Shown here: positions 1-34,775 of the stretch, piece after piece
Numbering within the stretch: the first letter of the stretch is position 1
Layout: each line of letters opens with the position of its first letter
DNA from: a virus
Virus record (IMG/VR): IMGVR_UViG_3300045988_044299
Direction: 5' to 3' (one strand)
DNA length: 34,775 nucleotides
Position numbers and translations under genes: made by a program
The notes under the pieces: model-generated
Seen by the model: the letters and a program-made list of their open reading frames with translations, nothing else
The model's database searches: none
What the model was told of the DNA's origin: nothing

Positions 1-141
1 TCATGGACGCCTATGAGCTGGATATGGCATACGGATCTGACGAGAACAACTTCACATGTACGATAGATCGTGCGAGCCATTGCTGCACAGAAGGTTTCTT
101 CCTGTACGTCGAAGGCGAGGAGTACGGCGGAATCGTCGACA
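1..141. repeat. Terminal overlap identical to 34635-34775; the contig closes into a 34,634-bp circle
   Basis: Direct comparison of the two ends gives 141/141 identity. The reading frame of the tail gene is continuous across the junction. Confidence 0.95.
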
Positions 142-1781
142 AAGTAAAAGTAAACACGGAGAAAGACGAGATCATGTACTCCGGAAGAACATGGCACGGA
201 ATACTGGAAAAGAAGATCATCTGTCCGGAGGACGGACAGGACTACGCAGTATTTGATGGAGAAGCCAACAAAGTACTGCAAACAATAATTGACAGGATAG
301 ACCTGGGCGATCTGTTTGAAGCATCGTCGGAAGACACAGGAATACAGATCCAGGCATTCCAGATGGATAGATATATAGACGCCTATACCGGAATATGCAA
401 GATGCTGAAAGACGCAGATGCAAAGTTGAATATCATCTGGAAAAACAAAAAGGTAGTCCTGAGCGCACAACTCCGGCAGGACTACAGCCAGGACGAAGAG
501 TTCAACACAGCACAGGTGGACTTCACAATCGAAAAAAACTACAGGCCAGTGAATCACATCATATGCCTGGGGCAGGGAGATCTGAAGAACAGAGCTGTGA
601 TCCATCTGTTTTGCGATGAAAACGGAGGAATACAGCCATACGCAACAAAAGACATACCGCTTCAAGATAGCGACTATATCCTGGGAACAAACAGGAAAGT
701 GATGGACGGGGAGGACGAAGTAGTAGAGATCCTGGACTATCCAAACGCAGAAATCACAGAAAACTACATCCTGCTGAGCACACAGCCTTCCGACTGGAAA
801 AAGAACAGCACAGCATACTTCTTTCAGGACGACAACGACAAGTTCAAAGAAGTGGAAGAAGTAGAGGTCGAGTACAAGCTACAGAAGATCCAACCGTATG
901 ACTGGGCCGTGAATTTTTCAGAATACTATGTGAAAAGTGGAAGCACGTACAAGAATGTAGAAGGGCAGACAGTAAAGCAGCTTCAGACGTCACAGCCTTC
1001 TGACTGGAGCAAAAAGTACGAAGACTATTTCACAAAAAGCGGAAGCAGTTATACACCAGTAAAAGGCGTAGAGAGGACAACGTACAGAAAGCAGGCGAAG
1101 AAACCTTCTGACTGGTCAAAGAACTACAAAAACTATTTTGAATTCTACAGCGATGGAGTAACGAGCAAATACCAGAACGTCAGTGGAATCACAAAATACA
1201 AGTATGTATTGCAGACACGGAAACCGACCGACTGGGCGGACAGCTGCACATCTTACTACAAGAAGAAGAAAAAGGGCGGATATGAAAATGTCAGCAAAAC
1301 GAAGAAGAAAAAGGCTCCGGCATGGAGAGCAAAGACATACTACACCCGGATTTCTTACGAAGTACCGCCAGCCTGGAAGGCAAACCATTATTACACAGAA
1401 GTCAATACGACCAGTGCTCCGGCATGGAGCGCGAACAAATACTACACGCAGAATGATAACGTGGCCCCGGCATGGAGCCAGAACAAATACTACAGCGAAA
1501 CAGATGAAACTGTAGCACCTGCGTGGACAGCGAACAAATACTTCAAAATGGTCACGGATCAGTATGCTGTCATGGTACAGAACGCCGTGGAGCGAATGGA
1601 GAAAGCACACCAGGCCGATGACATGAAGATCGCCCTGGAAGAAACAGAGCAAGTATACGACGTGGGAGACATCGTGGGAACCAGCGAGGAAACGACGGGG
1701 ATCACGGCAGTCCAGGAAGTATGCAAAAAGATCATCAAGATAAACAATGATGATGTGACTATAACATACGAGGTGAATTAA
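3..1781 (+). CDS. Tail-tip/baseplate protein in the Tal position (siphovirus Gp37-like N-terminus); this is the downstream part, and the true start is ATG 34592 across the circular junction
   Basis: Long ORF immediately after the Dit-position gene. It is in frame with ATG 34592 through the 141-bp overlap. The C-terminal half carries short aromatic repeats. Confidence 0.7.
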   Translation: MDAYELDMAYGSDENNFTCTIDRASHCCTEGFFLYVEGEEYGGIVDKVKVNTEKDEIMYSGRTWHGILEKKIICPEDGQDYAVFDGEANKVLQTIIDRIDLGDLFEASSEDTGIQIQAFQMDRYIDAYTGICKMLKDADAKLNIIWKNKKVVLSAQLRQDYSQDEEFNTAQVDFTIEKNYRPVNHIICLGQGDLKNRAVIHLFCDENGGIQPYATKDIPLQDSDYILGTNRKVMDGEDEVVEILDYPNAEITENYILLSTQPSDWKKNSTAYFFQDDNDKFKEVEEVEVEYKLQKIQPYDWAVNFSEYYVKSGSTYKNVEGQTVKQLQTSQPSDWSKKYEDYFTKSGSSYTPVKGVERTTYRKQAKKPSDWSKNYKNYFEFYSDGVTSKYQNVSGITKYKYVLQTRKPTDWADSCTSYYKKKKKGGYENVSKTKKKKAPAWRAKTYYTRISYEVPPAWKANHYYTEVNTTSAPAWSANKYYTQNDNVAPAWSQNKYYSETDETVAPAWTANKYFKMVTDQYAVMVQNAVERMEKAHQADDMKIALEETEQVYDVGDIVGTSEETTGITAVQEVCKKIIKINNDDVTITYEVN

Positions 1782-1784
1782 AAC

Positions 1785-2849
1785 ATGGTGCATTTAATAA
1801 CAGGATATGCAGGCCACGGGCATGTGACGGCAGCAGACGACGCGCTGTACCATGCTGGAGTCTGTGGAACAGGAAAGTATGTGATGCGTACCGGGACAAT
1901 GTTTGCCGCAAGCGTAGAAAGCAGCAACGAGATCACGATAGGTAGCGGCGACCTGGTGAACCAGGGCCGACACATCAACATACCGACCAACGCAACAGAA
2001 AAAGCAACAATCAACAACGGAACACAGGGAAAGACGAGAAAAGACGTCATTGCGATCCGATACAAGCAGGACGCTTCGACAGGAGTGGAAAGCGCAGAGC
2101 TGATCGTACTACAAGGCGCATCAGTCAACACGGGACAGACACCAGCAAGGCCAGCACTGAAAAGTGGGAACTTATACGAAGGAGACGCGATCGACGACTT
2201 TCCACTGTATGAAGTAACTTTGAATAATCTGAACATTACGGCCGTGACAAAGCTGTTTGTGCCACTGCCGACATTATCAGGAATGTTCGATCTGATCTAT
2301 CCGGTAGGAGCGATCTACATGAGTGCGAGCAGCACCAATCCGGCAAACCTGTTCGGAGGAACATGGGAAGAAATCCAGGGCAAGTTCTTACTTGCAAGAG
2401 ACGGAAGCCATGAAGCAGGAACAACAGGAGGTAGTGAGAACGTAACACTGACCACAGAACAGATTCCTGCACACAATCATATAGGTGGGGAACATACGCA
2501 TACAGGCCCATCGCATACACACACGATAAATTCACACGGGCATACGGCAAGATGTACGTCAGCAGGTGCACACAGCCATAATGTTGACAGAAATAAGAAC
2601 GCTGCGTCGGGAACAGCGAGATATGCAGCACAGGCAGCTAAGGCGAAAACGACACACGGAACGTCATCGAACGGAGCGCATACACACGGCATTACTATCG
2701 GCGGATCTGGACAGCTGACAAGCAATGCAGCAGGAACCGGGAACACAGGATCAGGTGGAGCAGTGGCAACGAGCAACACAGGAGGCAGCCGGGCACACAG
2801 TAATATGCCCCCATATCTGGCTGTGTATGTTTGGAAGAGGACGAAGTAG
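1785..2849 (+). CDS. Tail fibre / receptor-binding-type protein with a C-terminal His-x-His repeat region
   Basis: 354-aa ORF in the tail-tip module. It has repeated HxH motifs (AHNH, EHTHT, SHTHT, SHGHT, AHSH, AHTH, RAHSNMPPY) and a Gly/Ser/Thr-rich tail, as in metal-binding fibre tips. Confidence 0.6.
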   Translation: MVHLITGYAGHGHVTAADDALYHAGVCGTGKYVMRTGTMFAASVESSNEITIGSGDLVNQGRHINIPTNATEKATINNGTQGKTRKDVIAIRYKQDASTGVESAELIVLQGASVNTGQTPARPALKSGNLYEGDAIDDFPLYEVTLNNLNITAVTKLFVPLPTLSGMFDLIYPVGAIYMSASSTNPANLFGGTWEEIQGKFLLARDGSHEAGTTGGSENVTLTTEQIPAHNHIGGEHTHTGPSHTHTINSHGHTARCTSAGAHSHNVDRNKNAASGTARYAAQAAKAKTTHGTSSNGAHTHGITIGGSGQLTSNAAGTGNTGSGGAVATSNTGGSRAHSNMPPYLAVYVWKRTK

Positions 2850-2865
2850 AAGGAGGTGAAGGAAC

Positions 2866-3723
2866 ATGAACGAAGTCTATGAGTACATGGACGGCTATGA
2901 TCATTCGAATAGATATAGCGACGACATGGTCTTCGAGGTGTCAAAAGAAGATAAAAGCATTTCAATAATTCGGAAACAGACACTGATCTCCGGGGAAAGA
3001 AATTCGCAGTATATCGCATTCCAGATGCCACGGTACTACGATGGCATTGACCTGTCAGAGAAGAATATTGAAGTAATCTATGTTACAGAGACAGGAATAT
3101 CAGACATCAACAAAGTGATCAATGTACGAAGAAATGAAGAATACCTTCTGTTCGGCTGGGTAGTTCCTGGCGGAGCACTTCAGGATCCTGGCACGCTGTC
3201 CTTCTGCATCGAGTTCGCAGGCGACGAGTACGTAATGAAGACTATGCCTGTCGAAGTGGAAGTCTTCGACGGAATGAACGGATCCGACATCATGGTGGAA
3301 CCGACTGGCCAGGTATGGTACATGCAGATCCAGAACCTGTGCAGCGAGACGTTGGAGAAAGCACAGAATCACGAAACGAATGCAGCTGTGTCCGAAAAAA
3401 ACGCACAGACCTATATGCAGAACGCACAGAACGCATACAGTCAGGCGAACCTGGCAAAAGAAAGCATACAGGGATCCACAAAGCAGATCACGGATAATAA
3501 GACCAGCATCGAGGAACTGAAGAAAGAGAACGCGCAGCTGAAGGCGAGACTGGACGCTGCACTTGCAGACTATACTGGATCAGCAGAAGGAGAGATCGCA
3601 GAGGCAAGGGTGGACAGAAAAGGAAAGACATACGCAACACTGGGGGCAGCAATCAGAGGGCAGTTCGACGAGATCGGGCTGTACATAGACGATGACGGCG
3701 ACATATGCCAGAAGGAGGACTAA
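2866..3723 (+). CDS. BppU-family baseplate upper protein with a coiled-coil C-terminal half
   Basis: The N-terminal pattern (SGERNSQYIAFQMPRYYDGIDLS ... LLFGWVVP ... GTLSFCIEF) is typical of BppU_N. A Q/N/A/K-rich heptad-like segment follows. Confidence 0.65.
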   Translation: MNEVYEYMDGYDHSNRYSDDMVFEVSKEDKSISIIRKQTLISGERNSQYIAFQMPRYYDGIDLSEKNIEVIYVTETGISDINKVINVRRNEEYLLFGWVVPGGALQDPGTLSFCIEFAGDEYVMKTMPVEVEVFDGMNGSDIMVEPTGQVWYMQIQNLCSETLEKAQNHETNAAVSEKNAQTYMQNAQNAYSQANLAKESIQGSTKQITDNKTSIEELKKENAQLKARLDAALADYTGSAEGEIAEARVDRKGKTYATLGAAIRGQFDEIGLYIDDDGDICQKED

Positions 3724-4941
3724 ATGGGTAAATTATTGACGAATGAAGTAGGCTTGCAGATGCTGGAAGAAATGAGACGACAGACAGCCATTTCGGAAGC
3801 AACAGCAAGAGATCAGATCGCAGCACTTGCGTCGCAGATGTCGGCGATCGCTAAGATTGTAAGAGATGGATATGGCAACGTATTAATGGACATCGGTGAT
3901 CAGTTGAACATTGACTGGACAGACGGATCAAAAAGCTACAACGTGCCGCATGACATTGTGCATTTTGCAAACGTCGACCTGAAGAACGGAGACAAGGTTC
4001 CAGGCATGTATCTTCAGTGGCATTTCTGTTCACCGTTCGGTGTTCAGTTCGATGCAGCAGAAGCATTCTATTATGCAGAGACAGAGCTGGCAGCAGGAAC
4101 CTACAACATTATCGTAGGCGACAACTGGGGCAATAATTGCAAGAAAAACAAACAGTATCAGTTCACACTGAGCAAGCCAGTTCCAGCAGGCGGACAGATT
4201 GCAGGATTCTATTCAATGCCGGACAAGGCGGCAGCAGAGTGGACAGTACAGACATTCACAGACGCAAAGAGTACTACACCGATTGAGACAGTGAAACCGA
4301 CAGCCGGATCCAATGGAACAAACCTTGGTACATTGTCATTTGCTGGAGACGGAAAACTGAACAGCTTGCAGCGCGTAGCGTATGGGTACAACAGATGGAG
4401 TCAGTCAGCAATCAGACAGTATCTGAACAGCGCAAAGGCAGCAGGACAGTGGTGGGAACCACAGCACAAGTGGGACAGATCACCAGCAGAACTTGCGTCG
4501 AAGCCTGGATTTCTGTCAGGATATTCAGACGACTTCCTGAACGCGATCAAACCTGTGAGAGTTCGCACAGCATTGAATACGGTCACAGATGCAGCTGTAG
4601 GAGCCTACGAAGACACATACGACAAGATCTTCCTTGCATCATTAGAGCAGGAGTTCATCACACCACAGGCGTCAGGCGTTGAGGGAGAAGCCTGGGACTA
4701 TTGGAAGCAGGCTGTTGAACGCAGCACACCGACACCGTGGTATAAGACATTCGCAGAAGGAGGACACCCGATCACATACGGCATTGATGGAAAGACTTCG
4801 GCGCAGTACGTGCGGTTGCGCAGTGCGTACAGAGGCGGCGCGAGCAATACGTGGAATGTGAACGCGTCCGGCTACGTCTTCAGCGGCTACGTCACCGCAG
4901 TGAGCAGCCTTCGCTTCGCCCCGGCTTGCGTCATCTGCTAA
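3724..4941 (+). CDS. DGR target protein 1, putative receptor-binding protein with a C-terminal variable (C-type-lectin-fold-like) region
   Basis: The last ~45 codons match the template repeat except at TR adenines. The gene sits directly after BppU and directly before avd-TR-RT. Confidence 0.8.
   Translation: MGKLLTNEVGLQMLEEMRRQTAISEATARDQIAALASQMSAIAKIVRDGYGNVLMDIGDQLNIDWTDGSKSYNVPHDIVHFANVDLKNGDKVPGMYLQWHFCSPFGVQFDAAEAFYYAETELAAGTYNIIVGDNWGNNCKKNKQYQFTLSKPVPAGGQIAGFYSMPDKAAAEWTVQTFTDAKSTTPIETVKPTAGSNGTNLGTLSFAGDGKLNSLQRVAYGYNRWSQSAIRQYLNSAKAAGQWWEPQHKWDRSPAELASKPGFLSGYSDDFLNAIKPVRVRTALNTVTDAAVGAYEDTYDKIFLASLEQEFITPQASGVEGEAWDYWKQAVERSTPTPWYKTFAEGGHPITYGIDGKTSAQYVRLRSAYRGGASNTWNVNASGYVFSGYVTAVSSLRFAPACVIC
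4801..4930 (+). repeat. DGR variable region VR1
   Basis: Aligns to TR 5436-5559. Outside the AAC tract there are 10 differences, all at TR adenines. VR1 is 6 nt longer than the TR. Confidence 0.9.
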
Positions 4942-4955
4942 AGCCATCACATAAT

Positions 4956-4979
4956 CTCCGGCACCCACGGATGCCGGAG
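4956..4979 (+). promoter_or_regulatory. Hairpin 3' of VR1 (8-bp stem ctccggca/tgccggag, 8-nt loop cccacgga); candidate DGR target-recognition element
   Basis: Perfect inverted repeat with no T-run after it. The same geometry and the same loop core (ccacg) occur after VR2. Confidence 0.6.
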
Positions 4980-4996
4980 AGGAAAGGGAAAAAGAA

Positions 4997-5416
4997 ATGT
5001 CAGTACCGGAAGGGCAGAGAGGGAAAGGCAAGTTCACAGTGCTTACAAAAGCGAACATGCTAAGTATCTATACAATTAAAATCTGCTGCAATAAAAAGGT
5101 ATTCCTTCCAGAATATCAGCACGCACTTACAGACGACATCATTCGGACAGCGAAAGACATCTTCATGCACTGCTGGACGGCGAATAATATCAGAGTGGGA
5201 AAAGACGAAGAAAAACGGAAGGAACGAAGAAGACTTCAGGAGCAGGCAGCGAACGACTGCAACAATCTCCTGGCACTTATGCAGATGGCGCAGACTCTGT
5301 TCCATCTGAAACTAAAGAGGATTAAATACTGGGGAGAAAGGACGATAGAAGTCAGAACCCTGATAAGATCCTGGATTGAATCAGATACAAAACGCTACTC
5401 ACAAGAGCAGCGATAA
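4997..5416 (+). CDS. avd: Accessory variability determinant (Avd-like basic helical-bundle protein)
   Basis: 139-aa basic, helix-rich ORF in the canonical position between the target gene and the TR. The assignment rests on position and composition, not on a strong motif. Confidence 0.7.
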   Translation: MSVPEGQRGKGKFTVLTKANMLSIYTIKICCNKKVFLPEYQHALTDDIIRTAKDIFMHCWTANNIRVGKDEEKRKERRRLQEQAANDCNNLLALMQMAQTLFHLKLKRIKYWGERTIEVRTLIRSWIESDTKRYSQEQR

Positions 5417-5435
5417 GTATATGGATGTAGGCTGC

Positions 5436-5559
5436 GCGCAGAACGTGCGGTTGCGCAGTGCGAACAGAGGCAACGCGAACAATACGTGGAATGTGAACGC
5501 GTCCGGCAACGTCAACAACAACAACGCAGTGAACAGCAATCGCTTCGCCCCGGATTGCG
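5436..5559 (+). repeat. DGR template repeat (TR)
   Basis: 124 nt rich in AAC/AAT codons. It is homologous to VR1 (4801-4930) and VR2 (21728-21830) with mismatches only at its adenines. Its 3' end (attgcgcagat) diverges from the sequence shared by both VRs (cttgcgtcatc). Confidence 0.9.
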
Positions 5560-5722
5560 CAGATAAGTGGACGAGAAGCCACGCTGTAGGCGTGGTGTCT
5601 GCGAATGATAGACGCAAGGAGCCGAAATCCATGCCTGGAAACAGGCGAACAACACTGTCGTGATGCAAGATGCTTCAGCGAAGCATGGCGCTATATACGC
5701 GGCGGAAACAACAGAATAATAG
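5560..5722 (+). ncRNA. TR-to-RT spacer, probable structured part of the DGR RNA
   Basis: Three hairpins: 5579-5595 (ccacgc/gcgtgg), 5633-5646 (gcctg-GAAA-caggc) and 5670-5686 (atgcttc-agc-gaagcat). There is no credible ORF. Confidence 0.4.
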
Positions 5723-6874
5723 GTGAATTATATGGATGAAGACATCAAGGAGCAAGTGATCGGCTTCGAGGCGCTGTATAAATCAATGCACCGATGCAAG
5801 AAGAACGTGCTCTGGAAGGACTCTGCGGCGAGTTTCTATCTGAATGGGATAGAACAGGCGCTGAAGCTGGAAAAACAGCTGAAAGAAGGCACGTACAAGC
5901 CACGGCCGCCGAAGAAGTTCGAGATCACACATCCGAAAAGAAGAGAAGCTGTGAGCATAGCATTCAGGGATCGCGTGTACCAGAGATCATTGAACGACAA
6001 TGTGATATATCCAATTATGACACAATCGTTCATACATGCGAACATGGCCTGCCAGAAAGGGAAAGGAACGGATGCGGCGGAGAATCTGTTGGACGAGTTC
6101 CTGAAACACTGGTACAGGCTGCACGGCCTGGAAGGCTATGTCTTACAATGCGATATACGCGGATATTACCCAAACATGAGTCACAAAGTAGCAGAGGAGA
6201 CGTTCCGAAAGAAACTGCCTCCGGTGATCTACGAGATGACAGAAAAGATCCTTCGCGAACAGTATGAGGGAGAGAAGGGTTATAATCCGGGAAGCCAGAT
6301 GATCCAGATCGCAGGTATATCAGTCCTGGATCCAATGGATCACATGATAAAGGAGCAGCTTCACACGAAAGAGTTCGAGAGATACATGGACGACTTTCAA
6401 ATGTTTGGAGAGACTATCGAAGAATTGCAATGCCGCCGGAACGCAATAGAGGCATATCTGAACGAAAGAGAGTTCGAGCTGCATCCGAAGAAGACAAGGA
6501 TCTATCCAATCAAAGAAGGAATCAAGTTCCTGGGCTTCACGCACAGGCTGACGAGCACAGGAAAAGTTATCCGGATAATAGATCCGAACAATGTCAAGCA
6601 GGAGCGAAAGAAGCTCCGGCGCATGGTCGGTCTGGTGAAGAAGGGCCAGATGACCAGAAAGAAGGTTGACGAGTGCTTCAAGGCCTGGAAGGCACATGCT
6701 GCGAAAGGCAATTCCACAAAGCTGATCAACCGGATGAACAAATACTATGCAGATCTATGGAAGGAGGATCAGAAGCATGAGCATGACCATGACCAGAAGA
6801 AAGAGAACTGTGAAAGAACAGAGGGAAAGGGAAGACATGCAGGCACAGCTGGAGAAGCAGCAGGCGACACTTGA
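5723..6874 (+). CDS. DGR reverse transcriptase
   Basis: Contains the YMDDF catalytic motif, a GSQMIQIAG motif (the SQ signature of DGR RTs) and KGKGTDAA and FLGF motifs. It lies immediately downstream of the TR. The start could be GTG 5723 or ATG 5732. Confidence 0.9.
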   Translation: MNYMDEDIKEQVIGFEALYKSMHRCKKNVLWKDSAASFYLNGIEQALKLEKQLKEGTYKPRPPKKFEITHPKRREAVSIAFRDRVYQRSLNDNVIYPIMTQSFIHANMACQKGKGTDAAENLLDEFLKHWYRLHGLEGYVLQCDIRGYYPNMSHKVAEETFRKKLPPVIYEMTEKILREQYEGEKGYNPGSQMIQIAGISVLDPMDHMIKEQLHTKEFERYMDDFQMFGETIEELQCRRNAIEAYLNEREFELHPKKTRIYPIKEGIKFLGFTHRLTSTGKVIRIIDPNNVKQERKKLRRMVGLVKKGQMTRKKVDECFKAWKAHAAKGNSTKLINRMNKYYADLWKEDQKHEHDHDQKKENCERTEGKGRHAGTAGEAAGDT

Positions 6875-6959
6875 ATACGTGGCAGCGATGGCTGACATCG
6901 ACCTGCCCGTAGAAGAAGCAGCTGAAGGAACAGACATCGACGACGAAGAGGAGGCGTGA
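6777..6959 (+). CDS. Small acidic hypothetical protein (60 aa)
   Basis: AAGGAGG at 6761-6767 lies 9 nt before ATG 6777. The ORF overlaps the low-complexity 3' tail of the RT ORF in another frame. Confidence 0.5.
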   Translation: MSMTMTRRKRTVKEQREREDMQAQLEKQQATLEYVAAMADIDLPVEEAAEGTDIDDEEEA

Positions 6960-6961
6960 GC

Positions 6962-7231
6962 ATGGCAGCAAGAAAGAAAACAGCTGCGGAGGCTGTAGAG
7001 ACTGAAACAGCGATCCAGGAAACAACAGAAGACCAGAAAGCGGCAGACGTTCAGACGGATCCGGAGGAAAAGCAGGAAGACCAGGAAGAGGAAGAACTGA
7101 GTCCGATCGCGAAGAGATACCAGGGATTCTACAAGAAAGGATTCTGGACGAAGAAAATGCTGAAGAATATGGTCGGAAAGAAGATCACAGAAAGAGAGTA
7201 CGAGATCATCACAGGAGAGGCGTATGCGTAA
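6962..7231 (+). CDS. XkdX-like small phage protein
   Basis: The C-terminus (FYKKGFWTKKMLKNMVGKKITEREYEIITGEAY) resembles the XkdX family signature. GAGGAGG lies 7 nt upstream of ATG 6962. Confidence 0.6.
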   Translation: MAARKKTAAEAVETETAIQETTEDQKAADVQTDPEEKQEDQEEEELSPIAKRYQGFYKKGFWTKKMLKNMVGKKITEREYEIITGEAYA

Positions 7232-7448
7232 CCTGGAGCCGCACGAAGGTGGAACTGGAAGCCTGCTGGAGATCGTAGACATGATGTGCAGCGCAGTCGA
7301 AGCGATGGCAGGAGTCGTCAGAAAGCAGGCTATCCTGATCGAACAGGCGGAGATCGCAGGAGCAGTCTTCGACGATGATCTTTCAGAAGCACGTAAACAA
7401 TTAGAAACCGATCTGGACAAGATCGAGTATAAAATGAGGAGGTTATAA
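7224..7448 (+). CDS. Hypothetical protein (74 aa)
   Basis: ORF with an AGGAGAGG ribosome-binding site. It overlaps the previous stop codon and lies between the XkdX-like gene and the holin. Confidence 0.5.
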   Translation: MRNLEPHEGGTGSLLEIVDMMCSAVEAMAGVVRKQAILIEQAEIAGAVFDDDLSEARKQLETDLDKIEYKMRRL

Positions 7449-7452
7449 CAGC

Positions 7453-7884
7453 ATGATGACAAAAGAAACTATCTGCACAGCTGTAGGCGTTGCAGGAAGC
7501 GCAATCGCAGCAGCGTTCGGAGGATGGGACGAGGCCCTTGTGACTCTGATCATTTTCATGGTGATCGACTATCTTTCAGGCCTGGCAGTAGCAGGCATCT
7601 TCCACAAGAGCAACAAGTCAGAGAATGGAGCACTGGAGAGCCGTGCGGGTTGGAAAGGACTGTGCAGGAAGTGCGTGACACTTCTGTTCGTTCTGATCGC
7701 ATACCGCCTGGATCTGGCAATCGGCGTGGACTACATCAGAAACGCTGTGATTATTGGATTCATGGCTAATGAGCTGATCAGCATTGTAGAGAACGCCGGA
7801 CTGATGGGAATTCCGCTTCCGGGAGTGATTCAGAATGCCATCGAAATTCTGACACAAAAAGCACAGAACAATGAGGAGAAATAA
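7453..7884 (+). CDS. Holin (phage_holin_4_1 / toxin-secretion holin family)
   Basis: Has three or more hydrophobic segments and family-typical strings (DYLSGL ... GWKGLCRK ... NELISIVENAGLMGIP). It lies directly upstream of the endolysin. Confidence 0.85.
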   Translation: MMTKETICTAVGVAGSAIAAAFGGWDEALVTLIIFMVIDYLSGLAVAGIFHKSNKSENGALESRAGWKGLCRKCVTLLFVLIAYRLDLAIGVDYIRNAVIIGFMANELISIVENAGLMGIPLPGVIQNAIEILTQKAQNNEEK

Positions 7885-7886
7885 AA

Positions 7887-9350
7887 ATGGATAAACAGAC
7901 ATTTATCAAGAAGATCGCCGCATACGTGAAAAAGTATGCGGCACAGTACGGCATCAAGGTATACAGTCCGATCATCGCACAGGCGATCCTGGAGTCCGGC
8001 TGGGGAGAATCAAAACTTGCAGCAGTATATCACAACTACTTCGGGCTGAAATGCGGAACTGCCTGGAAAGGTAAATCTGTAAACATGACCACACAGGAAG
8101 AGTACACGGCCGGAACCCTGACAACGATCAAAGATAACTTCAGAGCCTACAGCAGCATGGAAGAGGGCGTGAAAGGCTACTTCGAGTTCATTCAGCTGAC
8201 CAGATACAGCAACCTGAAGGGAATCACTGATCCGAAGACATATCTGAACACAATCAAAGCGGACGGATATGCGACAAGCTCCAGCTATGTGAAGAATGTG
8301 TATGCACTGATCACACAGTACAAGCTGACACAGTACGATCCTGTGAAAAACGTGGATAAAAAAGTGGATAATGTGAAGTATTCAAGACAGGCAGTCGTGG
8401 ATCTTGTGGAAAGCTGGGTAGGAAAGAAAGAGTCAGACGGATCATACAAGTCAATCATTGACATCTACAACAGTTTTACGGGCAAACTTCCACGTAGTAC
8501 GAAGATGGAATATGGATGGGCGTGGTGCGCGTGTACCTGGTCAGCACTTGCGGTAGCCTTGAAGTACACGCCGATCATGCCGATCGAAATTTCCTGCTAT
8601 TACCTGATCGAAGCAGCGAAGGAGATGGGCGTATGGGTAGAAAACGACGCATACGTGCCAAACATCGGAGACGCTGCACTGTATGACTGGGAAGACACAG
8701 GAAAAGGAGATAACACAGGAAATCCGGATCACGTCGGAACTGTGACCTATGTCAATAAGTCAGCAGGCTACTTCGTGGTGACAGAAGGAAACTACAGCGA
8801 CAGCGTGAAGAAAAGAACCGTGTCCATCAATGGCAGATATATCCGCGGATTTATCGTACCGAAGTACGGCACGACCACAGCAGTCAGTGCTCCGGTTCAG
8901 GTAGCCGGAAAGAGCACTTCAACCGTAGCACACGAAGTCATCGCCGGACAGTGGGGCAACGGGGAAGATAGAAAGAAAGCCCTGAAGGCAGCAGGATATG
9001 ATCCGGCAGTTATCCAGAAAGAAGTCAACAAGATCCTGAACGGATCCGCAGCGACTACAGGCAAAACACAGCCAGCAGATCAGCCGATTACAAAGACAGT
9101 GAAGGCAACCTGCGGAGCTAAGAAGTTCAACAAGAGCCTGGCAGCGACATACAAGACAACGGCGAACCTGTACTGTAGAAATGACGCAGGAAAGAACAAG
9201 AAAGCCCTGTGCCTGATCCCGAAAGGAACGAAGGTACACAACTACGGATATTACAACGTAGCGAACGGAGTGAAGTGGTTATACATCACTGTCACCCTGG
9301 ACGGAACAGAGTACATCGGATTCTGTTCAAAAGAATATCTGAGCAAATAG
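7887..9350 (+). CDS. Multidomain endolysin: N-acetylglucosaminidase, CHAP-like domain, CW_7 repeat and SH3-like C-terminus
   Basis: AQAILESGWG glucosaminidase motif. Cys/His CHAP-like region (WAWCACTW ... DHVGTV). GQWGNGEDRKKALKAAGYD CW_7-like repeat. The C-terminus is SH3b-like. Confidence 0.9.
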   Translation: MDKQTFIKKIAAYVKKYAAQYGIKVYSPIIAQAILESGWGESKLAAVYHNYFGLKCGTAWKGKSVNMTTQEEYTAGTLTTIKDNFRAYSSMEEGVKGYFEFIQLTRYSNLKGITDPKTYLNTIKADGYATSSSYVKNVYALITQYKLTQYDPVKNVDKKVDNVKYSRQAVVDLVESWVGKKESDGSYKSIIDIYNSFTGKLPRSTKMEYGWAWCACTWSALAVALKYTPIMPIEISCYYLIEAAKEMGVWVENDAYVPNIGDAALYDWEDTGKGDNTGNPDHVGTVTYVNKSAGYFVVTEGNYSDSVKKRTVSINGRYIRGFIVPKYGTTTAVSAPVQVAGKSTSTVAHEVIAGQWGNGEDRKKALKAAGYDPAVIQKEVNKILNGSAATTGKTQPADQPITKTVKATCGAKKFNKSLAATYKTTANLYCRNDAGKNKKALCLIPKGTKVHNYGYYNVANGVKWLYITVTLDGTEYIGFCSKEYLSK

Positions 9351-9359
9351 GAGGATAGA

Positions 9360-9524
9360 ATGAAAGCAATCGCAACAGATCGAGTTCCTGATGGAGCACT
9401 TGAAAAGAACGAAGATGGGACTGTGAACACATACGACGCGAACGGAAACAAAGTCGGAACAGCAACTGCTGAAGAAGTAGCAGAAGCGGAAGCACAGATC
9501 ACAGAAGTGGAAATCGAAGAGTAA
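9360..9524 (+). CDS. Small acidic hypothetical protein (54 aa)
   Basis: TAGGAGGA ribosome-binding site 5-6 nt upstream of ATG 9360. A terminator follows. The ORF is below the length cut-off of the supplied ORF track. Confidence 0.45.
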   Translation: MKAIATDRVPDGALEKNEDGTVNTYDANGNKVGTATAEEVAEAEAQITEVEIEE

Positions 9525-9532
9525 AAAAAGAG

Positions 9533-9560
9533 GGCAGCGGTCAAAAGATCGCTGCCTTTT
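9533..9560 (+). terminator. Rho-independent terminator ending the lysis operon
   Basis: 7-bp GC-rich stem (ggcagcg/cgctgcc) with a 10-nt loop, followed by TTTT. Confidence 0.7.
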
Positions 9561-9635
9561 GTGCATTATGCCTCCGGAAGTGTATGGATCAGAGCCGGAT
9601 CGGAGCCACACAAAAGACAAATTGCACAAAAAAGA

Positions 9636-9687
9636 TATTTATACTAACTATTTGTAACCAAACGGTTAGGTATAGTTAGTATAAATA
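9636..9687. other. 52-bp AT-rich imperfect palindrome next to the integrase 3' end; candidate attP core or bidirectional terminator
   Basis: Perfect 16-bp arms (tatttatactaactat / atagttagtataaata) plus an inner pair taacc/ggtta, centred on 9661-9662. Confidence 0.4.
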
Positions 9688-9692
9688 AAAAA

Positions 9693-11084
9693 TCATAAAA
9701 AATTAATGTCCATGCTGCCGTCTTCATAGACTATAATAGATTCAACGAAAGACTTCCAGAAGACATTCTTTTCTGTTTTGCTGAAAGTACAATACATATC
9801 CTCCCAATTCTTAGAAAGCAGTTCCTGAACTGCGGAAAAATCACGAACGGGCGCAGATGGAACTTCGAGGCATTCTTTCAACTGGGCTTGCAGTTCATCA
9901 TACTTCTGTCTGTAAAGATCTTTTTCTATCAGATCATCAAGAAACAAATCATATAGTTTTTCTAATTTATGGCGGATCTTCGCTGCTTCGGCAGCAGGAT
10001 CCTTTTTTGATGCGCTGGAAGAAACGACATCATATTCAGCCATATAGCAAGAAAGCGCAGGACGAACATGATCGAGAAGATATTGTTCGATATATTCTTC
10101 CCGGTAAGTACGTGACCGATCGCAGAGCCGCGAGCTGGAATGATAGCCACAGCGATAGGAAACATAATCCTTGTGCGTGCCATCAGCAAGAGTATGCGGT
10201 ATAGTATAGGGAACGAGGTTATGCTGGCAACTGGAGCAGACGAGCAGACCAGTGAATATATAGTAACGTCTGGTTTTTCTCTGCCGGACGTTCTTTTTTG
10301 CAAGTTCAAGAAGATGATCGAAACGCTCCGGATCAATAAGCGGATCACAAAAATCAGGATCATCGCGGTACATGCCTTTATACAGAGGGTTCTTTAGTGC
10401 ACGGCTAACACCGTCATAACGAAGAAGAGGGCCGTATTTATTCGTAAGAAATTGAAAAGTGGAATAAATGCTGCCGCTGCTCTCAAAATGGTCAAACATA
10501 TCGAGCGCCCACTGTTTCCACTCCGGATCGTGAATGATATGCTTGTCAGCATCCAGCTTCAGGCCACGAGGAAGTCGACCGGATATATATGACTTGTTCT
10601 TTAGCTTATAAGCAAATACATCTTTTATACGATCGCTATCACGGTCACATTCGTCCTGAGCCACAGACAGACGGATATTGATATGCAGACGGCCGTTCGT
10701 CGTGGTAGTATCATAAGACTCAGTGATCGCCTTCCACTGTACACCGTTCACGTCGAGAATCTCCTGGATCTTGTGGTAGTCTCCGATATTACGGAACCAA
10801 CGGTCTAATTTTGTGAAGAGAATCATGTCAAAGGCATGAGCACGCACACCGTCCAGCAGGCGAACAAATTCTTTTCTTTTGGTATATCTTTTTCTGGCAG
10901 TCAGTGCTTCGTCCACGAAAGTGTCTACGAGCACCATATGATTCACTTCAATAAATTCATTCAGGAGCGTGTCCTGGGCTTCCAGAGTATCGCCATGCAG
11001 TACCTGACCTTCGTGGCTGCATCTTATGTATTTAACTACACGCAGGCCGTACAGTTCCGGCTGCGGATGAAAATATGTATTCAT
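9693..11084 (-). CDS. int: Large serine recombinase (phage integrase)
   Basis: N-terminal resolvase-type catalytic domain (YIRCSHEGQ), a recombinase domain, and a Cys-rich zinc-ribbon region (CSSCQHNL ... YRCGYH). ATG 11084 has an AGAAGG ribosome-binding site. The ORF track starts at GTG 11105. Confidence 0.9.
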   Translation of the reverse strand: MNTYFHPQPELYGLRVVKYIRCSHEGQVLHGDTLEAQDTLLNEFIEVNHMVLVDTFVDEALTARKRYTKRKEFVRLLDGVRAHAFDMILFTKLDRWFRNIGDYHKIQEILDVNGVQWKAITESYDTTTTNGRLHINIRLSVAQDECDRDSDRIKDVFAYKLKNKSYISGRLPRGLKLDADKHIIHDPEWKQWALDMFDHFESSGSIYSTFQFLTNKYGPLLRYDGVSRALKNPLYKGMYRDDPDFCDPLIDPERFDHLLELAKKNVRQRKTRRYYIFTGLLVCSSCQHNLVPYTIPHTLADGTHKDYVSYRCGYHSSSRLCDRSRTYREEYIEQYLLDHVRPALSCYMAEYDVVSSSASKKDPAAEAAKIRHKLEKLYDLFLDDLIEKDLYRQKYDELQAQLKECLEVPSAPVRDFSAVQELLSKNWEDMYCTFSKTEKNVFWKSFVESIIVYEDGSMDINFL

Positions 11085-11303
11085 AAAAAACCTTCTTTCT
11101 AACACAGAACCCTGAAAAGGGTATAAAAAATAAAGCTATGCAGCAACACAGCTTTATGCTAGAATAGAGGGTGTGATCCGTGTCTGTTCTTGGCGTAAAG
11201 CTGTGGAGCATAGACACATGAGAAGGGGCAGTCGTTGACGCGGCTGTCCTTTTTCATATTTTGACGAGATATGTGCATCCTACACTACACAGGAGGAAAG
11301 CAC

Positions 11304-11501
11304 ATGGAAGTCTTAACATGGCAAGCCAGGAACAAAAGAGGGATGACGCTGAAGCAGCTGGAAGCCGCCACAGGAATCGGGAAGACAACGCTGAACAATA
11401 TCGAAAACGGCCTTGTATCGCCTACGCTGAACCAGCTGGAAGCGATCGCCCGCGCCCTGGATGTCAAAATAAGTGATCTATATGATTCGGTTTACAAATA
11501 G
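11304..11501 (+). CDS. XRE-family helix-turn-helix protein (65 aa)
   Basis: HTH_3-type sequence (MTLKQLEAATGIGKTTLNNIENG ... PTLNQLEAIARALDV). AGGAGGA lies upstream of ATG 11304. Confidence 0.8.
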   Translation: MEVLTWQARNKRGMTLKQLEAATGIGKTTLNNIENGLVSPTLNQLEAIARALDVKISDLYDSVYK

Positions 11502-11627
11502 TATAGCAGGTTTGCGACAGCAGCAGTCGGTTTCTGGTGTTATTTCCCGAAATCGGGAAACAAGTACCGATCACCTTTATTCTTCCATAATTTGAGATAT
11601 AATGAAACCAGAAGGAAGGTGATGCGG

Positions 11628-11738
11628 ATGGACATACGCCAGAAGATCGACGCACTGCTCCAGAAGATCACTTCGGAGGATCAGCTAAAGCGGATCTACA
11701 GATTCGTAAAGTACATATACATACATACTCCGAAGTGA
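11628..11738 (+). CDS. Small hypothetical protein (36 aa)
   Basis: GAAGGAAGG ribosome-binding site 8 nt upstream. A perfect TATAAT lies at 11598-11603. A terminator follows. Confidence 0.35.
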   Translation: MDIRQKIDALLQKITSEDQLKRIYRFVKYIYIHTPK

Positions 11739-11744
11739 GAAAAA

Positions 11745-11774
11745 GGGAATCCATATGGGTTCCCTTATTTTTTT
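11745..11774. terminator. Bidirectional terminator between convergent genes
   Basis: 8-bp stem gggaatcc/gggttccc (one G-U pair) with loop atat. An A-run lies on the left and a T-run on the right. Confidence 0.6.
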
Positions 11775-12136
11775 GTGTCTTCCTTCAGGAATCGCTTCCG
11801 GATCTCCTGCTTCAGGTAGTCCCGAACCTGCTCCGGCATTTCTATATACATTTCTACCAGAGTCCTGTCCAGATCATCCAGATCGTACTGCGCACACAAT
11901 TCGTCGAGAACTGTCTGCGGCAGGTCGTCAAACATTTCCCCTTCGCCGTTCATTAAGAAATCATAATTTACATTAAATTCGCGACAGATCGAAAGCACCA
12001 TCTGATCAGTGACATTATTAACACCGTTTTCGATGCGGCTGACGGTCTGCTTTTTTACGCCAACTTTTTCGCCGAACTTGTCAAGTGTAAGGCCTAAAGC
12101 CTTGCGGACTTCTTTCACGCGTTCGCCTTGCGTCAT
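11765..12136 (-). CDS. CI-like XRE-family repressor
   Basis: N-terminal HTH (LTLDKFGEKVGVKKQTVSRIENG) plus a C-terminal extension. It is divergently oriented to the early genes. ATG 12136 with a GAAGGTGA ribosome-binding site is preferred over GTG 12145. Confidence 0.8.
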   Translation of the reverse strand: MTQGERVKEVRKALGLTLDKFGEKVGVKKQTVSRIENGVNNVTDQMVLSICREFNVNYDFLMNGEGEMFDDLPQTVLDELCAQYDLDDLDRTLVEMYIEMPEQVRDYLKQEIRKRFLKEDTKK

Positions 12137-12160
12137 GTCATTCACCTTCTTTCTGATTAC

Positions 12161-12189
12161 ACAATACCACGTTGAATATAAAAGGTCAA
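12161..12189 (-). promoter_or_regulatory. Candidate sigma-70-type promoter for the repressor gene
   Basis: On the minus strand: TTGACC, 17 nt, TATTGT. Confidence 0.45.
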
Positions 12190-12220
12190 CAAAAAAGTTC
12201 CGTACAGTGACAAAAATATG

Positions 12221-12249
12221 TTGACAAAGTTACGTAAAGAGACTATCAT
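12221..12249 (+). promoter_or_regulatory. Candidate early rightward promoter
   Basis: TTGACA, 17 nt, TATCAT. An 8-bp palindrome ttacgtaa (12230-12237) lies in the spacer. Confidence 0.5.
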
Positions 12250-12283
12250 GTAAATATACGGAACAGAAGGGAGATGAAAAGAG

Positions 12284-12529
12284 ATGTTCGGAATAAGACG
12301 AGCGTTTAAAAATGACGAAGAAAGAGACGAATACTTCGGGGTTCTGGAAAAGCTGGGAGAAAGGGAGTACACACCTGCCGAACTTAGAGAATTTCACAAG
12401 ATTCTGAAAAAATACGGAGGCGGACTCCCACTCCCGAGGCGTTATCCGTGGGTGCCGACAGTCATATCACTGGTTGCGTTGGTATTCAGCGTTGTAGTGC
12501 TATTACTGAAATTATTAGTGATCCAATAG
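12284..12529 (+). CDS. Small C-terminally membrane-anchored hypothetical protein
   Basis: 81-aa ORF with a GGGAGA-type ribosome-binding site and a hydrophobic C-terminal segment (VPTVISLVALVFSVVVLLLKLLV). Confidence 0.5.
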   Translation: MFGIRRAFKNDEERDEYFGVLEKLGEREYTPAELREFHKILKKYGGGLPLPRRYPWVPTVISLVALVFSVVVLLLKLLVIQ

Positions 12530-12779
12530 AAATCACTACCGAGATCCACCACTTCATATAGGAAATGCGAAAATCATAGATCGCTGCACGGCCTTGTGGA
12601 GTGGTGCGGTACACGGGTAACGAGTGAGAGGTCGCCGGACGAGAATAGCAGATATATTTTTGGTCTAACAAGTAAGATAAATTCTCACTATGTTCTTTTT
12701 TTATAGATTCTCCTGGAACGACCTTGCGACGCTTGATTTTTGAAAGAAGCCAGTATTGAGAAAAATCCAATTCAGCCAC
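12486..12779 (-). CDS. Hypothetical protein with a C-terminal transmembrane segment
   Basis: Strong AAGGAAGGAGGG ribosome-binding site 8 nt before GTG 12779. The C-terminus is hydrophobic (WWISVVISIGSLIISVIAL). Confidence 0.55.
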   Translation of the reverse strand: MAELDFSQYWLLSKIKRRKVVPGESIKKEHSENLSYLLDQKYICYSRPATSHSLPVYRTTPQGRAAIYDFRISYMKWWISVVISIGSLIISVIALQR

Positions 12780-12833
12780 GAGAAAATCCCTCCTTCCTTT
12801 GTTTTTTCAGCCGTTACTCAGACTGATAACTAA

Positions 12834-12862
12834 AGTATAGGATCGCAACAGAGGGAAAGCAA
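12834..12862 (-). promoter_or_regulatory. Candidate promoter for the 12779-12486 gene
   Basis: On the minus strand: TTGCTT, 17 nt, TATACT. Confidence 0.4.
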
Positions 12863-12886
12863 GGAAAACTGAGAGGAGATGAAAAG

Positions 12887-12973
12887 ATGAAATACTACGG
12901 AGTTCCGATCATCTGCGGGATAATCGGGGCACTCATAGGAATCGCTATATCACACGCAATAGGATTGCTGTAA
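12887..12973 (+). CDS. Possible 28-aa hydrophobic peptide
   Basis: Translation is MKYYGVPIICGIIGALIGIAISHAIGLL, with a GAGGAG ribosome-binding site. It is very short, so confidence is low. Confidence 0.35.
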   Translation: MKYYGVPIICGIIGALIGIAISHAIGLL

Positions 12974-13021
12974 TGATGGAACGGGTAATGCCAATACAAA
13001 GTAAAAAAAGGAGGAATGAAC

Positions 13022-13189
13022 ATGGCAGCAGTTGACAGAAGAAAAGAAACTGTAAACCGTAAGGCCGAAGACGCACGTGAGTTCGTTGAACTGCTGGAGC
13101 AGCTGACAGAAGCAGACAAGGAAAGAATCAAGTACGTTATGATCGGCCTGAAGATGGGCGAAACAGTTCGCGCAGGATTGACGGCATAG
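13022..13189 (+). CDS. Small hypothetical protein (55 aa), paralogue of 15522-15665
   Basis: AGGAGG ribosome-binding site. It shares the first 16 nt (acatggcagcagttga) and a C-terminal pattern with the second copy. Confidence 0.5.
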   Translation: MAAVDRRKETVNRKAEDAREFVELLEQLTEADKERIKYVMIGLKMGETVRAGLTA

Positions 13190-13250
13190 GATGTCCCCGA
13201 CAGAAATGTCGGGGAGTACATAGAAAAGGAGAAAACGAGGAGGGACAGGC

Positions 13251-13799
13251 ATGACAACGAAAGAACAGGAAAGACAGGCAATCGAAGAGATCAGAAAGAT
13301 CGTGGAAGGGCTTGGAGAAAATAGTTATGTAGGGTTTGCAATGGAGGGCGTTCTGGAGCTGGCAGAGGAAAACATCAGAGAAGACACTGCGTACAGTATG
13401 AAACGCTGCGCAGAGATCGCGCAGGAACAAACAGACGAGCTGAAGGAAGAGATCAAGACACTAAAGAAAAGAAATGAAACCATACACAGAGTTGAGATAG
13501 AAAACAAGGATGCAGCCGCCAGACTGAGCCTGGAAAACGAAAGATTAAGAAAAGAAATAAAAGAAAATCAGATCCCGGAAGAGCTGATGCACGAATGTTA
13601 CTGCATGGCATATGACAAAGAAGCAGGAGCACAGAAAAAGATGGAGCAGGCAGCGGATCAGATGGCAGAGGCAGCAATAAAAGGAGAAGACACACAGAGC
13701 CTTGCGAAAGAATACCAGGCACAGAAAAGCAACAGAAGAAGATACGAGAAAATCATGCAGCAGTTAGACAAGATAGAGAAAAGGAAGGCGGGAAGATAA
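13251..13799 (+). CDS. Coiled-coil hypothetical protein
   Basis: 182-aa E/K/Q-rich ORF with a GAGGAGGG ribosome-binding site. Confidence 0.6.
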   Translation: MTTKEQERQAIEEIRKIVEGLGENSYVGFAMEGVLELAEENIREDTAYSMKRCAEIAQEQTDELKEEIKTLKKRNETIHRVEIENKDAAARLSLENERLRKEIKENQIPEELMHECYCMAYDKEAGAQKKMEQAADQMAEAAIKGEDTQSLAKEYQAQKSNRRRYEKIMQQLDKIEKRKAGR

Positions 13800-13987
13800 T
13801 GGCAAGAACAAAGAAAAGCGGCTTCCGAAGATGTCCGATCTGTGGACACCACGCTGATCGGAAAGACATGCGGTACACGACAGACGCAAACGGGATCCGG
13901 TGCAGACTGGTCTGCTGGGACTGCTACGATCAGATCATGGTGAAAGGCTATGACGATGCAGACGTGAACGAAGGCTATGAATATTAA
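13799..13987 (+). CDS. Small Cys-rich (zinc-ribbon-like) protein
   Basis: Contains CPICG ... CRLVCWDC. Its start overlaps the previous stop (TAATG). Confidence 0.55.
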   Translation: MARTKKSGFRRCPICGHHADRKDMRYTTDANGIRCRLVCWDCYDQIMVKGYDDADVNEGYEY

Positions 13988-14002
13988 GCGAAGGGCACAG
14001 GA

Positions 14003-14332
14003 ATGGCAATCAAAAGAACGGTAGAAACAGACGTTTACTGCGATGTGTGTGGCGAGTGGATCATAGGCTGGAGATCCAACGACCAGGGAACCAGCAAACT
14101 ATGGGCGGCATATTTTGCAAGAAAAAAAGGCTGCACAGTTGGGGAAAAGGTTATATGCAAAAAGTGCAGGATCAAGAAGCGGATCCAGACATGCAGCATA
14201 CAGCGAAAAATCGGAAGTGCAGGAAGGGACAGCGATGGAAGCTGCATGGGATTCGGAAGCGAAACATCAGACGAGCCACTGGAGAAGTGCAAACGGTGTA
14301 TTGCGTGCACATCTTACCAGTGGAAAGAATAG
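14003..14332 (+). CDS. Cys-rich hypothetical protein
   Basis: Contains CDVCG ... CKKC ... CKRCIAC motifs. Confidence 0.55.
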   Translation: MAIKRTVETDVYCDVCGEWIIGWRSNDQGTSKLWAAYFARKKGCTVGEKVICKKCRIKKRIQTCSIQRKIGSAGRDSDGSCMGFGSETSDEPLEKCKRCIACTSYQWKE

Positions 14333-14346
14333 TTCAAAGGATAGAA

Positions 14347-14409
14347 GCCGAAACGGTCAGCAATGACCGTCCACCGGAGATAACCTCCCGGTGCTGACGA
14401 TGGCAGGTT
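14347..14409 (+). ncRNA. Type II hammerhead ribozyme, copy A (predicted cleavage after C14371)
   Basis: Order of elements: GCC, GAAA, stem III (cggtca-gcaa-tgaccg), U, C (GUC site), stem I (caccgg ... ccggtg), CUGACGA, U, GGC. The stem I loop aacct can pair with aggtt at 14405-14409. Confidence 0.8.
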
Positions 14410-14494
14410 GAAGTCAGGTGTTCAAGCAGAGCAACGCTATAAAAGGAAAATGCACTTCCGCAGGAAGCATGGATAGCGCAAAGGAGGCAAAAGA

Positions 14495-14806
14495 ATGAAA
14501 CTGAAAGAATTAACGAACAACCAGAAACGCAGAGACTTTCTGGAGGACTATACCGGATGGAATTTATGGCTCACTGTGCCGGATGTAAGCGAGAAGTATT
14601 ATTCGTATCCACTTCCAGACAACTCAATGATTGTAGTCAAAGAAACCGAACACGCAAAAGGTGATGACTGGTGGAAAAAGGATGAGCGTGGCGGTTATTA
14701 CGTCACCACAGAGTATTATCTTCTGGAGGGTGATTGGAAGAGATTTGCAGACTGCAAAAAGAGCAAGACACAGATTATCGAGCATCTGAGAGAAATCATG
14801 AGATGA
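14495..14806 (+). CDS. Hypothetical protein (103 aa)
   Basis: ORF with an AAGGAGG ribosome-binding site. Confidence 0.6.
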   Translation: MKLKELTNNQKRRDFLEDYTGWNLWLTVPDVSEKYYSYPLPDNSMIVVKETEHAKGDDWWKKDERGGYYVTTEYYLLEGDWKRFADCKKSKTQIIEHLREIMR

Positions 14807-14882
14807 GGAAAGAACAGGGACATCATGAAAGACTATGACAATGCAGATATGAACAAAGATTACGAATATTAAGGAGGGCAAC

Positions 14883-15239
14883 ATGTTTATTTTATCACAG
14901 AACAAAGAGAAGCTGTACAACCTGTCCGGACACATTGAAGGAATCGGGTACGAAGAGACAAAGGAGTATGTCAAAGGAAAGAAGGAAGACAAGATCAGAC
15001 ACACACTCATGGTGTATGACGGATGCTGTGAAGAAGTAGCAGAGTACGAAACAAAAGAGGATTGTATGCTGATCCTGTATGCGGTCTTCAAAGCAATGGA
15101 ACAGGGAGAGAATGCACTGGAGCTTCCAACACAGGAAGAAACGGCCAAACAGAAGGAACTTATGAAACAGGTTATTGAAGCAGGCGGCGAGATCGCAAAA
15201 GAAGCGACGGAGTTGCTGAAGGAAATGTTCAAAGGATAG
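14883..15239 (+). CDS. Hypothetical protein (118 aa)
   Basis: ORF with an AAGGAGGG ribosome-binding site. Its last codons overlap the conserved 5' flank of hammerhead B. Confidence 0.6.
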   Translation: MFILSQNKEKLYNLSGHIEGIGYEETKEYVKGKKEDKIRHTLMVYDGCCEEVAEYETKEDCMLILYAVFKAMEQGENALELPTQEETAKQKELMKQVIEAGGEIAKEATELLKEMFKG

Positions 15240-15241
15240 AA

Positions 15242-15314
15242 GCCGAAACGGGGCACAGGCCCCGTCCGGTCACGATGGCAACGTGATCGCTGACGATGGC
15301 AAGCTGAAAGCCAT
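15242..15314 (+). ncRNA. Type II hammerhead ribozyme, copy B (predicted cleavage after C15266)
   Basis: Order of elements: GCC, GAAA, stem III (cggggc-acag-gccccg), U, C, stem I (cggtcacg-atggcaa-cgtgatcg), CUGACGA, U, GGC. The stem I loop atggc can pair with gccat at 15310-15314. Confidence 0.8.
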
Positions 15315-15521
15315 CCGATGAACATTGTGAAAACATAGCGGCGCGTGCAGGCTGCCAGAATCCCGCATAGTAGGTCATCAGGTTTTGAGCAGCTTTTTAA
15401 TGAGAAAAGCGCAGCACAGTGTCACACATTGCCAGGAAGGGAGTGGTGATATACATGACTGCATCACACGGATGCAGATAGACCATGCCGAAAGGCAGTA
15501 CATAGAAAGGAAGTGAGCTAC

Positions 15522-15665
15522 ATGGCAGCAGTTGAGAACAACAGGCCTGATCCCATGAAGGCATTCAAAGCGATCGCCATGATCCTGAACGCAAGAGAAG
15601 AAGGCGTGAAGGTACGCCTGACGAGCGTCAGGAAGGTAGAAGAAGATGTCAGAAAAGCAGGGTAA
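15522..15665 (+). CDS. Small hypothetical protein (47 aa), paralogue of 13022-13189
   Basis: The ATG context is identical to the first copy. A 10-bp-stem hairpin follows at 15672-15705. Confidence 0.45.
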   Translation: MAAVENNRPDPMKAFKAIAMILNAREEGVKVRLTSVRKVEEDVRKAG

Positions 15666-15860
15666 AAGAAAAGCCTTCCGGTATGCTTGGCGGCTCCGGA
15701 AGGCTACACAATGGCTTCCAGACAATGCTGAGAACCAAAGTACACATCAATAGTATTGTACAGCAGACGACAGCGGAAGTCAACAAAGCCGCGCATTTCT
15801 TGAACGTCTTAAATCGGCCTTGTAATGGATACTAACAAGTCTACGAAGGAAGTATAAGAC

Positions 15861-16775
15861 ATGAGTAAGAGAAAGAGAAGGACTGTATATGTCCCATACG
15901 ACTATGAAGCAGCATATCAGAACAGCCTGGAACAGATGGAGGAAGAGAACGAGAAGAGACTCCTGAAGGAAGGCAAGGTGAAGAACATATATGCCACAAA
16001 GGAGATCAGATCGGGAGATCAGTTGGAGATTGAAATATATCCAGAGTTCACAAGGAGACAGGAGAACCAGATCCCGGATGAAGGAAGAAGAAAGAAACAG
16101 AGACAGGCACAGAAGAACCTGAACGATAAGAACAGCAGGAAGATGTGCGAGCGCCTGATCCTGGAGAACTTCGACAATAGGGATATATGGGCGACATTTA
16201 CATACACAGAAGAACCTGAGACGCTGGAAGAAGCGGTCAGGAACATGCAGAACTTCATCAAGAGACTGAACTACAAGCGTAAGAAGATGGGACTGAAGAA
16301 CGCGAGGTATGTCTATACAACAGAGTGCGGAAGCAAGGGAAGGTTCCATCACCATATCGTCATGGATGGAGATCTGGACATGGACACAGTGGAAGCGACC
16401 TGGAACAAGGGCAAGAGGAACCACCTTCGCAGATTGCAGAAAGACGAAAACGGACTTGTAGGTGCTGCAAGGTACATCACAAAAGAAAAAGAGAGAAAGA
16501 GCAAATACCAGAAGACATGGAACGCTTCCACAGGGCTGAGAAAGCCAAAGGAGAAAGTGAACCACTACAAGACGAAACAATATCATGTAAACAGGATCGT
16601 GAAGGGGGATCTGAAGATCTGCGACCACCTGACAAAATGGTACGGCGACATGTATGAGTTCGCAGAGGCAGAAGTGAAGTACAACACCTTCAACGGACGA
16701 TTCTACATATACGCACGAATGCGAGCGAAAGGAGCAAAGAAAGAAGATGAACATGCGATACGCAAGAAGGAGTGA
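15861..16775 (+). CDS. HUH-type rolling-circle replication initiator-like protein (Rep)
   Basis: GRFHHHIVMD is an HUH motif. A downstream ARYITKE tyrosine motif is present. The N- and C-termini are basic. Confidence 0.7.
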   Translation: MSKRKRRTVYVPYDYEAAYQNSLEQMEEENEKRLLKEGKVKNIYATKEIRSGDQLEIEIYPEFTRRQENQIPDEGRRKKQRQAQKNLNDKNSRKMCERLILENFDNRDIWATFTYTEEPETLEEAVRNMQNFIKRLNYKRKKMGLKNARYVYTTECGSKGRFHHHIVMDGDLDMDTVEATWNKGKRNHLRRLQKDENGLVGAARYITKEKERKSKYQKTWNASTGLRKPKEKVNHYKTKQYHVNRIVKGDLKICDHLTKWYGDMYEFAEAEVKYNTFNGRFYIYARMRAKGAKKEDEHAIRKKE

Positions 16776-17205
16776 AGACACGGAGCAGATCAACGTGATC
16801 AGCTGGGCGATGTGGAACGAGAACGCACACCCGGAGCTGAAGCTGCTGCATCACTGCCCGAATGGCGGAAGTCGGAACAAGGCCGAAGCCGTGAAGCTGA
16901 AACAGATGGGCGTCAAAGCAGGAATTCCTGATCTGAGCCTTCCAGTGCCGAAGGGCATCTATAACGGTCTGTACATCGAGATGAAGTACGACAAAGGAAC
17001 GATAGAAAAGAGCCAGAAGGAAATGCTGAAAGCCCTGGCAGACGCAGGGCACTACTGCGTTGTATGTTACGGGGCAGAAGAAGCAATCAAGATCCTGAAA
17101 GAGTACATAAACCTGAAGCCGATCGACACAGGAAAGGGCGAGGACACGATGCTGTGTCAGAATCTGACCGTACACAAAAACAGGAAAGTGTCACCGATGC
17201 GATAG
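16747..17205 (+). CDS. VRR-NUC domain nuclease
   Basis: PD-(D/E)xK pattern: HCPNGGSRNKAEAVKLKQMGVKAGIPDLSL ... LYIEMK ... SQKEML. Confidence 0.8.
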   Translation: MNMRYARRSEDTEQINVISWAMWNENAHPELKLLHHCPNGGSRNKAEAVKLKQMGVKAGIPDLSLPVPKGIYNGLYIEMKYDKGTIEKSQKEMLKALADAGHYCVVCYGAEEAIKILKEYINLKPIDTGKGEDTMLCQNLTVHKNRKVSPMR

Positions 17206-17214
17206 GAGGCTACG

Positions 17215-17472
17215 ATGGACGAATACGCAGAAGCAGTCAGAAGGTTCTACGAGGCATACAGACCGATCGCAAGAAGGCACAACCTGAGACTGCACAGCAA
17301 GTTCTCGATGTACGATGACGGCTTCATAAAGATCTTCCAGGGCGAAGGCCAGGACAAGAAGCAGATCATCAAAGTGGAAGAGAAAGACGATGCGCTGTGC
17401 TACAGGAGAGCTATGGACGCAGTGATCAGCTGGGAGGAAGGAAGAAGAAAGGAACAACAGGCGGCAAGCTAG
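17215..17472 (+). CDS. Hypothetical protein (85 aa)
   Basis: ORF with a TAGGAGG ribosome-binding site. Confidence 0.55.
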   Translation: MDEYAEAVRRFYEAYRPIARRHNLRLHSKFSMYDDGFIKIFQGEGQDKKQIIKVEEKDDALCYRRAMDAVISWEEGRRKEQQAAS

Positions 17473-17494
17473 AAAGAACAGGAGGTACACATCA

Positions 17495-18274
17495 ATGAAA
17501 ATTATCACAGTAATGAACCAGAAAGGCGGGATCGGTAAGACGATGACAGCGGCATCACTTGCCTATATCCTGGGACAGGAACACGGAAAGAAGGTGCTGC
17601 TGGTGGATGCAGACCAGCAGGGAAACGTATCAATGCTGTACGATCGCTTCGAGCCGGAAGGGATCGGCATGTCGGAACTATTGGAGAAACACAGAAGTAC
17701 AGGAGGTACATATAGCACGACAGAGCTGATCCAGACAACTCCATACGACAATGTGGATATTATCCCGGCGAACGGATATTTGATGCGGACAAACATGCAG
17801 CTGCTGCTGAATGAGAAGGAAGATCAGATCATCAGATTCGCGGCGGCCATGCTGGAGGTACAGGACGCATACGACTATTGCATAGTGGACTGTGGACTAC
17901 TGATGGACATGACAGTCACAAACGTACTTGTAGCGACGGATCTGCTGATCCTGCCTGTCAAGGTTGGAGGCTTCGAGGTGGAAGCAATCGCAAACATGGC
18001 GGAGCAAGTAGAAGATCTTCGAGGACTGAACGAAGGAATCAAGATCAAGGTGCTGATGACCATGAGACAGAAGAACCAGACAAGTCTTCAGGTAGAGCAG
18101 TGGCTGAAAGAGTCGTCTGGACAGGAATGCTTCGAGACATCAGTCAGACGTTCGATTGTAGCAGAGAAGGCAACTATGCAGCGTGTGCCGCTTCCGGCGT
18201 TTTCAAAAAGCTGCATCGTGACAAAAGACTACAGAGAAGTAGCCAGGGAGATCCTGGAAGAAATGGAGGAGTAA
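17495..18274 (+). CDS. parA: ParA-family partition ATPase
   Basis: Deviant Walker A motif NQKGGIGKTMTA. Length and layout are typical of ParA/Soj. Confidence 0.9.
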   Translation: MKIITVMNQKGGIGKTMTAASLAYILGQEHGKKVLLVDADQQGNVSMLYDRFEPEGIGMSELLEKHRSTGGTYSTTELIQTTPYDNVDIIPANGYLMRTNMQLLLNEKEDQIIRFAAAMLEVQDAYDYCIVDCGLLMDMTVTNVLVATDLLILPVKVGGFEVEAIANMAEQVEDLRGLNEGIKIKVLMTMRQKNQTSLQVEQWLKESSGQECFETSVRRSIVAEKATMQRVPLPAFSKSCIVTKDYREVAREILEEMEE

Positions 18275-18277
18275 ACA

Positions 18278-19567
18278 ATGGCAGCAGGCTGGAGCGTTAT
18301 GGACGCACTGAACAGAAACAGCAAGGCAGCGGCAGAGGATAAGCCGCGAGCAAGGTTCCGTACAAAGGACATCAGCATCAGGAAGATGTACAGCAACGAT
18401 CGGAACTTCTACAGCATGAACGGCATAGAAAAGCTGGCACAGGAGATCTTGACAGTCGGACTCCTGGAGAACATGACAGTCATGTATGCGCCGTGTGAGC
18501 GTGGAGAGTACCGGATCATAGCAGGGGAAAGACGATGGAGAGCATTGCAGCTCCTGCTGAAGAAAGGCTATGAAGAGTTTGAGATCGCAACATGCCAGAT
18601 CAAGAGCGTAGCGGAAGAACACGAAGAAATGGTCAACATCATCATGGCAAACGCATACCGCGATAAGACTATGGCGGATCTGCTCCAGGAAGAGCAGCAG
18701 CTGAGAAAGTCACTCCAGTACATGAAGGACAACGGCTTGACACTTCAAGGCTATACACTGGACAGCGGACGCCTTCGTGATGTGATCGCTTCGATCATGC
18801 AGATGTCGGGAACGAAGATCGCACAGATCGACTCCATCAATGAGCGACTGATCCCTGAGTTCACGGAGCAGCTGAAAGAAGGACGACTGACATTCAGTGC
18901 AGCGTATGAGATCAGCGGCATGGATCAGGAACAGCAGCAGGACATGCTGGAGAAGAGTCAGGAGTCCGGCGGGCTGACTTGGAAAGAAGTGAAAGAAGCA
19001 AAGGCAGCGGCAGAAGAACCAGAAGAGCCGGAAGAAGCAGAGAGACAGGAACCGGAGCAGGAAGAAACAACAAAACCAGGAGACGACTATGAGACGCCAC
19101 ATCCGGAAGGGATCACGTCGATCTGCTACGGATGCAGCAGGTATCTGGAGTGCAACGTGAAGACATCGACCTGCACCAGCTGCGACCAGTACATAGACAA
19201 GAAAGAAGCTGAGAAAACAGAACAGCAGCGTTATGACGAAGAGCAGGCGGCAATCGACAGAGAAACAAAGAGAAAGCTGCAAGAGCGAGAGCAGGAAGAG
19301 AAGATGCAGCATCTTCCTTCAGACGACAAGAAAAAAACGATCCGGCTGTCCTGCGATGCGTTCGACCGGATCAGAAACAAGACACAGACCTTCCTGATCG
19401 TGAAGTCCACAGAGATCAGCGAAAGCAGTACGATCATAGCGATGGAGTTCAGAGAGGGCAGGGCGACAGGAGAGCAGATGCAGCTGAGAGTGAACCACCT
19501 GGAAGACAGCAGCACATCGTCGGCACTGGTAGATGGCTACTGTGTTATCGGGATAGAAGAAGCATAG
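18278..19567 (+). CDS. parB: ParB-like protein with an extended acidic linker, a Cys-rich segment and an extra C-terminal domain
   Basis: ParB N-terminal domain with the IAGERRWRA arginine box. It lies directly downstream of parA. Confidence 0.85.
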   Translation: MAAGWSVMDALNRNSKAAAEDKPRARFRTKDISIRKMYSNDRNFYSMNGIEKLAQEILTVGLLENMTVMYAPCERGEYRIIAGERRWRALQLLLKKGYEEFEIATCQIKSVAEEHEEMVNIIMANAYRDKTMADLLQEEQQLRKSLQYMKDNGLTLQGYTLDSGRLRDVIASIMQMSGTKIAQIDSINERLIPEFTEQLKEGRLTFSAAYEISGMDQEQQQDMLEKSQESGGLTWKEVKEAKAAAEEPEEPEEAERQEPEQEETTKPGDDYETPHPEGITSICYGCSRYLECNVKTSTCTSCDQYIDKKEAEKTEQQRYDEEQAAIDRETKRKLQEREQEEKMQHLPSDDKKKTIRLSCDAFDRIRNKTQTFLIVKSTEISESSTIIAMEFREGRATGEQMQLRVNHLEDSSTSSALVDGYCVIGIEEA

Positions 19568-19580
19568 GGAGGAAGGAAGA

Positions 19581-20027
19581 ATGAAACTGAACAAGATCAC
19601 GGAATGGATCAAGAAGCAGATCACAAGACATAAGAATAACAGCGGACAGATTGACCGGGATCCGGAGCGACTGCCTACGTTCGTGTCGAAACGAATGAAC
19701 CTGCCAGTCGGAGCGAAGGAAGCGGCCGAAAAGAAAATAAAAATTGACTGCACTGTAAGTTCATATAATGCCAGCACAGACGAAATAGCAAAGGCACTGG
19801 AGAAACTGGGGAAAGTAGGGTATACGATAGGCGAGAAGGAAGGAACACAAAAGGAACAGCCTATGAGCAACAATCGCCGCAAGATGAAAGGGATCCCGAT
19901 GATCAGACGGCAGCAGCTGAGAAGAGCACAGAGGAATCGGAGAAAAAAGACGAACGGCTGGCAGCAGTTGGGAGAGAGAAAGTATTGGAACCAGGAGGAG
20001 AACGCATGGTATACACACAAGCAGTGA
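19581..20027 (+). CDS. Hypothetical basic protein containing a 66-bp copy of a terminase-large-subunit segment
   Basis: ORF with a GGGAGGAAGG ribosome-binding site. 19661-19726 is about 94% identical to 24395-24460. Confidence 0.5.
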   Translation: MKLNKITEWIKKQITRHKNNSGQIDRDPERLPTFVSKRMNLPVGAKEAAEKKIKIDCTVSSYNASTDEIAKALEKLGKVGYTIGEKEGTQKEQPMSNNRRKMKGIPMIRRQQLRRAQRNRRKKTNGWQQLGERKYWNQEENAWYTHKQ

Positions 20028-20383
20028 GACGCGGAGACATATATTACATAAACAACGATCGCGGACAGATCGGCAGCGAAATGAAGAAGGATCGTCCGGC
20101 GGTGGTCGTGTCGAATGACATGAACAACCGATATAGCAATGAGATCACGGTGGTGTTCCTGACATCAAAACCGAAGAAGAACCTGGAAACACATGTCACA
20201 GTCTACAGTACAGGGCGCGAGTCGGTCGCCCTGTGTGAAGGAATGACAACACTGGACAAGCAGAGGACAGGGAAGTTCCTGGGAAGAATGAGCAGAAAAG
20301 AGATGGACGCTATCGACAAGGCACTGGGCGTTGCGATCGGAATAGACCGGAAAGAAGAGGGGGGGGGACATGATGGTGGATAA
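20006..20383 (+). CDS. MazF/PemK-family toxin (endoribonuclease)
   Basis: Matches the family pattern: RGDIYYI ... GSEMKKDRPAVVVSND ... ITVVFLTS ... THV ... LDKQR. AGGAGGAG lies 5 nt upstream of ATG 20006. Confidence 0.85.
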   Translation: MVYTQAVRRGDIYYINNDRGQIGSEMKKDRPAVVVSNDMNNRYSNEITVVFLTSKPKKNLETHVTVYSTGRESVALCEGMTTLDKQRTGKFLGRMSRKEMDAIDKALGVAIGIDRKEEGGGHDGG

Positions 20384-20507
20384 AAGAGCCAGCCCGAAAG
20401 ACTGGAAGGAAGAAGCAATCAGAGAAACAGCAAAAGCAGAGACTTACAGAGCAATGTATGAGACGTTGCTGAACAAAATCATTCAGGGAGGACAGACAGA
20501 TGTATGA
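20370..20507 (+). CDS. Small hypothetical protein (45 aa), possible toxin partner
   Basis: The ATGATG start overlaps the toxin stop region, immediately after a G9 tract. It is below the ORF-track cut-off. Confidence 0.35.
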   Translation: MMVDKRASPKDWKEEAIRETAKAETYRAMYETLLNKIIQGGQTDV

Positions 20508-20685
20508 AGCATGGGAGAACATGAAGCTGCTGCTGATGGCATCAGGAGGCGCGATCCTGTGGATTGTCATGGTGCTGGTAGCGGTCGGCCTGGTACTGGC
20601 AGCAGCTATCATCATCACGCTGACAGTGAAGGAACTGAAAGCACAGCACAAGAGAAACAAGAAGGGAGGACACCGGAATGAATAA
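20500..20685 (+). CDS. Small transmembrane protein (61 aa)
   Basis: GGGAGGA ribosome-binding site. One long hydrophobic segment is followed by a basic tail. Confidence 0.5.
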   Translation: MYEAWENMKLLLMASGGAILWIVMVLVAVGLVLAAAIIITLTVKELKAQHKRNKKGGHRNE

Positions 20686-21106
20686 GGTGATCCTGATGGG
20701 GCGATTGACCAGAGATCCGGACGTGAGATACACACAGGGCGAGGAGCCTATGGCAATCGCCAGATTCACACTTGCAGTAGACAGACGAGGCAAGAGGGAC
20801 GGAGAAGCAAGTGCAGACTTTCCTTCCTGCGTATGCTTCAGACGGACAGCAGAGTTCATCGAGAAGTATGCACACCAGGGAACGAAGCTGGTAGTTGTGG
20901 GAAGGATTCAGACGGGAAGCTACACGAACCGGGACGGACAGAAAGTATATACGACAGATGTGGTCGTGGAAGAAGCAGAGTTCGCGGAGAGCAAGGCGGC
21001 AGCAGATCGGAACGCACAACAGACACCACAACCATCACCAGACACAGGAGCCGACGGCTTTATGAACATACCGGACGGAATCGAAGAAGAGCTTCCGTTC
21101 GATTAG
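20678..21106 (+). CDS. ssb: Single-stranded DNA-binding protein
   Basis: OB-fold N-terminus (MNKVILMGRLTRDPDVRYT), a flexible P/Q-rich linker and an acidic tip (EEELPFD). Confidence 0.9.
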   Translation: MNKVILMGRLTRDPDVRYTQGEEPMAIARFTLAVDRRGKRDGEASADFPSCVCFRRTAEFIEKYAHQGTKLVVVGRIQTGSYTNRDGQKVYTTDVVVEEAEFAESKAAADRNAQQTPQPSPDTGADGFMNIPDGIEEELPFD

Positions 21107-21115
21107 GAGACAACG

Positions 21116-21856
21116 ATGGAAGACAGATGCGTGATGTGTGGCGAAATCATACCGGAGGGAAGAATGGTGTGTCCGGTATGCGAAGAAAGAGTATTGACCA
21201 GAAAAGGAGAACAGACAATGAAAGCGAGAACAATCAGAGAAACAGAGTACACATGGGAGCAGATCGAGGAGATCTTGGCAGCAGGTAAGGCAAGAGAAAC
21301 ATTCGGAGAAGATGGACAGATCACAGTCCAGGTCGAAGGAATTGGAACGGCCCTGTTGAATATCCTGGACTACGACAAGGACAAGGCTGCGGATCCGGAC
21401 ATGCGAACAATGACATTGCAGTTTGCAGATCTTCCGTTCGATGAAATGCCATTCGATGAAAACGGCTGTAACAAATGGGAGAAGTCCAGCATTCGCAGAA
21501 ACATGAACAGCATCGCCTTCAAGGAGAGATTCGAGGAAGGGTTCAGAAGACTCCTGGTTCCTGTGCTGAAGGAGAACGGAGACAGAGAGGCAACACTGGA
21601 CACGTTCTTCCTTCTGTCCGTGGAAGAAATGAAGGACGAAGAAAAGAAGTACCAGCGGTTCAGATCAGAACGCGACTGCGTGAAAGTCAATCCGGAGCAG
21701 GAGACAGAGTGGCACTGGACAAGATCCGCGTACAGAGGCACCGCGTACGATACGTGGAATGTGTACGCGTCCGGCTACGTCTACGACTACTACGGCGCAG
21801 TGTACAGCGGTCGCTTCGCCCCGGCTTGCGTCATCGGAGCGAAAGCAATCAAATAA
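21116..21856 (+). CDS. DGR target protein 2: N-terminal CxxC-CxxC zinc-ribbon-like segment plus a C-terminal variable domain
   Basis: The C-terminus (WTRSAYRGTAYDTWNVYASGYVYDYYGAVYSGRFAPACVIG) matches the TR except at adenines. An alternative internal start exists at MKARTIRE with an AAAGGAGA ribosome-binding site. Confidence 0.8.
   Translation: MEDRCVMCGEIIPEGRMVCPVCEERVLTRKGEQTMKARTIRETEYTWEQIEEILAAGKARETFGEDGQITVQVEGIGTALLNILDYDKDKAADPDMRTMTLQFADLPFDEMPFDENGCNKWEKSSIRRNMNSIAFKERFEEGFRRLLVPVLKENGDREATLDTFFLLSVEEMKDEEKKYQRFRSERDCVKVNPEQETEWHWTRSAYRGTAYDTWNVYASGYVYDYYGAVYSGRFAPACVIGAKAIK
21728..21830 (+). repeat. DGR variable region VR2
   Basis: Aligns to TR 5460-5559. Outside the AAC tract there are 10 differences, all at TR adenines. 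VR2 is 3 nt longer than the TR. Confidence 0.9.
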
Positions 21857-21859
21857 TCA

Positions 21860-21879
21860 GCGCCCGCCACGCAGGGCGC
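21860..21879 (+). promoter_or_regulatory. Hairpin 3' of VR2 (6-bp stem gcgccc/gggcgc, 8-nt loop gccacgca)
   Basis: It has the same spacing from the conserved ataatc motif, the same loop length and the same ccacg core as the VR1 hairpin. No T-run follows. Confidence 0.55.
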
Positions 21880-21903
21880 AGGAGAACGAAAGGAGAAAAG
21901 AAC

Positions 21904-22134
21904 ATGGGACTGATGGATGCAATCACAGCAGAGGACAGAGTACAACTGAAAGTGTCGGATCTGGAGACACTGATGAAGAACGCGGCAAAGGCAGACCTGA
22001 TCTTCAACGGGATCAGAGCAGAAGTGCCGCACAGATACATGAGAGAGATCATCACAGGAAAGAAGGAGGAGGATGCAGACGAAACGAAAGCCAGAGAAAA
22101 AACAGGAGAGCAGGAACACGAAACCACAGACTAA
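21904..22134 (+). CDS. Hypothetical protein (76 aa)
   Basis: AAAGGAGAAAAG ribosome-binding site before ATG 21904. The upstream part of the long track ORF 21475-22134 overlaps target 2 out of frame and is not credited. Confidence 0.5.
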   Translation: MGLMDAITAEDRVQLKVSDLETLMKNAAKADLIFNGIRAEVPHRYMREIITGKKEEDADETKAREKTGEQEHETTD

Positions 22135-22210
22135 ACCAGTCAAGTGTCGGGGGTGCTTCGGGGCATCCTTCGGTGACTGCGATAGGTGTCAGAAAGAAAG
22201 GAGATAAGAC

Positions 22211-22564
22211 ATGCCAAACGTGCGACCACTGAACAAACGCTACGGAATCAGCAAGCACGCGTTCCTGACGGCATACTCATATTGCCATCAGTACAGAGAA
22301 TGGCACAAGGCGCTGACCAGTGGAGCACGCGAGGACGACCACGGAAGCAGCGTCACAGAGATCGAGGAGAAGATCCGGAAGATCGAGAACACAGTGGCGG
22401 AGGCAGTGCAGGATTATCCTGCACTTTATCCGTTTATGCTGGAGTATGTCACGGAGGAAGGAACAACCTTCCAGCAGATGCAACAGAAGGGAATACCATG
22501 CGGCAGCACGCTGTTCTATACGCTGCGCCGACGCTTCTACTTCCTGATGTCGGGGAGAATATAA
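22211..22564 (+). CDS. Putative late-gene transcriptional regulator (ArpU/RinA-position protein)
   Basis: 117-aa ORF immediately upstream of the HNH-terminase block with an AAAGGAGA ribosome-binding site. The call rests mainly on position and size. Confidence 0.45.
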   Translation: MPNVRPLNKRYGISKHAFLTAYSYCHQYREWHKALTSGAREDDHGSSVTEIEEKIRKIENTVAEAVQDYPALYPFMLEYVTEEGTTFQQMQQKGIPCGSTLFYTLRRRFYFLMSGRI

Positions 22565-22618
22565 GTGCGTCACTCACAGGACAAGGAAAACGGTACGATG
22601 AACATACCGGAAAGAAGG

Positions 22619-22653
22619 AGAACCCTGGAACAAACCGGGGTTCTTTTTCTTTT
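22619..22653 (+). terminator. Rho-independent terminator
   Basis: 10-bp stem agaaccctgg/ccggggttct (one G-U pair) with loop aacaaa, followed by TTTTCTTTT. Confidence 0.75.
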
Positions 22654-22661
22654 GCCTGGAG

Positions 22662-23069
22662 GTGGAGAGATTGAAACAAGATGAACTGAAGAACTGGATC
22701 GAGGAGCTGATCCGTGAGGGACAGCTGTGGAAATTCTACAAGTCGAAGGAGTGGATCACACTGAAGGAAGAAGTCCTGAAGGAAAACCACTACGAATGTG
22801 CTGAGTGTAGGAAGACCGGGAAGATCACACGATACGACGTGGACGAGAACGGAAACAAGAAGCTGATCAGCACAGTGCATCATGTGCAGTTCGTGCGGAA
22901 GCATCCGGCGCTTGCACTGAGTAAGACATACACCTTCGAGGGCAAGACGTACAGGAACCTGATGCCAGTGTGCAAGGCGTGCCACAACAAGCTGCACCCG
23001 GAAAAACGAAGACGAAGGAACAGATCGCAGGAGAACGACGACAGATATGTGAACGAAGAAAGATGGTAA
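22662..23069 (+). CDS. HNH endonuclease (terminase-associated)
   Basis: Contains CAEC ... VHHV ... NLMPVCKACHNKLH. The start could be GTG 22662 or TTG 22671. Confidence 0.85.
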   Translation: MERLKQDELKNWIEELIREGQLWKFYKSKEWITLKEEVLKENHYECAECRKTGKITRYDVDENGNKKLISTVHHVQFVRKHPALALSKTYTFEGKTYRNLMPVCKACHNKLHPEKRRRRNRSQENDDRYVNEERW

Positions 23070-23169
23070 CACCCCCCACCACCCCGTAGCCCCTTCCTGA
23101 AGGGGAAACCAACAACGGGAAGGGGGCACGACAAAAAAGCTACGCGCGCATACGCGAGGAAAAAGTGAG

Positions 23170-23490
23170 GTGATGGATATGGCAGCTAAATCAGAGAAGG
23201 CGATCAGGGAGTCACTGATGACACAGCTGAGAGCAAAGGGAGCAGACGTGTCGCACTTTGAGGGACTGGTGGACGATTATGTCGAGTATTTCCGCCTGGT
23301 CAAGAAGATGAAAGCCGACATCAAGAAGCGCGGCCTGTCCTACACTGCAACGTCTGCCGCCGGAAAAGAGTACGAGAAAGACAACCCGAACGTGAAGCTG
23401 TTACCGCAGTACACCAGGGCAATGCTGACGATCCTGAAAGACCTGGGACTAACGACGGATAAGGTCGCAGAGGAAGACATCGAGCTGTGA
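23170..23490 (+). CDS. terS: Terminase small subunit (P27-family-like)
   Basis: ~100-aa ORF directly upstream of and overlapping terL, with the KEYEKDNPNVKLL pattern. Alternative starts are ATG 23173 and ATG 23179. Confidence 0.75.
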   Translation: MMDMAAKSEKAIRESLMTQLRAKGADVSHFEGLVDDYVEYFRLVKKMKADIKKRGLSYTATSAAGKEYEKDNPNVKLLPQYTRAMLTILKDLGLTTDKVAEEDIEL

Positions 23491-25154
23491 CAGACATCAG
23501 CAGGATTCCGGAGATCCAGGACTGGATCGACATTGTTGAAAACGACACATACAAGTGCAGCAAAGATCAAAAATTGCTTGTAAAACACGTGAAAAAGTGC
23601 TTCAAAAACGAAAAAATTCACGTCAATACAGAGCAGTTGTCGAAATATATGCACATTGCGAAAGAGTATGTGCCGTTCGACCTTTTTCCGTGGCAGAAGT
23701 TCATCATCGCCCTGCATGACTGTACATATTGGGACGACAGTGGGATGCCGCGATGGCCGGATTTGTTCGCTATGTTAGGGCGTGGAGCAGGCAAGGACGG
23801 AACGATCGCCGTTGAAGCGTTCTGCCTGACATCACCGTACAACGGAATCAGAGAGTACGACGTGGACATCTGTGCCAACAACGAAGAGCAGGCCATGCGT
23901 CCGGTGCAGGATCTGACCGGATTTTTCGAGGAACCGAAGATTCTGCGTAAGATCAAAAAGTTTTACGACTGGACAAAGGAAAAGATCACATGCAGCAAGA
24001 CAAAGAGCACAGTCAAAGGACGAACCAACAGCCCGAAGGGCAAGGATGGCCTGCGTTCTGGCATCGTGATCTTCAACGAGATTCACCAGTATGAGAACTA
24101 CGACAACATAAACGTTTTTACGACCGGACTGGGAAAGAAAGAACACCCACGCCGGAGCTATTACACGACGAACGGAGACGTGCGAGAGGGGCCGCTGGAC
24201 GACCTTCTGGAAGATGCAGAGGGCATCTTGCAGGGAGAAGAAGACGACAACGGTCTGCTGCCGTTTGTCTGCCGCCTGGATAGCAAAAAAGAGGTTGACG
24301 ACGAGGCAAACTGGACAAAAGCAAACCCGTCATTGCCATACCTGCCGAACCTTCTGGCTGAAACCAGGAAAGAGTACAGGGAGTGGAAGAAGAATCCGGA
24401 GCGACTGCCTGCGTTCATGTCGAAACGAATGAACCTGACAGCCGGAGCGAAGGAAGCGGCGGTCACTTCCTGGGAAAACATCAAGGCAACGAACAAAGAA
24501 CTGCCGGAACTGAAAGGCTGGAGCTGCACTGTCGGGATTGACTACATGAAGACGTCCGACTTTGCAGCAGTGAACTTCCACTTCAAGGACGGAGACAAGC
24601 GATACGACATCAATCACGCCTGGATCTGTTCAGCATCGAAAGACATTCCGCGGATCAAGGCTCCGTGGCGTGAGTGGGTGAAGAAGGGACAGCTGGAGTA
24701 TGTGGACGACATCGAGATCCACCCGTCTGTAATTGCGAACTACATCGCAGAGACAGGGAAGAAGTATTCGATCGCTATGGTTGCGATAGATAACTACAGA
24801 TATTCTCTGTTATCTGACGCGCTGGCACGTGCCGGGATCTCAAAAGAGCACGGAAACCTGATACTTGTGAAGCAGACGGACATCATCACAGTGGTTCCGA
24901 TCATAGACCACTGCTTCTTGAACCAGTATTTTCACTGGGGCGATGATCCAGTGCTGAGATGGGCGACCAATAACACGAAGGTGATCCGGTACGGACGGCA
25001 GCAGGGAGCAGACAAGGGTTCATTCGTGTACGCAAAGATCGAGGCACGAAGCAGAAAGACGGATCCATTCATGGCACTGGTGGCGTCAATGGTTCCGGAA
25101 TCAAAGATAAAAGAACGACCGAAGGTCAGAAAGGTCAGAACGATAACACTATAG
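23487..25154 (+). CDS. terL: Terminase large subunit
   Basis: 555 aa. Walker-A-like GRGAGKDG, followed by a nuclease half. The GTGA start overlaps the terS stop. Confidence 0.9.
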   Translation: MTDISRIPEIQDWIDIVENDTYKCSKDQKLLVKHVKKCFKNEKIHVNTEQLSKYMHIAKEYVPFDLFPWQKFIIALHDCTYWDDSGMPRWPDLFAMLGRGAGKDGTIAVEAFCLTSPYNGIREYDVDICANNEEQAMRPVQDLTGFFEEPKILRKIKKFYDWTKEKITCSKTKSTVKGRTNSPKGKDGLRSGIVIFNEIHQYENYDNINVFTTGLGKKEHPRRSYYTTNGDVREGPLDDLLEDAEGILQGEEDDNGLLPFVCRLDSKKEVDDEANWTKANPSLPYLPNLLAETRKEYREWKKNPERLPAFMSKRMNLTAGAKEAAVTSWENIKATNKELPELKGWSCTVGIDYMKTSDFAAVNFHFKDGDKRYDINHAWICSASKDIPRIKAPWREWVKKGQLEYVDDIEIHPSVIANYIAETGKKYSIAMVAIDNYRYSLLSDALARAGISKEHGNLILVKQTDIITVVPIIDHCFLNQYFHWGDDPVLRWATNNTKVIRYGRQQGADKGSFVYAKIEARSRKTDPFMALVASMVPESKIKERPKVRKVRTITL

Positions 25155-25170
25155 CGAGGAGGTGAGGACA

Positions 25171-26334
25171 ATGGGATGGATCAGTAATTTTTTAGAGAAA
25201 ATTATGCCGACAAAGCAGCAGATCGGAGGAGATGCGACGGCGGTTGTGATAGATATTCCTGCGGAACTGTACTACAAGGAGCTGGCGATCTACACGGCCA
25301 CGTCACTGATTGCGAATGCAATCTCACGATCTGAGATCAAGTGCTTCGTCGGAGGAAAACCCACGAAGAGCGAAGACTATTTTCTTCTGAATGTGTCACC
25401 GAACGCAAATGAGACAAGTTCAATCTTTTGGCACAAGGTCATCAACAAGGCGATCAGGGAAGGAAAGGCCCTGGTGGTGGATGCGGCCGGGAAGCTGTAC
25501 TGTGCAGACTCATGGATCAGGGAGCAGGAGCGTCCGATCCTGGGAGACATCTACAGCGGAGTAACAACAGGGAATTTCCAGTTCAACAAGACATTCACAC
25601 AAAACGACTGTTACATGTTCACGCTGGACAATATCAATGTGAAGCAGCTGATCGACGGCATGTACGAAGAATACGGGAAGATCATGTCGGCAGCGGCACA
25701 GGCGTTCAAAAAGTCTAACGGACAGAAGTACAAGATCCATATTGACGGAGTGAAGTCTGGAGACGAGGAGTTCGAGAAAGAGTTTGAAAACGAAATATCT
25801 GAGCAGTTGAAAAGCTATATAGAGTCCGACAATGCAGTCTATCCGGAATTTGACGGCTACAGCCTGGAACCGGACAAGGCTACGACATCAGCGAAGAGTT
25901 CAGCGGACTTCGTACAGCTCCGGAGTGATCTATTCAAGACGGTAGCGGGCGCGATGCACATACCTGAATCAATGATGACAGGGAACATCACGAACATGTC
26001 GGAGGTCGTAGGAGCGTTCCTGTCCTTCGGCGTGGATCCATACGCAGATATGATCACGGAAGGACTGAATAAACGCGGAGGAGCAGAGAACTACATAAAA
26101 GGCAACTTCTACATGGTTGATACAGGCAAGATCCAGCATCGTGACCTGTTCAATATAGCGGCAGGCATATCCAACCTGATCAGTTCCGGAACGTACTGCA
26201 TCGACGAAGTGCGTGAGGAGCTAGGCATGGCACCGCTGAATACAGAATGGAGTCGCAAGCACTTCATCACGAAGAACTTCGAGGAGATCGGAAGATTCCT
26301 GAAGGGGGCAGAAGGAGGTGAAAACAAAGCATGA
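25171..26334 (+). CDS. Portal protein (HK97-type)
   Basis: The size, its position after terL and its position before the ClpP-like protease all fit a portal. GAGGAGGTGA ribosome-binding site precedes ATG 25171. Confidence 0.85.
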   Translation: MGWISNFLEKIMPTKQQIGGDATAVVIDIPAELYYKELAIYTATSLIANAISRSEIKCFVGGKPTKSEDYFLLNVSPNANETSSIFWHKVINKAIREGKALVVDAAGKLYCADSWIREQERPILGDIYSGVTTGNFQFNKTFTQNDCYMFTLDNINVKQLIDGMYEEYGKIMSAAAQAFKKSNGQKYKIHIDGVKSGDEEFEKEFENEISEQLKSYIESDNAVYPEFDGYSLEPDKATTSAKSSADFVQLRSDLFKTVAGAMHIPESMMTGNITNMSEVVGAFLSFGVDPYADMITEGLNKRGGAENYIKGNFYMVDTGKIQHRDLFNIAAGISNLISSGTYCIDEVREELGMAPLNTEWSRKHFITKNFEEIGRFLKGAEGGENKA

Positions 26335-27140
26335 AACGAAAAGCAGTATACCAGATCGTAGAGAATGCAGAAACAAGGACAGCAGACATCAATATTTACG
26401 GAGACATCACATCAGCAGCAGAGCTGTACAGGAATTGGGGATGCAGTGAAGGAGAAGTGTCTGCGCGAGACGTAAAGCAGGCAATCGAAGGACTGGACGT
26501 GGACACAATCAACGTGTACATCAACAGCTACGGCGGAGAAGTGGCGGAAGCCCTGGCCATCTATTCGAGCCTGAAACGTCACAGCGCACAGATCCATACA
26601 TTCTGCGACGGATTCGCATGTTCCGCCGCAACAATCGTATTCTGTGCAGGAGACGTCAGAACAATGGGAGCAATCGCCCTTCTGATGATCCATAACTGCA
26701 TGTCATATCTTGGCTACGCAAACAGTGAAGAGATGCGAAAGGCAGCAGAAGACAACGACAAGATCAATCAGTCCAGCATCGAGGCATACAAGTCTGTATG
26801 CAATCTGACAGAGGACGAGATCAAGGAAAAGATGAACGCCGAAACATGGCTGACGGCGCAAGAATGCCTTGACTTTGGCTTTGCGACAGAGATCGCAGAC
26901 CAGGAAGAAGAGGACGGAGAAACACAGCAGACAGCCTTCGGCATGATCAGACAGGCCGTACTGGGAGCACAGCAGCACCAGAAAGGCGATGCAATCATGC
27001 AGAAACTTGACAATATCCAGGCAACACTGGACGGCATGAAGAAAGCAGGTGATCCACAGCATCTTGACGGCCAGAAACAGACTGGCGATCCGAAACCAGA
27101 GGAAAACTTTTTAAAAACGTTATTCACAAATTTAATTTAA
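26331..27140 (+). CDS. ClpP-family prohead (head maturation) protease
   Basis: Pattern YINSYGGEV ... GFACSAAT ... LMIHN, containing Ser and His catalytic residues. Confidence 0.85.
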   Translation: MKRKAVYQIVENAETRTADINIYGDITSAAELYRNWGCSEGEVSARDVKQAIEGLDVDTINVYINSYGGEVAEALAIYSSLKRHSAQIHTFCDGFACSAATIVFCAGDVRTMGAIALLMIHNCMSYLGYANSEEMRKAAEDNDKINQSSIEAYKSVCNLTEDEIKEKMNAETWLTAQECLDFGFATEIADQEEEDGETQQTAFGMIRQAVLGAQQHQKGDAIMQKLDNIQATLDGMKKAGDPQHLDGQKQTGDPKPEENFLKTLFTNLI

Positions 27141-27148
27141 GGGAGGAC

Positions 27149-28333
27149 ATGAAAGTAATGTTTAAAGCAAATTCAGCGGTACGCGACGCAGTGGTCGCTA
27201 TGCAGTCCGCAATCGAAAGCGGAAACAAAGAAAACATCACAGCAGCCTTCGAGAAATTCGGGGAAAGCATTGCCAGCACTGTGCAGGCAGACTTTGAGAG
27301 CGCCCACGGAGACAAAGAAGTGCTGCTTCAGAGAGGCTTCCGTGTGCTTACAGCGACGGAACAGAAATACTACGAGAAAGTCATCGAGGCAGGAAAACAG
27401 AAGACTGTGCAGACTATGAACGGCCTTCTGACACCGGAGGTCATGCCGACAACCATCATCGAAGATGTGTACAGAGATCTGACAGAAGAGCATCCACTGC
27501 TTGCAAGGATCAATTTTGTATCTGTGCAGTACCTTACAAGATGGATCCTGAACGATCACACAGCAGATTCTGCGGTATGGGGCGACGTCAATGACGAGAT
27601 CACAAAGCAGATCACATCTTCCTTCAAGACTGTAGAGATCAAGCAGTGCAAGCTGTCCGCGTTTGCAATCATCGAGAAGGATATGCTTGAGCTTGGCCCG
27701 GTATTCCTGGACGCTTACATTCGCGCATTCCTGAAGGAAGCACTTGCAAAGGCACTTGAAAAAGCAATCATCTCCGGAAATGGCAACAAGTGTCCGATCG
27801 GAATGGACAGAGATATTCACGAAGGCGTGAGCGTGAGTACATCAACAGGTTATCCACAGAAGAAGGCTGTAGCATTGACCAGCTTCATGCCGGAAGAGTA
27901 TGGAAAAGTTCTGGCACAACTTGCGAAGACAGAGAAAGGAAACGACCGTGTATTCGATCAGGTAACACTGATCTGCAACATGCAGGACTATCTGAGCAAG
28001 ATCATGCCAGCGACTACAGTCTTGTCAGCAATCGGAAGCTACACAACAAGTGTATTCCCATTCCCAACAGAAGTGATCAGATCTTCGGAGATGGAAACAG
28101 GAAAGGCCATTCTGGTACTTCCAGAAGAGTATTTCATGGGACTTGGAACCAGCAAGGACGGCACACTGGAATACAGTGACGAGTTCAAGTTCCTGGCTGA
28201 TCAGAGAGTGTTCAAGATCAAACTTCACGGAATGGGTAAAGCATACGACAATACCGTAGCGATTCTTCTGGACATCAGCAAGTTGAAGGCTGCATACATC
28301 CAGGTGGAAGGTACACCGGACGCAACAGCCTGA
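27149..28333 (+). CDS. Major capsid protein (HK97 fold family)
   Basis: ~390-aa ORF directly after the prohead protease. An alternative start exists at ATG 27158. Confidence 0.85.
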   Translation: MKVMFKANSAVRDAVVAMQSAIESGNKENITAAFEKFGESIASTVQADFESAHGDKEVLLQRGFRVLTATEQKYYEKVIEAGKQKTVQTMNGLLTPEVMPTTIIEDVYRDLTEEHPLLARINFVSVQYLTRWILNDHTADSAVWGDVNDEITKQITSSFKTVEIKQCKLSAFAIIEKDMLELGPVFLDAYIRAFLKEALAKALEKAIISGNGNKCPIGMDRDIHEGVSVSTSTGYPQKKAVALTSFMPEEYGKVLAQLAKTEKGNDRVFDQVTLICNMQDYLSKIMPATTVLSAIGSYTTSVFPFPTEVIRSSEMETGKAILVLPEEYFMGLGTSKDGTLEYSDEFKFLADQRVFKIKLHGMGKAYDNTVAILLDISKLKAAYIQVEGTPDATA

Positions 28334-28350
28334 GAAAGAGGTGAAAAAGA

Positions 28351-28659
28351 GTGCTGAACAGGGATAAAATGCCAGCCGACTGCCTGAAGCAGGTGAAGCG
28401 GCATCTGAATATCACGTGGTCAGACTCTGACACCGATGACAAGATCATCGACATGATGATGGATGCAGAAGTGGAGCTGAATCATATCCTGGGGGCAGAA
28501 GGCAATTACTTCGCCCCTGGTATGCAGAGAAGGTTGTTTCTGAACTATATGCTGTACGCATGGAATGACTGCCTGAATGAGTTCGAGGACGCATACAGGA
28601 AAGAGATCCTGCGGATCCGGCACTACAACAGAGTGAAAGGAGCAGCACATGAAGAGTAG
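28351..28659 (+). CDS. Head-tail connector protein (gp6-like)
   Basis: ~100 aa, in the position after the capsid gene. AGAGGTGA ribosome-binding site 6 nt before GTG 28351. Confidence 0.7.
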   Translation: MLNRDKMPADCLKQVKRHLNITWSDSDTDDKIIDMMMDAEVELNHILGAEGNYFAPGMQRRLFLNYMLYAWNDCLNEFEDAYRKEILRIRHYNRVKGAAHEE

Positions 28660-28996
28660 GTTCAGCAGGTACAACGACGGAATGCTGTATGTGTGCGAAC
28701 AGCGGCAGCAGGACACAGACTTTTCAGCAGTGAAAAATGCCAGAAGCATGAAAGATCTGAACAAGATCCTGAAGCTGGCATATGAAGAAAAGTCAAAGAG
28801 GGACGAAGACATTCAGTTCGCAGAAAGCATCGGGCGCAGCCTGTCAATGAAAGTGAAGACAAGATCACACGAAAAAGTGGACAGCACAAAGAAAATCACG
28901 ATCGGAGACAAGCTGTACAGCATCATCAACATAGACCACGACAGGACAACAAAAGAAATGTACCTGTATCTGGAGGAAGAGAGGACGATCAAATGA
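28649..28996 (+). CDS. Head closure / head-tail adaptor protein
   Basis: 115 aa, with size, order and overlapping-gene architecture typical of this role. Confidence 0.65.
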   Translation: MKSRFSRYNDGMLYVCEQRQQDTDFSAVKNARSMKDLNKILKLAYEEKSKRDEDIQFAESIGRSLSMKVKTRSHEKVDSTKKITIGDKLYSIINIDHDRTTKEMYLYLEEERTIK

Positions 28997-29376
28997 GCAG
29001 TATATTGACGGCCACAAAGAACACGCTGGAAGAGCTGGCGAGAAGCACAGAGGTTCCGATGGCGGGAGCATACTACGGAGCATGTAGAGAAAAGAACCTG
29101 AAAGAGTGGAACTATTTTGTGTTCAACAGAAAAAAGACGGATAAAGCGTCGAACCGTGTGGATTATCAGACATTCTACCAGGTACACGTAGTACATGAAG
29201 ACTACATTCCGGAAGGATACATACAGAAAGTGATCGAAACGCTGGAGGCACAGAAAGACGCGAAGCTGAAAGCGACTGCGGATCCGGTCGAGTACAACTA
29301 TACATTCAAGAATAACACAGACATGGTTGTGGAAATCGCAACGATCACGTTATTCCATCCGGAAAAGAGGTGCTGA
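28993..29376 (+). CDS. Neck/tail structural protein of unknown family
   Basis: 127-aa ORF with an ATGA start-stop overlap inside the head-tail joining block. Confidence 0.5.
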   Translation: MSSILTATKNTLEELARSTEVPMAGAYYGACREKNLKEWNYFVFNRKKTDKASNRVDYQTFYQVHVVHEDYIPEGYIQKVIETLEAQKDAKLKATADPVEYNYTFKNNTDMVVEIATITLFHPEKRC

Positions 29377-29377
29377 T

Positions 29378-29773
29378 ATGGCAACGTTTGAACTGGACGC
29401 ACAGGAGCTGGACGAGCTTCAGCAGAAGATGGAGGAATACGGAGAAGGTGCTGCGCGACAGATCAACGACGTACTGCACGGAGAAGGCGCAAAGGAAATC
29501 AATGACCAGATCATGCGAATCCTTCCGGCATCAGGAAGACGCTGGAAGGGAAAAAAAGCGCCAGCAAGCACAGCACAGCCATTCACACAGGAAGACGGTA
29601 TGCTGTCGGTTACGATCAAGACCGTGAAGGCATACAACTATCTGTATTTTCCAGACGATGGAAGCAACACAAAGAAACATGCTGGCAATCAGCAGTTTAT
29701 GGCGTCAGGCGCAGAAAACGCGAGCAATCGCATTATGGAACTGTGCATCGGGCACCTGACAGAAGAATTTTAA
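29378..29773 (+). CDS. HK97 gp10-like tail completion protein
   Basis: 131 aa with an AGAGGTG ribosome-binding site. It precedes the major tail protein. Confidence 0.6.
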   Translation: MATFELDAQELDELQQKMEEYGEGAARQINDVLHGEGAKEINDQIMRILPASGRRWKGKKAPASTAQPFTQEDGMLSVTIKTVKAYNYLYFPDDGSNTKKHAGNQQFMASGAENASNRIMELCIGHLTEEF

Positions 29774-29786
29774 GGAGGAGCAGAAC

Positions 29787-30368
29787 ATGACAAAAGGTGT
29801 TTTTTCAGAATTTGAAGTGAAAGAACAGTGGATCAAAGTGGCGGGCGAAGAAAACTATTCGACTATGAGCTGCGTCGGATCCAGCGAGGAAGAACTGGAA
29901 GTTAAAGTTATCACGAAGAAATGCCGCGGAGCGAAAGCGAAAGAGAAAGTAAAAGGAACCGGAAGTGGAACCCTCACAGAATCTCTTCACGTACCGCGAG
30001 ACGTCTACAACAAAATGTACGATATGACAAGAGCAAACCTGAAGAAAGGCGTGTATGCATACGGACAGAACAGCAGTCATCCGGAATTTTCTATCACACA
30101 GAGAGTCCTGGACGAAGATGACGAAGAGAAGTTCAAAGCATACCCACGCTGCATTCTGGAAAGCGGCCCGAAAAGATCCGTCGAGAACGGGCAGGAAGAA
30201 GTTCCAGAGCTGGAGCTTACGATCACACTTCTTCCGGACGATAACGGAGAGTGTATGTACGAAGCACTGAAGAGCGAACTGGACGAAGAGGTAGCAGGAA
30301 AGTGGCTGGAACACTTCGACACATCACTGGTACAGAGCACTGTGGTTCCTGTATCGGACGGTCAGTAG
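29787..30368 (+). CDS. Major tail protein
   Basis: 193 aa, immediately upstream of the frameshifted chaperone pair and the tape measure gene. Confidence 0.7.
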   Translation: MTKGVFSEFEVKEQWIKVAGEENYSTMSCVGSSEEELEVKVITKKCRGAKAKEKVKGTGSGTLTESLHVPRDVYNKMYDMTRANLKKGVYAYGQNSSHPEFSITQRVLDEDDEEKFKAYPRCILESGPKRSVENGQEEVPELELTITLLPDDNGECMYEALKSELDEEVAGKWLEHFDTSLVQSTVVPVSDGQ

Positions 30369-30384
30369 AGGGGAGAACAGGAGC

Positions 30385-30741
30385 ATGGCGAAATTTTACA
30401 AAATCAGCACACAGGACGGAAACAAGATTGATCTGACTCTGAACCTGGGAGCACTTGCAGAACTGTCAAAGAGCAGGAAAGATCTGTCAGACCGTTATTT
30501 TGAGCTGTACAAGAAGATGCAGGGCAAGAACGGCGGGCTGAACGAGGTTGAAATGGGAGAAGTACTGTATATCGCATACGCATGTGCACATGTCGGTGAA
30601 GATATACCGGATCTGATCACATTCCTGCATGACCTGACAGACAACAGGGAAGAGTTCGGACAGGTATTTCAGCAGTTGTTCGGAGTACAGGAAAAAAAAC
30701 AGAATTTGCAGCAGCATTCGAGAAAGCAGCGAAGAGGATAG
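30385..30741 (+). CDS. Tail assembly chaperone (gpG-like, zero-frame product)
   Basis: It occupies the conserved position before the tape measure gene and contains a slippery A-run near its 3' end. Confidence 0.75.
   Translation: MAKFYKISTQDGNKIDLTLNLGALAELSKSRKDLSDRYFELYKKMQGKNGGLNEVEMGEVLYIAYACAHVGEDIPDLITFLHDLTDNREEFGQVFQQLFGVQEKKQNLQQHSRKQRRG
30693..30699 (+). promoter_or_regulatory. -1 programmed ribosomal frameshift slippery heptamer A_AAA_AAA
   Basis: The zero-frame codons are GAA AAA AAA CAG. The -1 frame is open from 30699 to TAA 30948-30950 and gives a sensible protein sequence. Confidence 0.7.
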
Positions 30742-30950
30742 GAAACGGAAGAAGCATCAAACTTCCAAAATTTGAACTATATGAAATTGAGGACTACTAC
30801 ACATTTTACGTCATCATCATGGAAATTCCGGAGAGTACGTTCTGGGAAAACGATCTGCGGTTCCTGGATGCAGTCCTGAGAAACAAGGCTGCATATGACA
30901 GATGGATGCGGTACGCGATAGAGAAGGAGGGAGAACGGCGTGGCAAATAA
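30699..30950 (+). CDS. gpT-like -1 frame extension of the tail assembly chaperone (G-T fusion 30385-30699 plus 30699-30950)
   Basis: The -1 frame translates as TEFAAAFEKAAKRIGNGRSIKLPKFELYEIEDYY ... AYDRWMRYAIEKEGERRGK. It has no independent start or ribosome-binding site. Confidence 0.7.
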   Translation, partial: TEFAAAFEKAAKRIGNGRSIKLPKFELYEIEDYYTFYVIIMEIPESTFWENDLRFLDAVLRNKAAYDRWMRYAIEKEGERRGK

Positions 30951-33771
30951 TAAGAATGAGGCAAAAATACGGTTTGTAGCCGAAACTTCCGATCTGTCTC
31001 AAAAAATTAAAGATGCCAATAGTGACATAAAAGGATTAAGCGCAGAACTACGGCTGAATGAAGCAGAGTTCAAAAATACTGGAGACGCTGCCACCTATAT
31101 GGCGAATAAACAAAAATTGCTTGAAGAAGAAATCGCGGCAAATAAGCAGAAACAAGAAGCTCTTAATGGAAAGATGCAACTAGCAAAGCAGATTTTCGGA
31201 GAAAACAGTGACGAAGCGCAGAAGTGGTCGAGGCAGCTTATAAATGCGAAAACAGAAGGCGAACGTTTAAAAACGCAAGTAAATGAGCTAAACACGGAAC
31301 TTGATGCGAACGAGGAAGATCTGGAAAATGCTGGAACGGCTGCCGAAGAAGCGGGAGATGGCTACACAGTACTGAAAGGAGCAATGTCAGAACTGGTAGC
31401 AGATGGAATCACAGCTGTAAAAGATGGAGCTGTAGAGCTTGCAACAGATTCAAGCAAAGCATACGCACAGTTTGCGGCACAAACCGGAATAGCAGCAGAC
31501 GCTATGGACGGATATAAAAAGGCCATACAGGACGTATACCTGGATAATTTTGGCGAAAGTCTGGAAGAAGTAGCGGAAAAGATGGGGAAGGTCAAGGAAA
31601 CGACTGGAGAACTGGATCCATCGAAGCTAAAAGAAATGACAGAAAATGCCATGACATTAGAAGATACATTCGACATGGATATGAGCGAATCCTTACGAGG
31701 TGCAGAGGCATTAATGACTCATTTCGGATTGACATCGGAGCAGGCTTTTGATCTGCTGGCAGCAGGTGCGCAAAACGGATTGAATTATTCCGATGAATTG
31801 GGCGACAATGTGGCAGAGTATTCGGGAAAATTCGCAGAAGCAGGATATTCAGCGAAAGATTATTTTGAACTGTTAAAAAATGGAAGTCAAGGCGGGGCTT
31901 ACAACTTAGATAAAGTCAATGATTCGATCAATGAAGTGACTACAAGGCTGGCGGATGGAACTATAGAGGAAGGACTCGGAAACTTTAGCGGCAAAACGAA
32001 AGAAACTTTTGAAGCGTGGAAGACGGGCGGTGCGACTCAAAAAGATGTGATAGATTCCATTGTGGCAGACATACAGGGAACGACCAATGAGCAGGAAAAA
32101 ATGAATATGGCTGCGTTGGCATTTGGAACAATGGCCGAAGACGGAGGAACAAAGTTCATTGAAGCATTATCGAGCACTGGTTCAGCATTTGACGATACAA
32201 AAGGAAAAATGCAGGGCTTGATGTCGGTAAAGTACGATGATATAGAGAGTTCTATAAGCGGATTGGGTAGAGCTATAAGACAAAATGTGTTGCAGCCAGT
32301 CGTGGATGAAGTCACACCGAAGGTAACAGAAAGCATTCAGGAAATCACAGGAAAAATACCAGAAGCAGTGCAAAAAGTACAAGAAATGCTTCCGGTACTG
32401 GGAGGAGTAGCAATAGCAGTAGGCGTAGTAACGGCGGCATTAAAATTACAGGCAGCAGTTACGGCCGTAAAGACGGCAATGGACGCGGCACAGGTTACGA
32501 CATTGAGTGGACTAATAGCGGCCGAATGGGCACAAGCCACGGCCGCCGCCGCCGCGTTTGCACCGTATCTATTGATTGTAGCAGCAATAGCAGCAGTTGT
32601 AGCAGCAATAGTGCTTTTGGTAAAGAACTGGGATGCTGTAAAAGAAAAATGTATTGAAGTTGCGCAGATTATAGGCGAAAAGTGGCATGAAATAAGCACA
32701 GCAATTCAGACTGCTATATCCACGGCATTCAACACGGCAAGTACAGTGGTGAGTACAGTGACAGCAGCAATTCAGACTGCTATATCCACGGCATTCAACA
32801 CAGCAAGTACAGTGGTGAGTACAGTGACAGCAGCAATTCAGGCTGCTATATCAACGGCATTCAACACAGCAAGTACAGTGGTGAGTACAGTGACAGCAGC
32901 AATTCAGACTGCTATATCCACGGCATTCAACACAGCAAGTACAGTGGTGAGCACAGTGACGTCAGCAATTCGGACGGCCGTATCAACAGCGTTCAATGCA
33001 ATGAAGACAGCAGTGACAACAGCTGTGAATGCAACAAAGACAGCGGTGACGACTGTATGGAATGGAATCAAGTCGACAGTATCTACAGTAGTGAATGCGG
33101 TCAGAACAACTGTAACAACAGTATGGAACGGCATCAGATCAGTGACATCATCAGTATGGAACGGGATCAAGACAGCTGTGACAACACCGATCAATGCGGC
33201 GAAGTCGGCTGTCAGTACGACAGTGAACGGAATACGAAGCACGATGACATCTGTCTTCGGAGGAATCAGGTCAACGGTATCGAGCATCTTCAGCGGGATC
33301 CAGTCGGCGATTACAAGCCCGATCCAGACTGCAAAGAACACACTGGCGAACCTGGTGTCAGGGATCAGAGGACTGTTCTCCGGACTGCATATATCACTGC
33401 CGCACATTAACCTGCCACATTTCCGTATATCTGGAGGTACGCCGCCGTATGGTATCGCAGGAAAAGGAACAGCGCCTTCCATCGGCATCGACTGGTATGC
33501 ACAGGGCGCGGTCTTGAAGAAAGCAACTTCGTTCGGAATCAATACCGTAACGGGCAACAGAATGGTAGGAGGAGAAGCAGGATATGAAGCAGTAGCGCCA
33601 ATCGACGTGTTACAGGGATATATACAGGCAGCAGTGGAGTCAGTAGTTGGGAACAGTGCACTGGACTATGACCTCCTGGCGGATAAGATTGCAAACGCAT
33701 GTGCAAGAACGAACACCACGCTGGAGCTGGACGGCAGACAGCTGGGGAGAGTAGTCAGGGGGTATGTATGA
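30940..33771 (+). CDS. Tape measure protein
   Basis: 943 aa with a coiled-coil N-terminus, a hydrophobic central segment and long tandem repeats. AAGGAGGG ribosome-binding site precedes GTG 30940. Confidence 0.9.
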   Translation: MANNKNEAKIRFVAETSDLSQKIKDANSDIKGLSAELRLNEAEFKNTGDAATYMANKQKLLEEEIAANKQKQEALNGKMQLAKQIFGENSDEAQKWSRQLINAKTEGERLKTQVNELNTELDANEEDLENAGTAAEEAGDGYTVLKGAMSELVADGITAVKDGAVELATDSSKAYAQFAAQTGIAADAMDGYKKAIQDVYLDNFGESLEEVAEKMGKVKETTGELDPSKLKEMTENAMTLEDTFDMDMSESLRGAEALMTHFGLTSEQAFDLLAAGAQNGLNYSDELGDNVAEYSGKFAEAGYSAKDYFELLKNGSQGGAYNLDKVNDSINEVTTRLADGTIEEGLGNFSGKTKETFEAWKTGGATQKDVIDSIVADIQGTTNEQEKMNMAALAFGTMAEDGGTKFIEALSSTGSAFDDTKGKMQGLMSVKYDDIESSISGLGRAIRQNVLQPVVDEVTPKVTESIQEITGKIPEAVQKVQEMLPVLGGVAIAVGVVTAALKLQAAVTAVKTAMDAAQVTTLSGLIAAEWAQATAAAAAFAPYLLIVAAIAAVVAAIVLLVKNWDAVKEKCIEVAQIIGEKWHEISTAIQTAISTAFNTASTVVSTVTAAIQTAISTAFNTASTVVSTVTAAIQAAISTAFNTASTVVSTVTAAIQTAISTAFNTASTVVSTVTSAIRTAVSTAFNAMKTAVTTAVNATKTAVTTVWNGIKSTVSTVVNAVRTTVTTVWNGIRSVTSSVWNGIKTAVTTPINAAKSAVSTTVNGIRSTMTSVFGGIRSTVSSIFSGIQSAITSPIQTAKNTLANLVSGIRGLFSGLHISLPHINLPHFRISGGTPPYGIAGKGTAPSIGIDWYAQGAVLKKATSFGINTVTGNRMVGGEAGYEAVAPIDVLQGYIQAAVESVVGNSALDYDLLADKIANACARTNTTLELDGRQLGRVVRGYV
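32701..32964 (+). repeat. Four near-identical in-frame 66-bp tandem repeats inside the tape measure gene
   Basis: Units start at 32701, 32767, 32833 and 32899, each encoding AIQTAISTAFNTASTVVSTVTA. Degenerate copies continue to about 33330. Confidence 0.95.
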
Positions 33772-34601
33772 TGCAGCTGTATTATGAAGCGGCAGACGGA
33801 ACGATCCTGAACCTTATGCAGAACGGGATCTATGCACAAGATCCGGAGGCACTGACACAGAACACATGGAGTTATACGACAATATCAGGCGTCAATGGCC
33901 TGGCCCGCGTGAAAAGGTTCTACAAGAACGTACAGACGGCAAAGATGAAACTGAGTATCATGGCAGCAGACAAAGAGGAGTTTAATGCGATCATGTACAC
34001 GATGCACAGGATCTTCGAGAAGGACGTCAGGAACATGACACCAGGTAAGATCTGGTGGAATAATTTCTACAAAGAAGGCTTCGTGCATTCAACATCGAAC
34101 GACGACTACGAAGAGCTATTTGAAAGCGTGGAACATGAAATTGAGTTCCTGAGTGTCAATCCTTCCTGGATCAGAAAGACGACATACCAGTACAGGGCAC
34201 AGGCGAACGAGACGGGAACACTGGACTATCCGCGAGACTATGGGTACGACTACGACCGAAGCGAGATCATCGAGATACTGAACAACCAGTGCATCGGAGA
34301 ATCAAACTTCGAGCTGATCTTTTACGGTGCAGCAGTGGATCCACAGATTACCATAGGCGGGAATATCTATGGACTGGAAACGACGCTGAAAGACGGAGAA
34401 TACGCAACGGTAAATTCAATAACAAAGAAGATCCGGCAGTATTCGGTCACAGGAGAAGAGAAAAACATCTTTGACAAGAGAGACAGGGAGAACAACATCT
34501 TCCAAAAGATGCCGGAAGGAACGCTTCCAGTGCTGAGAAGTAAAGATACGCAGGTAGACATCACACTATACGACGAAAGAGGGGAACCGGAATGGATCTG
34601 A
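33768..34601 (+). CDS. Distal tail protein (Dit-position)
   Basis: The ATGATG start overlaps the tape measure stop (ATGA). 277 aa, in the conserved position after the tape measure gene. Confidence 0.65.
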   Translation: MMQLYYEAADGTILNLMQNGIYAQDPEALTQNTWSYTTISGVNGLARVKRFYKNVQTAKMKLSIMAADKEEFNAIMYTMHRIFEKDVRNMTPGKIWWNNFYKEGFVHSTSNDDYEELFESVEHEIEFLSVNPSWIRKTTYQYRAQANETGTLDYPRDYGYDYDRSEIIEILNNQCIGESNFELIFYGAAVDPQITIGGNIYGLETTLKDGEYATVNSITKKIRQYSVTGEEKNIFDKRDRENNIFQKMPEGTLPVLRSKDTQVDITLYDERGEPEWI

Positions 34602-34775
34602 TATATGCGGATGCACACAGAGTAGATCAGGGCGTCATGGACGCCTATGAGCTGGATATGGCATACGGATCTGACGAGAACAACTTCACATGTACGATAG
34701 ATCGTGCGAGCCATTGCTGCACAGAAGGTTTCTTCCTGTACGTCGAAGGCGAGGAGTACGGCGGAATCGTCGACA
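34592..34775 (+). CDS. 5' part of the Tal-position tail protein; continues at base 3 after circular closure
   Basis: ATG 34592 overlaps the Dit stop (ATGGATCTGA). The frame is continuous with 3-1781 through the duplicated 141 bp. Confidence 0.7.
   Translation, partial: MDLIYADAHRVDQGVMDAYELDMAYGSDENNFTCTIDRASHCCTEGFFLYVEGEEYGGIVD
34635..34775. repeat. Second copy of the 141-bp terminal overlap
   Basis: Identical to 1-141. Confidence 0.95.

What the first reader, a model, noticed from the sequence alone, without database searches (positions are those of the whole stretch)
3724..6874. Complete diversity-generating retroelement (target, avd, TR, RT) attached to the baseplate module
The gene order is the canonical DGR cassette.
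- The RT carries YMDDF and the SQ-containing motif (GSQMIQIAG) typical of DGR RTs.
- TR 5436-5559 aligns to VR1 4801-4930 at the 3' end of the gene that follows the BppU baseplate protein.
- Outside one AAC tract there are 10 mismatches. Every one is at a TR adenine (for example aac to tac, ggc or agc, and aat to ctt), and no C, G or T position differs.
- The TR is packed with AAC/AAT codons.
- The shared VR 3' end (cttgcgtcatc) differs from the TR (attgcgcagat), as expected for an IMH versus IMH* distinction.

The element is therefore likely diversifying the phage receptor-binding protein.
Basis: partly seen in the sequence, partly recalled or inferred. Interest (0 to 1): 0.85.

Follow-up and report, generated by a model that had tools for sequence, protein, structure and literature searches.

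The report
Active two-target DGR in gut prophage
This is a genuine, apparently active diversity-generating retroelement in a temperate Blautia gut phage; it rewrites the tips of two lectin-like proteins, a well-known type of system of which this is an ordinary new example.

Summary
TR 5436-5559 matches VR1 4801-4930 at the 3' end of ORF 3724-4941. All 10 substitutions fall on TR adenines (0 of 84 non-A positions; Fisher p = 2e-7).

The gene order is target, Avd (4997-5416), TR, structured spacer, RT (5732-6874). A second, remote target is VR2 21728-21830 in ORF 21116-21856, beside SSB, with 10 more A-only changes.

In related genomes (92-98% identical) the VRs vary almost only at TR-adenine positions. 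Two private TR substitutions in one genome reappear in both of its VRs. The element therefore copies TR into both targets.

Both targets carry DUF6273. Their models match only the C-type-lectin-like N-terminal domain of T. ramosa IgA protease.

- The canonical (I/V/L)GxxxSQ motif is P-GSQM-IQ here; the "SQ" it saw is out of register.
- "BppU" is not supported.
- A receptor-binding role is inferred, not shown.

The AAC-tract length difference (TR 4 codons, VR1 6, VR2 5) recurs across this RT family, always as insertions. This fits published RT slippage on AAC repeats.

The host is Blautia obeum. Two-target DUF6273 DGRs are already described, so this is a new member of a known kind.

The parts
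3724..4941 (+). Target gene 1 (T1, 405 aa). The model shows an N-terminal helix, a beta-sandwich, and a C-terminal DUF6273 / C-type-lectin-like domain.
   Evidence: Pfam DUF6273 covers residues 218-391 (E 2.4e-12). The AF2 model has pLDDT 92.3. Foldseek matches 9qa6, the IgA protease, at E 6.8e-9. A profile of T1 homologues hits residues 63-136 of the protease's N-terminal domain.
4801..4930 (+). VR1, the variable repeat. The tract of 6 NNC codons lies at 4879-4896.
   Evidence: It has 10 A-only substitutions against the TR. It is hypervariable at A positions among 6 distinct relatives: 67 of 168 A cells against 2 of 504 non-A cells.
4912..4935 (+). IMH-like 3' end of VR1 (CGCTTCGCCCCGGCTTGCGTCATC). 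It is identical at VR2.
4956..4979 (+). GC-rich hairpin 20 nt after the IMH (CTCCGGCA-CCCACGGA-TGCCGGAG). No T-run follows it.
   Evidence: Read from the sequence. It is conserved in relatives. No + strand terminator was called in this region.
4997..5416 (+). Avd-like accessory gene (139 aa).
   Evidence: phrog_3206 'Avd protein of DGR', E 1.1e-11, full length. Pfam 23S_rRNA_IVP is below threshold only (17 bits against a cut-off of 33.8). There is no PDB sequence hit.
5436..5559 (+). Template repeat (TR). It has 36 adenines, and the (AAC)4 tract lies at 5514-5525.
   Evidence: The TR carries (AAC)4 in all 11 related genomes where it was seen.
5541..5564 (+). IMH*-like 3' end of the TR (CGCTTCGCCCCGGATTGCGCAGAT).
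5560..5731 (+). Structured TR-RT spacer, the presumed 3' part of the DGR RNA.
   Evidence: RNAalifold predicts 56 pairs. Every substitution among the 4 variants that falls on a predicted pair keeps the pair: one compensatory A:U to G:C change, and the rest G:U or one-sided changes. There is no Rfam family match.
5732..6874 (+). Reverse transcriptase (380 aa). YMDD is intact, and motif 4 reads PGSQMIQ.
   Evidence: Pfam RVT_1. phrog_1423, E 3e-75. Best PDB hit is bRT 8ub7, E 4.5e-19. Motif alignment. Family-level link to TR/VR pairs.
21116..21856 (+). Target gene 2 (T2, 246 aa). An alternative start at 21218 gives 212 aa. It is a small DUF6273 protein, and the long form has a 34-aa CxxC...CxxC N-terminal extension.
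   Evidence: Pfam DUF6273, E 6.4e-11; DZR_2 is weak. AF2 pLDDT is 82.7, and drops below 50 at VR residues. Foldseek matches 9qa6 at E 3e-3. Both candidate starts have Shine-Dalgarno sequences.
21728..21830 (+). VR2, the remote variable repeat. The tract of 5 NNC codons lies at 21782-21796, and the IMH at 21812-21835.
   Evidence: It has 10 A-only substitutions against the TR: 10 of 24 A positions and 0 of 64 non-A positions, p = 4e-7. Among 9 close relatives, 89 of 205 A cells vary against 3 of 561 non-A cells.
21860..21879 (+). GC-rich hairpin 24 nt after the VR2 IMH (GCGCCC-GCCACGCA-GGGCGC).
   Evidence: Phages of the other group carry a compensatory C:G to T:A change in the stem. The loop shares CCACG with the VR1 hairpin.

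Best explanation
This is a functional DGR of a temperate siphovirus of Blautia (Lachnospiraceae).

**Proposed mechanism**
1. The cassette is transcribed, and the TR plus its structured spacer form the template RNA.
2. The RT, with Avd, copies the TR into cDNA and misincorporates at template adenines.
3. The cDNA replaces the homologous VR.
4. Two features at each VR give directionality and target recognition. The first is a shared IMH (…CCGGCTTGCGTCATC), which differs from the TR's IMH* (…CCGGATTGCGCAGAT). The second is a GC-rich hairpin 20-24 nt downstream.

**Targets**
- VR1 lies in the 405-aa tail-module protein next to the cassette.
- VR2 lies in a small 212/246-aa paralogous DUF6273 protein, 16 kb away at the junction of the replication and packaging modules.
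- In both, the variable codons (AAC/AAT in the TR) fall in the last ~45 residues of a C-type-lectin-like domain, so they diversify a presumed ligand-binding surface.

**Length variation**
On the (AAC)4 tract the enzyme occasionally re-copies a codon. The VR loops then become 1-2 residues longer than the template.

**Shown**
- The anatomy of the element.
- A-specific TR-to-VR information flow into both targets.
- Recurrent codon insertions.

**Inferred**
- The cDNA mechanism, by homology to Bordetella phage BPP-1.
- The receptor-binding role of T1.
- Any role of T2.
For: **Sequence pattern in the window**
- The TR/VR1 and TR/VR2 pairs each have 10 substitutions, all at TR adenines.

**Variation between genomes**
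- Among 92-98% identical genomes, VR1 varies at 67 of 168 A cells against 2 of 504 non-A cells. VR2 varies at 89 of 205 against 3 of 561.
- The two non-A changes in contig IMGVR_UViG_3300045988_014808 are T47C and G50C. They are private substitutions of that contig's own TR, and they appear in both its VR1 (L004) and its VR2 (L018).

**RT and Avd**
- The RT has intact YMDD. Its best solved relative is bRT 8ub7 (E 4.5e-19), ahead of a group II maturase (7e-14).
- Its GenBank phage relatives are DGR phages: nd12, nd4, Toutatis, Lelie, Brigit, Shimadzu and Bordetella phages.
- 69 of 77 IMG/VR loci with this RT family have an A-biased TR/VR pair in the same layout.
- Avd matches the PHROG for Avd.

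**Cis elements**
- Hairpins follow both VRs, and one shows a compensatory change.
- Substitutions in the spacer helices all preserve pairing.

**Codon insertions**
- All 11 genomes with a visible TR have (AAC)4.
- VR1 has 6 tract codons in the window and 5 in L120, L121 and L122. VR2 has 5 in the window, L014 and L032. Every extra codon in these close relatives is NNC.
- 12 of 69 family loci have a VR longer than the TR by 3 or 6 nt inside the AAC tract, and none is shorter by 3.
- No (AAC)5-6 TR exists in IMG/VR.
- The slippage interpretation is published (PMC5758913; PMC12875486).

**Target fold**
- The T1 and T2 models hit only 9qa6. Its authors describe the matched N-terminal domain as C-type-lectin-like (PMC12237041).

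**Phage context**
- The temperate phage context is shown.
- The same prophage sits in Blautia obeum assembly GCA_003459025.1 and in a 128-kb metagenome scaffold.
Against: - No read-level data from this sample were available. Activity in this particular genome is inferred from its relatives.
- The RT lacks the canonical (I/V/L)GxxxSQ. It has Pro where bRT has Ile181, a residue shown to promote adenine mutagenesis (PMC7826257).
- Avd is supported only by a PHROG hit. Pfam is below threshold, and there is no PDB sequence match.
- Foldseek gives no hit to Mtd, TvpA or other solved DGR variable proteins. The lectin-like assignment is therefore indirect.
- No evidence places T1 or T2 in the virion.
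- T2's position next to SSB does not suggest a tail protein.
- Selection for longer loops could produce the insertion-only bias without any enzymatic bias.
Confidence: 0.88

Rival explanations
1. The cassette in this genome is a fossil. The TR/VR pattern records past DGR activity, and the element no longer mutagenises.
For: No read-level variation could be examined. The RT has a non-canonical motif 4. Published Faecalibacterium prophages with intact DGRs showed no read-level signal in culture (PMC11792537).
Against: All parts are intact: RT with YMDD, Avd, TR, IMH/IMH* and the hairpins. Every related genome has a different VR. A recent private TR mutation has been copied into both VRs of one close relative. 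The same motif variant occurs in 120 of 120 homologues and is linked to A-biased repeats in 69 of 77 loci.
Confidence: 0.08
2. RT slippage does not produce the extra codons in VR1 (+2) and VR2 (+1). They come from earlier TR alleles with longer AAC tracts, or from duplication or recombination within the VR DNA.
For: VR1 contains the 9-nt string GGCTACGTC twice, at 4870-4878 and 4885-4893. This is unlikely if three AAC codons mutated independently, so a template jump or a duplication is possible. Only 11 TRs were seen.
Against: All 11 TRs have (AAC)4. No (AAC)5-6 TR exists in IMG/VR. Four independent genomes pair a longer VR1 with an (AAC)4 TR. The inserted codons are NNC, are not tandem copies of their neighbours, and have different sequences in each genome. 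The same +3/+6 pattern recurs at the homologous tract in 12 divergent family members.
Confidence: 0.12
3. The diversified proteins are not host-receptor-binding proteins. T1 could be an accessory adhesin or decoration protein. T2 could be a non-virion protein expressed with the early or middle genes.
For: - T1 follows, rather than replaces, a Gp10_C fibre-like protein. One of its PHROG hits is annotated 'Hoc-like head decoration'.
- T2 sits between SSB and HNH/TerS.
- Small DUF6273 homologues occupy the same place after the replication genes in unrelated phages, with no RT within 10 kb.
- The authors who described such pairs call their function unclear (PMC11792537; PMC10743442).
Against: T1 is the last gene of the tail module (Dit, minor tail, fibre-like, a 285-aa protein, then T1). 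BFVD neighbours of its model include tail-collar fibre and receptor-binding proteins. The lectin-like fold with a C-terminal VR is the classic architecture of DGR-diversified phage tropism proteins.
Confidence: 0.3

Closest known systems
Bordetella phage BPP-1 DGR (mtd-avd-TR-brt)
   Same: - Same gene order: target, avd, TR, spacer, RT.
[quoted passage not shown]
- A-only mutagenesis.
- An IMH versus IMH* distinction.
- A GC-rich hairpin downstream of the VR.
- bRT is the best solved relative of this RT.
   Different: - This RT reads PGSQMIQ where bRT has IGSLTSQ.
- The target has no detectable sequence or Foldseek similarity to Mtd.
- The hairpin loops are 8 nt.
- There is a second, remote target.
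- The host is a Gram-positive gut anaerobe.
Faecalibacterium prophages Lelie and CP11 (PMC11792537)
   Same: One DGR with two VRs, in a large and a small target protein that both carry DUF6273, with the VR at the C-terminal end of the domain. They are temperate gut Firmicutes phages. Lelie also uses a large serine (phiC31-type) integrase.
   Different: The RT is only about 31% identical to Lelie's. The genome is different (34.6 kb against 53 kb) and so is the host (Blautia). There is no nucleotide similarity.
Gut virome phages nd12 and nd4, tgt2 proteins (PMC10743442)
   Same: Small single-domain DUF6273 targets with a 3' VR, modelled as C-type-lectin-like. The DGRs have two targets. The nd12 RT is the closest named GenBank phage RT (36.6%).
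   Different: In nd4 and nd12 the other target is a 'tentaclin' (N-terminal C-lec plus Ig domains), and both targets lie in the cassette. Here both targets are DUF6273 proteins, and one is 16 kb away.
Unannotated human faecal phage MT835491.1
   Same: This is the closest GenBank record. Its RT is 51% identical. Part of the cassette is 69% identical at the nucleotide level. A T2-like gene lies about 13 kb from the RT.
   Different: It is a 59.5-kb genome, it carries no annotation, and it is not the same species.
TR/VR length differences at AAC repeats (Wu et al. 2018, PMC5758913)
   Same: These are indels in multiples of 3 nt adjacent to AAC repeats, attributed to RT template slippage. They are reported in about 7% of DGRs.
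   Different: - The frequency here is higher: 12 of 69 family loci, 4 of 11 VR1 and 3 of 9 VR2 among close relatives.
- The changes seen are insertions only.
- They occur in phage-borne DGRs, whereas that survey found 3-nt-multiple indels mostly in non-phage lineage-4 DGRs.

Membership tests
Diversity-generating retroelement (DGR) | A TR/VR repeat pair whose differences fall (almost) only at TR adenines | tested here: met
   VR1 has 10 of 10 substitutions at A, and VR2 has 10 of 10. Non-A differences number 0 of 84 and 0 of 64.
Diversity-generating retroelement (DGR) | An RT of the DGR clade encoded next to the TR | tested here: met
   The best PDB relative is bRT 8ub7, E 4.5e-19, ahead of group II maturases. 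GenBank phage hits are DGR phages. 69 of 77 loci of this RT family have A-biased TR/VR pairs. No formal phylogeny was built.
Diversity-generating retroelement (DGR) | The signature RT motif 4, (I/V/L)GxxxSQ. This is a signature rather than an obligatory feature: about 90% of DGR RTs have it, and SP, SH, NQ, PA, AQ and VQ variants are known (PMC3521204). | tested here: not met
   Aligned to bRT IGSLTSQ, this RT and 120 of 120 homologues read PGSQ(M/L)(I/V)Q. Only G and the final Q are kept. A-mutagenesis is nonetheless evident, so this is a motif variant and not grounds for exclusion.
Diversity-generating retroelement (DGR) | The VR lies inside an ORF, at its 3' end, in frame, with AAC/AAT codons in the TR | tested here: met
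   VR1 ends 11 nt before the stop of ORF 3724-4941. VR2 ends 26 nt before the stop of ORF 21116-21856. The TR has 14 Asn codons in frame.
Diversity-generating retroelement (DGR) | An IMH at the VR 3' end that differs from the IMH* at the TR 3' end | tested here: met
   Both VRs share CGCTTCGCCCCGGCTTGCGTCATC, and the TR has CGCTTCGCCCCGGATTGCGCAGAT. Function was not tested.
Diversity-generating retroelement (DGR) | Evidence of ongoing TR-to-VR transfer (activity) | tested here: met
   Variation between genomes is confined to A positions. Private TR substitutions are copied into both VRs of one genome. Read-level data for this sample were not available.
Diversity-generating retroelement (DGR) | Adenine-mutagenic cDNA synthesis primed from the spacer RNA, requiring RT-Avd | not testable with these tools
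   Only a conserved, structured spacer can be shown.
Diversity-generating retroelement (DGR) | A hairpin or cruciform downstream of the VR, as used for target recognition in phage DGRs | tested here: met
   There are 8-bp and 6-bp GC-rich stems 20 and 24 nt after the IMH of VR1 and VR2. No T-run follows either. Relatives carry one compensatory change. The role of the hairpins is inferred.
Avd (accessory variability determinant) | A small helical protein of the Avd / 23S_rRNA_IVP family encoded between the target and the TR | tested here: inconclusive
   phrog_3206 'Avd protein of DGR', E 1.1e-11, full length. Pfam PF05635 scores only 17 bits against a cut-off of 33.8. There is no PDB sequence hit. 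Position and size (139 aa) fit.
C-type-lectin-fold DGR variable proteins | The VR is displayed on a C-type-lectin-like domain | tested here: met
   Pfam at E <= 1 and PHROGs give no BppU hit for ORFs 2866-3723, 1785-2849 or 3-1781. The hits obtained are Gp10_C, minor tail protein and Dit.

The most novel reading that the evidence does not exclude
The small remote target T2 may not be a virion protein. It and its homologues sit directly after the replication genes (SSB, recombinase, methylase) and before the terminase in at least four unrelated phage backbones. In the loci where the flanks could be read (L124, L126), no RT lies within 10 kb. In this lineage T2 also has a zinc-ribbon N-terminus. 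It could therefore be a DGR-diversified binder that acts inside the cell or on the cell surface, for example against variable host defence or exclusion factors.

A lesser novelty is also possible. This RT clade, with Pro in place of bRT Ile181, may be intrinsically prone to backward slippage on (AAC)4. The element would then diversify loop length as well as sequence.
Probability: 0.1. Interest if true: 0.7.

Novelty: new member of a known kind. Interest (0 to 1): 0.3.

Why it matters
- **A well-documented natural example.** One TR feeds two targets, and a private TR mutation traced into both VRs gives direct comparative evidence for this.
- **A host that can be obtained.** The phage is linked to a cultivable host, Blautia obeum (assembly GCA_003459025.1 carries the prophage). 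Induction, virion proteomics and cDNA sequencing are therefore feasible.
- **Codon insertions.** Insertions at the AAC tract are frequent and one-directional across this RT clade.
- **A non-canonical RT motif.** The clade is large and evidently functional yet carries PGxxx(I/V)Q. It is a natural test of which RT residues adenine mutagenesis needs.
- **Limits.** None of this changes the current picture of DGRs. Gut phages with two DUF6273 targets and AAC-tract indels are already published.

Tried and rejected
- **Host search by DNA pattern.** Genome-contig scans for the TR end and for the IMH both returned 0 matches. The host came from protein cluster names and encoding contigs instead.
- **GenBank phages at nucleotide level.** Only one partial hit at 69% identity.
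- **Rfam.** No family covers the TR or the spacer.
- **PDB sequence searches.** Nothing for Avd. For the T2 profile only chance-level hits (E 0.28, an unrelated initiator-binding protein).
- **Foldseek.** No match to Mtd, TvpA or canonical C-type lectins at meaningful scores. Surfactant protein A and CD23 appear only at E > 0.6.
- **NCBIfam.** No DGR-specific model hit. group_II_RT_mat scores far below its cut-off.
- **Cassette of the other phages carrying a 95%-identical T2 gene.** No RT, Avd or TR lies within their fetched flanks, and they are not among the best 80 RT-family loci. Whether they have their own cassette is unresolved.
- **(AAC)5-6 TR alleles.** None in IMG/VR.
- **Chance repeat or ordinary paralogy.** Rejected because of the strict A bias.
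- **Group II intron or retron RT.** Rejected because bRT scores better, a TR/VR pair and Avd are present, and there is no intron or msr/msd context.

Full report
**Observation.** ORF 3724-4941 (405 aa) ends with a 130-nt stretch, 4801-4930. This stretch repeats, with differences, at 5436-5559 in the gap between ORF 4997-5416 and ORF 5732-6874.

In the target's reading frame the downstream copy reads as 14 AAC/AAT codons. Outside one tract the two copies differ at 10 positions. All 10 are adenines in the downstream copy: 10 of 28 A positions against 0 of 84 other positions, Fisher p = 2.3e-7. The copies diverge after ...CCCCGG(C/A)TTGCG into TCATC (VR) and CAGAT (TR).

**A second target.** The repeat search also found a third copy at 21728-21830, at the 3' end of ORF 21116-21856. 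It differs from the TR at 10 positions, all TR adenines (0 of 64 non-A positions, p = 4e-7). It shares with VR1 the exact 24-nt end CGCTTCGCCCCGGCTTGCGTCATC. The element therefore has two variable repeats fed by one template.

**Genome context.**
- The window has a 141-nt terminal direct repeat, so it is a complete circular assembly of about 34.6 kb.
- PHROG and Pfam annotation gives this order: TerS, TerL, portal, protease, major capsid, adaptor, major tail, tape measure, Dit, minor tail protein (3-1781), a Gp10_C fibre-like protein (1785-2849), a 285-aa protein with only sub-threshold, coiled-coil-type hits (2866-3723), T1, Avd, TR, RT, XkdX-like, holin, endolysin.
- On the minus strand follow a large serine integrase and a repressor.
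- Next come the early genes: replication initiator, ParA/ParB-like, MazF-like and SSB. T2 follows, then two unknown ORFs and an HNH gene, and the order returns to TerS.
No BppU match was obtained even at E <= 1.

**Host.** The same prophage is integrated in a 128-kb metagenome scaffold, with bacterial genes directly after the endolysin. It is also in assembly GCA_003459025.1, whose T1 homologue is named as a Blautia obeum protein.

**The proteins.**
- *RT.* It matches RVT_1 and phrog_1423. Its best solved relative is the Bordetella phage DGR RT (8ub7, E 4.5e-19), ahead of a group II intron maturase (6me0, 7e-14). By tblastn its relatives among GenBank phages are DGR-bearing phages: nd12, nd4, FP_Toutatis, Lelie, FP_Brigit, Roseburia phage Shimadzu and Bordetella phages.
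- *Family-level test.* Because the motif is atypical, I checked the RT family as a whole. Of 77 IMG/VR loci encoding RTs 53-63% identical to this one, 69 carry an A-biased repeat pair (at least 80% of mismatches at A of the RT-proximal copy). All have the same layout. This is a bona fide DGR RT clade with a variant motif.
- *Avd.* The 139-aa ORF matches the PHROG 'Avd protein of DGR' over its full length (E 1e-11). It matches the Pfam family only below threshold.

**The targets.**
- Both T1 and T2 carry Pfam DUF6273, with the VR at the domain's C-terminal end.
- The AlphaFold models are confident: T1 has pLDDT 92.3, and T2 has 82.7, dropping below 50 exactly at the variable residues.
- Foldseek against the PDB returns one meaningful hit for each, the Thomasclavelia ramosa IgA protease 9qa6 (E 6.8e-9 and 3e-3).
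- A profile of T1 homologues aligns residues 219-287 to residues 63-136 of that protein (E 3e-4). This lies inside its N-terminal domain.
- The lectin-like fold is therefore supported, but indirectly. No solved DGR variable protein (such as Mtd or TvpA) was retrieved.
- BFVD neighbours of the T1 model are DUF6273 proteins, a tail-collar fibre and a 'receptor binding protein'.

**Activity.** I could not map reads, so I used related genomes as a proxy.
- Pattern scans of IMG/VR with the TR end and the IMH retrieved 33 loci. Encoding-contig look-ups added six more.
- Among genomes 92-98% identical to the window, six distinct VR1 sequences differ from the TR at 67 of 168 A cells and 2 of 504 non-A cells. 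Nine distinct VR2 sequences differ at 89 of 205 and 3 of 561.
- Both non-A differences in VR1, and two of the three in VR2, come from one contig (IMGVR_UViG_3300045988_014808). That contig's own TR carries exactly these substitutions, T47C and G50C.
- A recent TR mutation has thus been written into both targets of that genome. This is the directional TR-to-VR transfer that defines mutagenic retrohoming, and it shows that the remote VR2 is a real target.

**Cis elements.**
- A GC-rich hairpin lies 20 nt after the VR1 IMH (4956-4979) and 24 nt after the VR2 IMH (21860-21879). Neither is followed by a T-run, and their 8-nt loops share CCACG.
- In a second group of phages that carry a 95%-identical T2 gene, the stem has a compensatory C:G to T:A change.
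- This matches the position of the stem-loop required for target recognition in BPP-1 (mentioned in PMC12875486). Its function here is inferred.
- The 172-nt spacer between the TR and the RT folds into several helices. Every substitution among the four sequence variants that falls on a predicted pair preserves the pair, and one is a double compensatory change. Rfam has no matching family.

**The length difference.**
- The TR tract is (AAC)4. VR1 has six codons (TTC AGC GGC TAC GTC ACC), and VR2 has five (TAC GAC TAC TAC GGC).
- All 11 related genomes in which the TR is visible have (AAC)4. A gapped pattern scan found no TR with a 13-18-nt tract in IMG/VR.
- Even so, VR1 has five tract codons in three further genomes that each carry an (AAC)4 TR (L120-L122). 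VR2 has five in L014 and L032. T1 homologues at 92% identity or more are 403 aa, or in four clusters 404 aa, and never 402.
- In these close relatives every extra codon is NNC. Across all 34 VRs, 144 of 153 tract codons end in C.
- In the wider RT family, 12 of 69 loci have a VR 3 or 6 nt longer than the TR at the homologous AAC tract, and none is 3 nt shorter.
- This fits the published proposal of RT slippage on AAC repeats (PMC5758913; PMC12875486). Here the change is frequent and always an insertion, which could reflect enzyme bias or selection for longer loops.
- One oddity remains. VR1 contains GGCTACGTC twice (4870-4878 and 4885-4893), which hints at a template jump rather than simple re-copying.

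**Comparison with known systems.**
- Mechanistically and architecturally this is a BPP-1-type DGR.
- The pairing of a large and a small DUF6273 target from one TR is described for Faecalibacterium prophages Lelie and CP11 (PMC11792537).
- DUF6273 'tgt2' proteins are described in phages nd4 and nd12 (PMC10743442).
- Non-adjacent targets within prophages, and 3-nt-multiple indels at AAC repeats, are in the Wu et al. survey (PMC5758913).
- The phage itself has no close relative in GenBank phages. The best is MT835491.1, with 51% RT identity. It is common in human-gut metagenomes and is present in a Blautia obeum isolate assembly.

**Verdict.**
- The element is an ordinary but well-preserved and evidently active DGR, a new member of a known kind.
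- The small target deserves a further look. In every phage examined it lies after the replication genes, and wherever its flanks could be read no RT was within reach. Its function is unknown.

Noticed in passing
window 14346-14412 and 15241-15309 (+): There are two type II hammerhead ribozyme matches in the same orientation, 895 nt apart (Rfam RF02276). The first scores 42.8 bits, above the gathering score of 37. The second scores 32.9 bits, E 4e-4. Both have an intact CUGAnGA...GAAA core. Each follows a small ORF (14003-14332 and 14883-15239) within a duplicated segment of about 900 nt (repeats D11 and D15).
   Followed up: partly
window 19660-19726 and 24394-24460 (+): A 67-nt direct repeat (94% identical) lies in the same reading phase in an unannotated 148-aa ORF (19581-20027, just upstream of a MazF-like gene) and inside the large terminase gene. 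It encodes a shared 24-aa patch, PERLP(T/A)F(V/M)SKRMNL..GAKEAA. Both copies are conserved in relatives. Its meaning is unknown.
   Followed up: partly
window 21116-21217: T2 has two candidate starts, each with a Shine-Dalgarno sequence. ATG 21116 adds a 34-aa CxxC...CxxC zinc-ribbon-like extension. ATG 21218 gives the 211-212-aa form that most homologues have. Which form is made is unresolved.
   Followed up: partly
loci L005-L010, L012, L016, L017, L020-L030 (IMG/VR); L124, L126: A T2 gene about 95% identical, with the same IMH and hairpin, occurs in phages whose flanks are unrelated to the window. More distant small DUF6273 homologues sit in the same place, after SSB, recombinase or methylase genes and before the terminase, in yet other backbones. 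No RT, Avd or TR lies within the fetched flanks. Their VRs also vary mainly at A positions (139 of 312 against 19 of 832).
   Followed up: partly
T1 residues 219-287 / PDB 9qa6 residues 63-136: DUF6273 appears homologous to the N-terminal C-type-lectin-like domain of the Thomasclavelia ramosa IgA protease, a domain whose function is unknown (profile E 3e-4; Foldseek E 6.8e-9).
   Followed up: partly
window 4870-4878 and 4885-4893: The 9-nt string GGCTACGTC occurs twice in VR1, once before and once inside the expanded tract. Independent mutation of AAC codons would rarely produce this, so it may mark a template jump during cDNA synthesis.
   Followed up: no
window 1-141 and 34635-34775: An exact 141-nt terminal direct repeat shows that the contig is a circularly closed (or terminally redundant) complete genome. 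The ORF starting at position 3 continues from the other end.
   Followed up: yes
window 32633-33028: Five tandem 66-nt (22-aa) repeats lie inside the tape measure gene. Further 102-210-nt-spaced repeats (motif APAW...NKYY) lie in the minor tail protein at 786-1545.
   Followed up: no
window 9350-9690; L038 15.8-21 kb; L123 15.8-21 kb: The prophage-host junction lies just after the endolysin. The two integrated copies examined are followed by different bacterial genes: Cupin, GH2 and MatE in one, and TIR_2 plus a two-component system in the other. Integration sites or host strains therefore differ. The phage also encodes ParA/ParB-like and MazF-like proteins alongside a serine integrase.
   Followed up: no

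What the first reader, a model, noticed from the sequence alone, without database searches (positions are those of the whole stretch)
4879..4896. VR/TR length heterogeneity confined to an (AAC)n tract: possible codon-number diversification
The TR has four consecutive AAC codons (5514-5525).
- The corresponding VR1 segment has six codons (ttc agc ggc tac gtc acc, 4879-4896).
- VR2 has five codons (tac gac tac tac ggc, 21782-21796).
- Every extra codon has the form NNC, which is what adenine mutagenesis of an AAC codon yields.

Both VRs therefore look as if they were copied from templates with 6 and 5 AAC repeats. DGR homing is normally described as substitution-only and length-preserving. Two explanations fit the data. 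The RT or RNA polymerase may slip on the AAC repeat, which would add loop-length diversity. Alternatively the TR tract may have contracted stepwise after the last homing events.
Basis: seen in the sequence. Interest (0 to 1): 0.8.

Follow-up and report, generated by a model that had tools for sequence, protein, structure and literature searches.

The report
DGR variable repeats gain extra codons
In this gut phage, a retroelement that rewrites two receptor-like genes sometimes adds one or two codons at an AAC-AAC-AAC-AAC stretch as well as changing bases there, which is a real and recurrent effect but one already noted and attributed to reverse-transcriptase slippage in a 2018 survey.

Summary
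The TR has (AAC)4 at 5514-5525. VR1 has six NNC codons (4879-4896) and VR2 five (21782-21796). Every other TR/VR difference lies at a TR adenine.

The window is a circular about 34.6-kb phage with a complete DGR: Avd, RT, TR, two DUF6273 targets, IMH and hairpins.

- All 12 contigs that carry this TR have (AAC)4.
- VR1 alleles have 4, 5 or 6 codons (29, 8 and 2 distinct alleles). VR2 alleles have 4 or 5 (about 15 and 11).
- No allele is shorter than 4 codons and none is out of frame.
- Four genomes carry a longer VR next to a four-codon TR.
- Long alleles sit 0.4% from four-codon neighbours in flanking sequence.
- A second DGR lineage shows the same pattern.

TR contraction is therefore rejected. 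The extra codons arise during or after retrohoming, most likely by RT slippage on the AAC repeat.

This is not new in kind. Wu et al. 2018 reported TR/VR indels next to AAC in 7% of DGRs and proposed the same slippage. The additions here are population-level recurrence, gains only, and more substituted adenines in long tracts.

One oddity remains: the window's VR1 tract repeats its own flank, GGCTACGTC (chance about 4e-4).

The parts
3724..4941 (+). DGR target gene 1 (405 aa), placed just after the tail genes. Its C-terminal DUF6273 domain carries VR1.
   Evidence: The ORF is. Pfam DUF6273 gives E 2.4e-12 and phrog_19280 gives E 2.3e-34. The exact protein is DAI77342.1, 'MAG TPA Caudoviricetes sp.'.
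4801..4930 (+). VR1, the variable repeat matching TR 5436-5559. It includes the IMH at 4911-4930.
   Evidence: All 10 mismatches outside the tract are at TR adenines.
4879..4896 (+). VR1 tract of six NNC codons (TTC AGC GGC TAC GTC ACC), opposite (AAC)4 in the TR. It holds a second copy of the flank GGCTACGTC at 4886-4894.
4955..4980 (+). GC-rich hairpin downstream of VR1 (TCTCCGGCACCC / GGATGCCGGAGA).
4997..5416 (+). The avd accessory gene (139 aa).
   Evidence: phrog_3206 'Avd protein of DGR' gives E 1.1e-11. There is a weak 23S_rRNA_IVP hit.
5436..5559 (+). TR, the template repeat. Its IMH* is at 5540-5559 and differs from the IMH by one base (A for C at 5554).
   Evidence: The TR is identical in 11 of the 12 contigs that hold it and has two base changes in the twelfth.
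5514..5525 (+). The TR (AAC)4 tract.
   Evidence: It is (AAC)4 in every TR found.
5723..6874 (+). The DGR reverse transcriptase (383 aa), with YMDD and a GSQ motif.
   Evidence: RVT_1 gives E 2.2e-13 and phrog_1423 gives E 3.2e-75. The best PDB sequence match is 8ub7_A 'Reverse transcriptase', E 4.3e-19.
21116..21856 (+). DGR target gene 2 (246 aa), 16 kb from the TR and next to ssb. It has a weak N-terminal zinc-ribbon hit, below Pfam's cut-off, and a C-terminal DUF6273 domain that carries VR2.
   Evidence: The exact protein is DAI77330.1.
21728..21830 (+). VR2, matching TR 5460-5559. It includes the IMH at 21811-21830.
   Evidence: all 10 mismatches outside the tract are at TR adenines. In relative 014808, VR2 carries the two non-adenine markers of its own TR.
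21782..21796 (+). VR2 tract of five NNC codons (TAC GAC TAC TAC GGC).
21860..21879 (+). GC-rich hairpin downstream of VR2 (GCGCCC, 8-nt loop, GGGCGC).

Best explanation
The window is a circular gut phage genome carrying an active diversity-generating retroelement (DGR). One 124-nt TR is reverse-transcribed by the RT-Avd pair with random incorporation opposite adenines. The cDNA then replaces VR1 in a tail-module DUF6273 protein and VR2 in a second DUF6273 protein 16 kb away.

At the (AAC)4 run of the TR, the copy that reaches the VR is sometimes one or two AAC units longer than the template. VR alleles therefore have 4, 5 or 6 diversified NNC codons at that spot, while the TR DNA stays at four.

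**Most likely step (inferred).** The nascent cDNA realigns backwards by 3 or 6 nt on the repeat. In this run only the G:C pair of each triplet is reliably matched, so the register is weakly held. This is the mechanism Wu et al. 2018 proposed.

**Shown here.** The length change is not inherited through the TR. It recurs independently and is confined to the tract. It is always in frame and always a gain.

**Not shown here.** Which molecular step produces the gain: RT slippage, RNA polymerase slippage, or misaligned cDNA integration.
For: **1. The DGR is complete.**
- Avd, an RT with YMDD and SQ motifs, and a TR are present.
- There are two VRs with adenine-only mismatches, IMH/IMH* and hairpins.

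**2. The TR is invariant.**
- It is (AAC)4 in 12 contigs.
- Two tract-independent scans of IMG/VR found no other TR.

**3. The VRs are length-polymorphic.**
- Distinct VR1 alleles: 29 with 4 codons, 8 with 5, 2 with 6.
- Distinct VR2 alleles: about 15 with 4 codons and 11 with 5.
- None is shorter and none is out of frame.

**4. Longer VRs sit beside a four-codon TR in the same contig.**
- Window: VR1 has 6 codons and VR2 has 5.
- OOAZ01000485.1: VR1 has 5.
- L059: VR1 has 6.
- L060: VR1 has 5.

**5. The change recurs.** In a tree of VR2 flanks, the five-codon alleles (window, L009, L023, L034, L038) each lie close to four-codon alleles. Three of them (window, L009, L023) have a four-codon allele as nearest neighbour at 0.4% divergence.

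**6. The long alleles are recent.** 10 of the 17 long DNA alleles, including both in the window, have no non-adenine difference from the TR in the flanks and only NNC codons in the tract. Third positions in the long tracts of the first allele set are C in 54 of 56.

**7. They are not codon duplications.** Adjacent identical codons occur in 5 of 11 long tracts, against 0.54 expected by chance.

**8. Long tracts carry more substituted adenines.** The fraction is 0.59 against 0.44 in short tracts (Fisher p = 0.008). Flanks do not differ, 0.38 against 0.42. This fits mismatch-promoted slippage.

**9. Retrohoming into VR2 is current.** In contig 014808, both VRs carry the two non-adenine markers of that contig's own TR.

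**10. A different DGR shows the same pattern.** L065, with a 437-aa RT and a different TR sequence, has (AAC)4 in the TR and five codons in its own VR. About half of the sampled alleles in that cluster are one residue longer at the same site.

**11. The literature agrees.** PMC5758913 and PMC12875486 propose slippage in multiples of three at AAC repeats.
Against: - No reads, cDNA or RNA were available, so the step at which the extra units arise is inferred rather than observed.
- The complete absence of contractions is not predicted by simple slippage. It needs either a directional bias or selection for a minimum loop of four residues. All homologues have at least four residues there.
- Long tracts are Tyr-rich. 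Selection could therefore produce the higher substitution density. At protein level the same trend is not significant (p = 0.22).
- The window's own VR1 tract contains GGC TAC GTC, an exact copy of its flank. The chance of this is about 4e-4, or about 0.01 after allowing for roughly 20 long alleles examined. A plain six-unit slip does not explain it.
- The alleles come from consensus assemblies, and the sampling was partly directed towards long alleles.
Confidence: 0.7

Rival explanations
1. The TR once had six and then five AAC units and contracted stepwise. On this view the long VRs are relics of earlier homing events.
For: (AAC)n is a microsatellite that could contract during DNA replication. 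Some five-codon VR2 alleles in TR-less relatives look old, because they carry non-adenine changes such as AAT, CAA and GCAGCG.
Against: - The TR is (AAC)4 in all 12 contigs, including one whose TR has diverged at two other bases.
- Most VR1 alleles (29 of 39) have four codons.
- Long alleles have many unrelated sequences and are scattered among four-codon alleles on backbones 0.4% apart.
- One genome (OOAZ01000485.1) has VR1 with 5 codons and VR2 with 4. Another (055186) has VR1 with 4 and VR2 with 5.
- The long alleles in the window have no non-adenine differences from the TR.
Confidence: 0.03
2. Ordinary DNA-level insertion or duplication occurs in the VR after homing, for example by replication slippage or templated repair. 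Selection then allows in-frame changes only in this loop.
For: - About half of the long tracts contain adjacent identical codons such as TAC TAC.
- The window's VR1 carries an exact 10-nt copy of its flank at 15-nt spacing, which looks templated.
- Homologues from other phages also vary in length at this loop.
Against: - Adjacent identical codons are no more frequent than chance: 5 of 11 observed against 0.54 expected.
- Several long tracts contain no duplication at all: AAC ATC TAC GGC TTC, AAC AGC TAC ATC TAC, and TAC GCC GGC AGC GGC TTC.
- Once diversified, the tract is no longer a perfect repeat, so slippage in VR DNA has little to act on.
- Third positions in long tracts are C in 54 of 56.
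- No simple duplication converts a four-codon allele into the window's VR1.
Confidence: 0.12
3. The cDNA has the template's length, but it is integrated out of register at its 5' junction within the NNC-periodic tract. Alternatively, heteroduplex repair adds the extra codons.
For: According to the literature, recalled and not tested here, the 5' end of DGR cDNA integration depends on homology and is variable. The flank copy in the window's VR1 hints at a template switch or misalignment.
Against: - After mutagenesis only every third base of the tract is shared, so misaligned pairing has little to hold it.
- Long alleles are diversified on both sides of the tract, as expected for full-length conversion.
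- I could not construct a single misalignment that yields the window's VR1.
Confidence: 0.1
4. Longer templates exist elsewhere, as TR alleles in co-infecting relatives acting in trans. Alternatively, long VR alleles are imported by recombination from other phages.
For: Many related contigs of 34-39 kb carry the VR2 gene without this TR, and five-codon alleles are common among them. These phages are clearly mosaic.
Against: - No TR with more than four AAC units turned up in IMG/VR, in the metagenome collection or in the fetched contigs.
- The window holds only three copies of the repeat.
- The flanks of the window's VR2 group with the TR-bearing clade.
- VR1 is absent from the TR-less phages, yet it also shows five- and six-codon alleles.
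Confidence: 0.06
5. The length differences are assembly artefacts produced in a hypervariable region.
For: VRs are assembled from mixed populations. One 1.4-kb contig (L039) does look like a VR1/TR chimera.
Against: - The same long alleles recur in independent assemblies and sequencing runs.
- All alleles are in frame.
- The repeats within the tract are far shorter than assembler k-mers.
Confidence: 0.02

Closest known systems
TR/VR indels next to AAC repeats in DGRs (Wu et al. 2018, Nucleic Acids Res 46:11, PMC5758913)
   Same: The TR and VR differ in length by a multiple of 3 bp exactly at tandem AAC in the TR. The proposed cause, RT slippage because two of three incorporations may be mismatches, is the explanation favoured here.
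   Different: - That survey compared single TR/VR pairs in GenBank genomes. It found in-frame indels mostly in 'Lineage 4-related', mainly non-phage DGRs.
- Here the element is a phage DGR.
- The evidence here is at population level. One invariant TR stands against dozens of VR alleles at two targets. Only gains of +1 or +2 codons occur. Long alleles make up 26% of distinct VR1 alleles and about 40% of VR2 alleles.
Bordetella phage BPP-1 DGR (bRT-Avd, TR, and the mtd VR)
   Same: The parts and logic are the same: RT plus Avd, a TR between avd and rt, adenine-only substitutions, IMH/IMH*, and a hairpin after the VR. The window RT's best PDB sequence match is 8ub7_A 'Reverse transcriptase'; that this entry is the BPP-1 enzyme is recalled, not checked here. 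Transient template slippage of bRT at AC/ACC has been proposed from deep sequencing (PMC12875486).
   Different: - BPP-1 has one target, an Mtd C-type-lectin fold. This phage has two DUF6273 targets, one of them remote and outside the tail module.
- None of the BPP-1 papers I searched reports VR alleles longer than the TR.
Junctional length diversity in immune receptor CDR3 loops
   Same: It works alike in outcome. Variation in residue number as well as residue identity is concentrated in one binding-site segment, and the longer versions are Tyr/Gly-rich.
   Different: The mechanism is unrelated, with no recombinase and no untemplated addition. This is an analogy only.

Membership tests
Diversity-generating retroelement (DGR) | A reverse transcriptase of the DGR clade with a YxDD catalytic motif and SQ in motif 4 | tested here: met
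   RVT_1 gives E 2.2e-13 and phrog_1423 gives E 3.2e-75. The best PDB match is 8ub7_A, E 4.3e-19, ahead of group II intron RTs. YMDD and 'NPGSQ' are visible in the translation. Clade placement by phylogeny was not done.
Diversity-generating retroelement (DGR) | An accessory protein (Avd) encoded next to the TR and RT | tested here: met
   ORF 4997-5416 matches phrog_3206 'Avd protein of DGR', E 1.1e-11.
Diversity-generating retroelement (DGR) | A TR/VR repeat pair whose differences are confined to TR adenines, with the VR at the 3' end of a target ORF | tested here: met
   Outside the tract, 10 of 10 mismatches for VR1 and 10 of 10 for VR2 are at TR adenines. Both VRs end the ORFs 3724-4941 and 21116-21856.
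Diversity-generating retroelement (DGR) | IMH in the VR against IMH* in the TR, and a GC-rich hairpin downstream of the VR | tested here: met
   The IMH is TCGCTTCGCCCCGGCTTGCG (4911-4930 and 21811-21830). The IMH* is ...GGATTGCG (5540-5559), and homology ends right after it. The hairpins are at 4955-4980 and 21860-21879.
Diversity-generating retroelement (DGR) | Ongoing one-way transfer of sequence from the TR to the VR | tested here: met
   In relative 014808, the TR carries two non-adenine changes (AATACG to AACACC), and both its VR1 and its VR2 carry them. There are dozens of distinct VR alleles against one TR. No experiment was done.
DGR TR/VR indels at AAC repeats, attributed to RT slippage (Wu et al. 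2018) | A TR/VR length difference that is a multiple of 3 and located at tandem AAC in the TR | tested here: met
   The differences are +6 and +3 nt exactly opposite (AAC)4. The same holds in relatives and in a second DGR.
DGR TR/VR indels at AAC repeats, attributed to RT slippage (Wu et al. 2018) | The extra units are produced by the RT slipping during cDNA synthesis | not testable with these tools
   The evidence is only indirect: the TR DNA is invariant, there is no duplication signature, and long tracts have a higher adenine-substitution density. A direct test needs cDNA and RNA sequencing.
C-type-lectin-fold DGR variable proteins (Mtd/TvpA type) | The VR is displayed on a C-type-lectin fold | tested here: inconclusive
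   Pfam assigns DUF6273. The AlphaFold model of residues 190-405 has mean pLDDT 84. Its only significant Foldseek hit in the PDB is a domain of the Thomasclavelia ramosa IgA peptidase (9qa6, E 1.3e-7, TM 0.60). No Mtd or TvpA hit was returned, and the fold was not inspected further.

The most novel reading that the evidence does not exclude
Codon addition at (AAC)n may be a regular, gain-only output of these gut-phage DGRs rather than a rare error. It accounts for roughly a quarter to two fifths of the VR alleles seen in nature. It is tied to how heavily the tract is mis-copied, and it is kept because a longer Tyr/Gly-rich segment widens the binding repertoire. DGRs would then diversify loop length as well as sequence from a single fixed template.
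Probability: 0.35. Interest if true: 0.6.

Novelty: new member of a known kind. Interest (0 to 1): 0.4.

Why it matters
DGRs are usually modelled, and now engineered, as substitution-only diversifiers whose repertoire is fixed by the number of TR adenines.

If AAC runs also yield in-frame codon gains at appreciable frequency, three things follow:
- The theoretical repertoire is larger.
- DGR-finding tools that forbid gaps will mis-call or miss such VRs.
- Engineered TRs containing AAC runs may give length variants.

This phage family offers a natural test bed for the slippage idea, which has been proposed but, as far as I could find, never tested directly. It has one invariant (AAC)4 template, two targets and hundreds of public alleles.

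Tried and rejected
- **Searches that found nothing useful.**
  - Megablast of the DGR cassette against INPHARED phages gave no match.
  - A pattern scan of GTDB genomes for a host prophage gave no match.
  - A PDB sequence search with target 2 gave nothing significant.
  - Foldseek of the target-1 model returned only an IgA-peptidase domain, so the location of the loop could not be tied to a solved DGR target.
- **Codon duplication.** I tested whether long alleles arise by duplicating a neighbouring codon. Adjacent identical codons are not enriched, so I rejected this as the general cause.
- **Substitution density at protein level.** I looked for the higher substitution density of long tracts in an unbiased cluster sample at protein level. 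The direction is the same but it is not significant (p = 0.22).
- **Deriving the window's VR1 by a single event.** I tried a single duplication, a single RT jump and an unequal crossover. None reproduces TTC AGC GGC TAC GTC ACC from a four-codon parent. A two-jump path does, but it is contrived.
- **RNA polymerase slippage.** I considered this as the source and cannot separate it from RT slippage with sequence data alone. I rank it lower because, from general knowledge, transcriptional slippage is known mainly for homopolymer runs, and because tract length tracks RT mis-copying.
- **A second TR.** None is present in the window or in IMG/VR.
Full report
**1. What is in the window**

The first and last 141 bases are identical, so the contig is a circular genome of about 34.6 kb. 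Tail, holin/lysin and SSB genes mark it as a phage.

Between the tail genes and the lysis genes lies a complete diversity-generating retroelement (DGR):
- Target gene 1 spans 3724-4941. It is 405 aa with a DUF6273 domain (E 2.4e-12).
- avd spans 4997-5416 and matches phrog_3206 'Avd protein of DGR'.
- The template repeat (TR) spans 5436-5559.
- The reverse transcriptase gene spans 5723-6874. It matches RVT_1 and phrog_1423 (E 3e-75) and has YMDD and an SQ motif. Its best PDB match is 8ub7_A 'Reverse transcriptase'.

A second target, 21116-21856 (246 aa, DUF6273), lies 16 kb away beside ssb. Both variable repeats (VRs) end their ORFs. Both carry the same IMH (TCGCTTCGCCCCGGCTTGCG, against ...GGATTGCG in the TR). 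Both are followed by a GC-rich hairpin.

**2. The observation**

With the identical flanks as anchors, the tract is:
- 12 nt in the TR, (AAC)4 at 5514-5525
- 18 nt in VR1, at 4879-4896
- 15 nt in VR2, at 21782-21796

All three are in frame, and every VR codon has the form NNC. Outside the tract the repeats align without gaps. All 20 mismatches are at TR adenines.

**3.

I collected related contigs from these sources:
- the RT protein
- a degenerate pattern spanning the tract, run against IMG/VR and the metagenome collection
- the IMH alone
- two tract-independent TR patterns
- the 90% protein clusters of both targets, with 695 and 1446 members
- contig look-ups for individual long alleles

*The TR does not vary in length.* It is (AAC)4 in all 12 contigs that hold it. 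One of these has two other base changes in its TR.

*The VRs do vary*.

| Locus | 4 codons | 5 codons | 6 codons |
|---|---|---|---|
| VR1 (distinct alleles) | 29 | 8 | 2 (window; L059, YAGSGF) |
| VR2 (distinct tracts) | about 15 | 11 | 0 |

No allele is shorter than four codons. None is out of frame. I saw no indel elsewhere in any VR.

*Longer VRs sit next to a four-codon TR in four genomes*: the window, OOAZ01000485.1, L059 and L060.

*Length changes at the two targets are independent.* In OOAZ01000485.1, VR1 has 5 codons and VR2 has 4. In 055186, VR1 has 4 and VR2 has 5.

*The change recurs.* In a neighbour-joining tree of 770 nt of VR2 flanks, the five-codon alleles lie close to four-codon alleles. 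For three of them (window, L009, L023) the nearest neighbour is a four-codon allele at 0.4% divergence.

*The long alleles look recent.* 10 of the 17 long DNA alleles, including both in the window, have no non-adenine difference from the TR in the flanks and only NNC codons in the tract.

*Retrohoming is current.* In contig 014808 both VRs carry the two non-adenine markers of that contig's own TR, so retrohoming continued into both targets after the TR changed.

Stepwise TR contraction therefore cannot explain the data. The extra codons arise between the TR DNA and the VR DNA.

**4. Which step**

*DNA-level codon duplication in the VR is not the general cause.* Adjacent identical codons occur in 5 of 11 long tracts, against 0.54 expected from codon usage. 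Several long tracts contain no duplication at all.

*Third positions in long tracts are C in 54 of 56*. This is expected if each extra unit is another read of AAC.

*Long tracts carry more substituted adenines than four-codon tracts.* The fractions are 0.59 and 0.44 (Fisher p = 0.008; Mann-Whitney p = 0.002). The flanks do not differ, at 0.38 and 0.42. The two six-codon tracts are the most substituted, at 9/12 and 10/12.

This is what one expects if mis-copied, poorly paired duplexes lose register more easily. It argues mildly for the RT over RNA polymerase. The signal is modest, however:
- The sampling was partly directed towards long alleles.
- Long tracts are Tyr-rich, so selection could contribute.
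- The protein-level version of the test is not significant (p = 0.22).

Misaligned integration of the cDNA cannot be excluded.

*Only gains are seen.* This needs either a directional bias or selection for a minimum of four residues. All 53 homologues aligned have at least four residues there.

*Structural context.* In an AlphaFold model of the C-terminal 216 residues (mean pLDDT 84), the block of residues that contains most of the tract has the lowest confidence within the folded domain (72, against 82-97 elsewhere). That is compatible with a variable surface segment but does not prove one. Foldseek gave no informative DGR-target match.

**5. Generality**

Other 90% clusters of DUF6273 targets show the same one-residue gain at the same site, and never a loss:
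- 7 of 15 sampled members in the P0025 cluster
- 1 to 2 of the sampled members in three other clusters
- none in one cluster

For the P0025 family I read the DNA. This is a different DGR, with a 437-aa RT and a different TR sequence. Its TR has (AAC)4, and its VR on the same contig has five codons, AGC TAC TAC GGC CAC.

**6. One thing not explained**

The window's VR1 tract reads TTC AGC GGC TAC GTC ACC. Its middle three codons, together with the preceding C, repeat exactly the 10 nt that precede the tract (CGGCTACGTC at 4870-4879 and 4885-4894).
- GTC was not seen among 134 other tract codons.
- With position-specific substitution frequencies, the chance that a six-codon tract contains its own GGC-X-GTC flank is about 4e-4. 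Allowing for the roughly 20 long alleles inspected, it is about 0.01.
- The other six-codon allele (L059) has no such copy.

This particular allele may therefore have arisen by a more complex template switch rather than by a clean +2 slip. I could not derive it from any single event.

**7. Comparison with what is known**

Wu et al. 2018 (PMC5758913) found TR/VR length differences in 25 of 372 DGRs. Of those indels, 74% lay next to AAC in the TR. They proposed that the RT goes out of register on AAC repeats because two of three incorporations may be mismatches. In their survey, in-frame cases clustered in mainly non-phage 'Lineage 4-related' DGRs.

A 2026 study of the reconstituted BPP-1 element invokes transient slippage of the RT at AC/ACC and cites the same model (PMC12875486).

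I found no paper in the searchable library that reports direct detection of cDNAs or VRs longer than the template at AAC repeats.

The finding is thus a clear, well-supported instance of a described phenomenon. It is not a new kind of behaviour. What the data here add:
- It occurs in a phage DGR.
- The TR is demonstrably constant across a natural population, while both targets cycle among length classes.
- Only gains are seen.
- Long alleles are common: about 26% of distinct VR1 alleles and about 40% of distinct VR2 alleles.

**8. Verdict**

- The slippage-type reading is supported, although the exact step is not resolved.
- The TR-contraction reading is rejected.
- The claim of novelty is overstated.
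- Interest is moderate.

Noticed in passing
window 14346-14412 and 15241-15309 (+): There are two type II hammerhead ribozyme matches 895 nt apart. One scores 42.8 bits, above the gathering threshold. The other scores 32.9 bits (E 4.5e-4), below it. They lie inside an approximately 890-nt direct duplication (13936-13988/14821-14873 and 14323-14356/15218-15251). Each sits just after a small ORF (14003-14332 and 14883-15239).
   Followed up: partly
window 4870-4879 and 4885-4894: The 10-nt CGGCTACGTC is repeated at 15-nt spacing, so the VR1 tract contains a copy of its own left flank. The protein there reads SGYV-F-SGYV-T. The chance is about 4e-4 under the observed substitution spectrum.
   Followed up: yes
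window 21116-21856; loci L006, L018, L021, L048, L050, L051, L058: The second DGR target lies in the replication module next to ssb. It has a weak N-terminal zinc-ribbon hit, below Pfam's cut-off, which is an unusual setting for a DGR target. Many related IMG/VR contigs of 34-39 kb carry this gene with a VR2-like end. These contigs show no TR by three exact patterns, and their VR2 copies carry non-adenine changes (AAT, CAA, AGT, GCAGCG), as expected for orphaned VRs. I did not check whether these phages lack an RT.
   Followed up: partly
L039 (OHGA01010052.1, 1398 nt): This contig joins the 5' flank of VR1 to a TR-like body with all adenines intact and the TR-type IMH* and downstream sequence. 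It is either an assembly chimera across the repeat or a VR1-TR recombinant that has lost avd.
   Followed up: no
window 32633-33028: A tandem array with a 66-nt period and about six copies, the central copies 95-98% identical (family D1). It was not examined.
   Followed up: no
window 1303-1545 and 786-1138: Short in-frame repeats (42-57 nt, 66-80% identical) lie within the 592-aa minor-tail-protein ORF 3-1781 (families D4, D9 and D11).
   Followed up: no
L068 2560-2740: In a contig of the related P0025 DGR family, the TR-like repeat next to the target differs from that target's VR at non-adenine positions (GGT AAC ATC against GGC TAC CTC). The adjacent TR therefore does not seem to be the template of that VR.
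   Followed up: no
L004/L013/L027 versus L005/L006/L021 and others: Two VR2 allele groups share the tract and the 3' part of the VR but differ in the 5' part. This is the opposite of what partial retrohoming starting from the IMH end would leave. It suggests recombination between alleles.
   Followed up: no

What the first reader, a model, noticed from the sequence alone, without database searches (positions are those of the whole stretch)
14332..14415. Type II hammerhead ribozyme A in an early-gene intergenic region
Reading 5' to 3', the sequence is gcc GAAA cggtca-gcaa-tgaccg U C / caccgg-(agataacctc)-ccggtg CUGACGA u ggc.
- This contains all hammerhead core elements in the type II circular permutation, in which stem II is open.
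- G12-A13-A14 is followed by an A15.1:U16.1 pair closing a 7-bp stem III.
- The cleavage triplet is GUC (C17 = 14371).
- Stem I has 6 bp.
- The core C3-A9 is CUGACGA.
- Stem II is formed by GGC (14402-14404) and GCC (14347-14349). A single unpaired U lies after A9.
- The stem I loop aacct (14382-14386) is complementary to aggtt (14405-14409) just 3' of stem II. Type II hammerheads use this kind of pseudoknot.
Basis: partly seen in the sequence, partly recalled or inferred. Interest (0 to 1): 0.85.

Follow-up and report, generated by a model that had tools for sequence, protein, structure and literature searches.

The report
Ordinary phage type II hammerhead ribozyme
This is a genuine but ordinary self-cleaving hammerhead RNA, one of two that bracket a pair of small early genes in a gut-bacterium phage, a kind of element and arrangement first described in 2011.

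Summary
Positions 14346-14412 (+) hold a complete type II hammerhead: core CUGACGA, GAAA, a 7-bp stem III, cleavage after C14371, a 6-bp stem I, a 3-bp stem II with one inserted U, and a 6-bp pseudoknot between loop I and the 3' tail. It passes Rfam's curated threshold for RF02276 (42.8 bits; cut-off 37).

A second copy, HH-B (15241-15309), lies 895 nt downstream on the same strand. The two bracket two small ORFs in the early/replication operon of a ~34.7-kb temperate Lachnospiraceae phage.

More than 120 viral contigs carry the same subclass. All helices covary, including the pseudoknot.

The most likely role is self-cleavage that cuts the long early transcript into gene-sized mRNAs with hairpin-capped ends. 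Perreault et al. (2011) proposed this for clustered prophage hammerheads. Cleavage itself is inferred, not shown.

Additional points:
- About 70% of copies start within a few bases of the upstream stop codon.
- HH-A is missing from one near-identical phage, so it is dispensable.
- Mixed arrays argue against circular-RNA formation as a general role.

Verdict: real and correctly read, but a routine member of a known family in its known context. Interest is low.

The parts
14346..14412 (+). Hammerhead A (HH-A), complete type II hammerhead ribozyme
   Evidence: Rfam RF02276 42.8 bits, above the gathering score of 37, full model. Custom model R1 71.8 bits. The minimum free-energy fold equals the hammerhead structure.
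14347..14349 (+). Stem II 5' strand GCC (11.3-11.1). It pairs with GGC 14402-14404.
   Evidence: Sequence. Stem II covaries across copies not fixed by the pattern: GCC/GGC, GGC/GCC, GUC/GAC, UGC/GCA.
14350..14352 (+). Core G12-A13-A14. G12 is the general base in the established hammerhead mechanism.
   Evidence: Sequence. Invariant in alignment A2, partly because the search pattern fixed it.
14353..14370 (+). Stem III hairpin: A15.1:U16.1 plus CGGUCA/UGACCG, loop GCAA. It forms the 3'-terminal hairpin of the upstream cleavage product.
   Evidence: Sequence. 95.8% of cells paired, and 4 of 4 variable pairs change on both sides across 90 sequences.
14371..14371 (+). C17. The predicted scissile bond is between C14371 and C14372.
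   Evidence: Position follows from the core alignment. The triplet is GUC in 126 of 133 distinct related copies. Cleavage itself was not tested.
14372..14393 (+). Stem I hairpin: CACCGG/CCGGUG with 10-nt loop AGAUAACCUC. It forms the 5'-terminal hairpin of the downstream product.
   Evidence: Sequence. 93.9% paired, and 7 of 7 pairs change on both sides.
14394..14400 (+). Core C3-A9 = CUGACGA
   Evidence: Sequence. It matches the CUGANGA consensus.
14401..14401 (+). Inserted U between A9 and G10.1, a trait of this subclass
   Evidence: Rfam aligns it as an insertion. In 133 distinct related copies the base after A9 is U in 104, and G (no insertion) in 22.
14402..14404 (+). Stem II 3' strand GGC (10.1-10.3)
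14405..14410 (+). 3' tail AGGUUG. It pairs with loop I UAACCU 14381-14386 to form the pseudoknot.
   Evidence: The pseudoknot columns covary across 90 copies. In near-identical phages the U14381.G14410 wobble becomes C:G (L136) or U:A (L134).
15241..15309 (+). Hammerhead B (HH-B), the second type II hammerhead. C17 = 15266, stem III 7 bp, stem I 8 bp, 4-bp pseudoknot UGGC/GCUG.
   Evidence: Rfam 32.9 bits, below the gathering score of 37, E = 0.0045. Custom model 64.7 bits. Descriptor hit. Minimum free-energy fold equals the hammerhead. Conserved upstream of Rep in relatives at ~76% identity.
14003..14332 (+). Upstream 109-aa ORF of unknown function. Stop TAG 14330-14332, with a second in-frame TAG at 14342-14344 that ends 1 nt before HH-A.
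14495..14806 (+). 103-aa ORF, the first gene on the predicted 895-nt A-to-B fragment. RBS AAAGGAGG lies upstream.
   Evidence: phrog_15077, unknown function. No NCBIfam or PDB match.
14883..15239 (+). 118-aa ORF, the second gene on the A-to-B fragment. Its stop TAG ends 1 nt before HH-B.
   Evidence: No family match.
14323..14356 (+). 34-nt repeat (gene 3' end plus the hammerhead 5' part), repeated at 15218-15251 with 91% identity
   Evidence: family D4. The same flank precedes the single hammerhead of prophages L163 and L147.
14333..14476 (+). 144-nt segment (TTCAAAGGATAGA + HH-A + 64-nt spacer) that is absent from the near-identical phage contig L123. In the window it is bounded by ATAGnnCAAAGGA at both ends.
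12221..12249 (+). Promoter-like site (TTGACA-17-TATCAT, 11 of 12 matches) next to the divergent cI-like repressor gene. It is the candidate early promoter for the transcript that carries both ribozymes.
   Evidence: Consensus scan only. No + strand terminator-like site between here and 17500.

Best explanation
HH-A is a functional type II hammerhead ribozyme of the pseudoknot class, lying in the rightward early operon of a temperate Lachnospiraceae siphovirus.

Proposed mechanism:
1. As the long early transcript is made, stems III and I fold as hairpins. GCC 14347-14349 pairs with GGC 14402-14404 to form stem II. Loop I (UAACCU 14381-14386) pairs with the 3' tail (AGGUUG 14405-14410), which docks stem I against stem II.
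2. The core then catalyses attack of the C14371 2'-OH on the adjacent phosphate. By the established hammerhead mechanism, G12 (G14350) acts as general base and the G8 (G14399) 2'-OH as general acid.
3. The RNA is cut between C14371 and C14372.
4. The upstream mRNA keeps its stop codon and ends in the stem III hairpin with a 2',3'-cyclic phosphate.
5. The downstream mRNA starts with a 5'-OH directly at the base of the stem I hairpin.
6. Together with HH-B (cut after C15266), this releases an 895-nt dicistronic mRNA (103-aa and 118-aa ORFs) from the upstream genes and from the origin/Rep/ParAB segment. The segments can then have separate stabilities and expression levels.

Shown here: the motif, its family membership, covariation of all helices, its exact intercistronic placement, and its recurrence in many phages. 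Inferred: cleavage itself, co-transcription from one promoter, and the effect on mRNA fate.
For: - Rfam hit above the curated threshold, covering the full model.
- All core positions are consensus, and the helices adjacent to the core are paired.
- In 90 distinct copies from viral contigs, 89% of cells are paired against 64% in shuffles, with 0 of 500 shuffles reaching the observed value. Stems III and I are 94-96% paired with changes on both sides at every variable pair. The pseudoknot covaries. Slid controls drop to 28-44%.
- Stem II covaries in copies not fixed by the pattern.
- Microvariants in phages 95-98% identical preserve or strengthen pairing. A C17-to-A change in one HH-B copy stays within the allowed H17.
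- Placement is tight. The stop of a frame of at least 50 codons ends within -6 to +2 nt of the first ribozyme base in 100 of 147 viral copies (control 3.8%) and in 29 of 41 copies from bacterial genomes (control 4.0%). The next ORF starts a median 34 nt after stem II.
- There is a promoter-like site at 12221 and no + strand terminator-like site through Rep.
- Clusters of same-strand hammerheads occur with a median spacing of 708 nt.
- Literature: clustered prophage hammerheads cleave in vitro, and the A. tumefaciens ones also in vivo; processing of long phage transcripts was proposed (PMC3088659). Three type II copies near phage genes in D. vulgaris cleave in vivo (PMC8782182).
Against: - No cleavage, RNA-end or expression data exist for this locus.
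- The inserted U14401 next to the most conserved stem II pair departs from the strict consensus. I found no assay of this exact subclass. The nearest precedent, an extra A at the same place in the CChMVd(+) hammerhead, moderately lowers the rate (PMC1636495).
- HH-A is absent from one otherwise 97-98% identical phage contig, L123, so it is not essential.
- In the 146-nt context the minimum free-energy fold replaces stem II with other pairings, including CUGAC 14394-14398 with GUCAG 14413-14417.
- The promoter and terminator evidence comes from consensus scans only.
- The idea that the terminal hairpins protect the products rests on general knowledge of bacterial mRNA decay. It was not tested here.
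Confidence: 0.78

Rival explanations
1. The pair HH-A/HH-B defines a unit that is excised and circularised, as in retrozymes or viroid-like RNAs. After both cuts, the 895-nt RNA (14372-15266) folds its ends into a chimeric hammerhead (5' half of B plus 3' half of A). It is then religated by the ribozyme or by an RtcB-type ligase into a circular mRNA. The phage's reverse transcriptase (5723-6874) might copy it back into DNA.
For: - A and B have identical stem II strands, so the chimera keeps a 3-bp stem II.
- The 895-nt insertion relative to L163-type prophages is bounded by a 34-nt repeat that includes the hammerhead 5' part.
- The phage encodes an RVT_1 protein.
- Hammerheads can ligate, and retrozymes use this route (PMC7761336).
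Against: - In 9 of 47 adjacent pairs in other arrays the chimeric stem II is broken (1 bp or fewer), while each ribozyme's own stem II is intact. Cross-compatibility is therefore not selected.
- The unit is protein-coding with normal RBSs, and has no retrozyme features.
- The cassette boundaries in relatives are explained by ordinary recombination at repeated gene ends.
- Perreault et al. looked for circular or spliced products from prophage arrays and found none.
- The RT sits next to tail-fibre-like genes, which is the usual place for a diversity-generating retroelement.
Confidence: 0.04
2. The hammerhead matters mainly at the DNA level. It is a conserved intergenic linker that travels with gene 3' ends and provides short homology for module exchange between phages. 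RNA cleavage is incidental or only weakly selected.
For: - The HH-A body plus ~37 nt of spacer recurs at 88% identity in an otherwise unrelated context in L120.
- The 5' flank plus AGCCGAAACGG is shared by A, B and the single hammerhead of L163/L147.
- HH-A is present or absent among near-identical phages.
- The whole region is a patchwork of repeats.
Against: - A DNA linker would not need compensatory changes that keep three helices and a pseudoknot paired while the core stays invariant.
- It would not need one fixed strand relative to the genes or a fixed position at stop codons.
- The 885-nt indel junction lies in a repeated gene end, not in a hammerhead.
- This reading can be true in addition to RNA cleavage rather than instead of it.
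Confidence: 0.1
3. HH-A is a decaying or crippled copy. The inserted U and the competing downstream helix make it inactive in vivo, so it is a passenger relic.
For: - The U14401 insertion lies next to the 10.1-11.1 pair.
- HH-A is lost in L123 without other changes.
- An alternative helix forms in the longer fold.
Against: - The inserted U is the majority state of a large, strongly covarying subclass (104 of 133 copies), not a private defect.
- HH-A is identical or carries only pairing-preserving changes in 10 related contigs.
- All strictly conserved core bases are intact.
- Its Rfam score is higher than that of HH-B.
Confidence: 0.06
4. Chance resemblance: two hairpins near CTGANGA and GAAA motifs.
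For: CTGACGA alone occurs 7 times on the + strand of the window.
Against: - E = 1.1e-5 against all of Rfam.
- 0 of 200 shuffles give a descriptor hit with both stems of 6 bp or more.
- The same architecture with covariation occurs in more than 120 viral contigs and 33 stretches of bacterial genome contigs.
Confidence: 0.005

Closest known systems
Rfam RF02276, type II hammerhead ribozyme (Perreault et al. 2011, PMC3088659)
   Same: - Same core and the same circular permutation (stems I and III capped, stem II open and short).
- Same pseudoknot between loop I and the 3' tail.
- Same habitat: prophages near integrases.
- HH-A scores above the family's gathering threshold.
   Different: - It belongs to a subclass with N7 = C and one inserted U between A9 and G10.1 (CUGACGA-U-GGC), which Rfam aligns as an insertion.
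- HH-B falls below the Rfam threshold (32.9 against 37), although it is clearly genuine.
Clustered prophage hammerheads flanking single genes: C. scindens, A. caulinodans and the A. tumefaciens ardA array (PMC3088659); D. vulgaris loci 2 and 3 (PMC8782182)
   Same: - Several same-strand hammerheads a few hundred nt apart, bracketing one or two small phage genes of varying identity.
- The proposed role is cutting long phage transcripts into gene-length mRNAs.
- Those examples cleave in vitro, and some in vivo.
   Different: - This locus has no experimental data.
- The near-exact abutment to the upstream stop codon (about 70% of copies) and the presence/absence polymorphism of one copy are quantified here. 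I did not find them stated in the passages of those papers that I read.
CChMVd (+) hammerhead with an extra A10 between A9 and G10.1 (De la Pena and Flores 2001, as cited in PMC1636495)
   Same: A natural hammerhead that tolerates one extra nucleotide at exactly the position of U14401.
   Different: - It is a type III viroid ribozyme.
- The extra base is A, and it has a separate role in viroid folding.
- It moderately lowers the cleavage rate.
Retrozymes and viroid-like RNAs (hammerhead repeats that release circular RNAs; PMC7761336)
   Same: Two same-strand hammerheads 600-1000 nt apart. The ends of the excised RNA could rebuild a ribozyme.
   Different: - Retrozymes are non-coding eukaryotic retroelements with type I or III ribozymes.
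- Here the unit encodes two proteins in a DNA phage operon, the ribozymes are type II, and neighbouring copies in related arrays are often not cross-compatible.
Pseudoknot hammerhead crystal structure, PDB 8YDC (PMC11300833)
   Same: - A pseudoknot supplies the tertiary contact.
- Same catalytic strategy (G12 base, G8 2'-OH acid).
- Fast cleavage.
   Different: In that construct the pseudoknot replaces helix II and comes from an extra stem-loop. Here a short stem II is kept, and the pseudoknot joins loop I to the 3' tail.

Membership tests
Hammerhead ribozyme, type II (RF02276) | Core C3-A9 = CUGANGA | tested here: met
   CTGACGA at 14394-14400.
Hammerhead ribozyme, type II (RF02276) | Core G12-A13-A14 followed by the A15.1:U16.1 pair | tested here: met
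   GAAA at 14350-14353. A14353 pairs with U14370.
Hammerhead ribozyme, type II (RF02276) | Cleavage-site nucleotide H17 (A, C or U, not G) | tested here: met
   C14371, giving triplet GUC, as in 126 of 133 related copies.
Hammerhead ribozyme, type II (RF02276) | Three helices around the core in the type II permutation: stems I and III closed by loops, stem II open | tested here: met
   The minimum free-energy and centroid folds of 14346-14412 give exactly this, as does the Rfam alignment.
Hammerhead ribozyme, type II (RF02276) | Watson-Crick pairs directly adjacent to the core (N1.1-N2.1, N10.1-N11.1, A15.1-U16.1; Perreault's acceptance criteria) | tested here: inconclusive
   C14372:G14393 and A14353:U14370 are paired. 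G14402:C14349 is adjacent to the core only if U14401 is bulged out. Read strictly, 10.1 would be U opposite C. The insertion is the majority state of the subclass.
Hammerhead ribozyme, type II (RF02276) | Pseudoknot of 4 or more bp between loop I and the nucleotides just 3' of stem II | tested here: met
   UAACCU 14381-14386 pairs with AGGUUG 14405-14410 (5 Watson-Crick pairs plus one U.G). It covaries across 90 copies, and the wobble is made Watson-Crick in L134 and L136.
Hammerhead ribozyme, type II (RF02276) | Covariance-model score at or above Rfam's gathering threshold | tested here: met
   HH-A scores 42.8 bits against a threshold of 37. HH-B does not meet it, at 32.9 bits.
Hammerhead ribozyme, type II (RF02276) | Helices supported by compensatory changes in homologues | tested here: met
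   In one search the core and stem II are invariant by construction of the search pattern.
Hammerhead ribozyme, type II (RF02276) | Mg2+-assisted self-cleavage giving a 2',3'-cyclic phosphate and a 5'-OH | not testable with these tools
   Needs in vitro transcription or RNA-end mapping.
Prophage hammerhead cluster (polycistronic mRNA processing; Perreault 2011) | Two or more same-strand hammerheads flanking one gene or a short block of genes in a prophage | tested here: met
   A and B are 895 nt apart and bracket the 103-aa and 118-aa ORFs. The phage context is shown by recombinase, repressor, Rep, terminase, portal and capsid genes.
Prophage hammerhead cluster (polycistronic mRNA processing; Perreault 2011) | Both ribozymes lie within a single long transcript | tested here: inconclusive
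   All genes are co-oriented, with a promoter-like site at 12221 and no + strand terminator-like site up to 17500. These are consensus scans only.
Retrozyme-like circular RNA unit | The ends of the excised RNA can rebuild a functional ribozyme (cross-compatible neighbouring copies) | tested here: inconclusive
   Met for the window pair (3-bp chimeric stem II). It fails in 9 of 47 adjacent pairs elsewhere, so it is not a selected property.
Retrozyme-like circular RNA unit | Non-coding unit that accumulates as circular RNA | tested here: not met
   The unit carries two ORFs with RBSs. Circular RNA could not be tested.

The most novel reading that the evidence does not exclude
In Clostridia phages, type II hammerheads are the 3' terminal part of portable early-gene cassettes (gene, stop codon, ribozyme, RBS). 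They act as RNA processing sites. Through their invariant core and flanks they also act as preferred recombination junctions that let cassettes be gained, lost and swapped, and in compatible pairs such as A/B they may go through an excised, religated RNA intermediate.

The evidence does not exclude this:
- HH-A is a discrete present/absent module.
- Its body recurs in an unrelated context.
- The 895-nt insertion relative to single-hammerhead relatives is bounded by a repeat that includes the hammerhead 5' part.
Probability: 0.1. Interest if true: 0.6.

Novelty: already known. Interest (0 to 1): 0.2.

Why it matters
The identification is sound but adds only one more copy to a ribozyme family of thousands, in the genomic setting where it was first reported. 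The biological role of these phage ribozymes is still unproven after fifteen years.

This locus offers a convenient natural test. Near-identical phages exist with both ribozymes, with only HH-B, or with HH-A precisely removed. Comparing mRNA ends, half-lives and protein output of the flanking genes across these variants could show what cleavage actually does.

The tight stop-codon abutment, and the fact that type II cleavage leaves a hairpin on both new RNA ends, suggest a specific and testable reason why this permutation is used between cistrons.

Tried and rejected
- **Phage record search.** A blastn 'distant' search of 13200-16800 against GenBank phage records gave no annotated close relative. 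There were two marginal hits, one being the hammerhead itself in Dulem virus 39.
- **Genome scan with Rep.** A genome-contig scan with the Rep protein found no relatives. The second scan, with a hammerhead DNA pattern, gave 33 stretches, nearly all in Lachnospiraceae and Oscillospiraceae.
- **More hammerheads in the window.** Rfam at E up to 1, the custom model with filters off, and the descriptor all find only A and B.
- **tRNAs near the ribozymes.** None in the window.
- **Function of the flanked genes.** Pfam, PHROGs, NCBIfam and PDB sequence searches gave nothing usable for the 109-, 103-, 118- and 47-aa ORFs.
- **Similarity between flanking ORFs.** The 109-aa ORF shows no blastp similarity to the 118-aa or 103-aa ORF, so the A/B repeat is not a simple tandem gene duplication.
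- **Circular-RNA reading.** Tested through stem II cross-compatibility of neighbours. It is not generally conserved.
- **HH-A as a mobile insertion.** The 144-nt HH-A indel might have been a mobile insertion with a target-site duplication. I rejected this in favour of deletion in L123 between the ATAGnnCAAAGGA repeats, because the left repeat plus TAGA-AGCC is already present in the distant relatives L163 and L147.
- **Experimental data on the subclass.** A search of Perreault's supplementary text for the exact CUGACGAUGGC subclass found nothing. The Jimenez/Luptak human-microbiome paper is not in the library.
Full report
**1. The observation**

The sequence at 14346-14412 (+) reads AGCC GAAA CGGUCA-GCAA-UGACCG U C CACCGG-AGAUAACCUC-CCGGUG CUGACGA U GGC AGGUUGAA.

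- The Rfam type II hammerhead model (RF02276) matches over its full length at 42.8 bits. The family's gathering score is 37, and E = 1.1e-5 for the whole window, both strands and all 4227 families.
- A simple descriptor finds two sites in the window. It requires GAAA, an A..U-closed stem III of at least 4 bp, H17, a stem I of at least 4 bp, and CUGANGA.
- Dinucleotide shuffles of the window give a mean of 0.185 such hits. None of 200 shuffles gave a hit with both stems of 6 bp or more.
- The isolated RNA adopts exactly the hammerhead secondary structure as its minimum free-energy and centroid fold.

**2. A second copy and the setting**

A permissive Rfam scan finds a second type II hammerhead at 15241-15309 on the same strand, here called HH-B. 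It scores 32.9 bits, below the gathering score. A model built from related copies scores A at 71.8 bits and B at 64.7 bits. Nothing else in the window exceeds 10.9 bits.

The predicted cleavage sites, C14371 and C15266, are 895 nt apart. They bracket two small ORFs of unknown function, 14495-14806 (103 aa) and 14883-15239 (118 aa).

The window is a temperate siphovirus genome:

| Feature | Coordinates |
|---|---|
| Large serine recombinase | 9693-11105 (-) |
| cI-like repressor | 11765-12145 (-) |
| Rolling-circle-type Rep | 15861-16775 |
| VRR-NUC | 16747-17205 |
| ParA | 17495-18274 |
| ParB | 18278-19567 |
| MazF-like toxin | 19985-20383 |
| Terminase | 23487-25154 |
| Portal | 25162-26334 |
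| Capsid | 27149-28333 |
| Tape measure | 30940-33771 |
| Reverse transcriptase | 5723-6874 |
| Endolysin | 7887-9350 |

Metagenome contigs of 34.3-34.9 kb are 95-100% identical to the region I compared (window 11000-20000). The window is therefore probably a whole, circularly permuted phage genome.

The nearest prophages, at about 76% identity, are in *Fusicatenibacter faecihominis*, *Hominifimenecus microfluidus* and a human-gut genome-catalogue assembly, MGYG-HGUT-00065.

A promoter-like site (11 of 12 matches) lies at 12221-12249. The scan found no + strand terminator-like site from there to 17500. Both ribozymes would therefore lie inside one long early transcript. This step rests on consensus scans only.

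**3. Comparative evidence**

It also found 33 stretches in bacterial genomes, nearly all Lachnospiraceae and Oscillospiraceae.

I aligned 88 distinct viral copies together with A and B and counted pairs:

- Stem III is 95.8% paired, and 4 of 4 variable pairs change on both sides.
- Stem I is 93.9% paired, and 7 of 7 pairs change on both sides.
- The loop I/3'-tail pseudoknot is 70% paired, and 6 of 6 pairs covary.
- No shuffle out of 500 reaches the observed pairing or covariation.
- Sliding the partners by 1-3 columns drops pairing from 89% to 28-44%.

The core and stem II were fixed by my search pattern in that set. I therefore examined hits from a descriptor that does not constrain stem II. 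There stem II covaries (GCC/GGC, GGC/GCC, GUC/GAC, UGC/GCA). The base after A9 is U in 104 of 133 copies and absent (G next) in 22.

Among phages 95-98% identical to the window, the few substitutions are informative:

- U14381 to C in L136 turns the U.G pseudoknot pair into a Watson-Crick pair.
- G14410 to A in L134 does the same.
- The analogous loop change occurs in HH-B of L136.
- One HH-B copy (L126) has C17 to A, which is still an allowed H17.

**4. Placement**

Hammerheads of this kind sit almost exactly at the end of the upstream gene.

- The stop codon of an open frame of at least 50 codons ends within -6 to +2 nt of the first ribozyme base in 100 of 147 distinct viral copies. Random positions in the same loci give 3.8%.
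- The figure is 29 of 41 in the independent bacterial-genome set, against 4.0% for the control.
- The stop often overlaps the first one or two ribozyme bases.
- The next ORF starts a median 34 nt after stem II.
- In the window, HH-B begins 1 nt after the TAG of the 118-aa ORF.
- HH-A begins 13 nt after the TAG of the 109-aa ORF and 1 nt after a second in-frame TAG.

Because cleavage falls about 25 nt beyond the stop, the upstream message keeps its stop codon. In the type II permutation, the upstream product ends in the stem III hairpin and the downstream product begins at the base of the stem I hairpin. My inference, from general knowledge of bacterial mRNA decay, is that both new ends are thereby shielded. 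This was not tested.

**5. Natural variants**

Scanning the near-identical contigs with the model and aligning them shows three states:

- **Both ribozymes**, as in the window.
- **HH-B only** (L124, L125, L127, L128, L126). The 62-aa ORF runs directly into the 118-aa ORF. The 885-nt block (109-aa ORF, HH-A, 103-aa ORF) is missing, with the junction inside a repeated gene end (13936-13988 and 14821-14873).
- **HH-A precisely removed** (L123). Window 14333-14476 is absent, and the 109-aa stop is followed at once by the RBS of the 103-aa gene. The missing 144 nt are bounded in the window by ATAGnnCAAAGGA repeats.

The left repeat plus the hammerhead start is already present in the distant relatives L163 and L147. 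There a single B-type hammerhead follows the 109-aa homologue. L123 is therefore best read as a deletion. HH-A is thus dispensable, at least in one natural lineage.

The body of HH-A plus about 37 nt of spacer recurs at 88% identity in an unrelated context in L120. There it is followed by an RBS and a gene start. In the window only an 8-codon remnant of that start survives (14450-14476). The region is a recombinational patchwork in which hammerheads travel with gene ends.

**6. How it most likely works**

The best-supported reading is ordinary hammerhead self-cleavage that cuts the early polycistronic RNA at gene boundaries. A and B together would release an 895-nt dicistronic mRNA. Perreault et al. 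proposed this for clustered prophage hammerheads. Their arrays cleave in vitro, and the *A. tumefaciens* array also cleaves in vivo (PMC3088659). Three type II copies near phage genes in *D. vulgaris* cleave in vivo (PMC8782182).

The circular-RNA alternative is not excluded for this pair, because the stem II strands of A and B are identical. Across arrays, however, the chimeric stem II is broken in 9 of 47 adjacent pairs while each copy's own stem II is intact. Perreault et al. also found no circular products.

The inserted U has a natural precedent at the same position in the CChMVd(+) hammerhead, where an extra A moderately lowers the rate (PMC1636495). I found no assay of this exact subclass.

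**7. Comparison with what is known, and verdict**

HH-A meets every sequence and structure criterion of the type II hammerhead family that can be tested here. The exception is the strict adjacency of the 10.1-11.1 pair to the core, which depends on bulging U14401. Catalysis could not be tested.

The class, the pseudoknot, the prophage habitat and the gene-flanking clusters are all in the 2011 description. The individual copy is undescribed, but a routine Rfam annotation would label it.

I therefore rate the finding as already known in kind, correct in interpretation, and of low interest. Three modest additions come out of this work: the quantified stop-codon abutment, the natural presence/absence series, and the evidence against cross-compatibility of neighbouring copies.

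Noticed in passing
window 15241-15309 (+): A second type II hammerhead (HH-B; C17 = 15266) falls below Rfam's gathering score (32.9 against 37) but is clearly genuine. It scores 64.7 bits with a subclass model, folds correctly, and is conserved upstream of Rep in prophages only ~76% identical. Routine Rfam annotation would miss it.
   Followed up: yes
window 15345-15368 (hairpin), within the conserved stretch 15310-15470: The non-coding stretch just 3' of HH-B, about 500 nt upstream of the rolling-circle-type Rep gene, is better conserved than the neighbouring coding sequence (78-81% against 72-76%). It holds a 7-bp hairpin whose stem sequence changes but stays paired in 8 relatives (96% paired; 6 of 7 pairs change on both sides). 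The 10-nt loop CTGCCAGAAT is identical in 7 of the 8. It is a candidate replication-origin nick-site hairpin, or a structured 5' leader exposed by HH-B cleavage.
   Followed up: partly
L001-L120 and L137-L169 (viral and bacterial loci); window 14330-14346 and 15237-15241: About 70% of type II hammerheads of this kind begin within -6 to +2 nt of the stop codon of the upstream ORF (controls ~4%), often sharing bases with it. The next ORF starts a median 34 nt after stem II. I did not find this stated in the passages of the papers I read.
   Followed up: yes
window 14333-14476; L123 5590-5605: HH-A with its flanks (144 nt) is precisely absent from one 97-98% identical phage contig, between ATAGnnCAAAGGA repeats. 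A separate set of contigs lacks the whole 885-nt block (109-aa ORF, HH-A, 103-aa ORF), joined within a repeated gene end (13936-13988 / 14821-14873). This is a natural allelic series for testing ribozyme function.
   Followed up: yes
window 14450-14476: An 8-codon mini-ORF (ATGCACTTCCGCAGGAAGCATGGATAG) with an upstream RBS-like AAAGGAAAA. It appears to be the remnant of the gene start that follows the same hammerhead in L120, that is, a recombination scar.
   Followed up: partly
window 14394-14398 with 14413-14417: In the 146-nt fold, the core bases CUGAC pair with GUCAG just 3' of the pseudoknot tail. GTCAGG is also present after the related copy in L120. This could be a competing, inhibitory conformer or chance.
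   Followed up: no
window 5723-6874 (+), next to 3724-4941: A reverse transcriptase (RVT_1) gene lies between a DUF6273 tail-fibre-like gene and the lysis genes. This is the usual position of a diversity-generating retroelement. Template and variable repeats were not searched for.
   Followed up: no
L126 5260-6316 and L134 7028-8084 (inserted at about window 15511): Two near-identical phages carry an extra 84-aa ORF plus a 269-aa HNH endonuclease gene, inserted between the conserved hairpin region and the 47-aa ORF upstream of Rep. It may be a homing-endonuclease cassette.
   Followed up: no
L003, L025, L077, L070 (viral contigs): Some phage contigs carry very large same-strand hammerhead arrays (at least 11, 10, 8 and 5 copies within about 8 kb). 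L025 and L077 mix stem II classes within one array.
   Followed up: partly
window 17495-20383: The phage carries ParA/ParB partition genes and a MazF/PemK-like toxin next to its serine recombinase. This suggests it may be able to persist as a plasmid-like episome as well as integrate.
   Followed up: no

What the first reader, a model, noticed from the sequence alone, without database searches (positions are those of the whole stretch)
15227..15326. Type II hammerhead ribozyme B, with compensatory changes relative to copy A
A second copy shares 25 identical nucleotides at its 5' edge with copy A (gttcaaaggatagaagccgaaacgg, 15227-15251 versus 14332-14356). It also shares the core ctgacgatggca (15290-15301 versus 14394-14405). 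The helices between these segments are entirely different in sequence yet still pair.
- Stem III is cggggc-acag-gccccg.
- Stem I is cggtcacg-atggcaa-cgtgatcg, with one G-U pair.
- The loop-tail pseudoknot also covaries: atggc (15275-15279) pairs with gccat (15310-15314).

This covariation between the two copies is strong internal evidence for a functional RNA fold.

Caveats:
- Stem II is only 3 bp locally.
- The pseudoknot partner sits 9 nt further downstream than in copy A.
- A competing hairpin gatggc/gccatc (15295-15315) is possible.
Basis: partly seen in the sequence, partly recalled or inferred. Interest (0 to 1): 0.85.

Follow-up and report, generated by a model that had tools for sequence, protein, structure and literature searches.

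The report
Phage hammerhead ribozyme heading a structured RNA
The second copy is a genuine type II hammerhead self-cleaving ribozyme of a common gut-phage kind, and it also forms the front end of a larger conserved folded RNA that other phages start with a tRNA instead, which suggests the ribozyme's job is to cut a defined 5' end.

Summary
Copy B (15241-15309) has an intact type II hammerhead core, a 7-bp stem III, an 8-bp stem I and a 3-bp stem II. Predicted cleavage is after C15266. It scores 32.9 bits on Rfam RF02276, below the 37-bit cut-off, with E=0.0045 across the window.

At least 120 viral contigs carry the same core with different, still-pairing stems, so B belongs to a common prophage hammerhead lineage of the kind described by Perreault et al. 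2011.

Three refinements:
- **The 25-nt identity with copy A is a recombination scar.** Relatives lack copy A and the two genes between the repeats.
GAUGGC/GCCAUC is a conserved helix (P2). The proposed distal pseudoknot stays possible but unproven.
- **B is the 5' end of a larger RNA.** From stem I onward it belongs to a conserved, covarying RNA of about 180 nt (15267-15444) with no Rfam match, ending at a Shine-Dalgarno sequence.

Of 138 distinct copies of this RNA in Lachnospiraceae phages, 82 are led by a hammerhead and 41 by a tRNA.

Best reading: the ribozyme is a 5'-end processing module, interchangeable with a tRNA. The hammerhead itself is ordinary. The composite appears undescribed.

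The parts
14346..14412 (+). Hammerhead copy A (type II), given for reference. Its minimum-free-energy fold is the canonical hammerhead.
   Evidence: RF02276 at 42.8 bits, above the gathering score of 37. MFE -28.8 kcal/mol equals stems II+III+I.
15227..15240 (+). The 14 nt shared with copy A upstream of the ribozyme. It holds the last codons and the TAG stop (15237-15239) of ORF 14883-15239. It is the left part of the 25-nt direct repeat bounding a two-gene cassette.
   Evidence: Relatives L302, L242 and L156 carry GTTCA(R)AGGATAGA in front of a B-type hammerhead after a different gene.
15241..15309 (+). Hammerhead copy B (type II), extent as aligned by Rfam.
   Evidence: RF02276 at 32.9 bits, model positions 1-66 of 66.
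15242..15244 (+). Stem II 5' strand (GCC), pairing with 15298-15300.
   Evidence: Sequence.
15245..15247 (+). Core G12 A13 A14.
   Evidence: Rfam alignment.
15248..15265 (+). Stem III hairpin: 7 bp, from A15.1-U16.1 to C15254-G15259, loop ACAG.
   Evidence: Across the family, 87.5% of 88 distinct inserts have at least 5 bp, against 7% of shuffles.
15266..15266 (+). C17. The predicted scissile bond lies between 15266 and 15267. The 5' product would end in a 2',3'-cyclic phosphate and the 3' product would start with a 5'-OH.
   Evidence: Position in the Rfam alignment. The chemistry follows from established hammerhead knowledge and was not tested here.
15267..15289 (+). Stem I, which is also P1 of the downstream RNA: 8 bp with loop AUGGCAA (15275-15281). 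The GGC in the loop is invariant in the family.
   Evidence: All 8 pairs show changes on both sides across the family.
15290..15296 (+). Core C3 U4 G5 A6 C7 G8 A9 (CUGACGA).
15298..15300 (+). Stem II 3' strand (GGC). U15297 is an inserted nucleotide after A9.
15295..15315 (+). P2 hairpin, GAUGGC / AAGCUGAAA / GCCAUC. It cannot coexist with G8, A9 and stem II of the hammerhead. It is conserved in tRNA-led relatives as GCAGC/GCUGC and similar.
   Evidence: pair 43-57 is GC in 39 and AU in 17 sequences; pair 42-58 is UA in 24 and CG in 19; the fold with P2 is -32.6 kcal/mol, against -27.2 for the hammerhead fold.
15323..15421 (+). Core domain closed by helix P4 (15323-15329 with 15415-15421). Inside are an H-type pseudoknot (S1 15340-15343/15353-15356; S2 15345-15351/15362-15368), the near-invariant GGUCAUCAGGUUUU (15373-15386) and hairpin P5 (15389-15398/15404-15412, loop AAUGA).
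   Evidence: P4 is 94.5% paired. S2 pairs 95-116 to 99-112 are split between two or more pair types.
15429..15434 (+). UUGCCA, the candidate long-range partner of loop I (UGGCAA, 15276-15281), immediately 5' of the Shine-Dalgarno sequence.
   Evidence: helix 2: pair 24-184 is GC in 11, AU in 10 and UG in 4 sequences. The central GGC/GCC pairs never vary, so support is partial.
15435..15481 (+). Shine-Dalgarno-like GGAAGGGAG, then an 8-codon mini-ORF (ATG 15455 to TAG 15481) that contains a hairpin (15459-15465/15471-15477).
   Evidence: The same layout, with a different but still pairing hairpin, occurs in L187, L231 and L242.

Best explanation
Copy B is a functional type II hammerhead ribozyme in the early (+ strand) polycistronic transcript of a temperate Lachnospiraceae phage. 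It sits 1 nt after the stop codon of ORF 14883-15239.

**Cleavage (inferred).** Stems II, III and I fold as the RNA is made, and the RNA cuts itself after C15266. The upstream mRNA is left ending in the stem III hairpin with a cyclic phosphate. The downstream RNA starts, with a 5'-OH and no overhang, at the first base pair of stem I.

**Shared structure (shown by comparison).** Stem I is also helix P1 of a conserved structured leader RNA of about 180 nt (15267-15444). That RNA runs up to the ribosome-binding site of the next reading frame. In other phages the same RNA is preceded at the same place by a tRNA or a tRNA-like element.

**Role (inferred).** The hammerhead is therefore a self-contained 5'-end-making and cistron-separating module. 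It is interchangeable with a tRNA that host RNases would cut.

**Refolding after cleavage (inferred).** The 5' fragment is held by only 3 bp and leaves. G8, A9 and the stem II strand (GAUGGC, 15295-15300) then refold with GCCAUC (15310-15315) into helix P2. Loop I may move from a nearby GCC or GCU partner to UUGCCA (15429-15434) beside the Shine-Dalgarno sequence.

The function of the leader RNA itself is not known. A cis-regulatory aptamer-like or protein-binding element is the most likely guess.
For: **Identity as a hammerhead**
- The core, topology and full-length RF02276 alignment fit.
- The exact core with variable spacers occurs in at least 120 IMG/VR contigs.
- Among 88 distinct inserts captured by the core alone, 87.5% have a stem III of at least 5 bp and 79.5% a stem I of at least 5 bp. 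Shuffles give 7% and 1.6%.
- The longest loop I:tail helix averages 4.73 bp with a sequence's own tail and 3.95 bp (sd 0.08) with swapped tails.
- L231 changes the stem I G-U pair to A-U.

**Transcript context**
- No promoter-like or terminator-like sites lie on the + strand between 12800 and 16000.
- Upstream stop codons abut the ribozyme in most loci.

**The larger RNA**
- Alignment A1 holds 57 non-redundant sequences.
- The tested structure is 83.9% paired, against 71.2% in shuffles. The covariation score is 0.387 against 0.171, with 0 of 500 shuffles reaching it. Slid controls score 0.115 or less.
- RNAalifold independently recovers P1, P4, S2 and P5.
- No Rfam family matches the RNA.

**Interchange with tRNA**
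- Of 138 distinct elements, 82 are hammerhead-led, 41 are led by a tRNA that ARAGORN detects, and 7 more have only a T-loop motif.
- tRNA-Met, Ile, Arg and Ser were confirmed in individual loci.
- A profile built only from the 21 aligned members not labelled hammerhead-led finds 15274-15449 and nothing else in the window, at 70 bits and E=4e-21.
- In the hybrids L232 and L256 a tRNA-like element replaces the 5' half of the hammerhead while the relic CUGACGAGGGC remains.

**Need for a tail partner**
- All 35 hammerhead-led members have a GCC at the proximal and/or the distal tail position.
- Of 22 members not led by a hammerhead, 16 have neither.

**Literature**
- Type II hammerheads, their loop I:tail pseudoknot, and clusters flanking genes in prophages that cleave in vitro are described in PMC3088659.
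Against: - Nothing here shows cleavage.
- B scores below the Rfam gathering score (32.9 against 37 bits).
- The canonical proximal tail offers only UGGC/GCUG, with two wobble pairs.
- By nearest-neighbour energies, the P2 hairpin beats stem II by 5.4 kcal/mol, and the minimum-free-energy fold of 15238-15330 is not the hammerhead. Activity may therefore depend on co-transcriptional folding or on the distal pseudoknot.
- Neither partner proposed for loop I shows covariation beyond shuffles in its central pairs, because GGC is invariant.
- tRNA adjacency is comparative evidence for a processing role, not proof.
- The sequences are related to one another, so the counts are not independent.
- The function of the leader RNA is unknown.
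Confidence: 0.7

Rival explanations
1. B is a decayed, catalytically dead hammerhead. Its sequence survives only because stem I, the CUGAYGA region and the tail are structural parts (P1, P2) of the downstream RNA.
For: - Relics of exactly this kind exist: L232 and L256 keep CUGACGAGGGC or CUGCAAAGGC without the 5' half.
- B is below the Rfam cut-off.
- P2 is more stable than stem II.
- The proximal pseudoknot is weak.
Against: - The 5' half (GCC-GAAA-stem III-GUC) is not part of the downstream RNA, yet it is intact in B. It is also conserved in L187, L302, L242 and L231, where differences fall in the stem III loop or keep stem I paired.
- Every core position matches the consensus.
- All 35 hammerhead-led members keep a GCC tail partner that most tRNA-led members lack.
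Confidence: 0.1
2. B is a regulated (allosteric) ribozyme. The adjacent aptamer-like domain senses a ligand or protein and decides between the hammerhead fold (stem II) and the P2 fold, so cleavage is conditional.
For: - Stem II and P2 use the same GGC and exclude each other.
- The downstream domain has many invariant unpaired nucleotides and pseudoknots, as aptamers do.
- Perreault et al. raised regulated cleavage as a possibility for phage hammerheads.
Against: - About 40% of the elements have no ribozyme at all, only a tRNA. The domain's function therefore cannot be to control a ribozyme.
- In most hammerhead-led members P2 carries a G-A or G-G mismatch and would compete poorly.
Confidence: 0.12
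3. Copies A and B act together to excise the 895-nt segment between them (two small genes) as a separate mRNA, or as a circular or ligated RNA.
For: - Two ribozymes in the same orientation flank ORFs 14495-14806 and 14883-15239.
- Gene-flanking clusters are typical of prophage hammerheads.
Against: - The closest relatives have B without A, so B works alone there.
- Perreault et al. looked for spliced or circular products and found none.
- Excision as a monocistronic-type mRNA is compatible with the main explanation and is not really a rival to it.
Confidence: 0.05
4. The conserved structure downstream of B acts as single-stranded DNA, for example a single-strand origin for the rolling-circle Rep encoded 400 nt further on. 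The hammerhead would then be unrelated to it.
For: - The element lies upstream of a rolling-circle-type Rep (phrog_3584, PF23343) in the window and in many relatives.
- Single-strand origins are strand-specific folded elements; this point rests on my own knowledge.
Against: - The 5' boundary of the element coincides with an RNA processing site, either a hammerhead cut or a tRNA 3' end.
- Its 3' boundary coincides with a Shine-Dalgarno sequence and a start codon.
- P1 is the hammerhead's own stem I.
- G-U pairs are frequent at covarying positions.
Confidence: 0.03

Closest known systems
Type II hammerhead ribozymes of bacteria and prophages (Rfam RF02276; Perreault et al. 2011, PMC3088659)
   Same: - Same catalytic core.
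- Stems I and III are capped and a short stem II is open.
- A pseudoknot is expected between loop I and the 3' tail.
- The location is between genes of a prophage, close to another hammerhead.
   Different: - B scores 4 bits below the curated cut-off.
- Its tail partner is either a weak proximal GCUG or a perfect GCCAU lying 9 nt further 3'.
- Its stem I, core 3' half and tail are also part of a larger conserved RNA and can adopt an alternative hairpin (P2).
tRNA punctuation and tRNA-like 't-elements' that define mRNA ends (for example plant mitochondria, PMC1920247)
   Same: A compact folded RNA placed between cistrons marks where the transcript is cut. In this family, a tRNA or tRNA-like element occupies the same slot as the hammerhead.
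   Different: The hammerhead needs no RNase P or RNase Z, and it leaves a 5'-OH rather than a 5'-phosphate. Cutting at the phage tRNAs was not shown here.
RAGATH motifs (RNAs associated with genes associated with twister and hammerhead ribozymes), notably RAGATH-8, RF02687
   Same: - Structured RNAs of unknown function found in the same phage neighbourhoods.
- In L128 a RAGATH-8 RNA (152.9 bits) lies just upstream of the same 3' module (YAACAGGUUUU plus the U-run hairpin).
   Different: - The RNA in the window does not match RF02687 or any other Rfam model.
- RAGATH-8 is a neighbour of the module, not the module itself.
glmS ribozyme and engineered hammerhead insulators (own knowledge, not checked here)
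   Same: A self-cleaving RNA in a 5' leader sets the 5' end of the downstream mRNA and so influences its fate.
   Different: No ligand dependence is shown. Here the cut leaves a fully paired 5' end, which I would expect to protect the RNA rather than expose it.

Membership tests
Hammerhead ribozyme, type II (RF02276) | Conserved core: C3 U4 G5 A6 N7 G8 A9; G12 A13 A14; the A15.1-U16.1 pair; H17 at the cleavage site | tested here: met
   CUGACGA at 15290-15296, GAA at 15245-15247, A15248-U15265 and C15266. One extra U (15297) lies between A9 and stem II. The Rfam model treats this as an insertion, and relatives have U, A, G or nothing there.
Hammerhead ribozyme, type II (RF02276) | Three helices around the core with type II connectivity: I and III closed by loops, II open | tested here: met
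   Stem III 7 bp, stem I 8 bp, stem II 3 bp.
Hammerhead ribozyme, type II (RF02276) | Helices supported by covariation among homologues | tested here: met
   - There are 78 distinct stem III and 79 distinct stem I sequences. Of the 88 inserts, 87.5% and 79.5% pair over at least 5 bp, against 7% and 1.6% of shuffles.
- All 8 stem I (P1) pairs show changes on both sides.
Hammerhead ribozyme, type II (RF02276) | Score at or above Rfam's gathering threshold of 37 bits (an operational criterion) | tested here: inconclusive
   - B scores 32.9 bits with E=0.0045 window-wide.
- Obvious family members in L003, L005 and L012 also score 25.9-36.2 bits.
- The cut-off is a curation convenience, not a biological feature.
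Hammerhead ribozyme, type II (RF02276) | Tertiary pseudoknot between loop I and the 3' tail just after stem II | tested here: inconclusive
   - Family-wide, the pseudoknot is supported (own tail 4.73 bp against swapped tails 3.95 bp).
- In B the in-register partner gives only UGGC/GCUG.
- The perfect AUGGC/GCCAU lies 9 nt further 3' and doubles as the P2 strand.
- Neither option can be tested by covariation, because GGC is invariant.
- All 35 hammerhead-led members have at least one GCC option.
Hammerhead ribozyme, type II (RF02276) | Site-specific self-cleavage giving a 2',3'-cyclic phosphate and a 5'-OH | not testable with these tools
   Needs a transcription and cleavage assay or end mapping.
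RAGATH-8 RNA (RF02687) | Match to the covariance model | tested here: not met
   No match in the window at E up to 10. In L128 the RAGATH-8 match (2364-2617) ends about 90 nt upstream of the shared 3' module.
Any Rfam 15 family, for the RNA at 15267-15444 | Match to any of the 4227 covariance models | tested here: not met
   Only the hammerhead and noise were found in the window, in hammerhead-led loci and in tRNA-led loci.

The most novel reading that the evidence does not exclude
The roughly 180 nt starting at the hammerhead's cleavage site form an undescribed class of structured leader RNA in phages of gut Lachnospiraceae. It has five helices, an H-type pseudoknot and a possible long-range pseudoknot next to the ribosome-binding site.

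Its 5' end is made either by a built-in type II hammerhead or by a tRNA or tRNA-like element. The hammerhead shares stem I, loop I and its tail with this RNA. After cutting, it refolds (stem II to P2; loop I from the near GCC to the far GCC). The ribozyme would then be a one-shot maturation device for a regulatory RNA. That would be direct comparative evidence for what bacterial hammerheads are for.
Probability: 0.45. Interest if true: 0.75.

Novelty: new variant of a known kind. Interest (0 to 1): 0.55.

Why it matters
Thousands of hammerhead ribozymes are known in bacteria and phages, but their biological role is still described as unclear (PMC6765202).

In this family the same conserved RNA is headed by a hammerhead in about 60% of distinct copies and by a tRNA or tRNA-like element in most of the rest. 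Hybrids caught in the act of swapping also exist. That is a natural experiment pointing to 5'-end formation as the ribozyme's job, and it can be tested by end mapping.

It also delivers a new, well-supported structured RNA with a testable refolding model. In most relatives the RNA is followed by an R-x-P-P (RAPP-like) mini-ORF, which hints at a translational control unit.

The hammerhead taken alone is an ordinary new member of RF02276.

Tried and rejected
- **Named phage relatives.** A near-identity search of 13200-16800 against 50,697 GenBank phage records found nothing, so no annotated relative is available.
- **Rfam for the downstream RNA.** Searches at E up to 10 in the window, in hammerhead-led loci and in tRNA-led loci gave no family.
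- **RAGATH-8.** It is a neighbour in a third class of loci, not a match.
- **RNA role for the shared 14 nt.** I considered that 15227-15240 has an RNA-level role, with UGUUCA (15226-15231) pairing to UGAACA (15318-15323) to extend stem II. The pairing exists in the window, L187 and L302. It is absent from L156 and from other subgroups, so I treat the 25-nt identity as a recombination junction.
- **Promoter reading.** I considered that GGTCAACAGG...TTTTTAAKGN is a -35/-10 promoter. I rejected this because the last -10 position is not conserved and the flanks covary as RNA helices.
- **Protein-coding reading.** I considered that 15385-15516 (a 43-aa TTG ORF) is coding. It is not conserved, and the alignment has indels that are not multiples of three.
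- **Single-sequence folding.** The minimum-free-energy fold of B does not return the hammerhead. This is uninformative on its own, because tertiary contacts are not modelled.
- **Literature.** Searches for a hammerhead/tRNA interchange or for this RNA found nothing specific. The 2015 RAGATH paper could not be fetched under the PMC id I tried, so an unpublished or supplementary description cannot be excluded.
- **Not done.** I did not build a covariance model of the new RNA or scan the metagenome collection.
Full report
**1. The observation**

The region was read directly.

- The 25-mer GTTCAAAGGATAGAAGCCGAAACGG occurs exactly twice, at 14332-14356 and 15227-15251. With up to 3 mismatches allowed, no shuffle gave a match.
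- CTGACGATGGCA also occurs exactly twice, at 14394-14405 and 15290-15301.
- In copy B, stem III is A15248-U15265 to C15254-G15259, 7 bp, with loop ACAG.
- C15266 is the unpaired H17.
- Stem I is C15267-G15289 to G15274-C15282, 8 bp, with one G-U pair and loop AUGGCAA.
- The core is CUGACGA at 15290-15296. An extra U lies at 15297.
- Stem II is G15242-C15300, C15243-G15299 and C15244-G15298.
- All these pairs passed a pairing assertion.

Rfam's type II hammerhead model (RF02276) aligns copy A at 42.8 bits, above the gathering score of 37. It aligns copy B end to end at 32.9 bits. For B, E=4.5e-5 in a local search and E=0.0045 for the whole window, both strands, all families. Nothing else in the window matches any Rfam family at E up to 1.

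**2. The setting**

The window is a temperate tailed-phage genome. Most genes lie on the + strand.

- Structural and lysis genes: minor tail protein, endolysin, large terminase, portal, major head protein and tape measure protein.
- Other modules: a diversity-generating retroelement, and a serine integrase on the - strand.
- Replication and partition module: a rolling-circle-type Rep at 15861-16775, a VRR-NUC nuclease, ParA and ParB.

No promoter-like or terminator-like site lies on the + strand between 12800 and 16000. Both ribozymes therefore probably sit in one long transcript.

No GenBank phage is closely similar. Relatives occur in IMG/VR viral contigs and, as prophages, in Lachnospiraceae genomes such as Fusicatenibacter, Hominifimenecus, Blautia, Dorea and Roseburia.

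**3. B belongs to a large hammerhead family**

The pattern AGCCGAAAC-N(10-30)-GTC-N(15-40)-CTGACGATGGC specifies only core and stem II bases. One contig, L003, carries seven exact matches in 8.5 kb.

Among 88 distinct inserts caught this way:

- There are 78 different stem III sequences and 79 different stem I sequences.
- 87.5% have a stem III of at least 5 bp, and 79.5% a stem I of at least 5 bp.
- After shuffling the figures are 7% and 1.6%.

The helix between loop I and the first 12 tail nucleotides averages 4.73 bp with a sequence's own tail. With tails swapped among sequences it averages 3.95 bp (sd 0.08). This is the pseudoknot described for type II hammerheads.

Upstream stop codons usually abut the ribozyme.

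All of this matches Perreault et al. 2011. That paper describes type II hammerheads that are common in bacteria, a loop I to 3' tail pseudoknot that is critical for fast cleavage, and clusters that flank genes in prophages and cleave in vitro. As a hammerhead, B is therefore a new member of a known kind.

**4. Why A and B share 25 nt**

- The closest relatives (L302, L242, L156) join the homologue of ORF 14003-14332 directly to a B-type hammerhead.
- L187 and L231 join the homologue of ORF 14883-15239 to a B-type hammerhead.
- None of these relatives has an A-type hammerhead.
- A's stems resemble those of unrelated contigs (L120, L059).

The window therefore differs by an 895-bp segment. That segment holds the A-specific stems plus ORFs 14495-14806 and 14883-15239, and the 25-nt direct repeat bounds it.

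The repeat is best read as a recombination or cassette junction at the conserved 5' edge of the ribozyme. It is not RNA-level conservation, and A and B are not diverged in-place duplicates.

**5. What lies 3' of B**

Tails of B-like hammerheads remain alignable for about 150 nt beyond the ribozyme.

It did so both in viral contigs and in GTDB genomes, where the hits are almost all Lachnospiraceae or other Clostridia.

I aligned 57 non-redundant copies (A1). RNAalifold alone recovers four helices, with compensatory changes in 14 of 19 pairs.

I then tested a fuller model of 50 pairs in 8 helices, including two pseudoknots.

| Measure | Observed | Control |
|---|---|---|
| Cells paired | 83.9% | 71.2% (shuffles) |
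| Covariation score | 0.387 | 0.171 (shuffles; 0 of 500 reach the observed value) |
| Covariation score, slid registers | 0.387 | 0.115 or less |

In window coordinates the parts are:

| Part | Coordinates | Note |
|---|---|---|
| P1 | 15267-15289 | Identical to hammerhead stem I |
| P2 | 15295-15300 / 15310-15315 | |
| P4 | 15323-15329 / 15415-15421 | 94.5% paired |
| S1 | 15340-15343 / 15353-15356 | H-type pseudoknot |
| S2 | 15345-15351 / 15362-15368 | H-type pseudoknot |
| Junction GGUCAUCAGGUUUU | 15373-15386 | Near-invariant |
| P5 | 15389-15398 / 15404-15412 | |
| UUGCCA | 15429-15434 | Complementary to loop I, just 5' of the Shine-Dalgarno-like GGAAGGGAG |

No Rfam family matches this RNA in the window, in hammerhead-led loci or in tRNA-led loci.

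**6. Hammerhead or tRNA**

There are 138 distinct copies carrying the full signature.

- 82 are preceded by a hammerhead.
- 41 are preceded by a tRNA that ARAGORN recognises. Met, Ile, Arg and Ser were confirmed in individual loci.
- 7 more have only a T-loop motif.
- 8 have none of these.

The tRNA ends a few nucleotides before P1. This is the same place where the hammerhead cut falls.

A profile built only from the 21 aligned members not labelled hammerhead-led finds a single hit in the window, at 15274-15449 (70 bits, E=4e-21). The hit runs from loop I to the Shine-Dalgarno sequence.

L232 and L256 are hybrids. In them a tRNA-like element replaces GCC-GAAA-stem III-GUC, while the relic CUGACGAGGGC or CUGCAAAGGC remains.

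In L129 the layout is tRNA-Met, then the element, then a small ORF, then a twister-like match below the cut-off.

I infer that the slot in front of this RNA is a 5'-end-forming slot. It can be filled by a self-cleaving ribozyme or by a substrate for host tRNA-processing enzymes. The cuts themselves were not observed.

**7. The pseudoknot question and the competing hairpin**

- Column 57 (C or U) covaries with column 43 (G or A): GC in 39 sequences, AU in 17, unpaired in one.
- Column 57 does not covary with the invariant G of loop I.
- Pair 42-58 is UA in 24 sequences and CG in 19.
- tRNA-led members form P2 from strands unrelated to loop I, for example GCAGC/GCUGC.

One pattern is still telling.

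| Group | Proximal GCC only | Distal GCC only | Both | Neither |
|---|---|---|---|---|
| Hammerhead-led (35) | 20 | 6 | 9 | 0 |
| Not hammerhead-led (22) | 1 | 3 | 2 | 16 |

The six "distal only" members are the window and its like.

Energetically:

| Fold | Energy (kcal/mol) |
|---|---|
| B, hammerhead secondary structure | -27.2 |
| B, same fold with P2 instead of stem II | -32.6 |
| B, minimum free energy | -35.8 (not the hammerhead) |
| A, minimum free energy | -28.8 (the canonical hammerhead) |

A consistent but unproven model follows. During transcription, stem II forms, and loop I pairs with the proximal GCUG or the distal GCCAU. The distal pairing would also keep the P2 strand out of the way. 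After cleavage, the 5' fragment, held by only 3 bp, leaves. GAUGGC then pairs with GCCAUC to form P2. Loop I becomes free for UUGCCA next to the ribosome-binding site. Pair 24-184 of that long-range helix does covary: GC in 11 sequences, AU in 10 and UG in 4.

**8. Consequences of the cut (inference)**

- The upstream mRNA would end in the stem III hairpin plus one nucleotide.
- The downstream RNA would begin at a fully paired 5' end.
- From general knowledge of bacterial mRNA decay, I would expect both ends to be protective. This was not tested here.

**9. What the leader RNA does is unknown**

Its many invariant unpaired nucleotides, its pseudoknots and its position against a Shine-Dalgarno sequence fit a cis-regulatory element that binds a ligand or a protein.

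In 109 of 138 copies the next reading frame has R-x-P-P within its first 14 codons: RAPP 42, REPP 41, RSPP 17 and RGPP 7. RAPP and RGPP are known ribosome-arrest motifs (PMC10951233, PMC12992588).

The window and its closest relatives instead carry an 8-codon mini-ORF (15455-15481) with an internal hairpin that differs in sequence between relatives yet still pairs.

**10. Verdict**

- The hammerhead interpretation is supported.
- The proposed pseudoknot is undecided.
- The hammerhead itself is ordinary.
- The composite appears to be undescribed in Rfam 15 and in the literature I could search. It consists of a type II hammerhead sharing its 3' half with a conserved structured leader, and it is interchangeable with a tRNA. 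It bears on the open question of what bacterial hammerheads do.

Noticed in passing
window 15267-15444: A conserved, covarying RNA of about 180 nt starts at the hammerhead cut and ends at a Shine-Dalgarno sequence. It has helices P1, P2, P4 and P5, an H-type pseudoknot and a possible long-range pseudoknot. No Rfam 15 family matches it. There are at least 138 distinct copies in Lachnospiraceae phages and prophages.
   Followed up: yes
window 14357-15251, against L302:1400-1740 and L242: The 25-nt direct repeat bounds an 895-bp segment: the copy A stems plus ORFs 14495-14806 and 14883-15239. The closest relatives lack this segment. The conserved 5' edge of the hammerhead looks like a recombination junction for gene cassettes.
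   Followed up: yes
window 3724-6874: A diversity-generating retroelement. The variable repeat is at 4801-4891, at the 3' end of ORF 3724-4941 (Hoc-like). The template repeat is at 5436-5526 and is 87% identical, with the differences I checked falling at template adenines. A reverse transcriptase lies at 5723-6874.
   Followed up: partly
L003:580-8220 (IMGVR_UViG_3300033112_000310, 112 kb): At least 11 type II hammerhead matches in the same orientation within about 8 kb, spaced roughly 500-1800 nt apart. This is an extreme case of ribozyme punctuation of an operon.
   Followed up: no
Related loci, e.g. L122:1767-1800, L008, L165, L306: In 109 of 138 copies of the leader RNA, the next reading frame encodes R-x-P-P within its first 14 codons (RAPP 42, REPP 41, RSPP 17, RGPP 7). 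It often overlaps the Shine-Dalgarno sequence of the following gene. RAPP and RGPP are known ribosome-arrest motifs. This feature is absent from the window.
   Followed up: partly
L232:61-256(-), L256:4650-4845(-): Hybrid copies in which a tRNA-like element with a T-loop has replaced the 5' half of the hammerhead. The 3' core relic (CUGACGAGGGC or CUGCAAAGGC) is still present.
   Followed up: partly
L128:2248-2617(-); also L133, L138, L177: A third arrangement. A RAGATH-8 RNA (RF02687, 152.9 bits) is followed about 90 nt later by the same 3' module (GGUCAACAGGUUUU plus the U-run hairpin). The module is sometimes duplicated in tandem, and the rest of the leader RNA is missing.
   Followed up: partly
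L129:1778-2564: tRNA-Met, then the leader RNA, then a small ORF, then a twister-P1-like match (56.3 bits, below the gathering score of 67.2). A second ribozyme class seems to close the same unit.
   Followed up: no
window 15455-15481: An 8-codon mini-ORF (MTASHGCR) containing a 7-bp hairpin (15459-15465/15471-15477). L187 and L242 have an 8-codon ORF (MTALISAD) with a different palindromic hairpin at the same place.
   Followed up: partly
window 15523-15665, and L033, L051, L069, L207: A small conserved protein (...F.AIA.IL..R....V.L..V...) always sits just upstream of the rolling-circle Rep gene in this phage group. No family match was found.
   Followed up: no
L187: The B-type hammerhead of L187 is nearly identical to copy B, yet a 47-kb Rfam E-value search did not report it. 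Rfam's filters can miss this sub-lineage, so routine annotation probably under-counts it.
   Followed up: no

What the first reader, a model, noticed from the sequence alone, without database searches (positions are those of the whole stretch)
21116..21879. Second, remote DGR variable region in an early-region zinc-ribbon protein
VR2 (21728-21830) lies 16.8 kb from the cassette, at the C-terminus of a 246-aa ORF between ssb and the late regulator. This is not the structural module.
- It matches TR 5460-5559 with 10 substitutions outside the AAC tract, all at TR adenines.
- It shares with VR1 the same non-TR 3' sequence (cttgcgtcatc).
- The protein has an N-terminal CxxC ... CxxC segment and no obvious signal peptide or virion-protein features.

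A hypervariable lectin-fold protein encoded among early genes suggests a diversified intracellular or non-virion binder. It might act against a variable host or competitor factor. This is not the usual tail-fibre role.
Basis: partly seen in the sequence, partly recalled or inferred. Interest (0 to 1): 0.8.

Follow-up and report, generated by a model that had tools for sequence, protein, structure and literature searches.

The report
Remote second DGR target, early-region module
A gut phage's mutagenic retroelement rewrites a small binding protein encoded among its early genes as well as its tail-fibre-like protein; the layout is real and recently active, but it has already been reported in other gut phages and the small protein's job is still unknown.

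Summary
VR2 (21728-21830) matches TR 5460-5559. Outside the AAC tract, 9 of 23 TR adenines differ and 0 of 59 other bases (Fisher test computed, value never printed), plus the A-to-C change in the 3' motif. VR2 shares VR1's non-TR 3' end and has its own GC hairpin (21860-21879).

Related metagenomic genomes show it is a live or recently live target:
- 22 distinct VR2 alleles differ at 209/506 adenine sites against 23/1298 other sites.
- One relative's TR carries two non-adenine changes, and both its VR1 and its VR2 carry them.

The product is a DUF6273 (C-type-lectin-like) protein, a 28%-identical paralogue of the VR1 target. It lies directly after ssb and upstream of HNH and terminase.

The zinc ribbon is an accessory N-terminal fusion; most orthologues start at Met35. 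The "late regulator" label has no support.

The gene (ribosome-binding site to hairpin) is a self-contained module, 84-96% identical in phages with unrelated virion genes. Several of these lack any DGR.

The large-plus-small DUF6273 pair with a remote early-region VR is already described for Toutatisvirus, Lelie/CP11 and Shimadzu. This is a new member of a known kind. A non-virion role is plausible but untested.

The parts
21116..21856 (+). Small DGR target gene (246 aa as the longest ORF; 212 aa if started at Met35, 21218)
   Evidence: ORF list. Pfam DUF6273 6.4e-11, aa 115-222. AlphaFold model with mean pLDDT 90.5. 139 homologues.
21116..21217 (+). N-terminal zinc-ribbon extension (CxxC-x10-CxxC), an accessory in-frame fusion
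   Evidence: Sub-threshold DZR_2 match. Absent from L005, L007 and L212-type orthologues. The same segment heads free-standing small proteins elsewhere. Local BFVD matches to zinc-ribbon proteins (ranks 29-31).
21203..21893 (+). Minimal conserved module: ribosome-binding site of Met35, coding sequence, 3' recognition sequence and hairpin
   Evidence: blastn boundaries in unrelated backbones: 21203-21884/21907 in L005, L007 and L084; 21045-21893 in L021, L001 and L038. It is the only high-identity stretch shared with contig 110516.
21728..21830 (+). VR2, the variable repeat
   Evidence: Alignment to TR 5460-5559. Outside the tract, 9/23 adenines are changed against 0/59 other bases.
21812..21835 (+). 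IMH-like 3' end: GC-rich CGCTTCGCCCCGG followed by CTTGCGTCATC, which differs from TR
   Evidence: Identical in VR1 (4912-4935). TR has ATTGCGCAGAT.
21860..21879 (.). GC hairpin/cruciform 24 nt after the 3' motif (stem GCGCCC/GGGCGC, loop GCCACGCA)
   Evidence: Fold and scan. Compensatory GTGCCC/GGGCAC in relatives; different stems with a similar loop at VR1 and in distant homologues.
5436..5560 (+). Template repeat (TR)
   Evidence: Repeat family D2/D5. Identical in 3 related contigs, with 2 non-adenine changes in a fourth.
5723..6874 (+). DGR reverse transcriptase
   Evidence: Pfam RVT_1 2e-13; phrog_1423 3e-75.
4997..5416 (+). Avd accessory protein
   Evidence: phrog_3206 'Avd protein of DGR' 1e-11.
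3724..4941 (+). Large DGR target (405 aa, DUF6273) carrying VR1 (4801-4935), downstream of baseplate and tail genes
   Evidence: Pfam DUF6273 2.4e-12. VR1 has 8/23 adenines changed and 0/59 other bases. The upstream gene has a Gp10_C baseplate domain.
4955..4980 (.). Hairpin after VR1 (stem TCTCCGGCA/TGCCGGAGA, loop CCCACGGA)
   Evidence: Fold z-score -2.7; hairpin table.
20678..21106 (+). ssb, ending 10 nt before the small target gene
   Evidence: Pfam SSB 4e-28; phrog_44 9e-47.

Best explanation
VR2 is a functional second target, diversified now or recently, of the phage's single diversity-generating retroelement.

**Mechanism.** This part is inferred from the Bordetella phage BPP-1 model.
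1. TR RNA is copied by the Avd/RT complex into adenine-mutagenised cDNA.
2. The cDNA replaces any DNA in the cell that offers three things: TR homology, the GC-rich/IMH-type 3' end, and a nearby GC hairpin.
3. VR2 offers all three, so it is rewritten in trans about 16 kb from the cassette.

**Product.** The target is the small member of a large-plus-small pair of DUF6273 (C-type-lectin-like) binding proteins. About 13 AAY-templated codons on its C-terminal beta-hairpin are randomised.

**The gene as a module.** The stretch from ribosome-binding site to hairpin is a self-contained module. It sits in the early operon right after ssb and is exchanged among phages with unrelated virions.

**Likely role.** I therefore think the protein acts independently of virion architecture, as a soluble binder made in the infected or lysogenic cell. 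I do not think it is a docked tail component. Its ligand is unknown.

**Confidence by layer.** Genuine DGR target: about 0.95. Virion-independent binder: about 0.55.
For: **Adenine-specific TR/VR2 pattern and shared 3' end.**

**Cassette present.** Avd and RT are identified.

**Hairpins.** Both VRs have a hairpin 19-24 nt downstream. Stems differ but loops are similar, and relatives show compensatory stem changes. This matches the target requirements set out by Guo et al. 2011.

**Variation across relatives**
- Protein variation is confined to adenine-templated codons.
- At nucleotide level, 209/506 adenine sites vary against 23/1298 other sites.
- One 90%-identity protein cluster holds 1446 distinct sequences.
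- In contig 3300045988_014808 the TR changes AAT ACG to AAC ACC, and both changes appear in its VR1 and its VR2.
- Eight same-backbone genomes carry eight different VR2 alleles.

**Fold.** DUF6273, with a confident model.

**Early-region position.** Kept in orthologues of 45-96% identity, next to SSB, RecT, methylases and an Apyc1-like gene.

**Module shared across backbones.** It is 84-96% identical in backbones whose TerL, portal and capsid proteins are 0-37% identical.

**Other.** The N-terminus has no hydrophobic stretch (sequence). No + strand terminator-like site was found between 17 and 24 kb.
Against: - No read-level, transcript or proteome data exist for this genome, so present-day activity and expression timing are inferred.
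- Both VRs have longer AAC tracts than TR (18 and 15 nt against 12). Simple full-length homing from the present TR does not explain that.
- Upstream homology before the first variable codon is only 3-4 nt. BPP-1 work reports that 8 bp or more is needed for 5' integration.
- Most phage DUF6273 proteins and most phage DGR targets are tail, receptor-binding or decoration proteins. The prior therefore favours a surface or virion role.
- Published authors guess that the small targets are receptor-binding proteins.
Confidence: 0.6

Rival explanations
1. The small DUF6273 protein is a virion-associated accessory receptor-binding or adhesion protein. It is encoded away from the structural genes, joins the particle or acts with the VR1 tail protein, and is diversified for host range or mucus adherence.
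For: DUF6273 domains are common in phage tail-fibre, receptor-binding and Hoc-like proteins. The authors who described the Toutatisvirus and nd4/nd12 small targets propose Mtd-like receptor binding. The protein uses the same TR as the tail-associated VR1 protein.
Against: - It has no N-terminal anchoring domain. It is a single globular domain plus an optional zinc ribbon.
- The gene is always in early regions.
- The protein is 84-96% identical in phages whose packaging, head and tail genes are unrelated, so there is no conserved docking partner.
Confidence: 0.3
2. VR2 in this particular genome is a fossil. It was diversified in the past, or acquired by recombination already diversified, but is no longer rewritten.
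For: - Orphan copies exist in phages with no RT, Avd or TR. Single alleles persist there across many samples.
- The L007-type orthologue has lost the hairpin, and one protein sequence recurs on 13 contigs.
- The VR2 tract length differs from TR.
- Lelie and CP11 showed no read-level signal in culture.
Against: - In this genome the RT, Avd, TR, 3' motif and hairpin are all intact.
- Every genome of the same backbone has a different VR2.
- A sister genome shows TR-to-VR2 transfer of non-adenine changes.
Confidence: 0.1
3. The TR/VR2 similarity is ordinary paralogy between two DUF6273 genes and not retroelement-mediated transfer.
For: The two target proteins are paralogues.
Against: - The proteins are only 28% identical. 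Yet the 100-nt block matches at 59/59 non-adenine bases outside the AAC tract, with every difference at an adenine.
- The homology boundary is sharp, with different codons for the same residues just upstream.
- The TR lies in non-coding DNA between avd and RT.
Confidence: 0.01

Closest known systems
Toutatisvirus (Faecalibacterium phage FP_Toutatis) DGR with two DUF6273 targets (Egorov et al., bioRxiv 10.1101/2024.10.15.618418)
   Same: - One Avd-TR-RT cassette next to the tail genes.
- A large DUF6273 target beside it.
- A second, small DUF6273 gene of unknown function about 17.5 kb away, with the VR at its C-terminus.
- The small target is a core gene that is kept even where the DGR is absent.
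- In NC_047915 the small gene gp24 lies among early genes.
   Different: - The phages are unrelated: a myovirus of Faecalibacterium against an HK97-type siphovirus-like genome, probably of Lachnospiraceae.
- The small proteins share only family-level similarity.
- In Toutatis the large target is downstream of the RT and carries an Ig-like domain.
- Toutatis has no zinc ribbon.
[quoted passage not shown]
   Same: There are two VRs per DGR. Both targets are DUF6273 with the VR at the domain's C-terminus. Adenine-specific variation appears at both VRs across cognate genomes. Function is stated as unknown.
   Different: The hosts and genomes differ. That study did not analyse module mobility, orphan copies or the hairpin.
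Roseburia phage Shimadzu VR2 in orf43/44 (bioRxiv 10.1101/575076)
   Same: It is a Lachnospiraceae phage whose DGR targets a tail gene plus a second gene of unknown function. Both VRs were shown to be modified in virion reads and in mice.
   Different: It is a Lagaffe-like myovirus. I did not compare the orf43/44 sequence, so homology to this small target is not tested.
Bordetella phage BPP-1 DGR (mtd/avd/TR/brt) and its target-recognition rules (PMC3240598)
   Same: It shows adenine mutagenesis, a 3' end that differs between VR and TR, a GC-rich element, and a GC hairpin 4-34 bp downstream whose stem sequence is free but whose loop is constrained.
   Different: - BPP-1 has a single target adjacent to the cassette.
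- Mtd is a trimeric tail-fibre tip with anchoring domains.
- The BPP-1 loop is a 4-nt GRNA. Here it is an 8-nt loop, (G/C)CCACG(C/G)A.
nd4/nd12 gut phage tgt2 proteins (Baykov et al. 2023, PMC10743442)
   Same: They are small (234-294 aa) DUF6273-only DGR targets with a C-terminal VR beta-hairpin on a C-lectin-like domain. They are partnered with a larger DUF6273 target on the same TR.
   Different: I did not establish where the two target genes lie relative to the cassette in nd4/nd12. The partner there is a tentaclin with an N-terminal VR.

Membership tests
DGR variable repeat (mutagenic retrohoming target) | TR/VR pair whose differences fall at TR adenines | tested here: met
   Outside the AAC tract, 9/23 adenines are changed against 0/59 other bases (the Fisher test run was never printed). 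Across 22 alleles the counts are 209/506 against 23/1298.
DGR variable repeat (mutagenic retrohoming target) | Cognate reverse transcriptase and accessory protein next to the TR | tested here: met
   RT 5723-6874 (RVT_1; phrog_1423 3e-75). Avd 4997-5416 (phrog_3206). DGR-clade RT motifs were not examined.
DGR variable repeat (mutagenic retrohoming target) | 3' end with a GC-rich element and a short sequence that differs between VR and TR (IMH against IMH*) | tested here: met
   CGCTTCGCCCCGG is followed by CTTGCGTCATC in both VRs and by ATTGCGCAGAT in TR.
DGR variable repeat (mutagenic retrohoming target) | GC-rich hairpin/cruciform within about 4-34 bp downstream | tested here: met
   Hairpin at 21860-21879, 24 nt after the motif. 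There are compensatory stem changes, and unrelated stems at VR1 and in distant homologues. The loop differs from the BPP-1 GRNA consensus.
DGR variable repeat (mutagenic retrohoming target) | Ongoing diversification in the population | tested here: met
   Met between genomes and metagenomes, including TR-to-VR2 transfer of non-adenine changes. Read-level variation within this phage population is not testable with these tools.
DUF6273 (PF19789), C-type-lectin-like DGR target domain | Significant match to the Pfam model, with the VR at the domain's C-terminus | tested here: met
Zinc-ribbon protein (DZR_2 and similar) | Match above the curated threshold; four Cys ligands; conserved across orthologues | tested here: inconclusive
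   The four Cys are present (C5, C8, C19, C22). The Pfam score is 19.3, below the cut-off of 27, and NCBIfam matches are all far below cut-off. The segment is absent from most orthologues.
Virion structural or receptor-binding protein | Encoded in the structural module, or similar to a known virion component, or detected in particles | tested here: not met
   The gene is in the early region. The only PHROG match is phrog_9958, of unknown function. No structural neighbour is conserved across backbones. Presence in particles is not testable here.
   There is no Pfam, NCBIfam or PDB match. The only PHROG match is phrog_11237, of unknown function.

The most novel reading that the evidence does not exclude
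The small DUF6273 gene is a portable, virion-independent hypervariable binder made in the infected or lysogenic cell. It might recognise a variable host or competitor factor, such as a defence component.

The module carries its own recognition elements (3' motif plus hairpin). Copies in phages that lack a DGR could therefore be rewritten in trans by a DGR-bearing phage in the same cell. That would make it a shared diversification target across otherwise unrelated phages.
Probability: 0.25. Interest if true: 0.8.

Novelty: new member of a known kind. Interest (0 to 1): 0.42.

Why it matters
DGRs are the only known natural system of targeted protein hypermutation outside adaptive immunity. In phages they are usually read as host-range devices acting on tail fibres.

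A second, small target recurs in early regions, travels between unrelated phages with its own recognition elements, and survives where the DGR is missing. That points to a diversified binding function that does not depend on the particle.

This lineage is common in human-gut metagenomes: one 90%-identity cluster holds 1446 protein variants. It would be a convenient system for asking what such a protein binds. It would also allow a test of whether one phage's DGR can rewrite targets on another.

The basic layout is already published, so the value lies in the comparative detail and the testable hypotheses, not in a new class of element.

Tried and rejected
- **Close relatives in GenBank phages.** Megablast of 20000-23500 and of 1-25000 against GenBank phages (INPHARED) found nothing. 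tblastn found only two unannotated human-faecal phage records, at 51% and 33% identity.
- **Toutatis gp24.** Profile comparison with it gave only a weak VR-region match (probability 42%), so I claim family-level similarity only.
- **PDB fold search.** It gave one significant match, the DUF6273 N-terminal domain of the Thomasclavelia ramosa IgA peptidase. The paper assigns that domain no binding role.
- **Late regulator.** I looked for support for 22211-22564 in Pfam, NCBIfam, PHROGs and PDB sequences and found none.
- **Promoter and terminator scan.** It gave nothing above shuffled expectation on the + strand, so expression timing could not be assigned.
- **Cognate TR in other contigs.** Two exact-pattern scans for a TR in the other IMG/VR contigs that carry VR2 each found only four contigs. 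I then walked three contigs end to end and confirmed that RT, Avd, TR and VR1 are absent from 89-96% of their length. The unread 4-11% leaves a small loophole.
- **Hairpin as terminator.** Rejected, because no T-run follows it on the + strand.
- **Failed scripts.** One search had a regex register error, a syntax error, and a time-out.

Full report
**What the window is.** Bases 1-141 are identical to 34635-34775. The window is therefore one complete, circularly closed or terminally redundant genome of 34,634 bp.

Nearly all genes are on the + strand:
- serine integrase, 9693-11105, on the minus strand
- early genes: ParB-like 18278-19567, MazF-like toxin 19985-20383, SSB 20678-21106
- HNH 22662-23069, small terminase 23170-23490, large terminase 23487-25154, then head genes
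- tape measure 30940-33771
- after the wrap-around, tail and baseplate genes; 1785-2849 has a Gp10_C domain
- a 405-aa DUF6273 protein at 3724-4941, Avd at 4997-5416, a non-coding template repeat at about 5436-5560, and a reverse transcriptase at 5723-6874
- an endolysin at 7887-9350 with glucosaminidase, CW_7, CHAP and SH3 domains

The lysin and the genome-collection hits (Lachnospiraceae and Lachnoclostridium MAGs) point to a Gram-positive gut host. GenBank phages hold no close relative.

**Checking the observation.** The 246-aa ORF 21116-21856 exists. VR2 21728-21830 aligns with TR 5460-5559.
- Outside the AAC tract, 9 of 23 TR adenines differ and none of 59 other bases. A Fisher test on these counts was computed, but the script stopped on a later error before printing it, so I report no P value.
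- Both VRs end in CTTGCGTCATC where TR has ATTGCGCAGAT.
- The homology boundary is sharp. The Arg-Ser-Ala before VR2 is encoded AGA TCC GCG, and TR encodes the same residues as CGC AGT GCG.
- The two target proteins are otherwise only 28% identical.

This is what overwriting by TR-derived cDNA predicts. Ordinary paralogy does not predict it.

**Target-recognition elements.** BPP-1 work defines a functional VR by three features: a GC-rich/IMH 3' end, a GC-rich hairpin 4-34 bp downstream whose stem sequence is free but whose loop matters, and upstream homology (Guo et al. 2011).
- VR2 has CGCTTCGCCCCGG plus the VR-specific 11-mer. A hairpin follows 24 nt later at 21860-21879 (stem GCGCCC/GGGCGC, loop GCCACGCA).
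- VR1 has a hairpin 19 nt downstream with an unrelated stem (TCTCCGGCA/TGCCGGAGA) and a similar loop (CCCACGGA).
- In relatives the VR2 stem changes in a compensatory way (GTGCCC/GGGCAC).
- Homologues at 42-45% protein identity (L213, L214) have yet other GC stems at the same distance, and the 62%-identity L212 homologue shows one on inspection of the sequence.
- No T-run follows the hairpin on the + strand, so it is not a terminator for the gene.

**Is VR2 alive?** I could not look at reads, so I used related genomes.
- The protein has 139 homologues. Many are 84-96% identical, and one 90%-identity cluster holds 1446 distinct sequences.
- In protein alignments the body is nearly invariant. 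Variation sits at residues 206, 209, 211, 212, 215, 217, 221, 223-227, 230 and 232, which are the AAC/AAT-templated codons.
- At nucleotide level, 22 distinct VR2 alleles from IMG/VR and other contigs differ from this TR at 209 of 506 adenine sites and 23 of 1298 other sites.
- The TR is identical in three related contigs. In contig 3300045988_014808 it carries two non-adenine changes (AAT ACG to AAC ACC). Both that genome's VR1 and its VR2 (TAC CCC TGG) carry them. This is direct evidence that TR information reaches the remote VR2 in this lineage.
- Eight genomes share this backbone, at 95-98% identity over 19500-23500 or with an RT and virion proteins 91-100% identical to the window's apart from the tape measure. 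They have eight different VR2 alleles.

**The protein.**
- Pfam places residues 115-222 in DUF6273.
- An AlphaFold model built on 67 homologues is confident (mean pLDDT 90.5).
- It matches predicted DUF6273 proteins of gut phages (E down to 1e-20) and one solved structure, the DUF6273 N-terminal domain of a Thomasclavelia IgA peptidase.
- The N-terminus has no hydrophobic stretch.

**The zinc ribbon.** The CxxC-x10-CxxC segment (aa 5-22) scores below Pfam's threshold.
- Most orthologues are 211-212 aa and start at Met35, which has its own AAAGGAG ribosome-binding site.
- In L005, L007 and L212 there is no room upstream for the ribbon.
- MEDRCVMCGE... also heads free-standing 45-160 aa proteins in other phages.

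The ribbon is therefore an in-frame fusion limited to one sub-clade. It does travel with the module there.

**Context and mobility.** Orthologues of 45-96% identity always lie in early regions:
- after SSB (window, L212)
- next to PcfJ, YopX and methylase genes (L001, L005, L007)
- next to RecT, a DNA methylase and an Apyc1-like gene (L213)
- as a tandem pair after a repressor and a methylase (L214)

The module's boundaries are sharp. They are 21203-21884/21907 in the more distant backbones and 21045-21893 in closer ones, running from the Met35 ribosome-binding site to just past the hairpin.

The protein is 84-96% identical in phages whose terminase, portal, protease and capsid proteins are 0-37% identical to the window's. 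The module is the only high-identity stretch shared with contig 110516.

Five such contigs, read over 89-96% of their length, have no RT, Avd, TR or VR1. In these DGR-less backbones single VR2 alleles recur: one allele occurs on seven contigs in two different backbones. The L007-type copy has lost the hairpin, and its protein recurs unchanged on 13 contigs. Turnover therefore seems to go with the cassette, although the sample is small and not phylogenetically controlled.

**How it most likely works.** These points are shown:
- the adenine-specific pattern
- the shared recognition elements
- TR-to-VR2 transfer in a sister genome
- the early-region, module-like nature of the gene

This is inferred from BPP-1: Avd/RT makes mutagenised cDNA from TR RNA. 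Homing needs only the 3' motif, the hairpin and homology, so a copy 16 kb away is rewritten in trans. Thirteen AAY codons alone allow about 15^13, or roughly 2e15, peptides. That figure is my arithmetic on the TR sequence.

The role of the protein is not shown. Nearly the same protein serves phages with unrelated particles. It also lacks an anchoring domain and an export signal. On that basis I favour a virion-independent binder at about 0.55, over a docked receptor-binding accessory at about 0.3. An intracellular target such as a defence component is possible. The only support for it is the neighbourhood of methylase and anti-defence-like genes.

**Comparison with what is known.** The layout is published.
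- Toutatisvirus phages have a Hoc-like DUF6273 target by the cassette and a second DUF6273 gene of unknown function 17,480 nt from the TR. That gene is present in 98.8% of genomes, while the DGR is present in 68%. In NC_047915 the gene (gp24) lies among early genes.
- Faecalibacterium phages Lelie and CP11 have "large and small" DUF6273 targets.
- Roseburia phage Shimadzu has a second VR in a gene of unknown function, and reads show both VRs being modified.
- Baykov et al. describe small DUF6273-only targets.
- A 2026 preprint argues that a DGR-diversified DUF6273 protein of Mushuvirus acts outside particles.

The window is thus a new member of a known kind, in an unrelated phage lineage. This analysis adds five things: the module boundaries, the spread across unrelated backbones, the orphan and hairpin-less copies, the covarying hairpins, and the tracked non-adenine changes.

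**Unexplained.**
- Both VRs in the window have longer AAC tracts than the TR (VR1 18 nt, VR2 15 nt, TR 12 nt). Relatives have 12 or 15. All extra codons are NNC, which fits slippage on the AAC repeat during cDNA synthesis or a later TR contraction.
- The first variable codon of VR2 is only 3-4 nt inside the homology boundary. That is shorter than the 8 bp or more reported for 5' integration in BPP-1.

**Verdict.** The finding is real and biologically interesting, but it is not a new kind of system.

Noticed in passing
window 4892-4909 (VR1), 21782-21796 (VR2), 5514-5525 (TR): The AAC tract differs in length: TR has 4 AAC codons, VR2 has 5 NNC and VR1 has 6 NNC. Relatives with the same 12-nt TR tract have VR tracts of 12 nt, and 15-nt VR2 tracts occur in relatives whose TR was not seen. 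This suggests RT slippage on the repeat or a later TR contraction.
   Followed up: partly
window 1-141 and 34635-34775: There is an exact 141-bp terminal direct repeat, so the window is one complete circular or terminally redundant genome of 34,634 bp.
   Followed up: yes
IMG/VR contigs 3300045988_110516, _105803, _003891, _012407 and 3300029135_000359 (loci L021/L098/L178, L022/L181, L035/L106/L195, L036/L161/L210, L038/L182): Orphan VR2 modules with an intact 3' motif and hairpin occur in phages that show no RT, Avd, TR or VR1 over 89-96% of the contig. Identical VR2 alleles recur across samples and across two different backbones.
   Followed up: partly
L007-L010, just after the DUF6273 gene (e.g. 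L007 about 4335-4376): This orthologue (P0045) has lost the downstream hairpin, and its exact protein sequence is found on 13 contigs. It is probably a dead target.
   Followed up: partly
L214 2689-3324 and 3379-4014: Two small DUF6273 genes lie in tandem in an early region. The first has the 3' motif and a hairpin. The second lacks a hairpin and has an A-rich VR-equivalent region.
   Followed up: no
window 19660-19726 and 24394-24460: A 67-nt segment is repeated at 94% identity. One copy is inside the large terminase gene and the other is in the 148-aa ORF 19581-20027 upstream of the MazF-like toxin (peptide ERLP.F.SKRMNL..GAKEAA). The same pair appears in relatives.
   Followed up: no
window 19985-20383: A MazF/PemK-like toxin gene (Pfam 4e-26) lies in the early operon, overlapping the preceding ORF. 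No antitoxin was identified.
   Followed up: no
window 32633-33028: There are five tandem copies of a 66-nt unit (listed as overlapping 132-nt copies, 61-98% identical to the reference copy) inside the tape-measure gene.
   Followed up: no
window 13936-13988 / 14821-14873 and 14323-14356 / 15218-15251: Two pairs of direct repeats (81% and 91% identical) lie about 890 nt apart in the early region. This suggests a duplicated pair of small ORFs.
   Followed up: no
window 7516-7877: Apart from the VR2 module, weak ssb similarity and the VR2-derived matches to VR1 and TR, this is the only stretch with nucleotide similarity (75-76%) to the otherwise unrelated contigs 110516 and 003891. It lies in the 143-aa ORF before the endolysin, which may be a holin.
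   Followed up: no
L213 12511-13245: An Apyc1-like metallo-beta-lactamase-fold gene (weak anti-Pycsar Pfam hit) and a DNA methylase lie next to a distant small DUF6273 homologue. This is an anti-defence-type neighbourhood.
   Followed up: no
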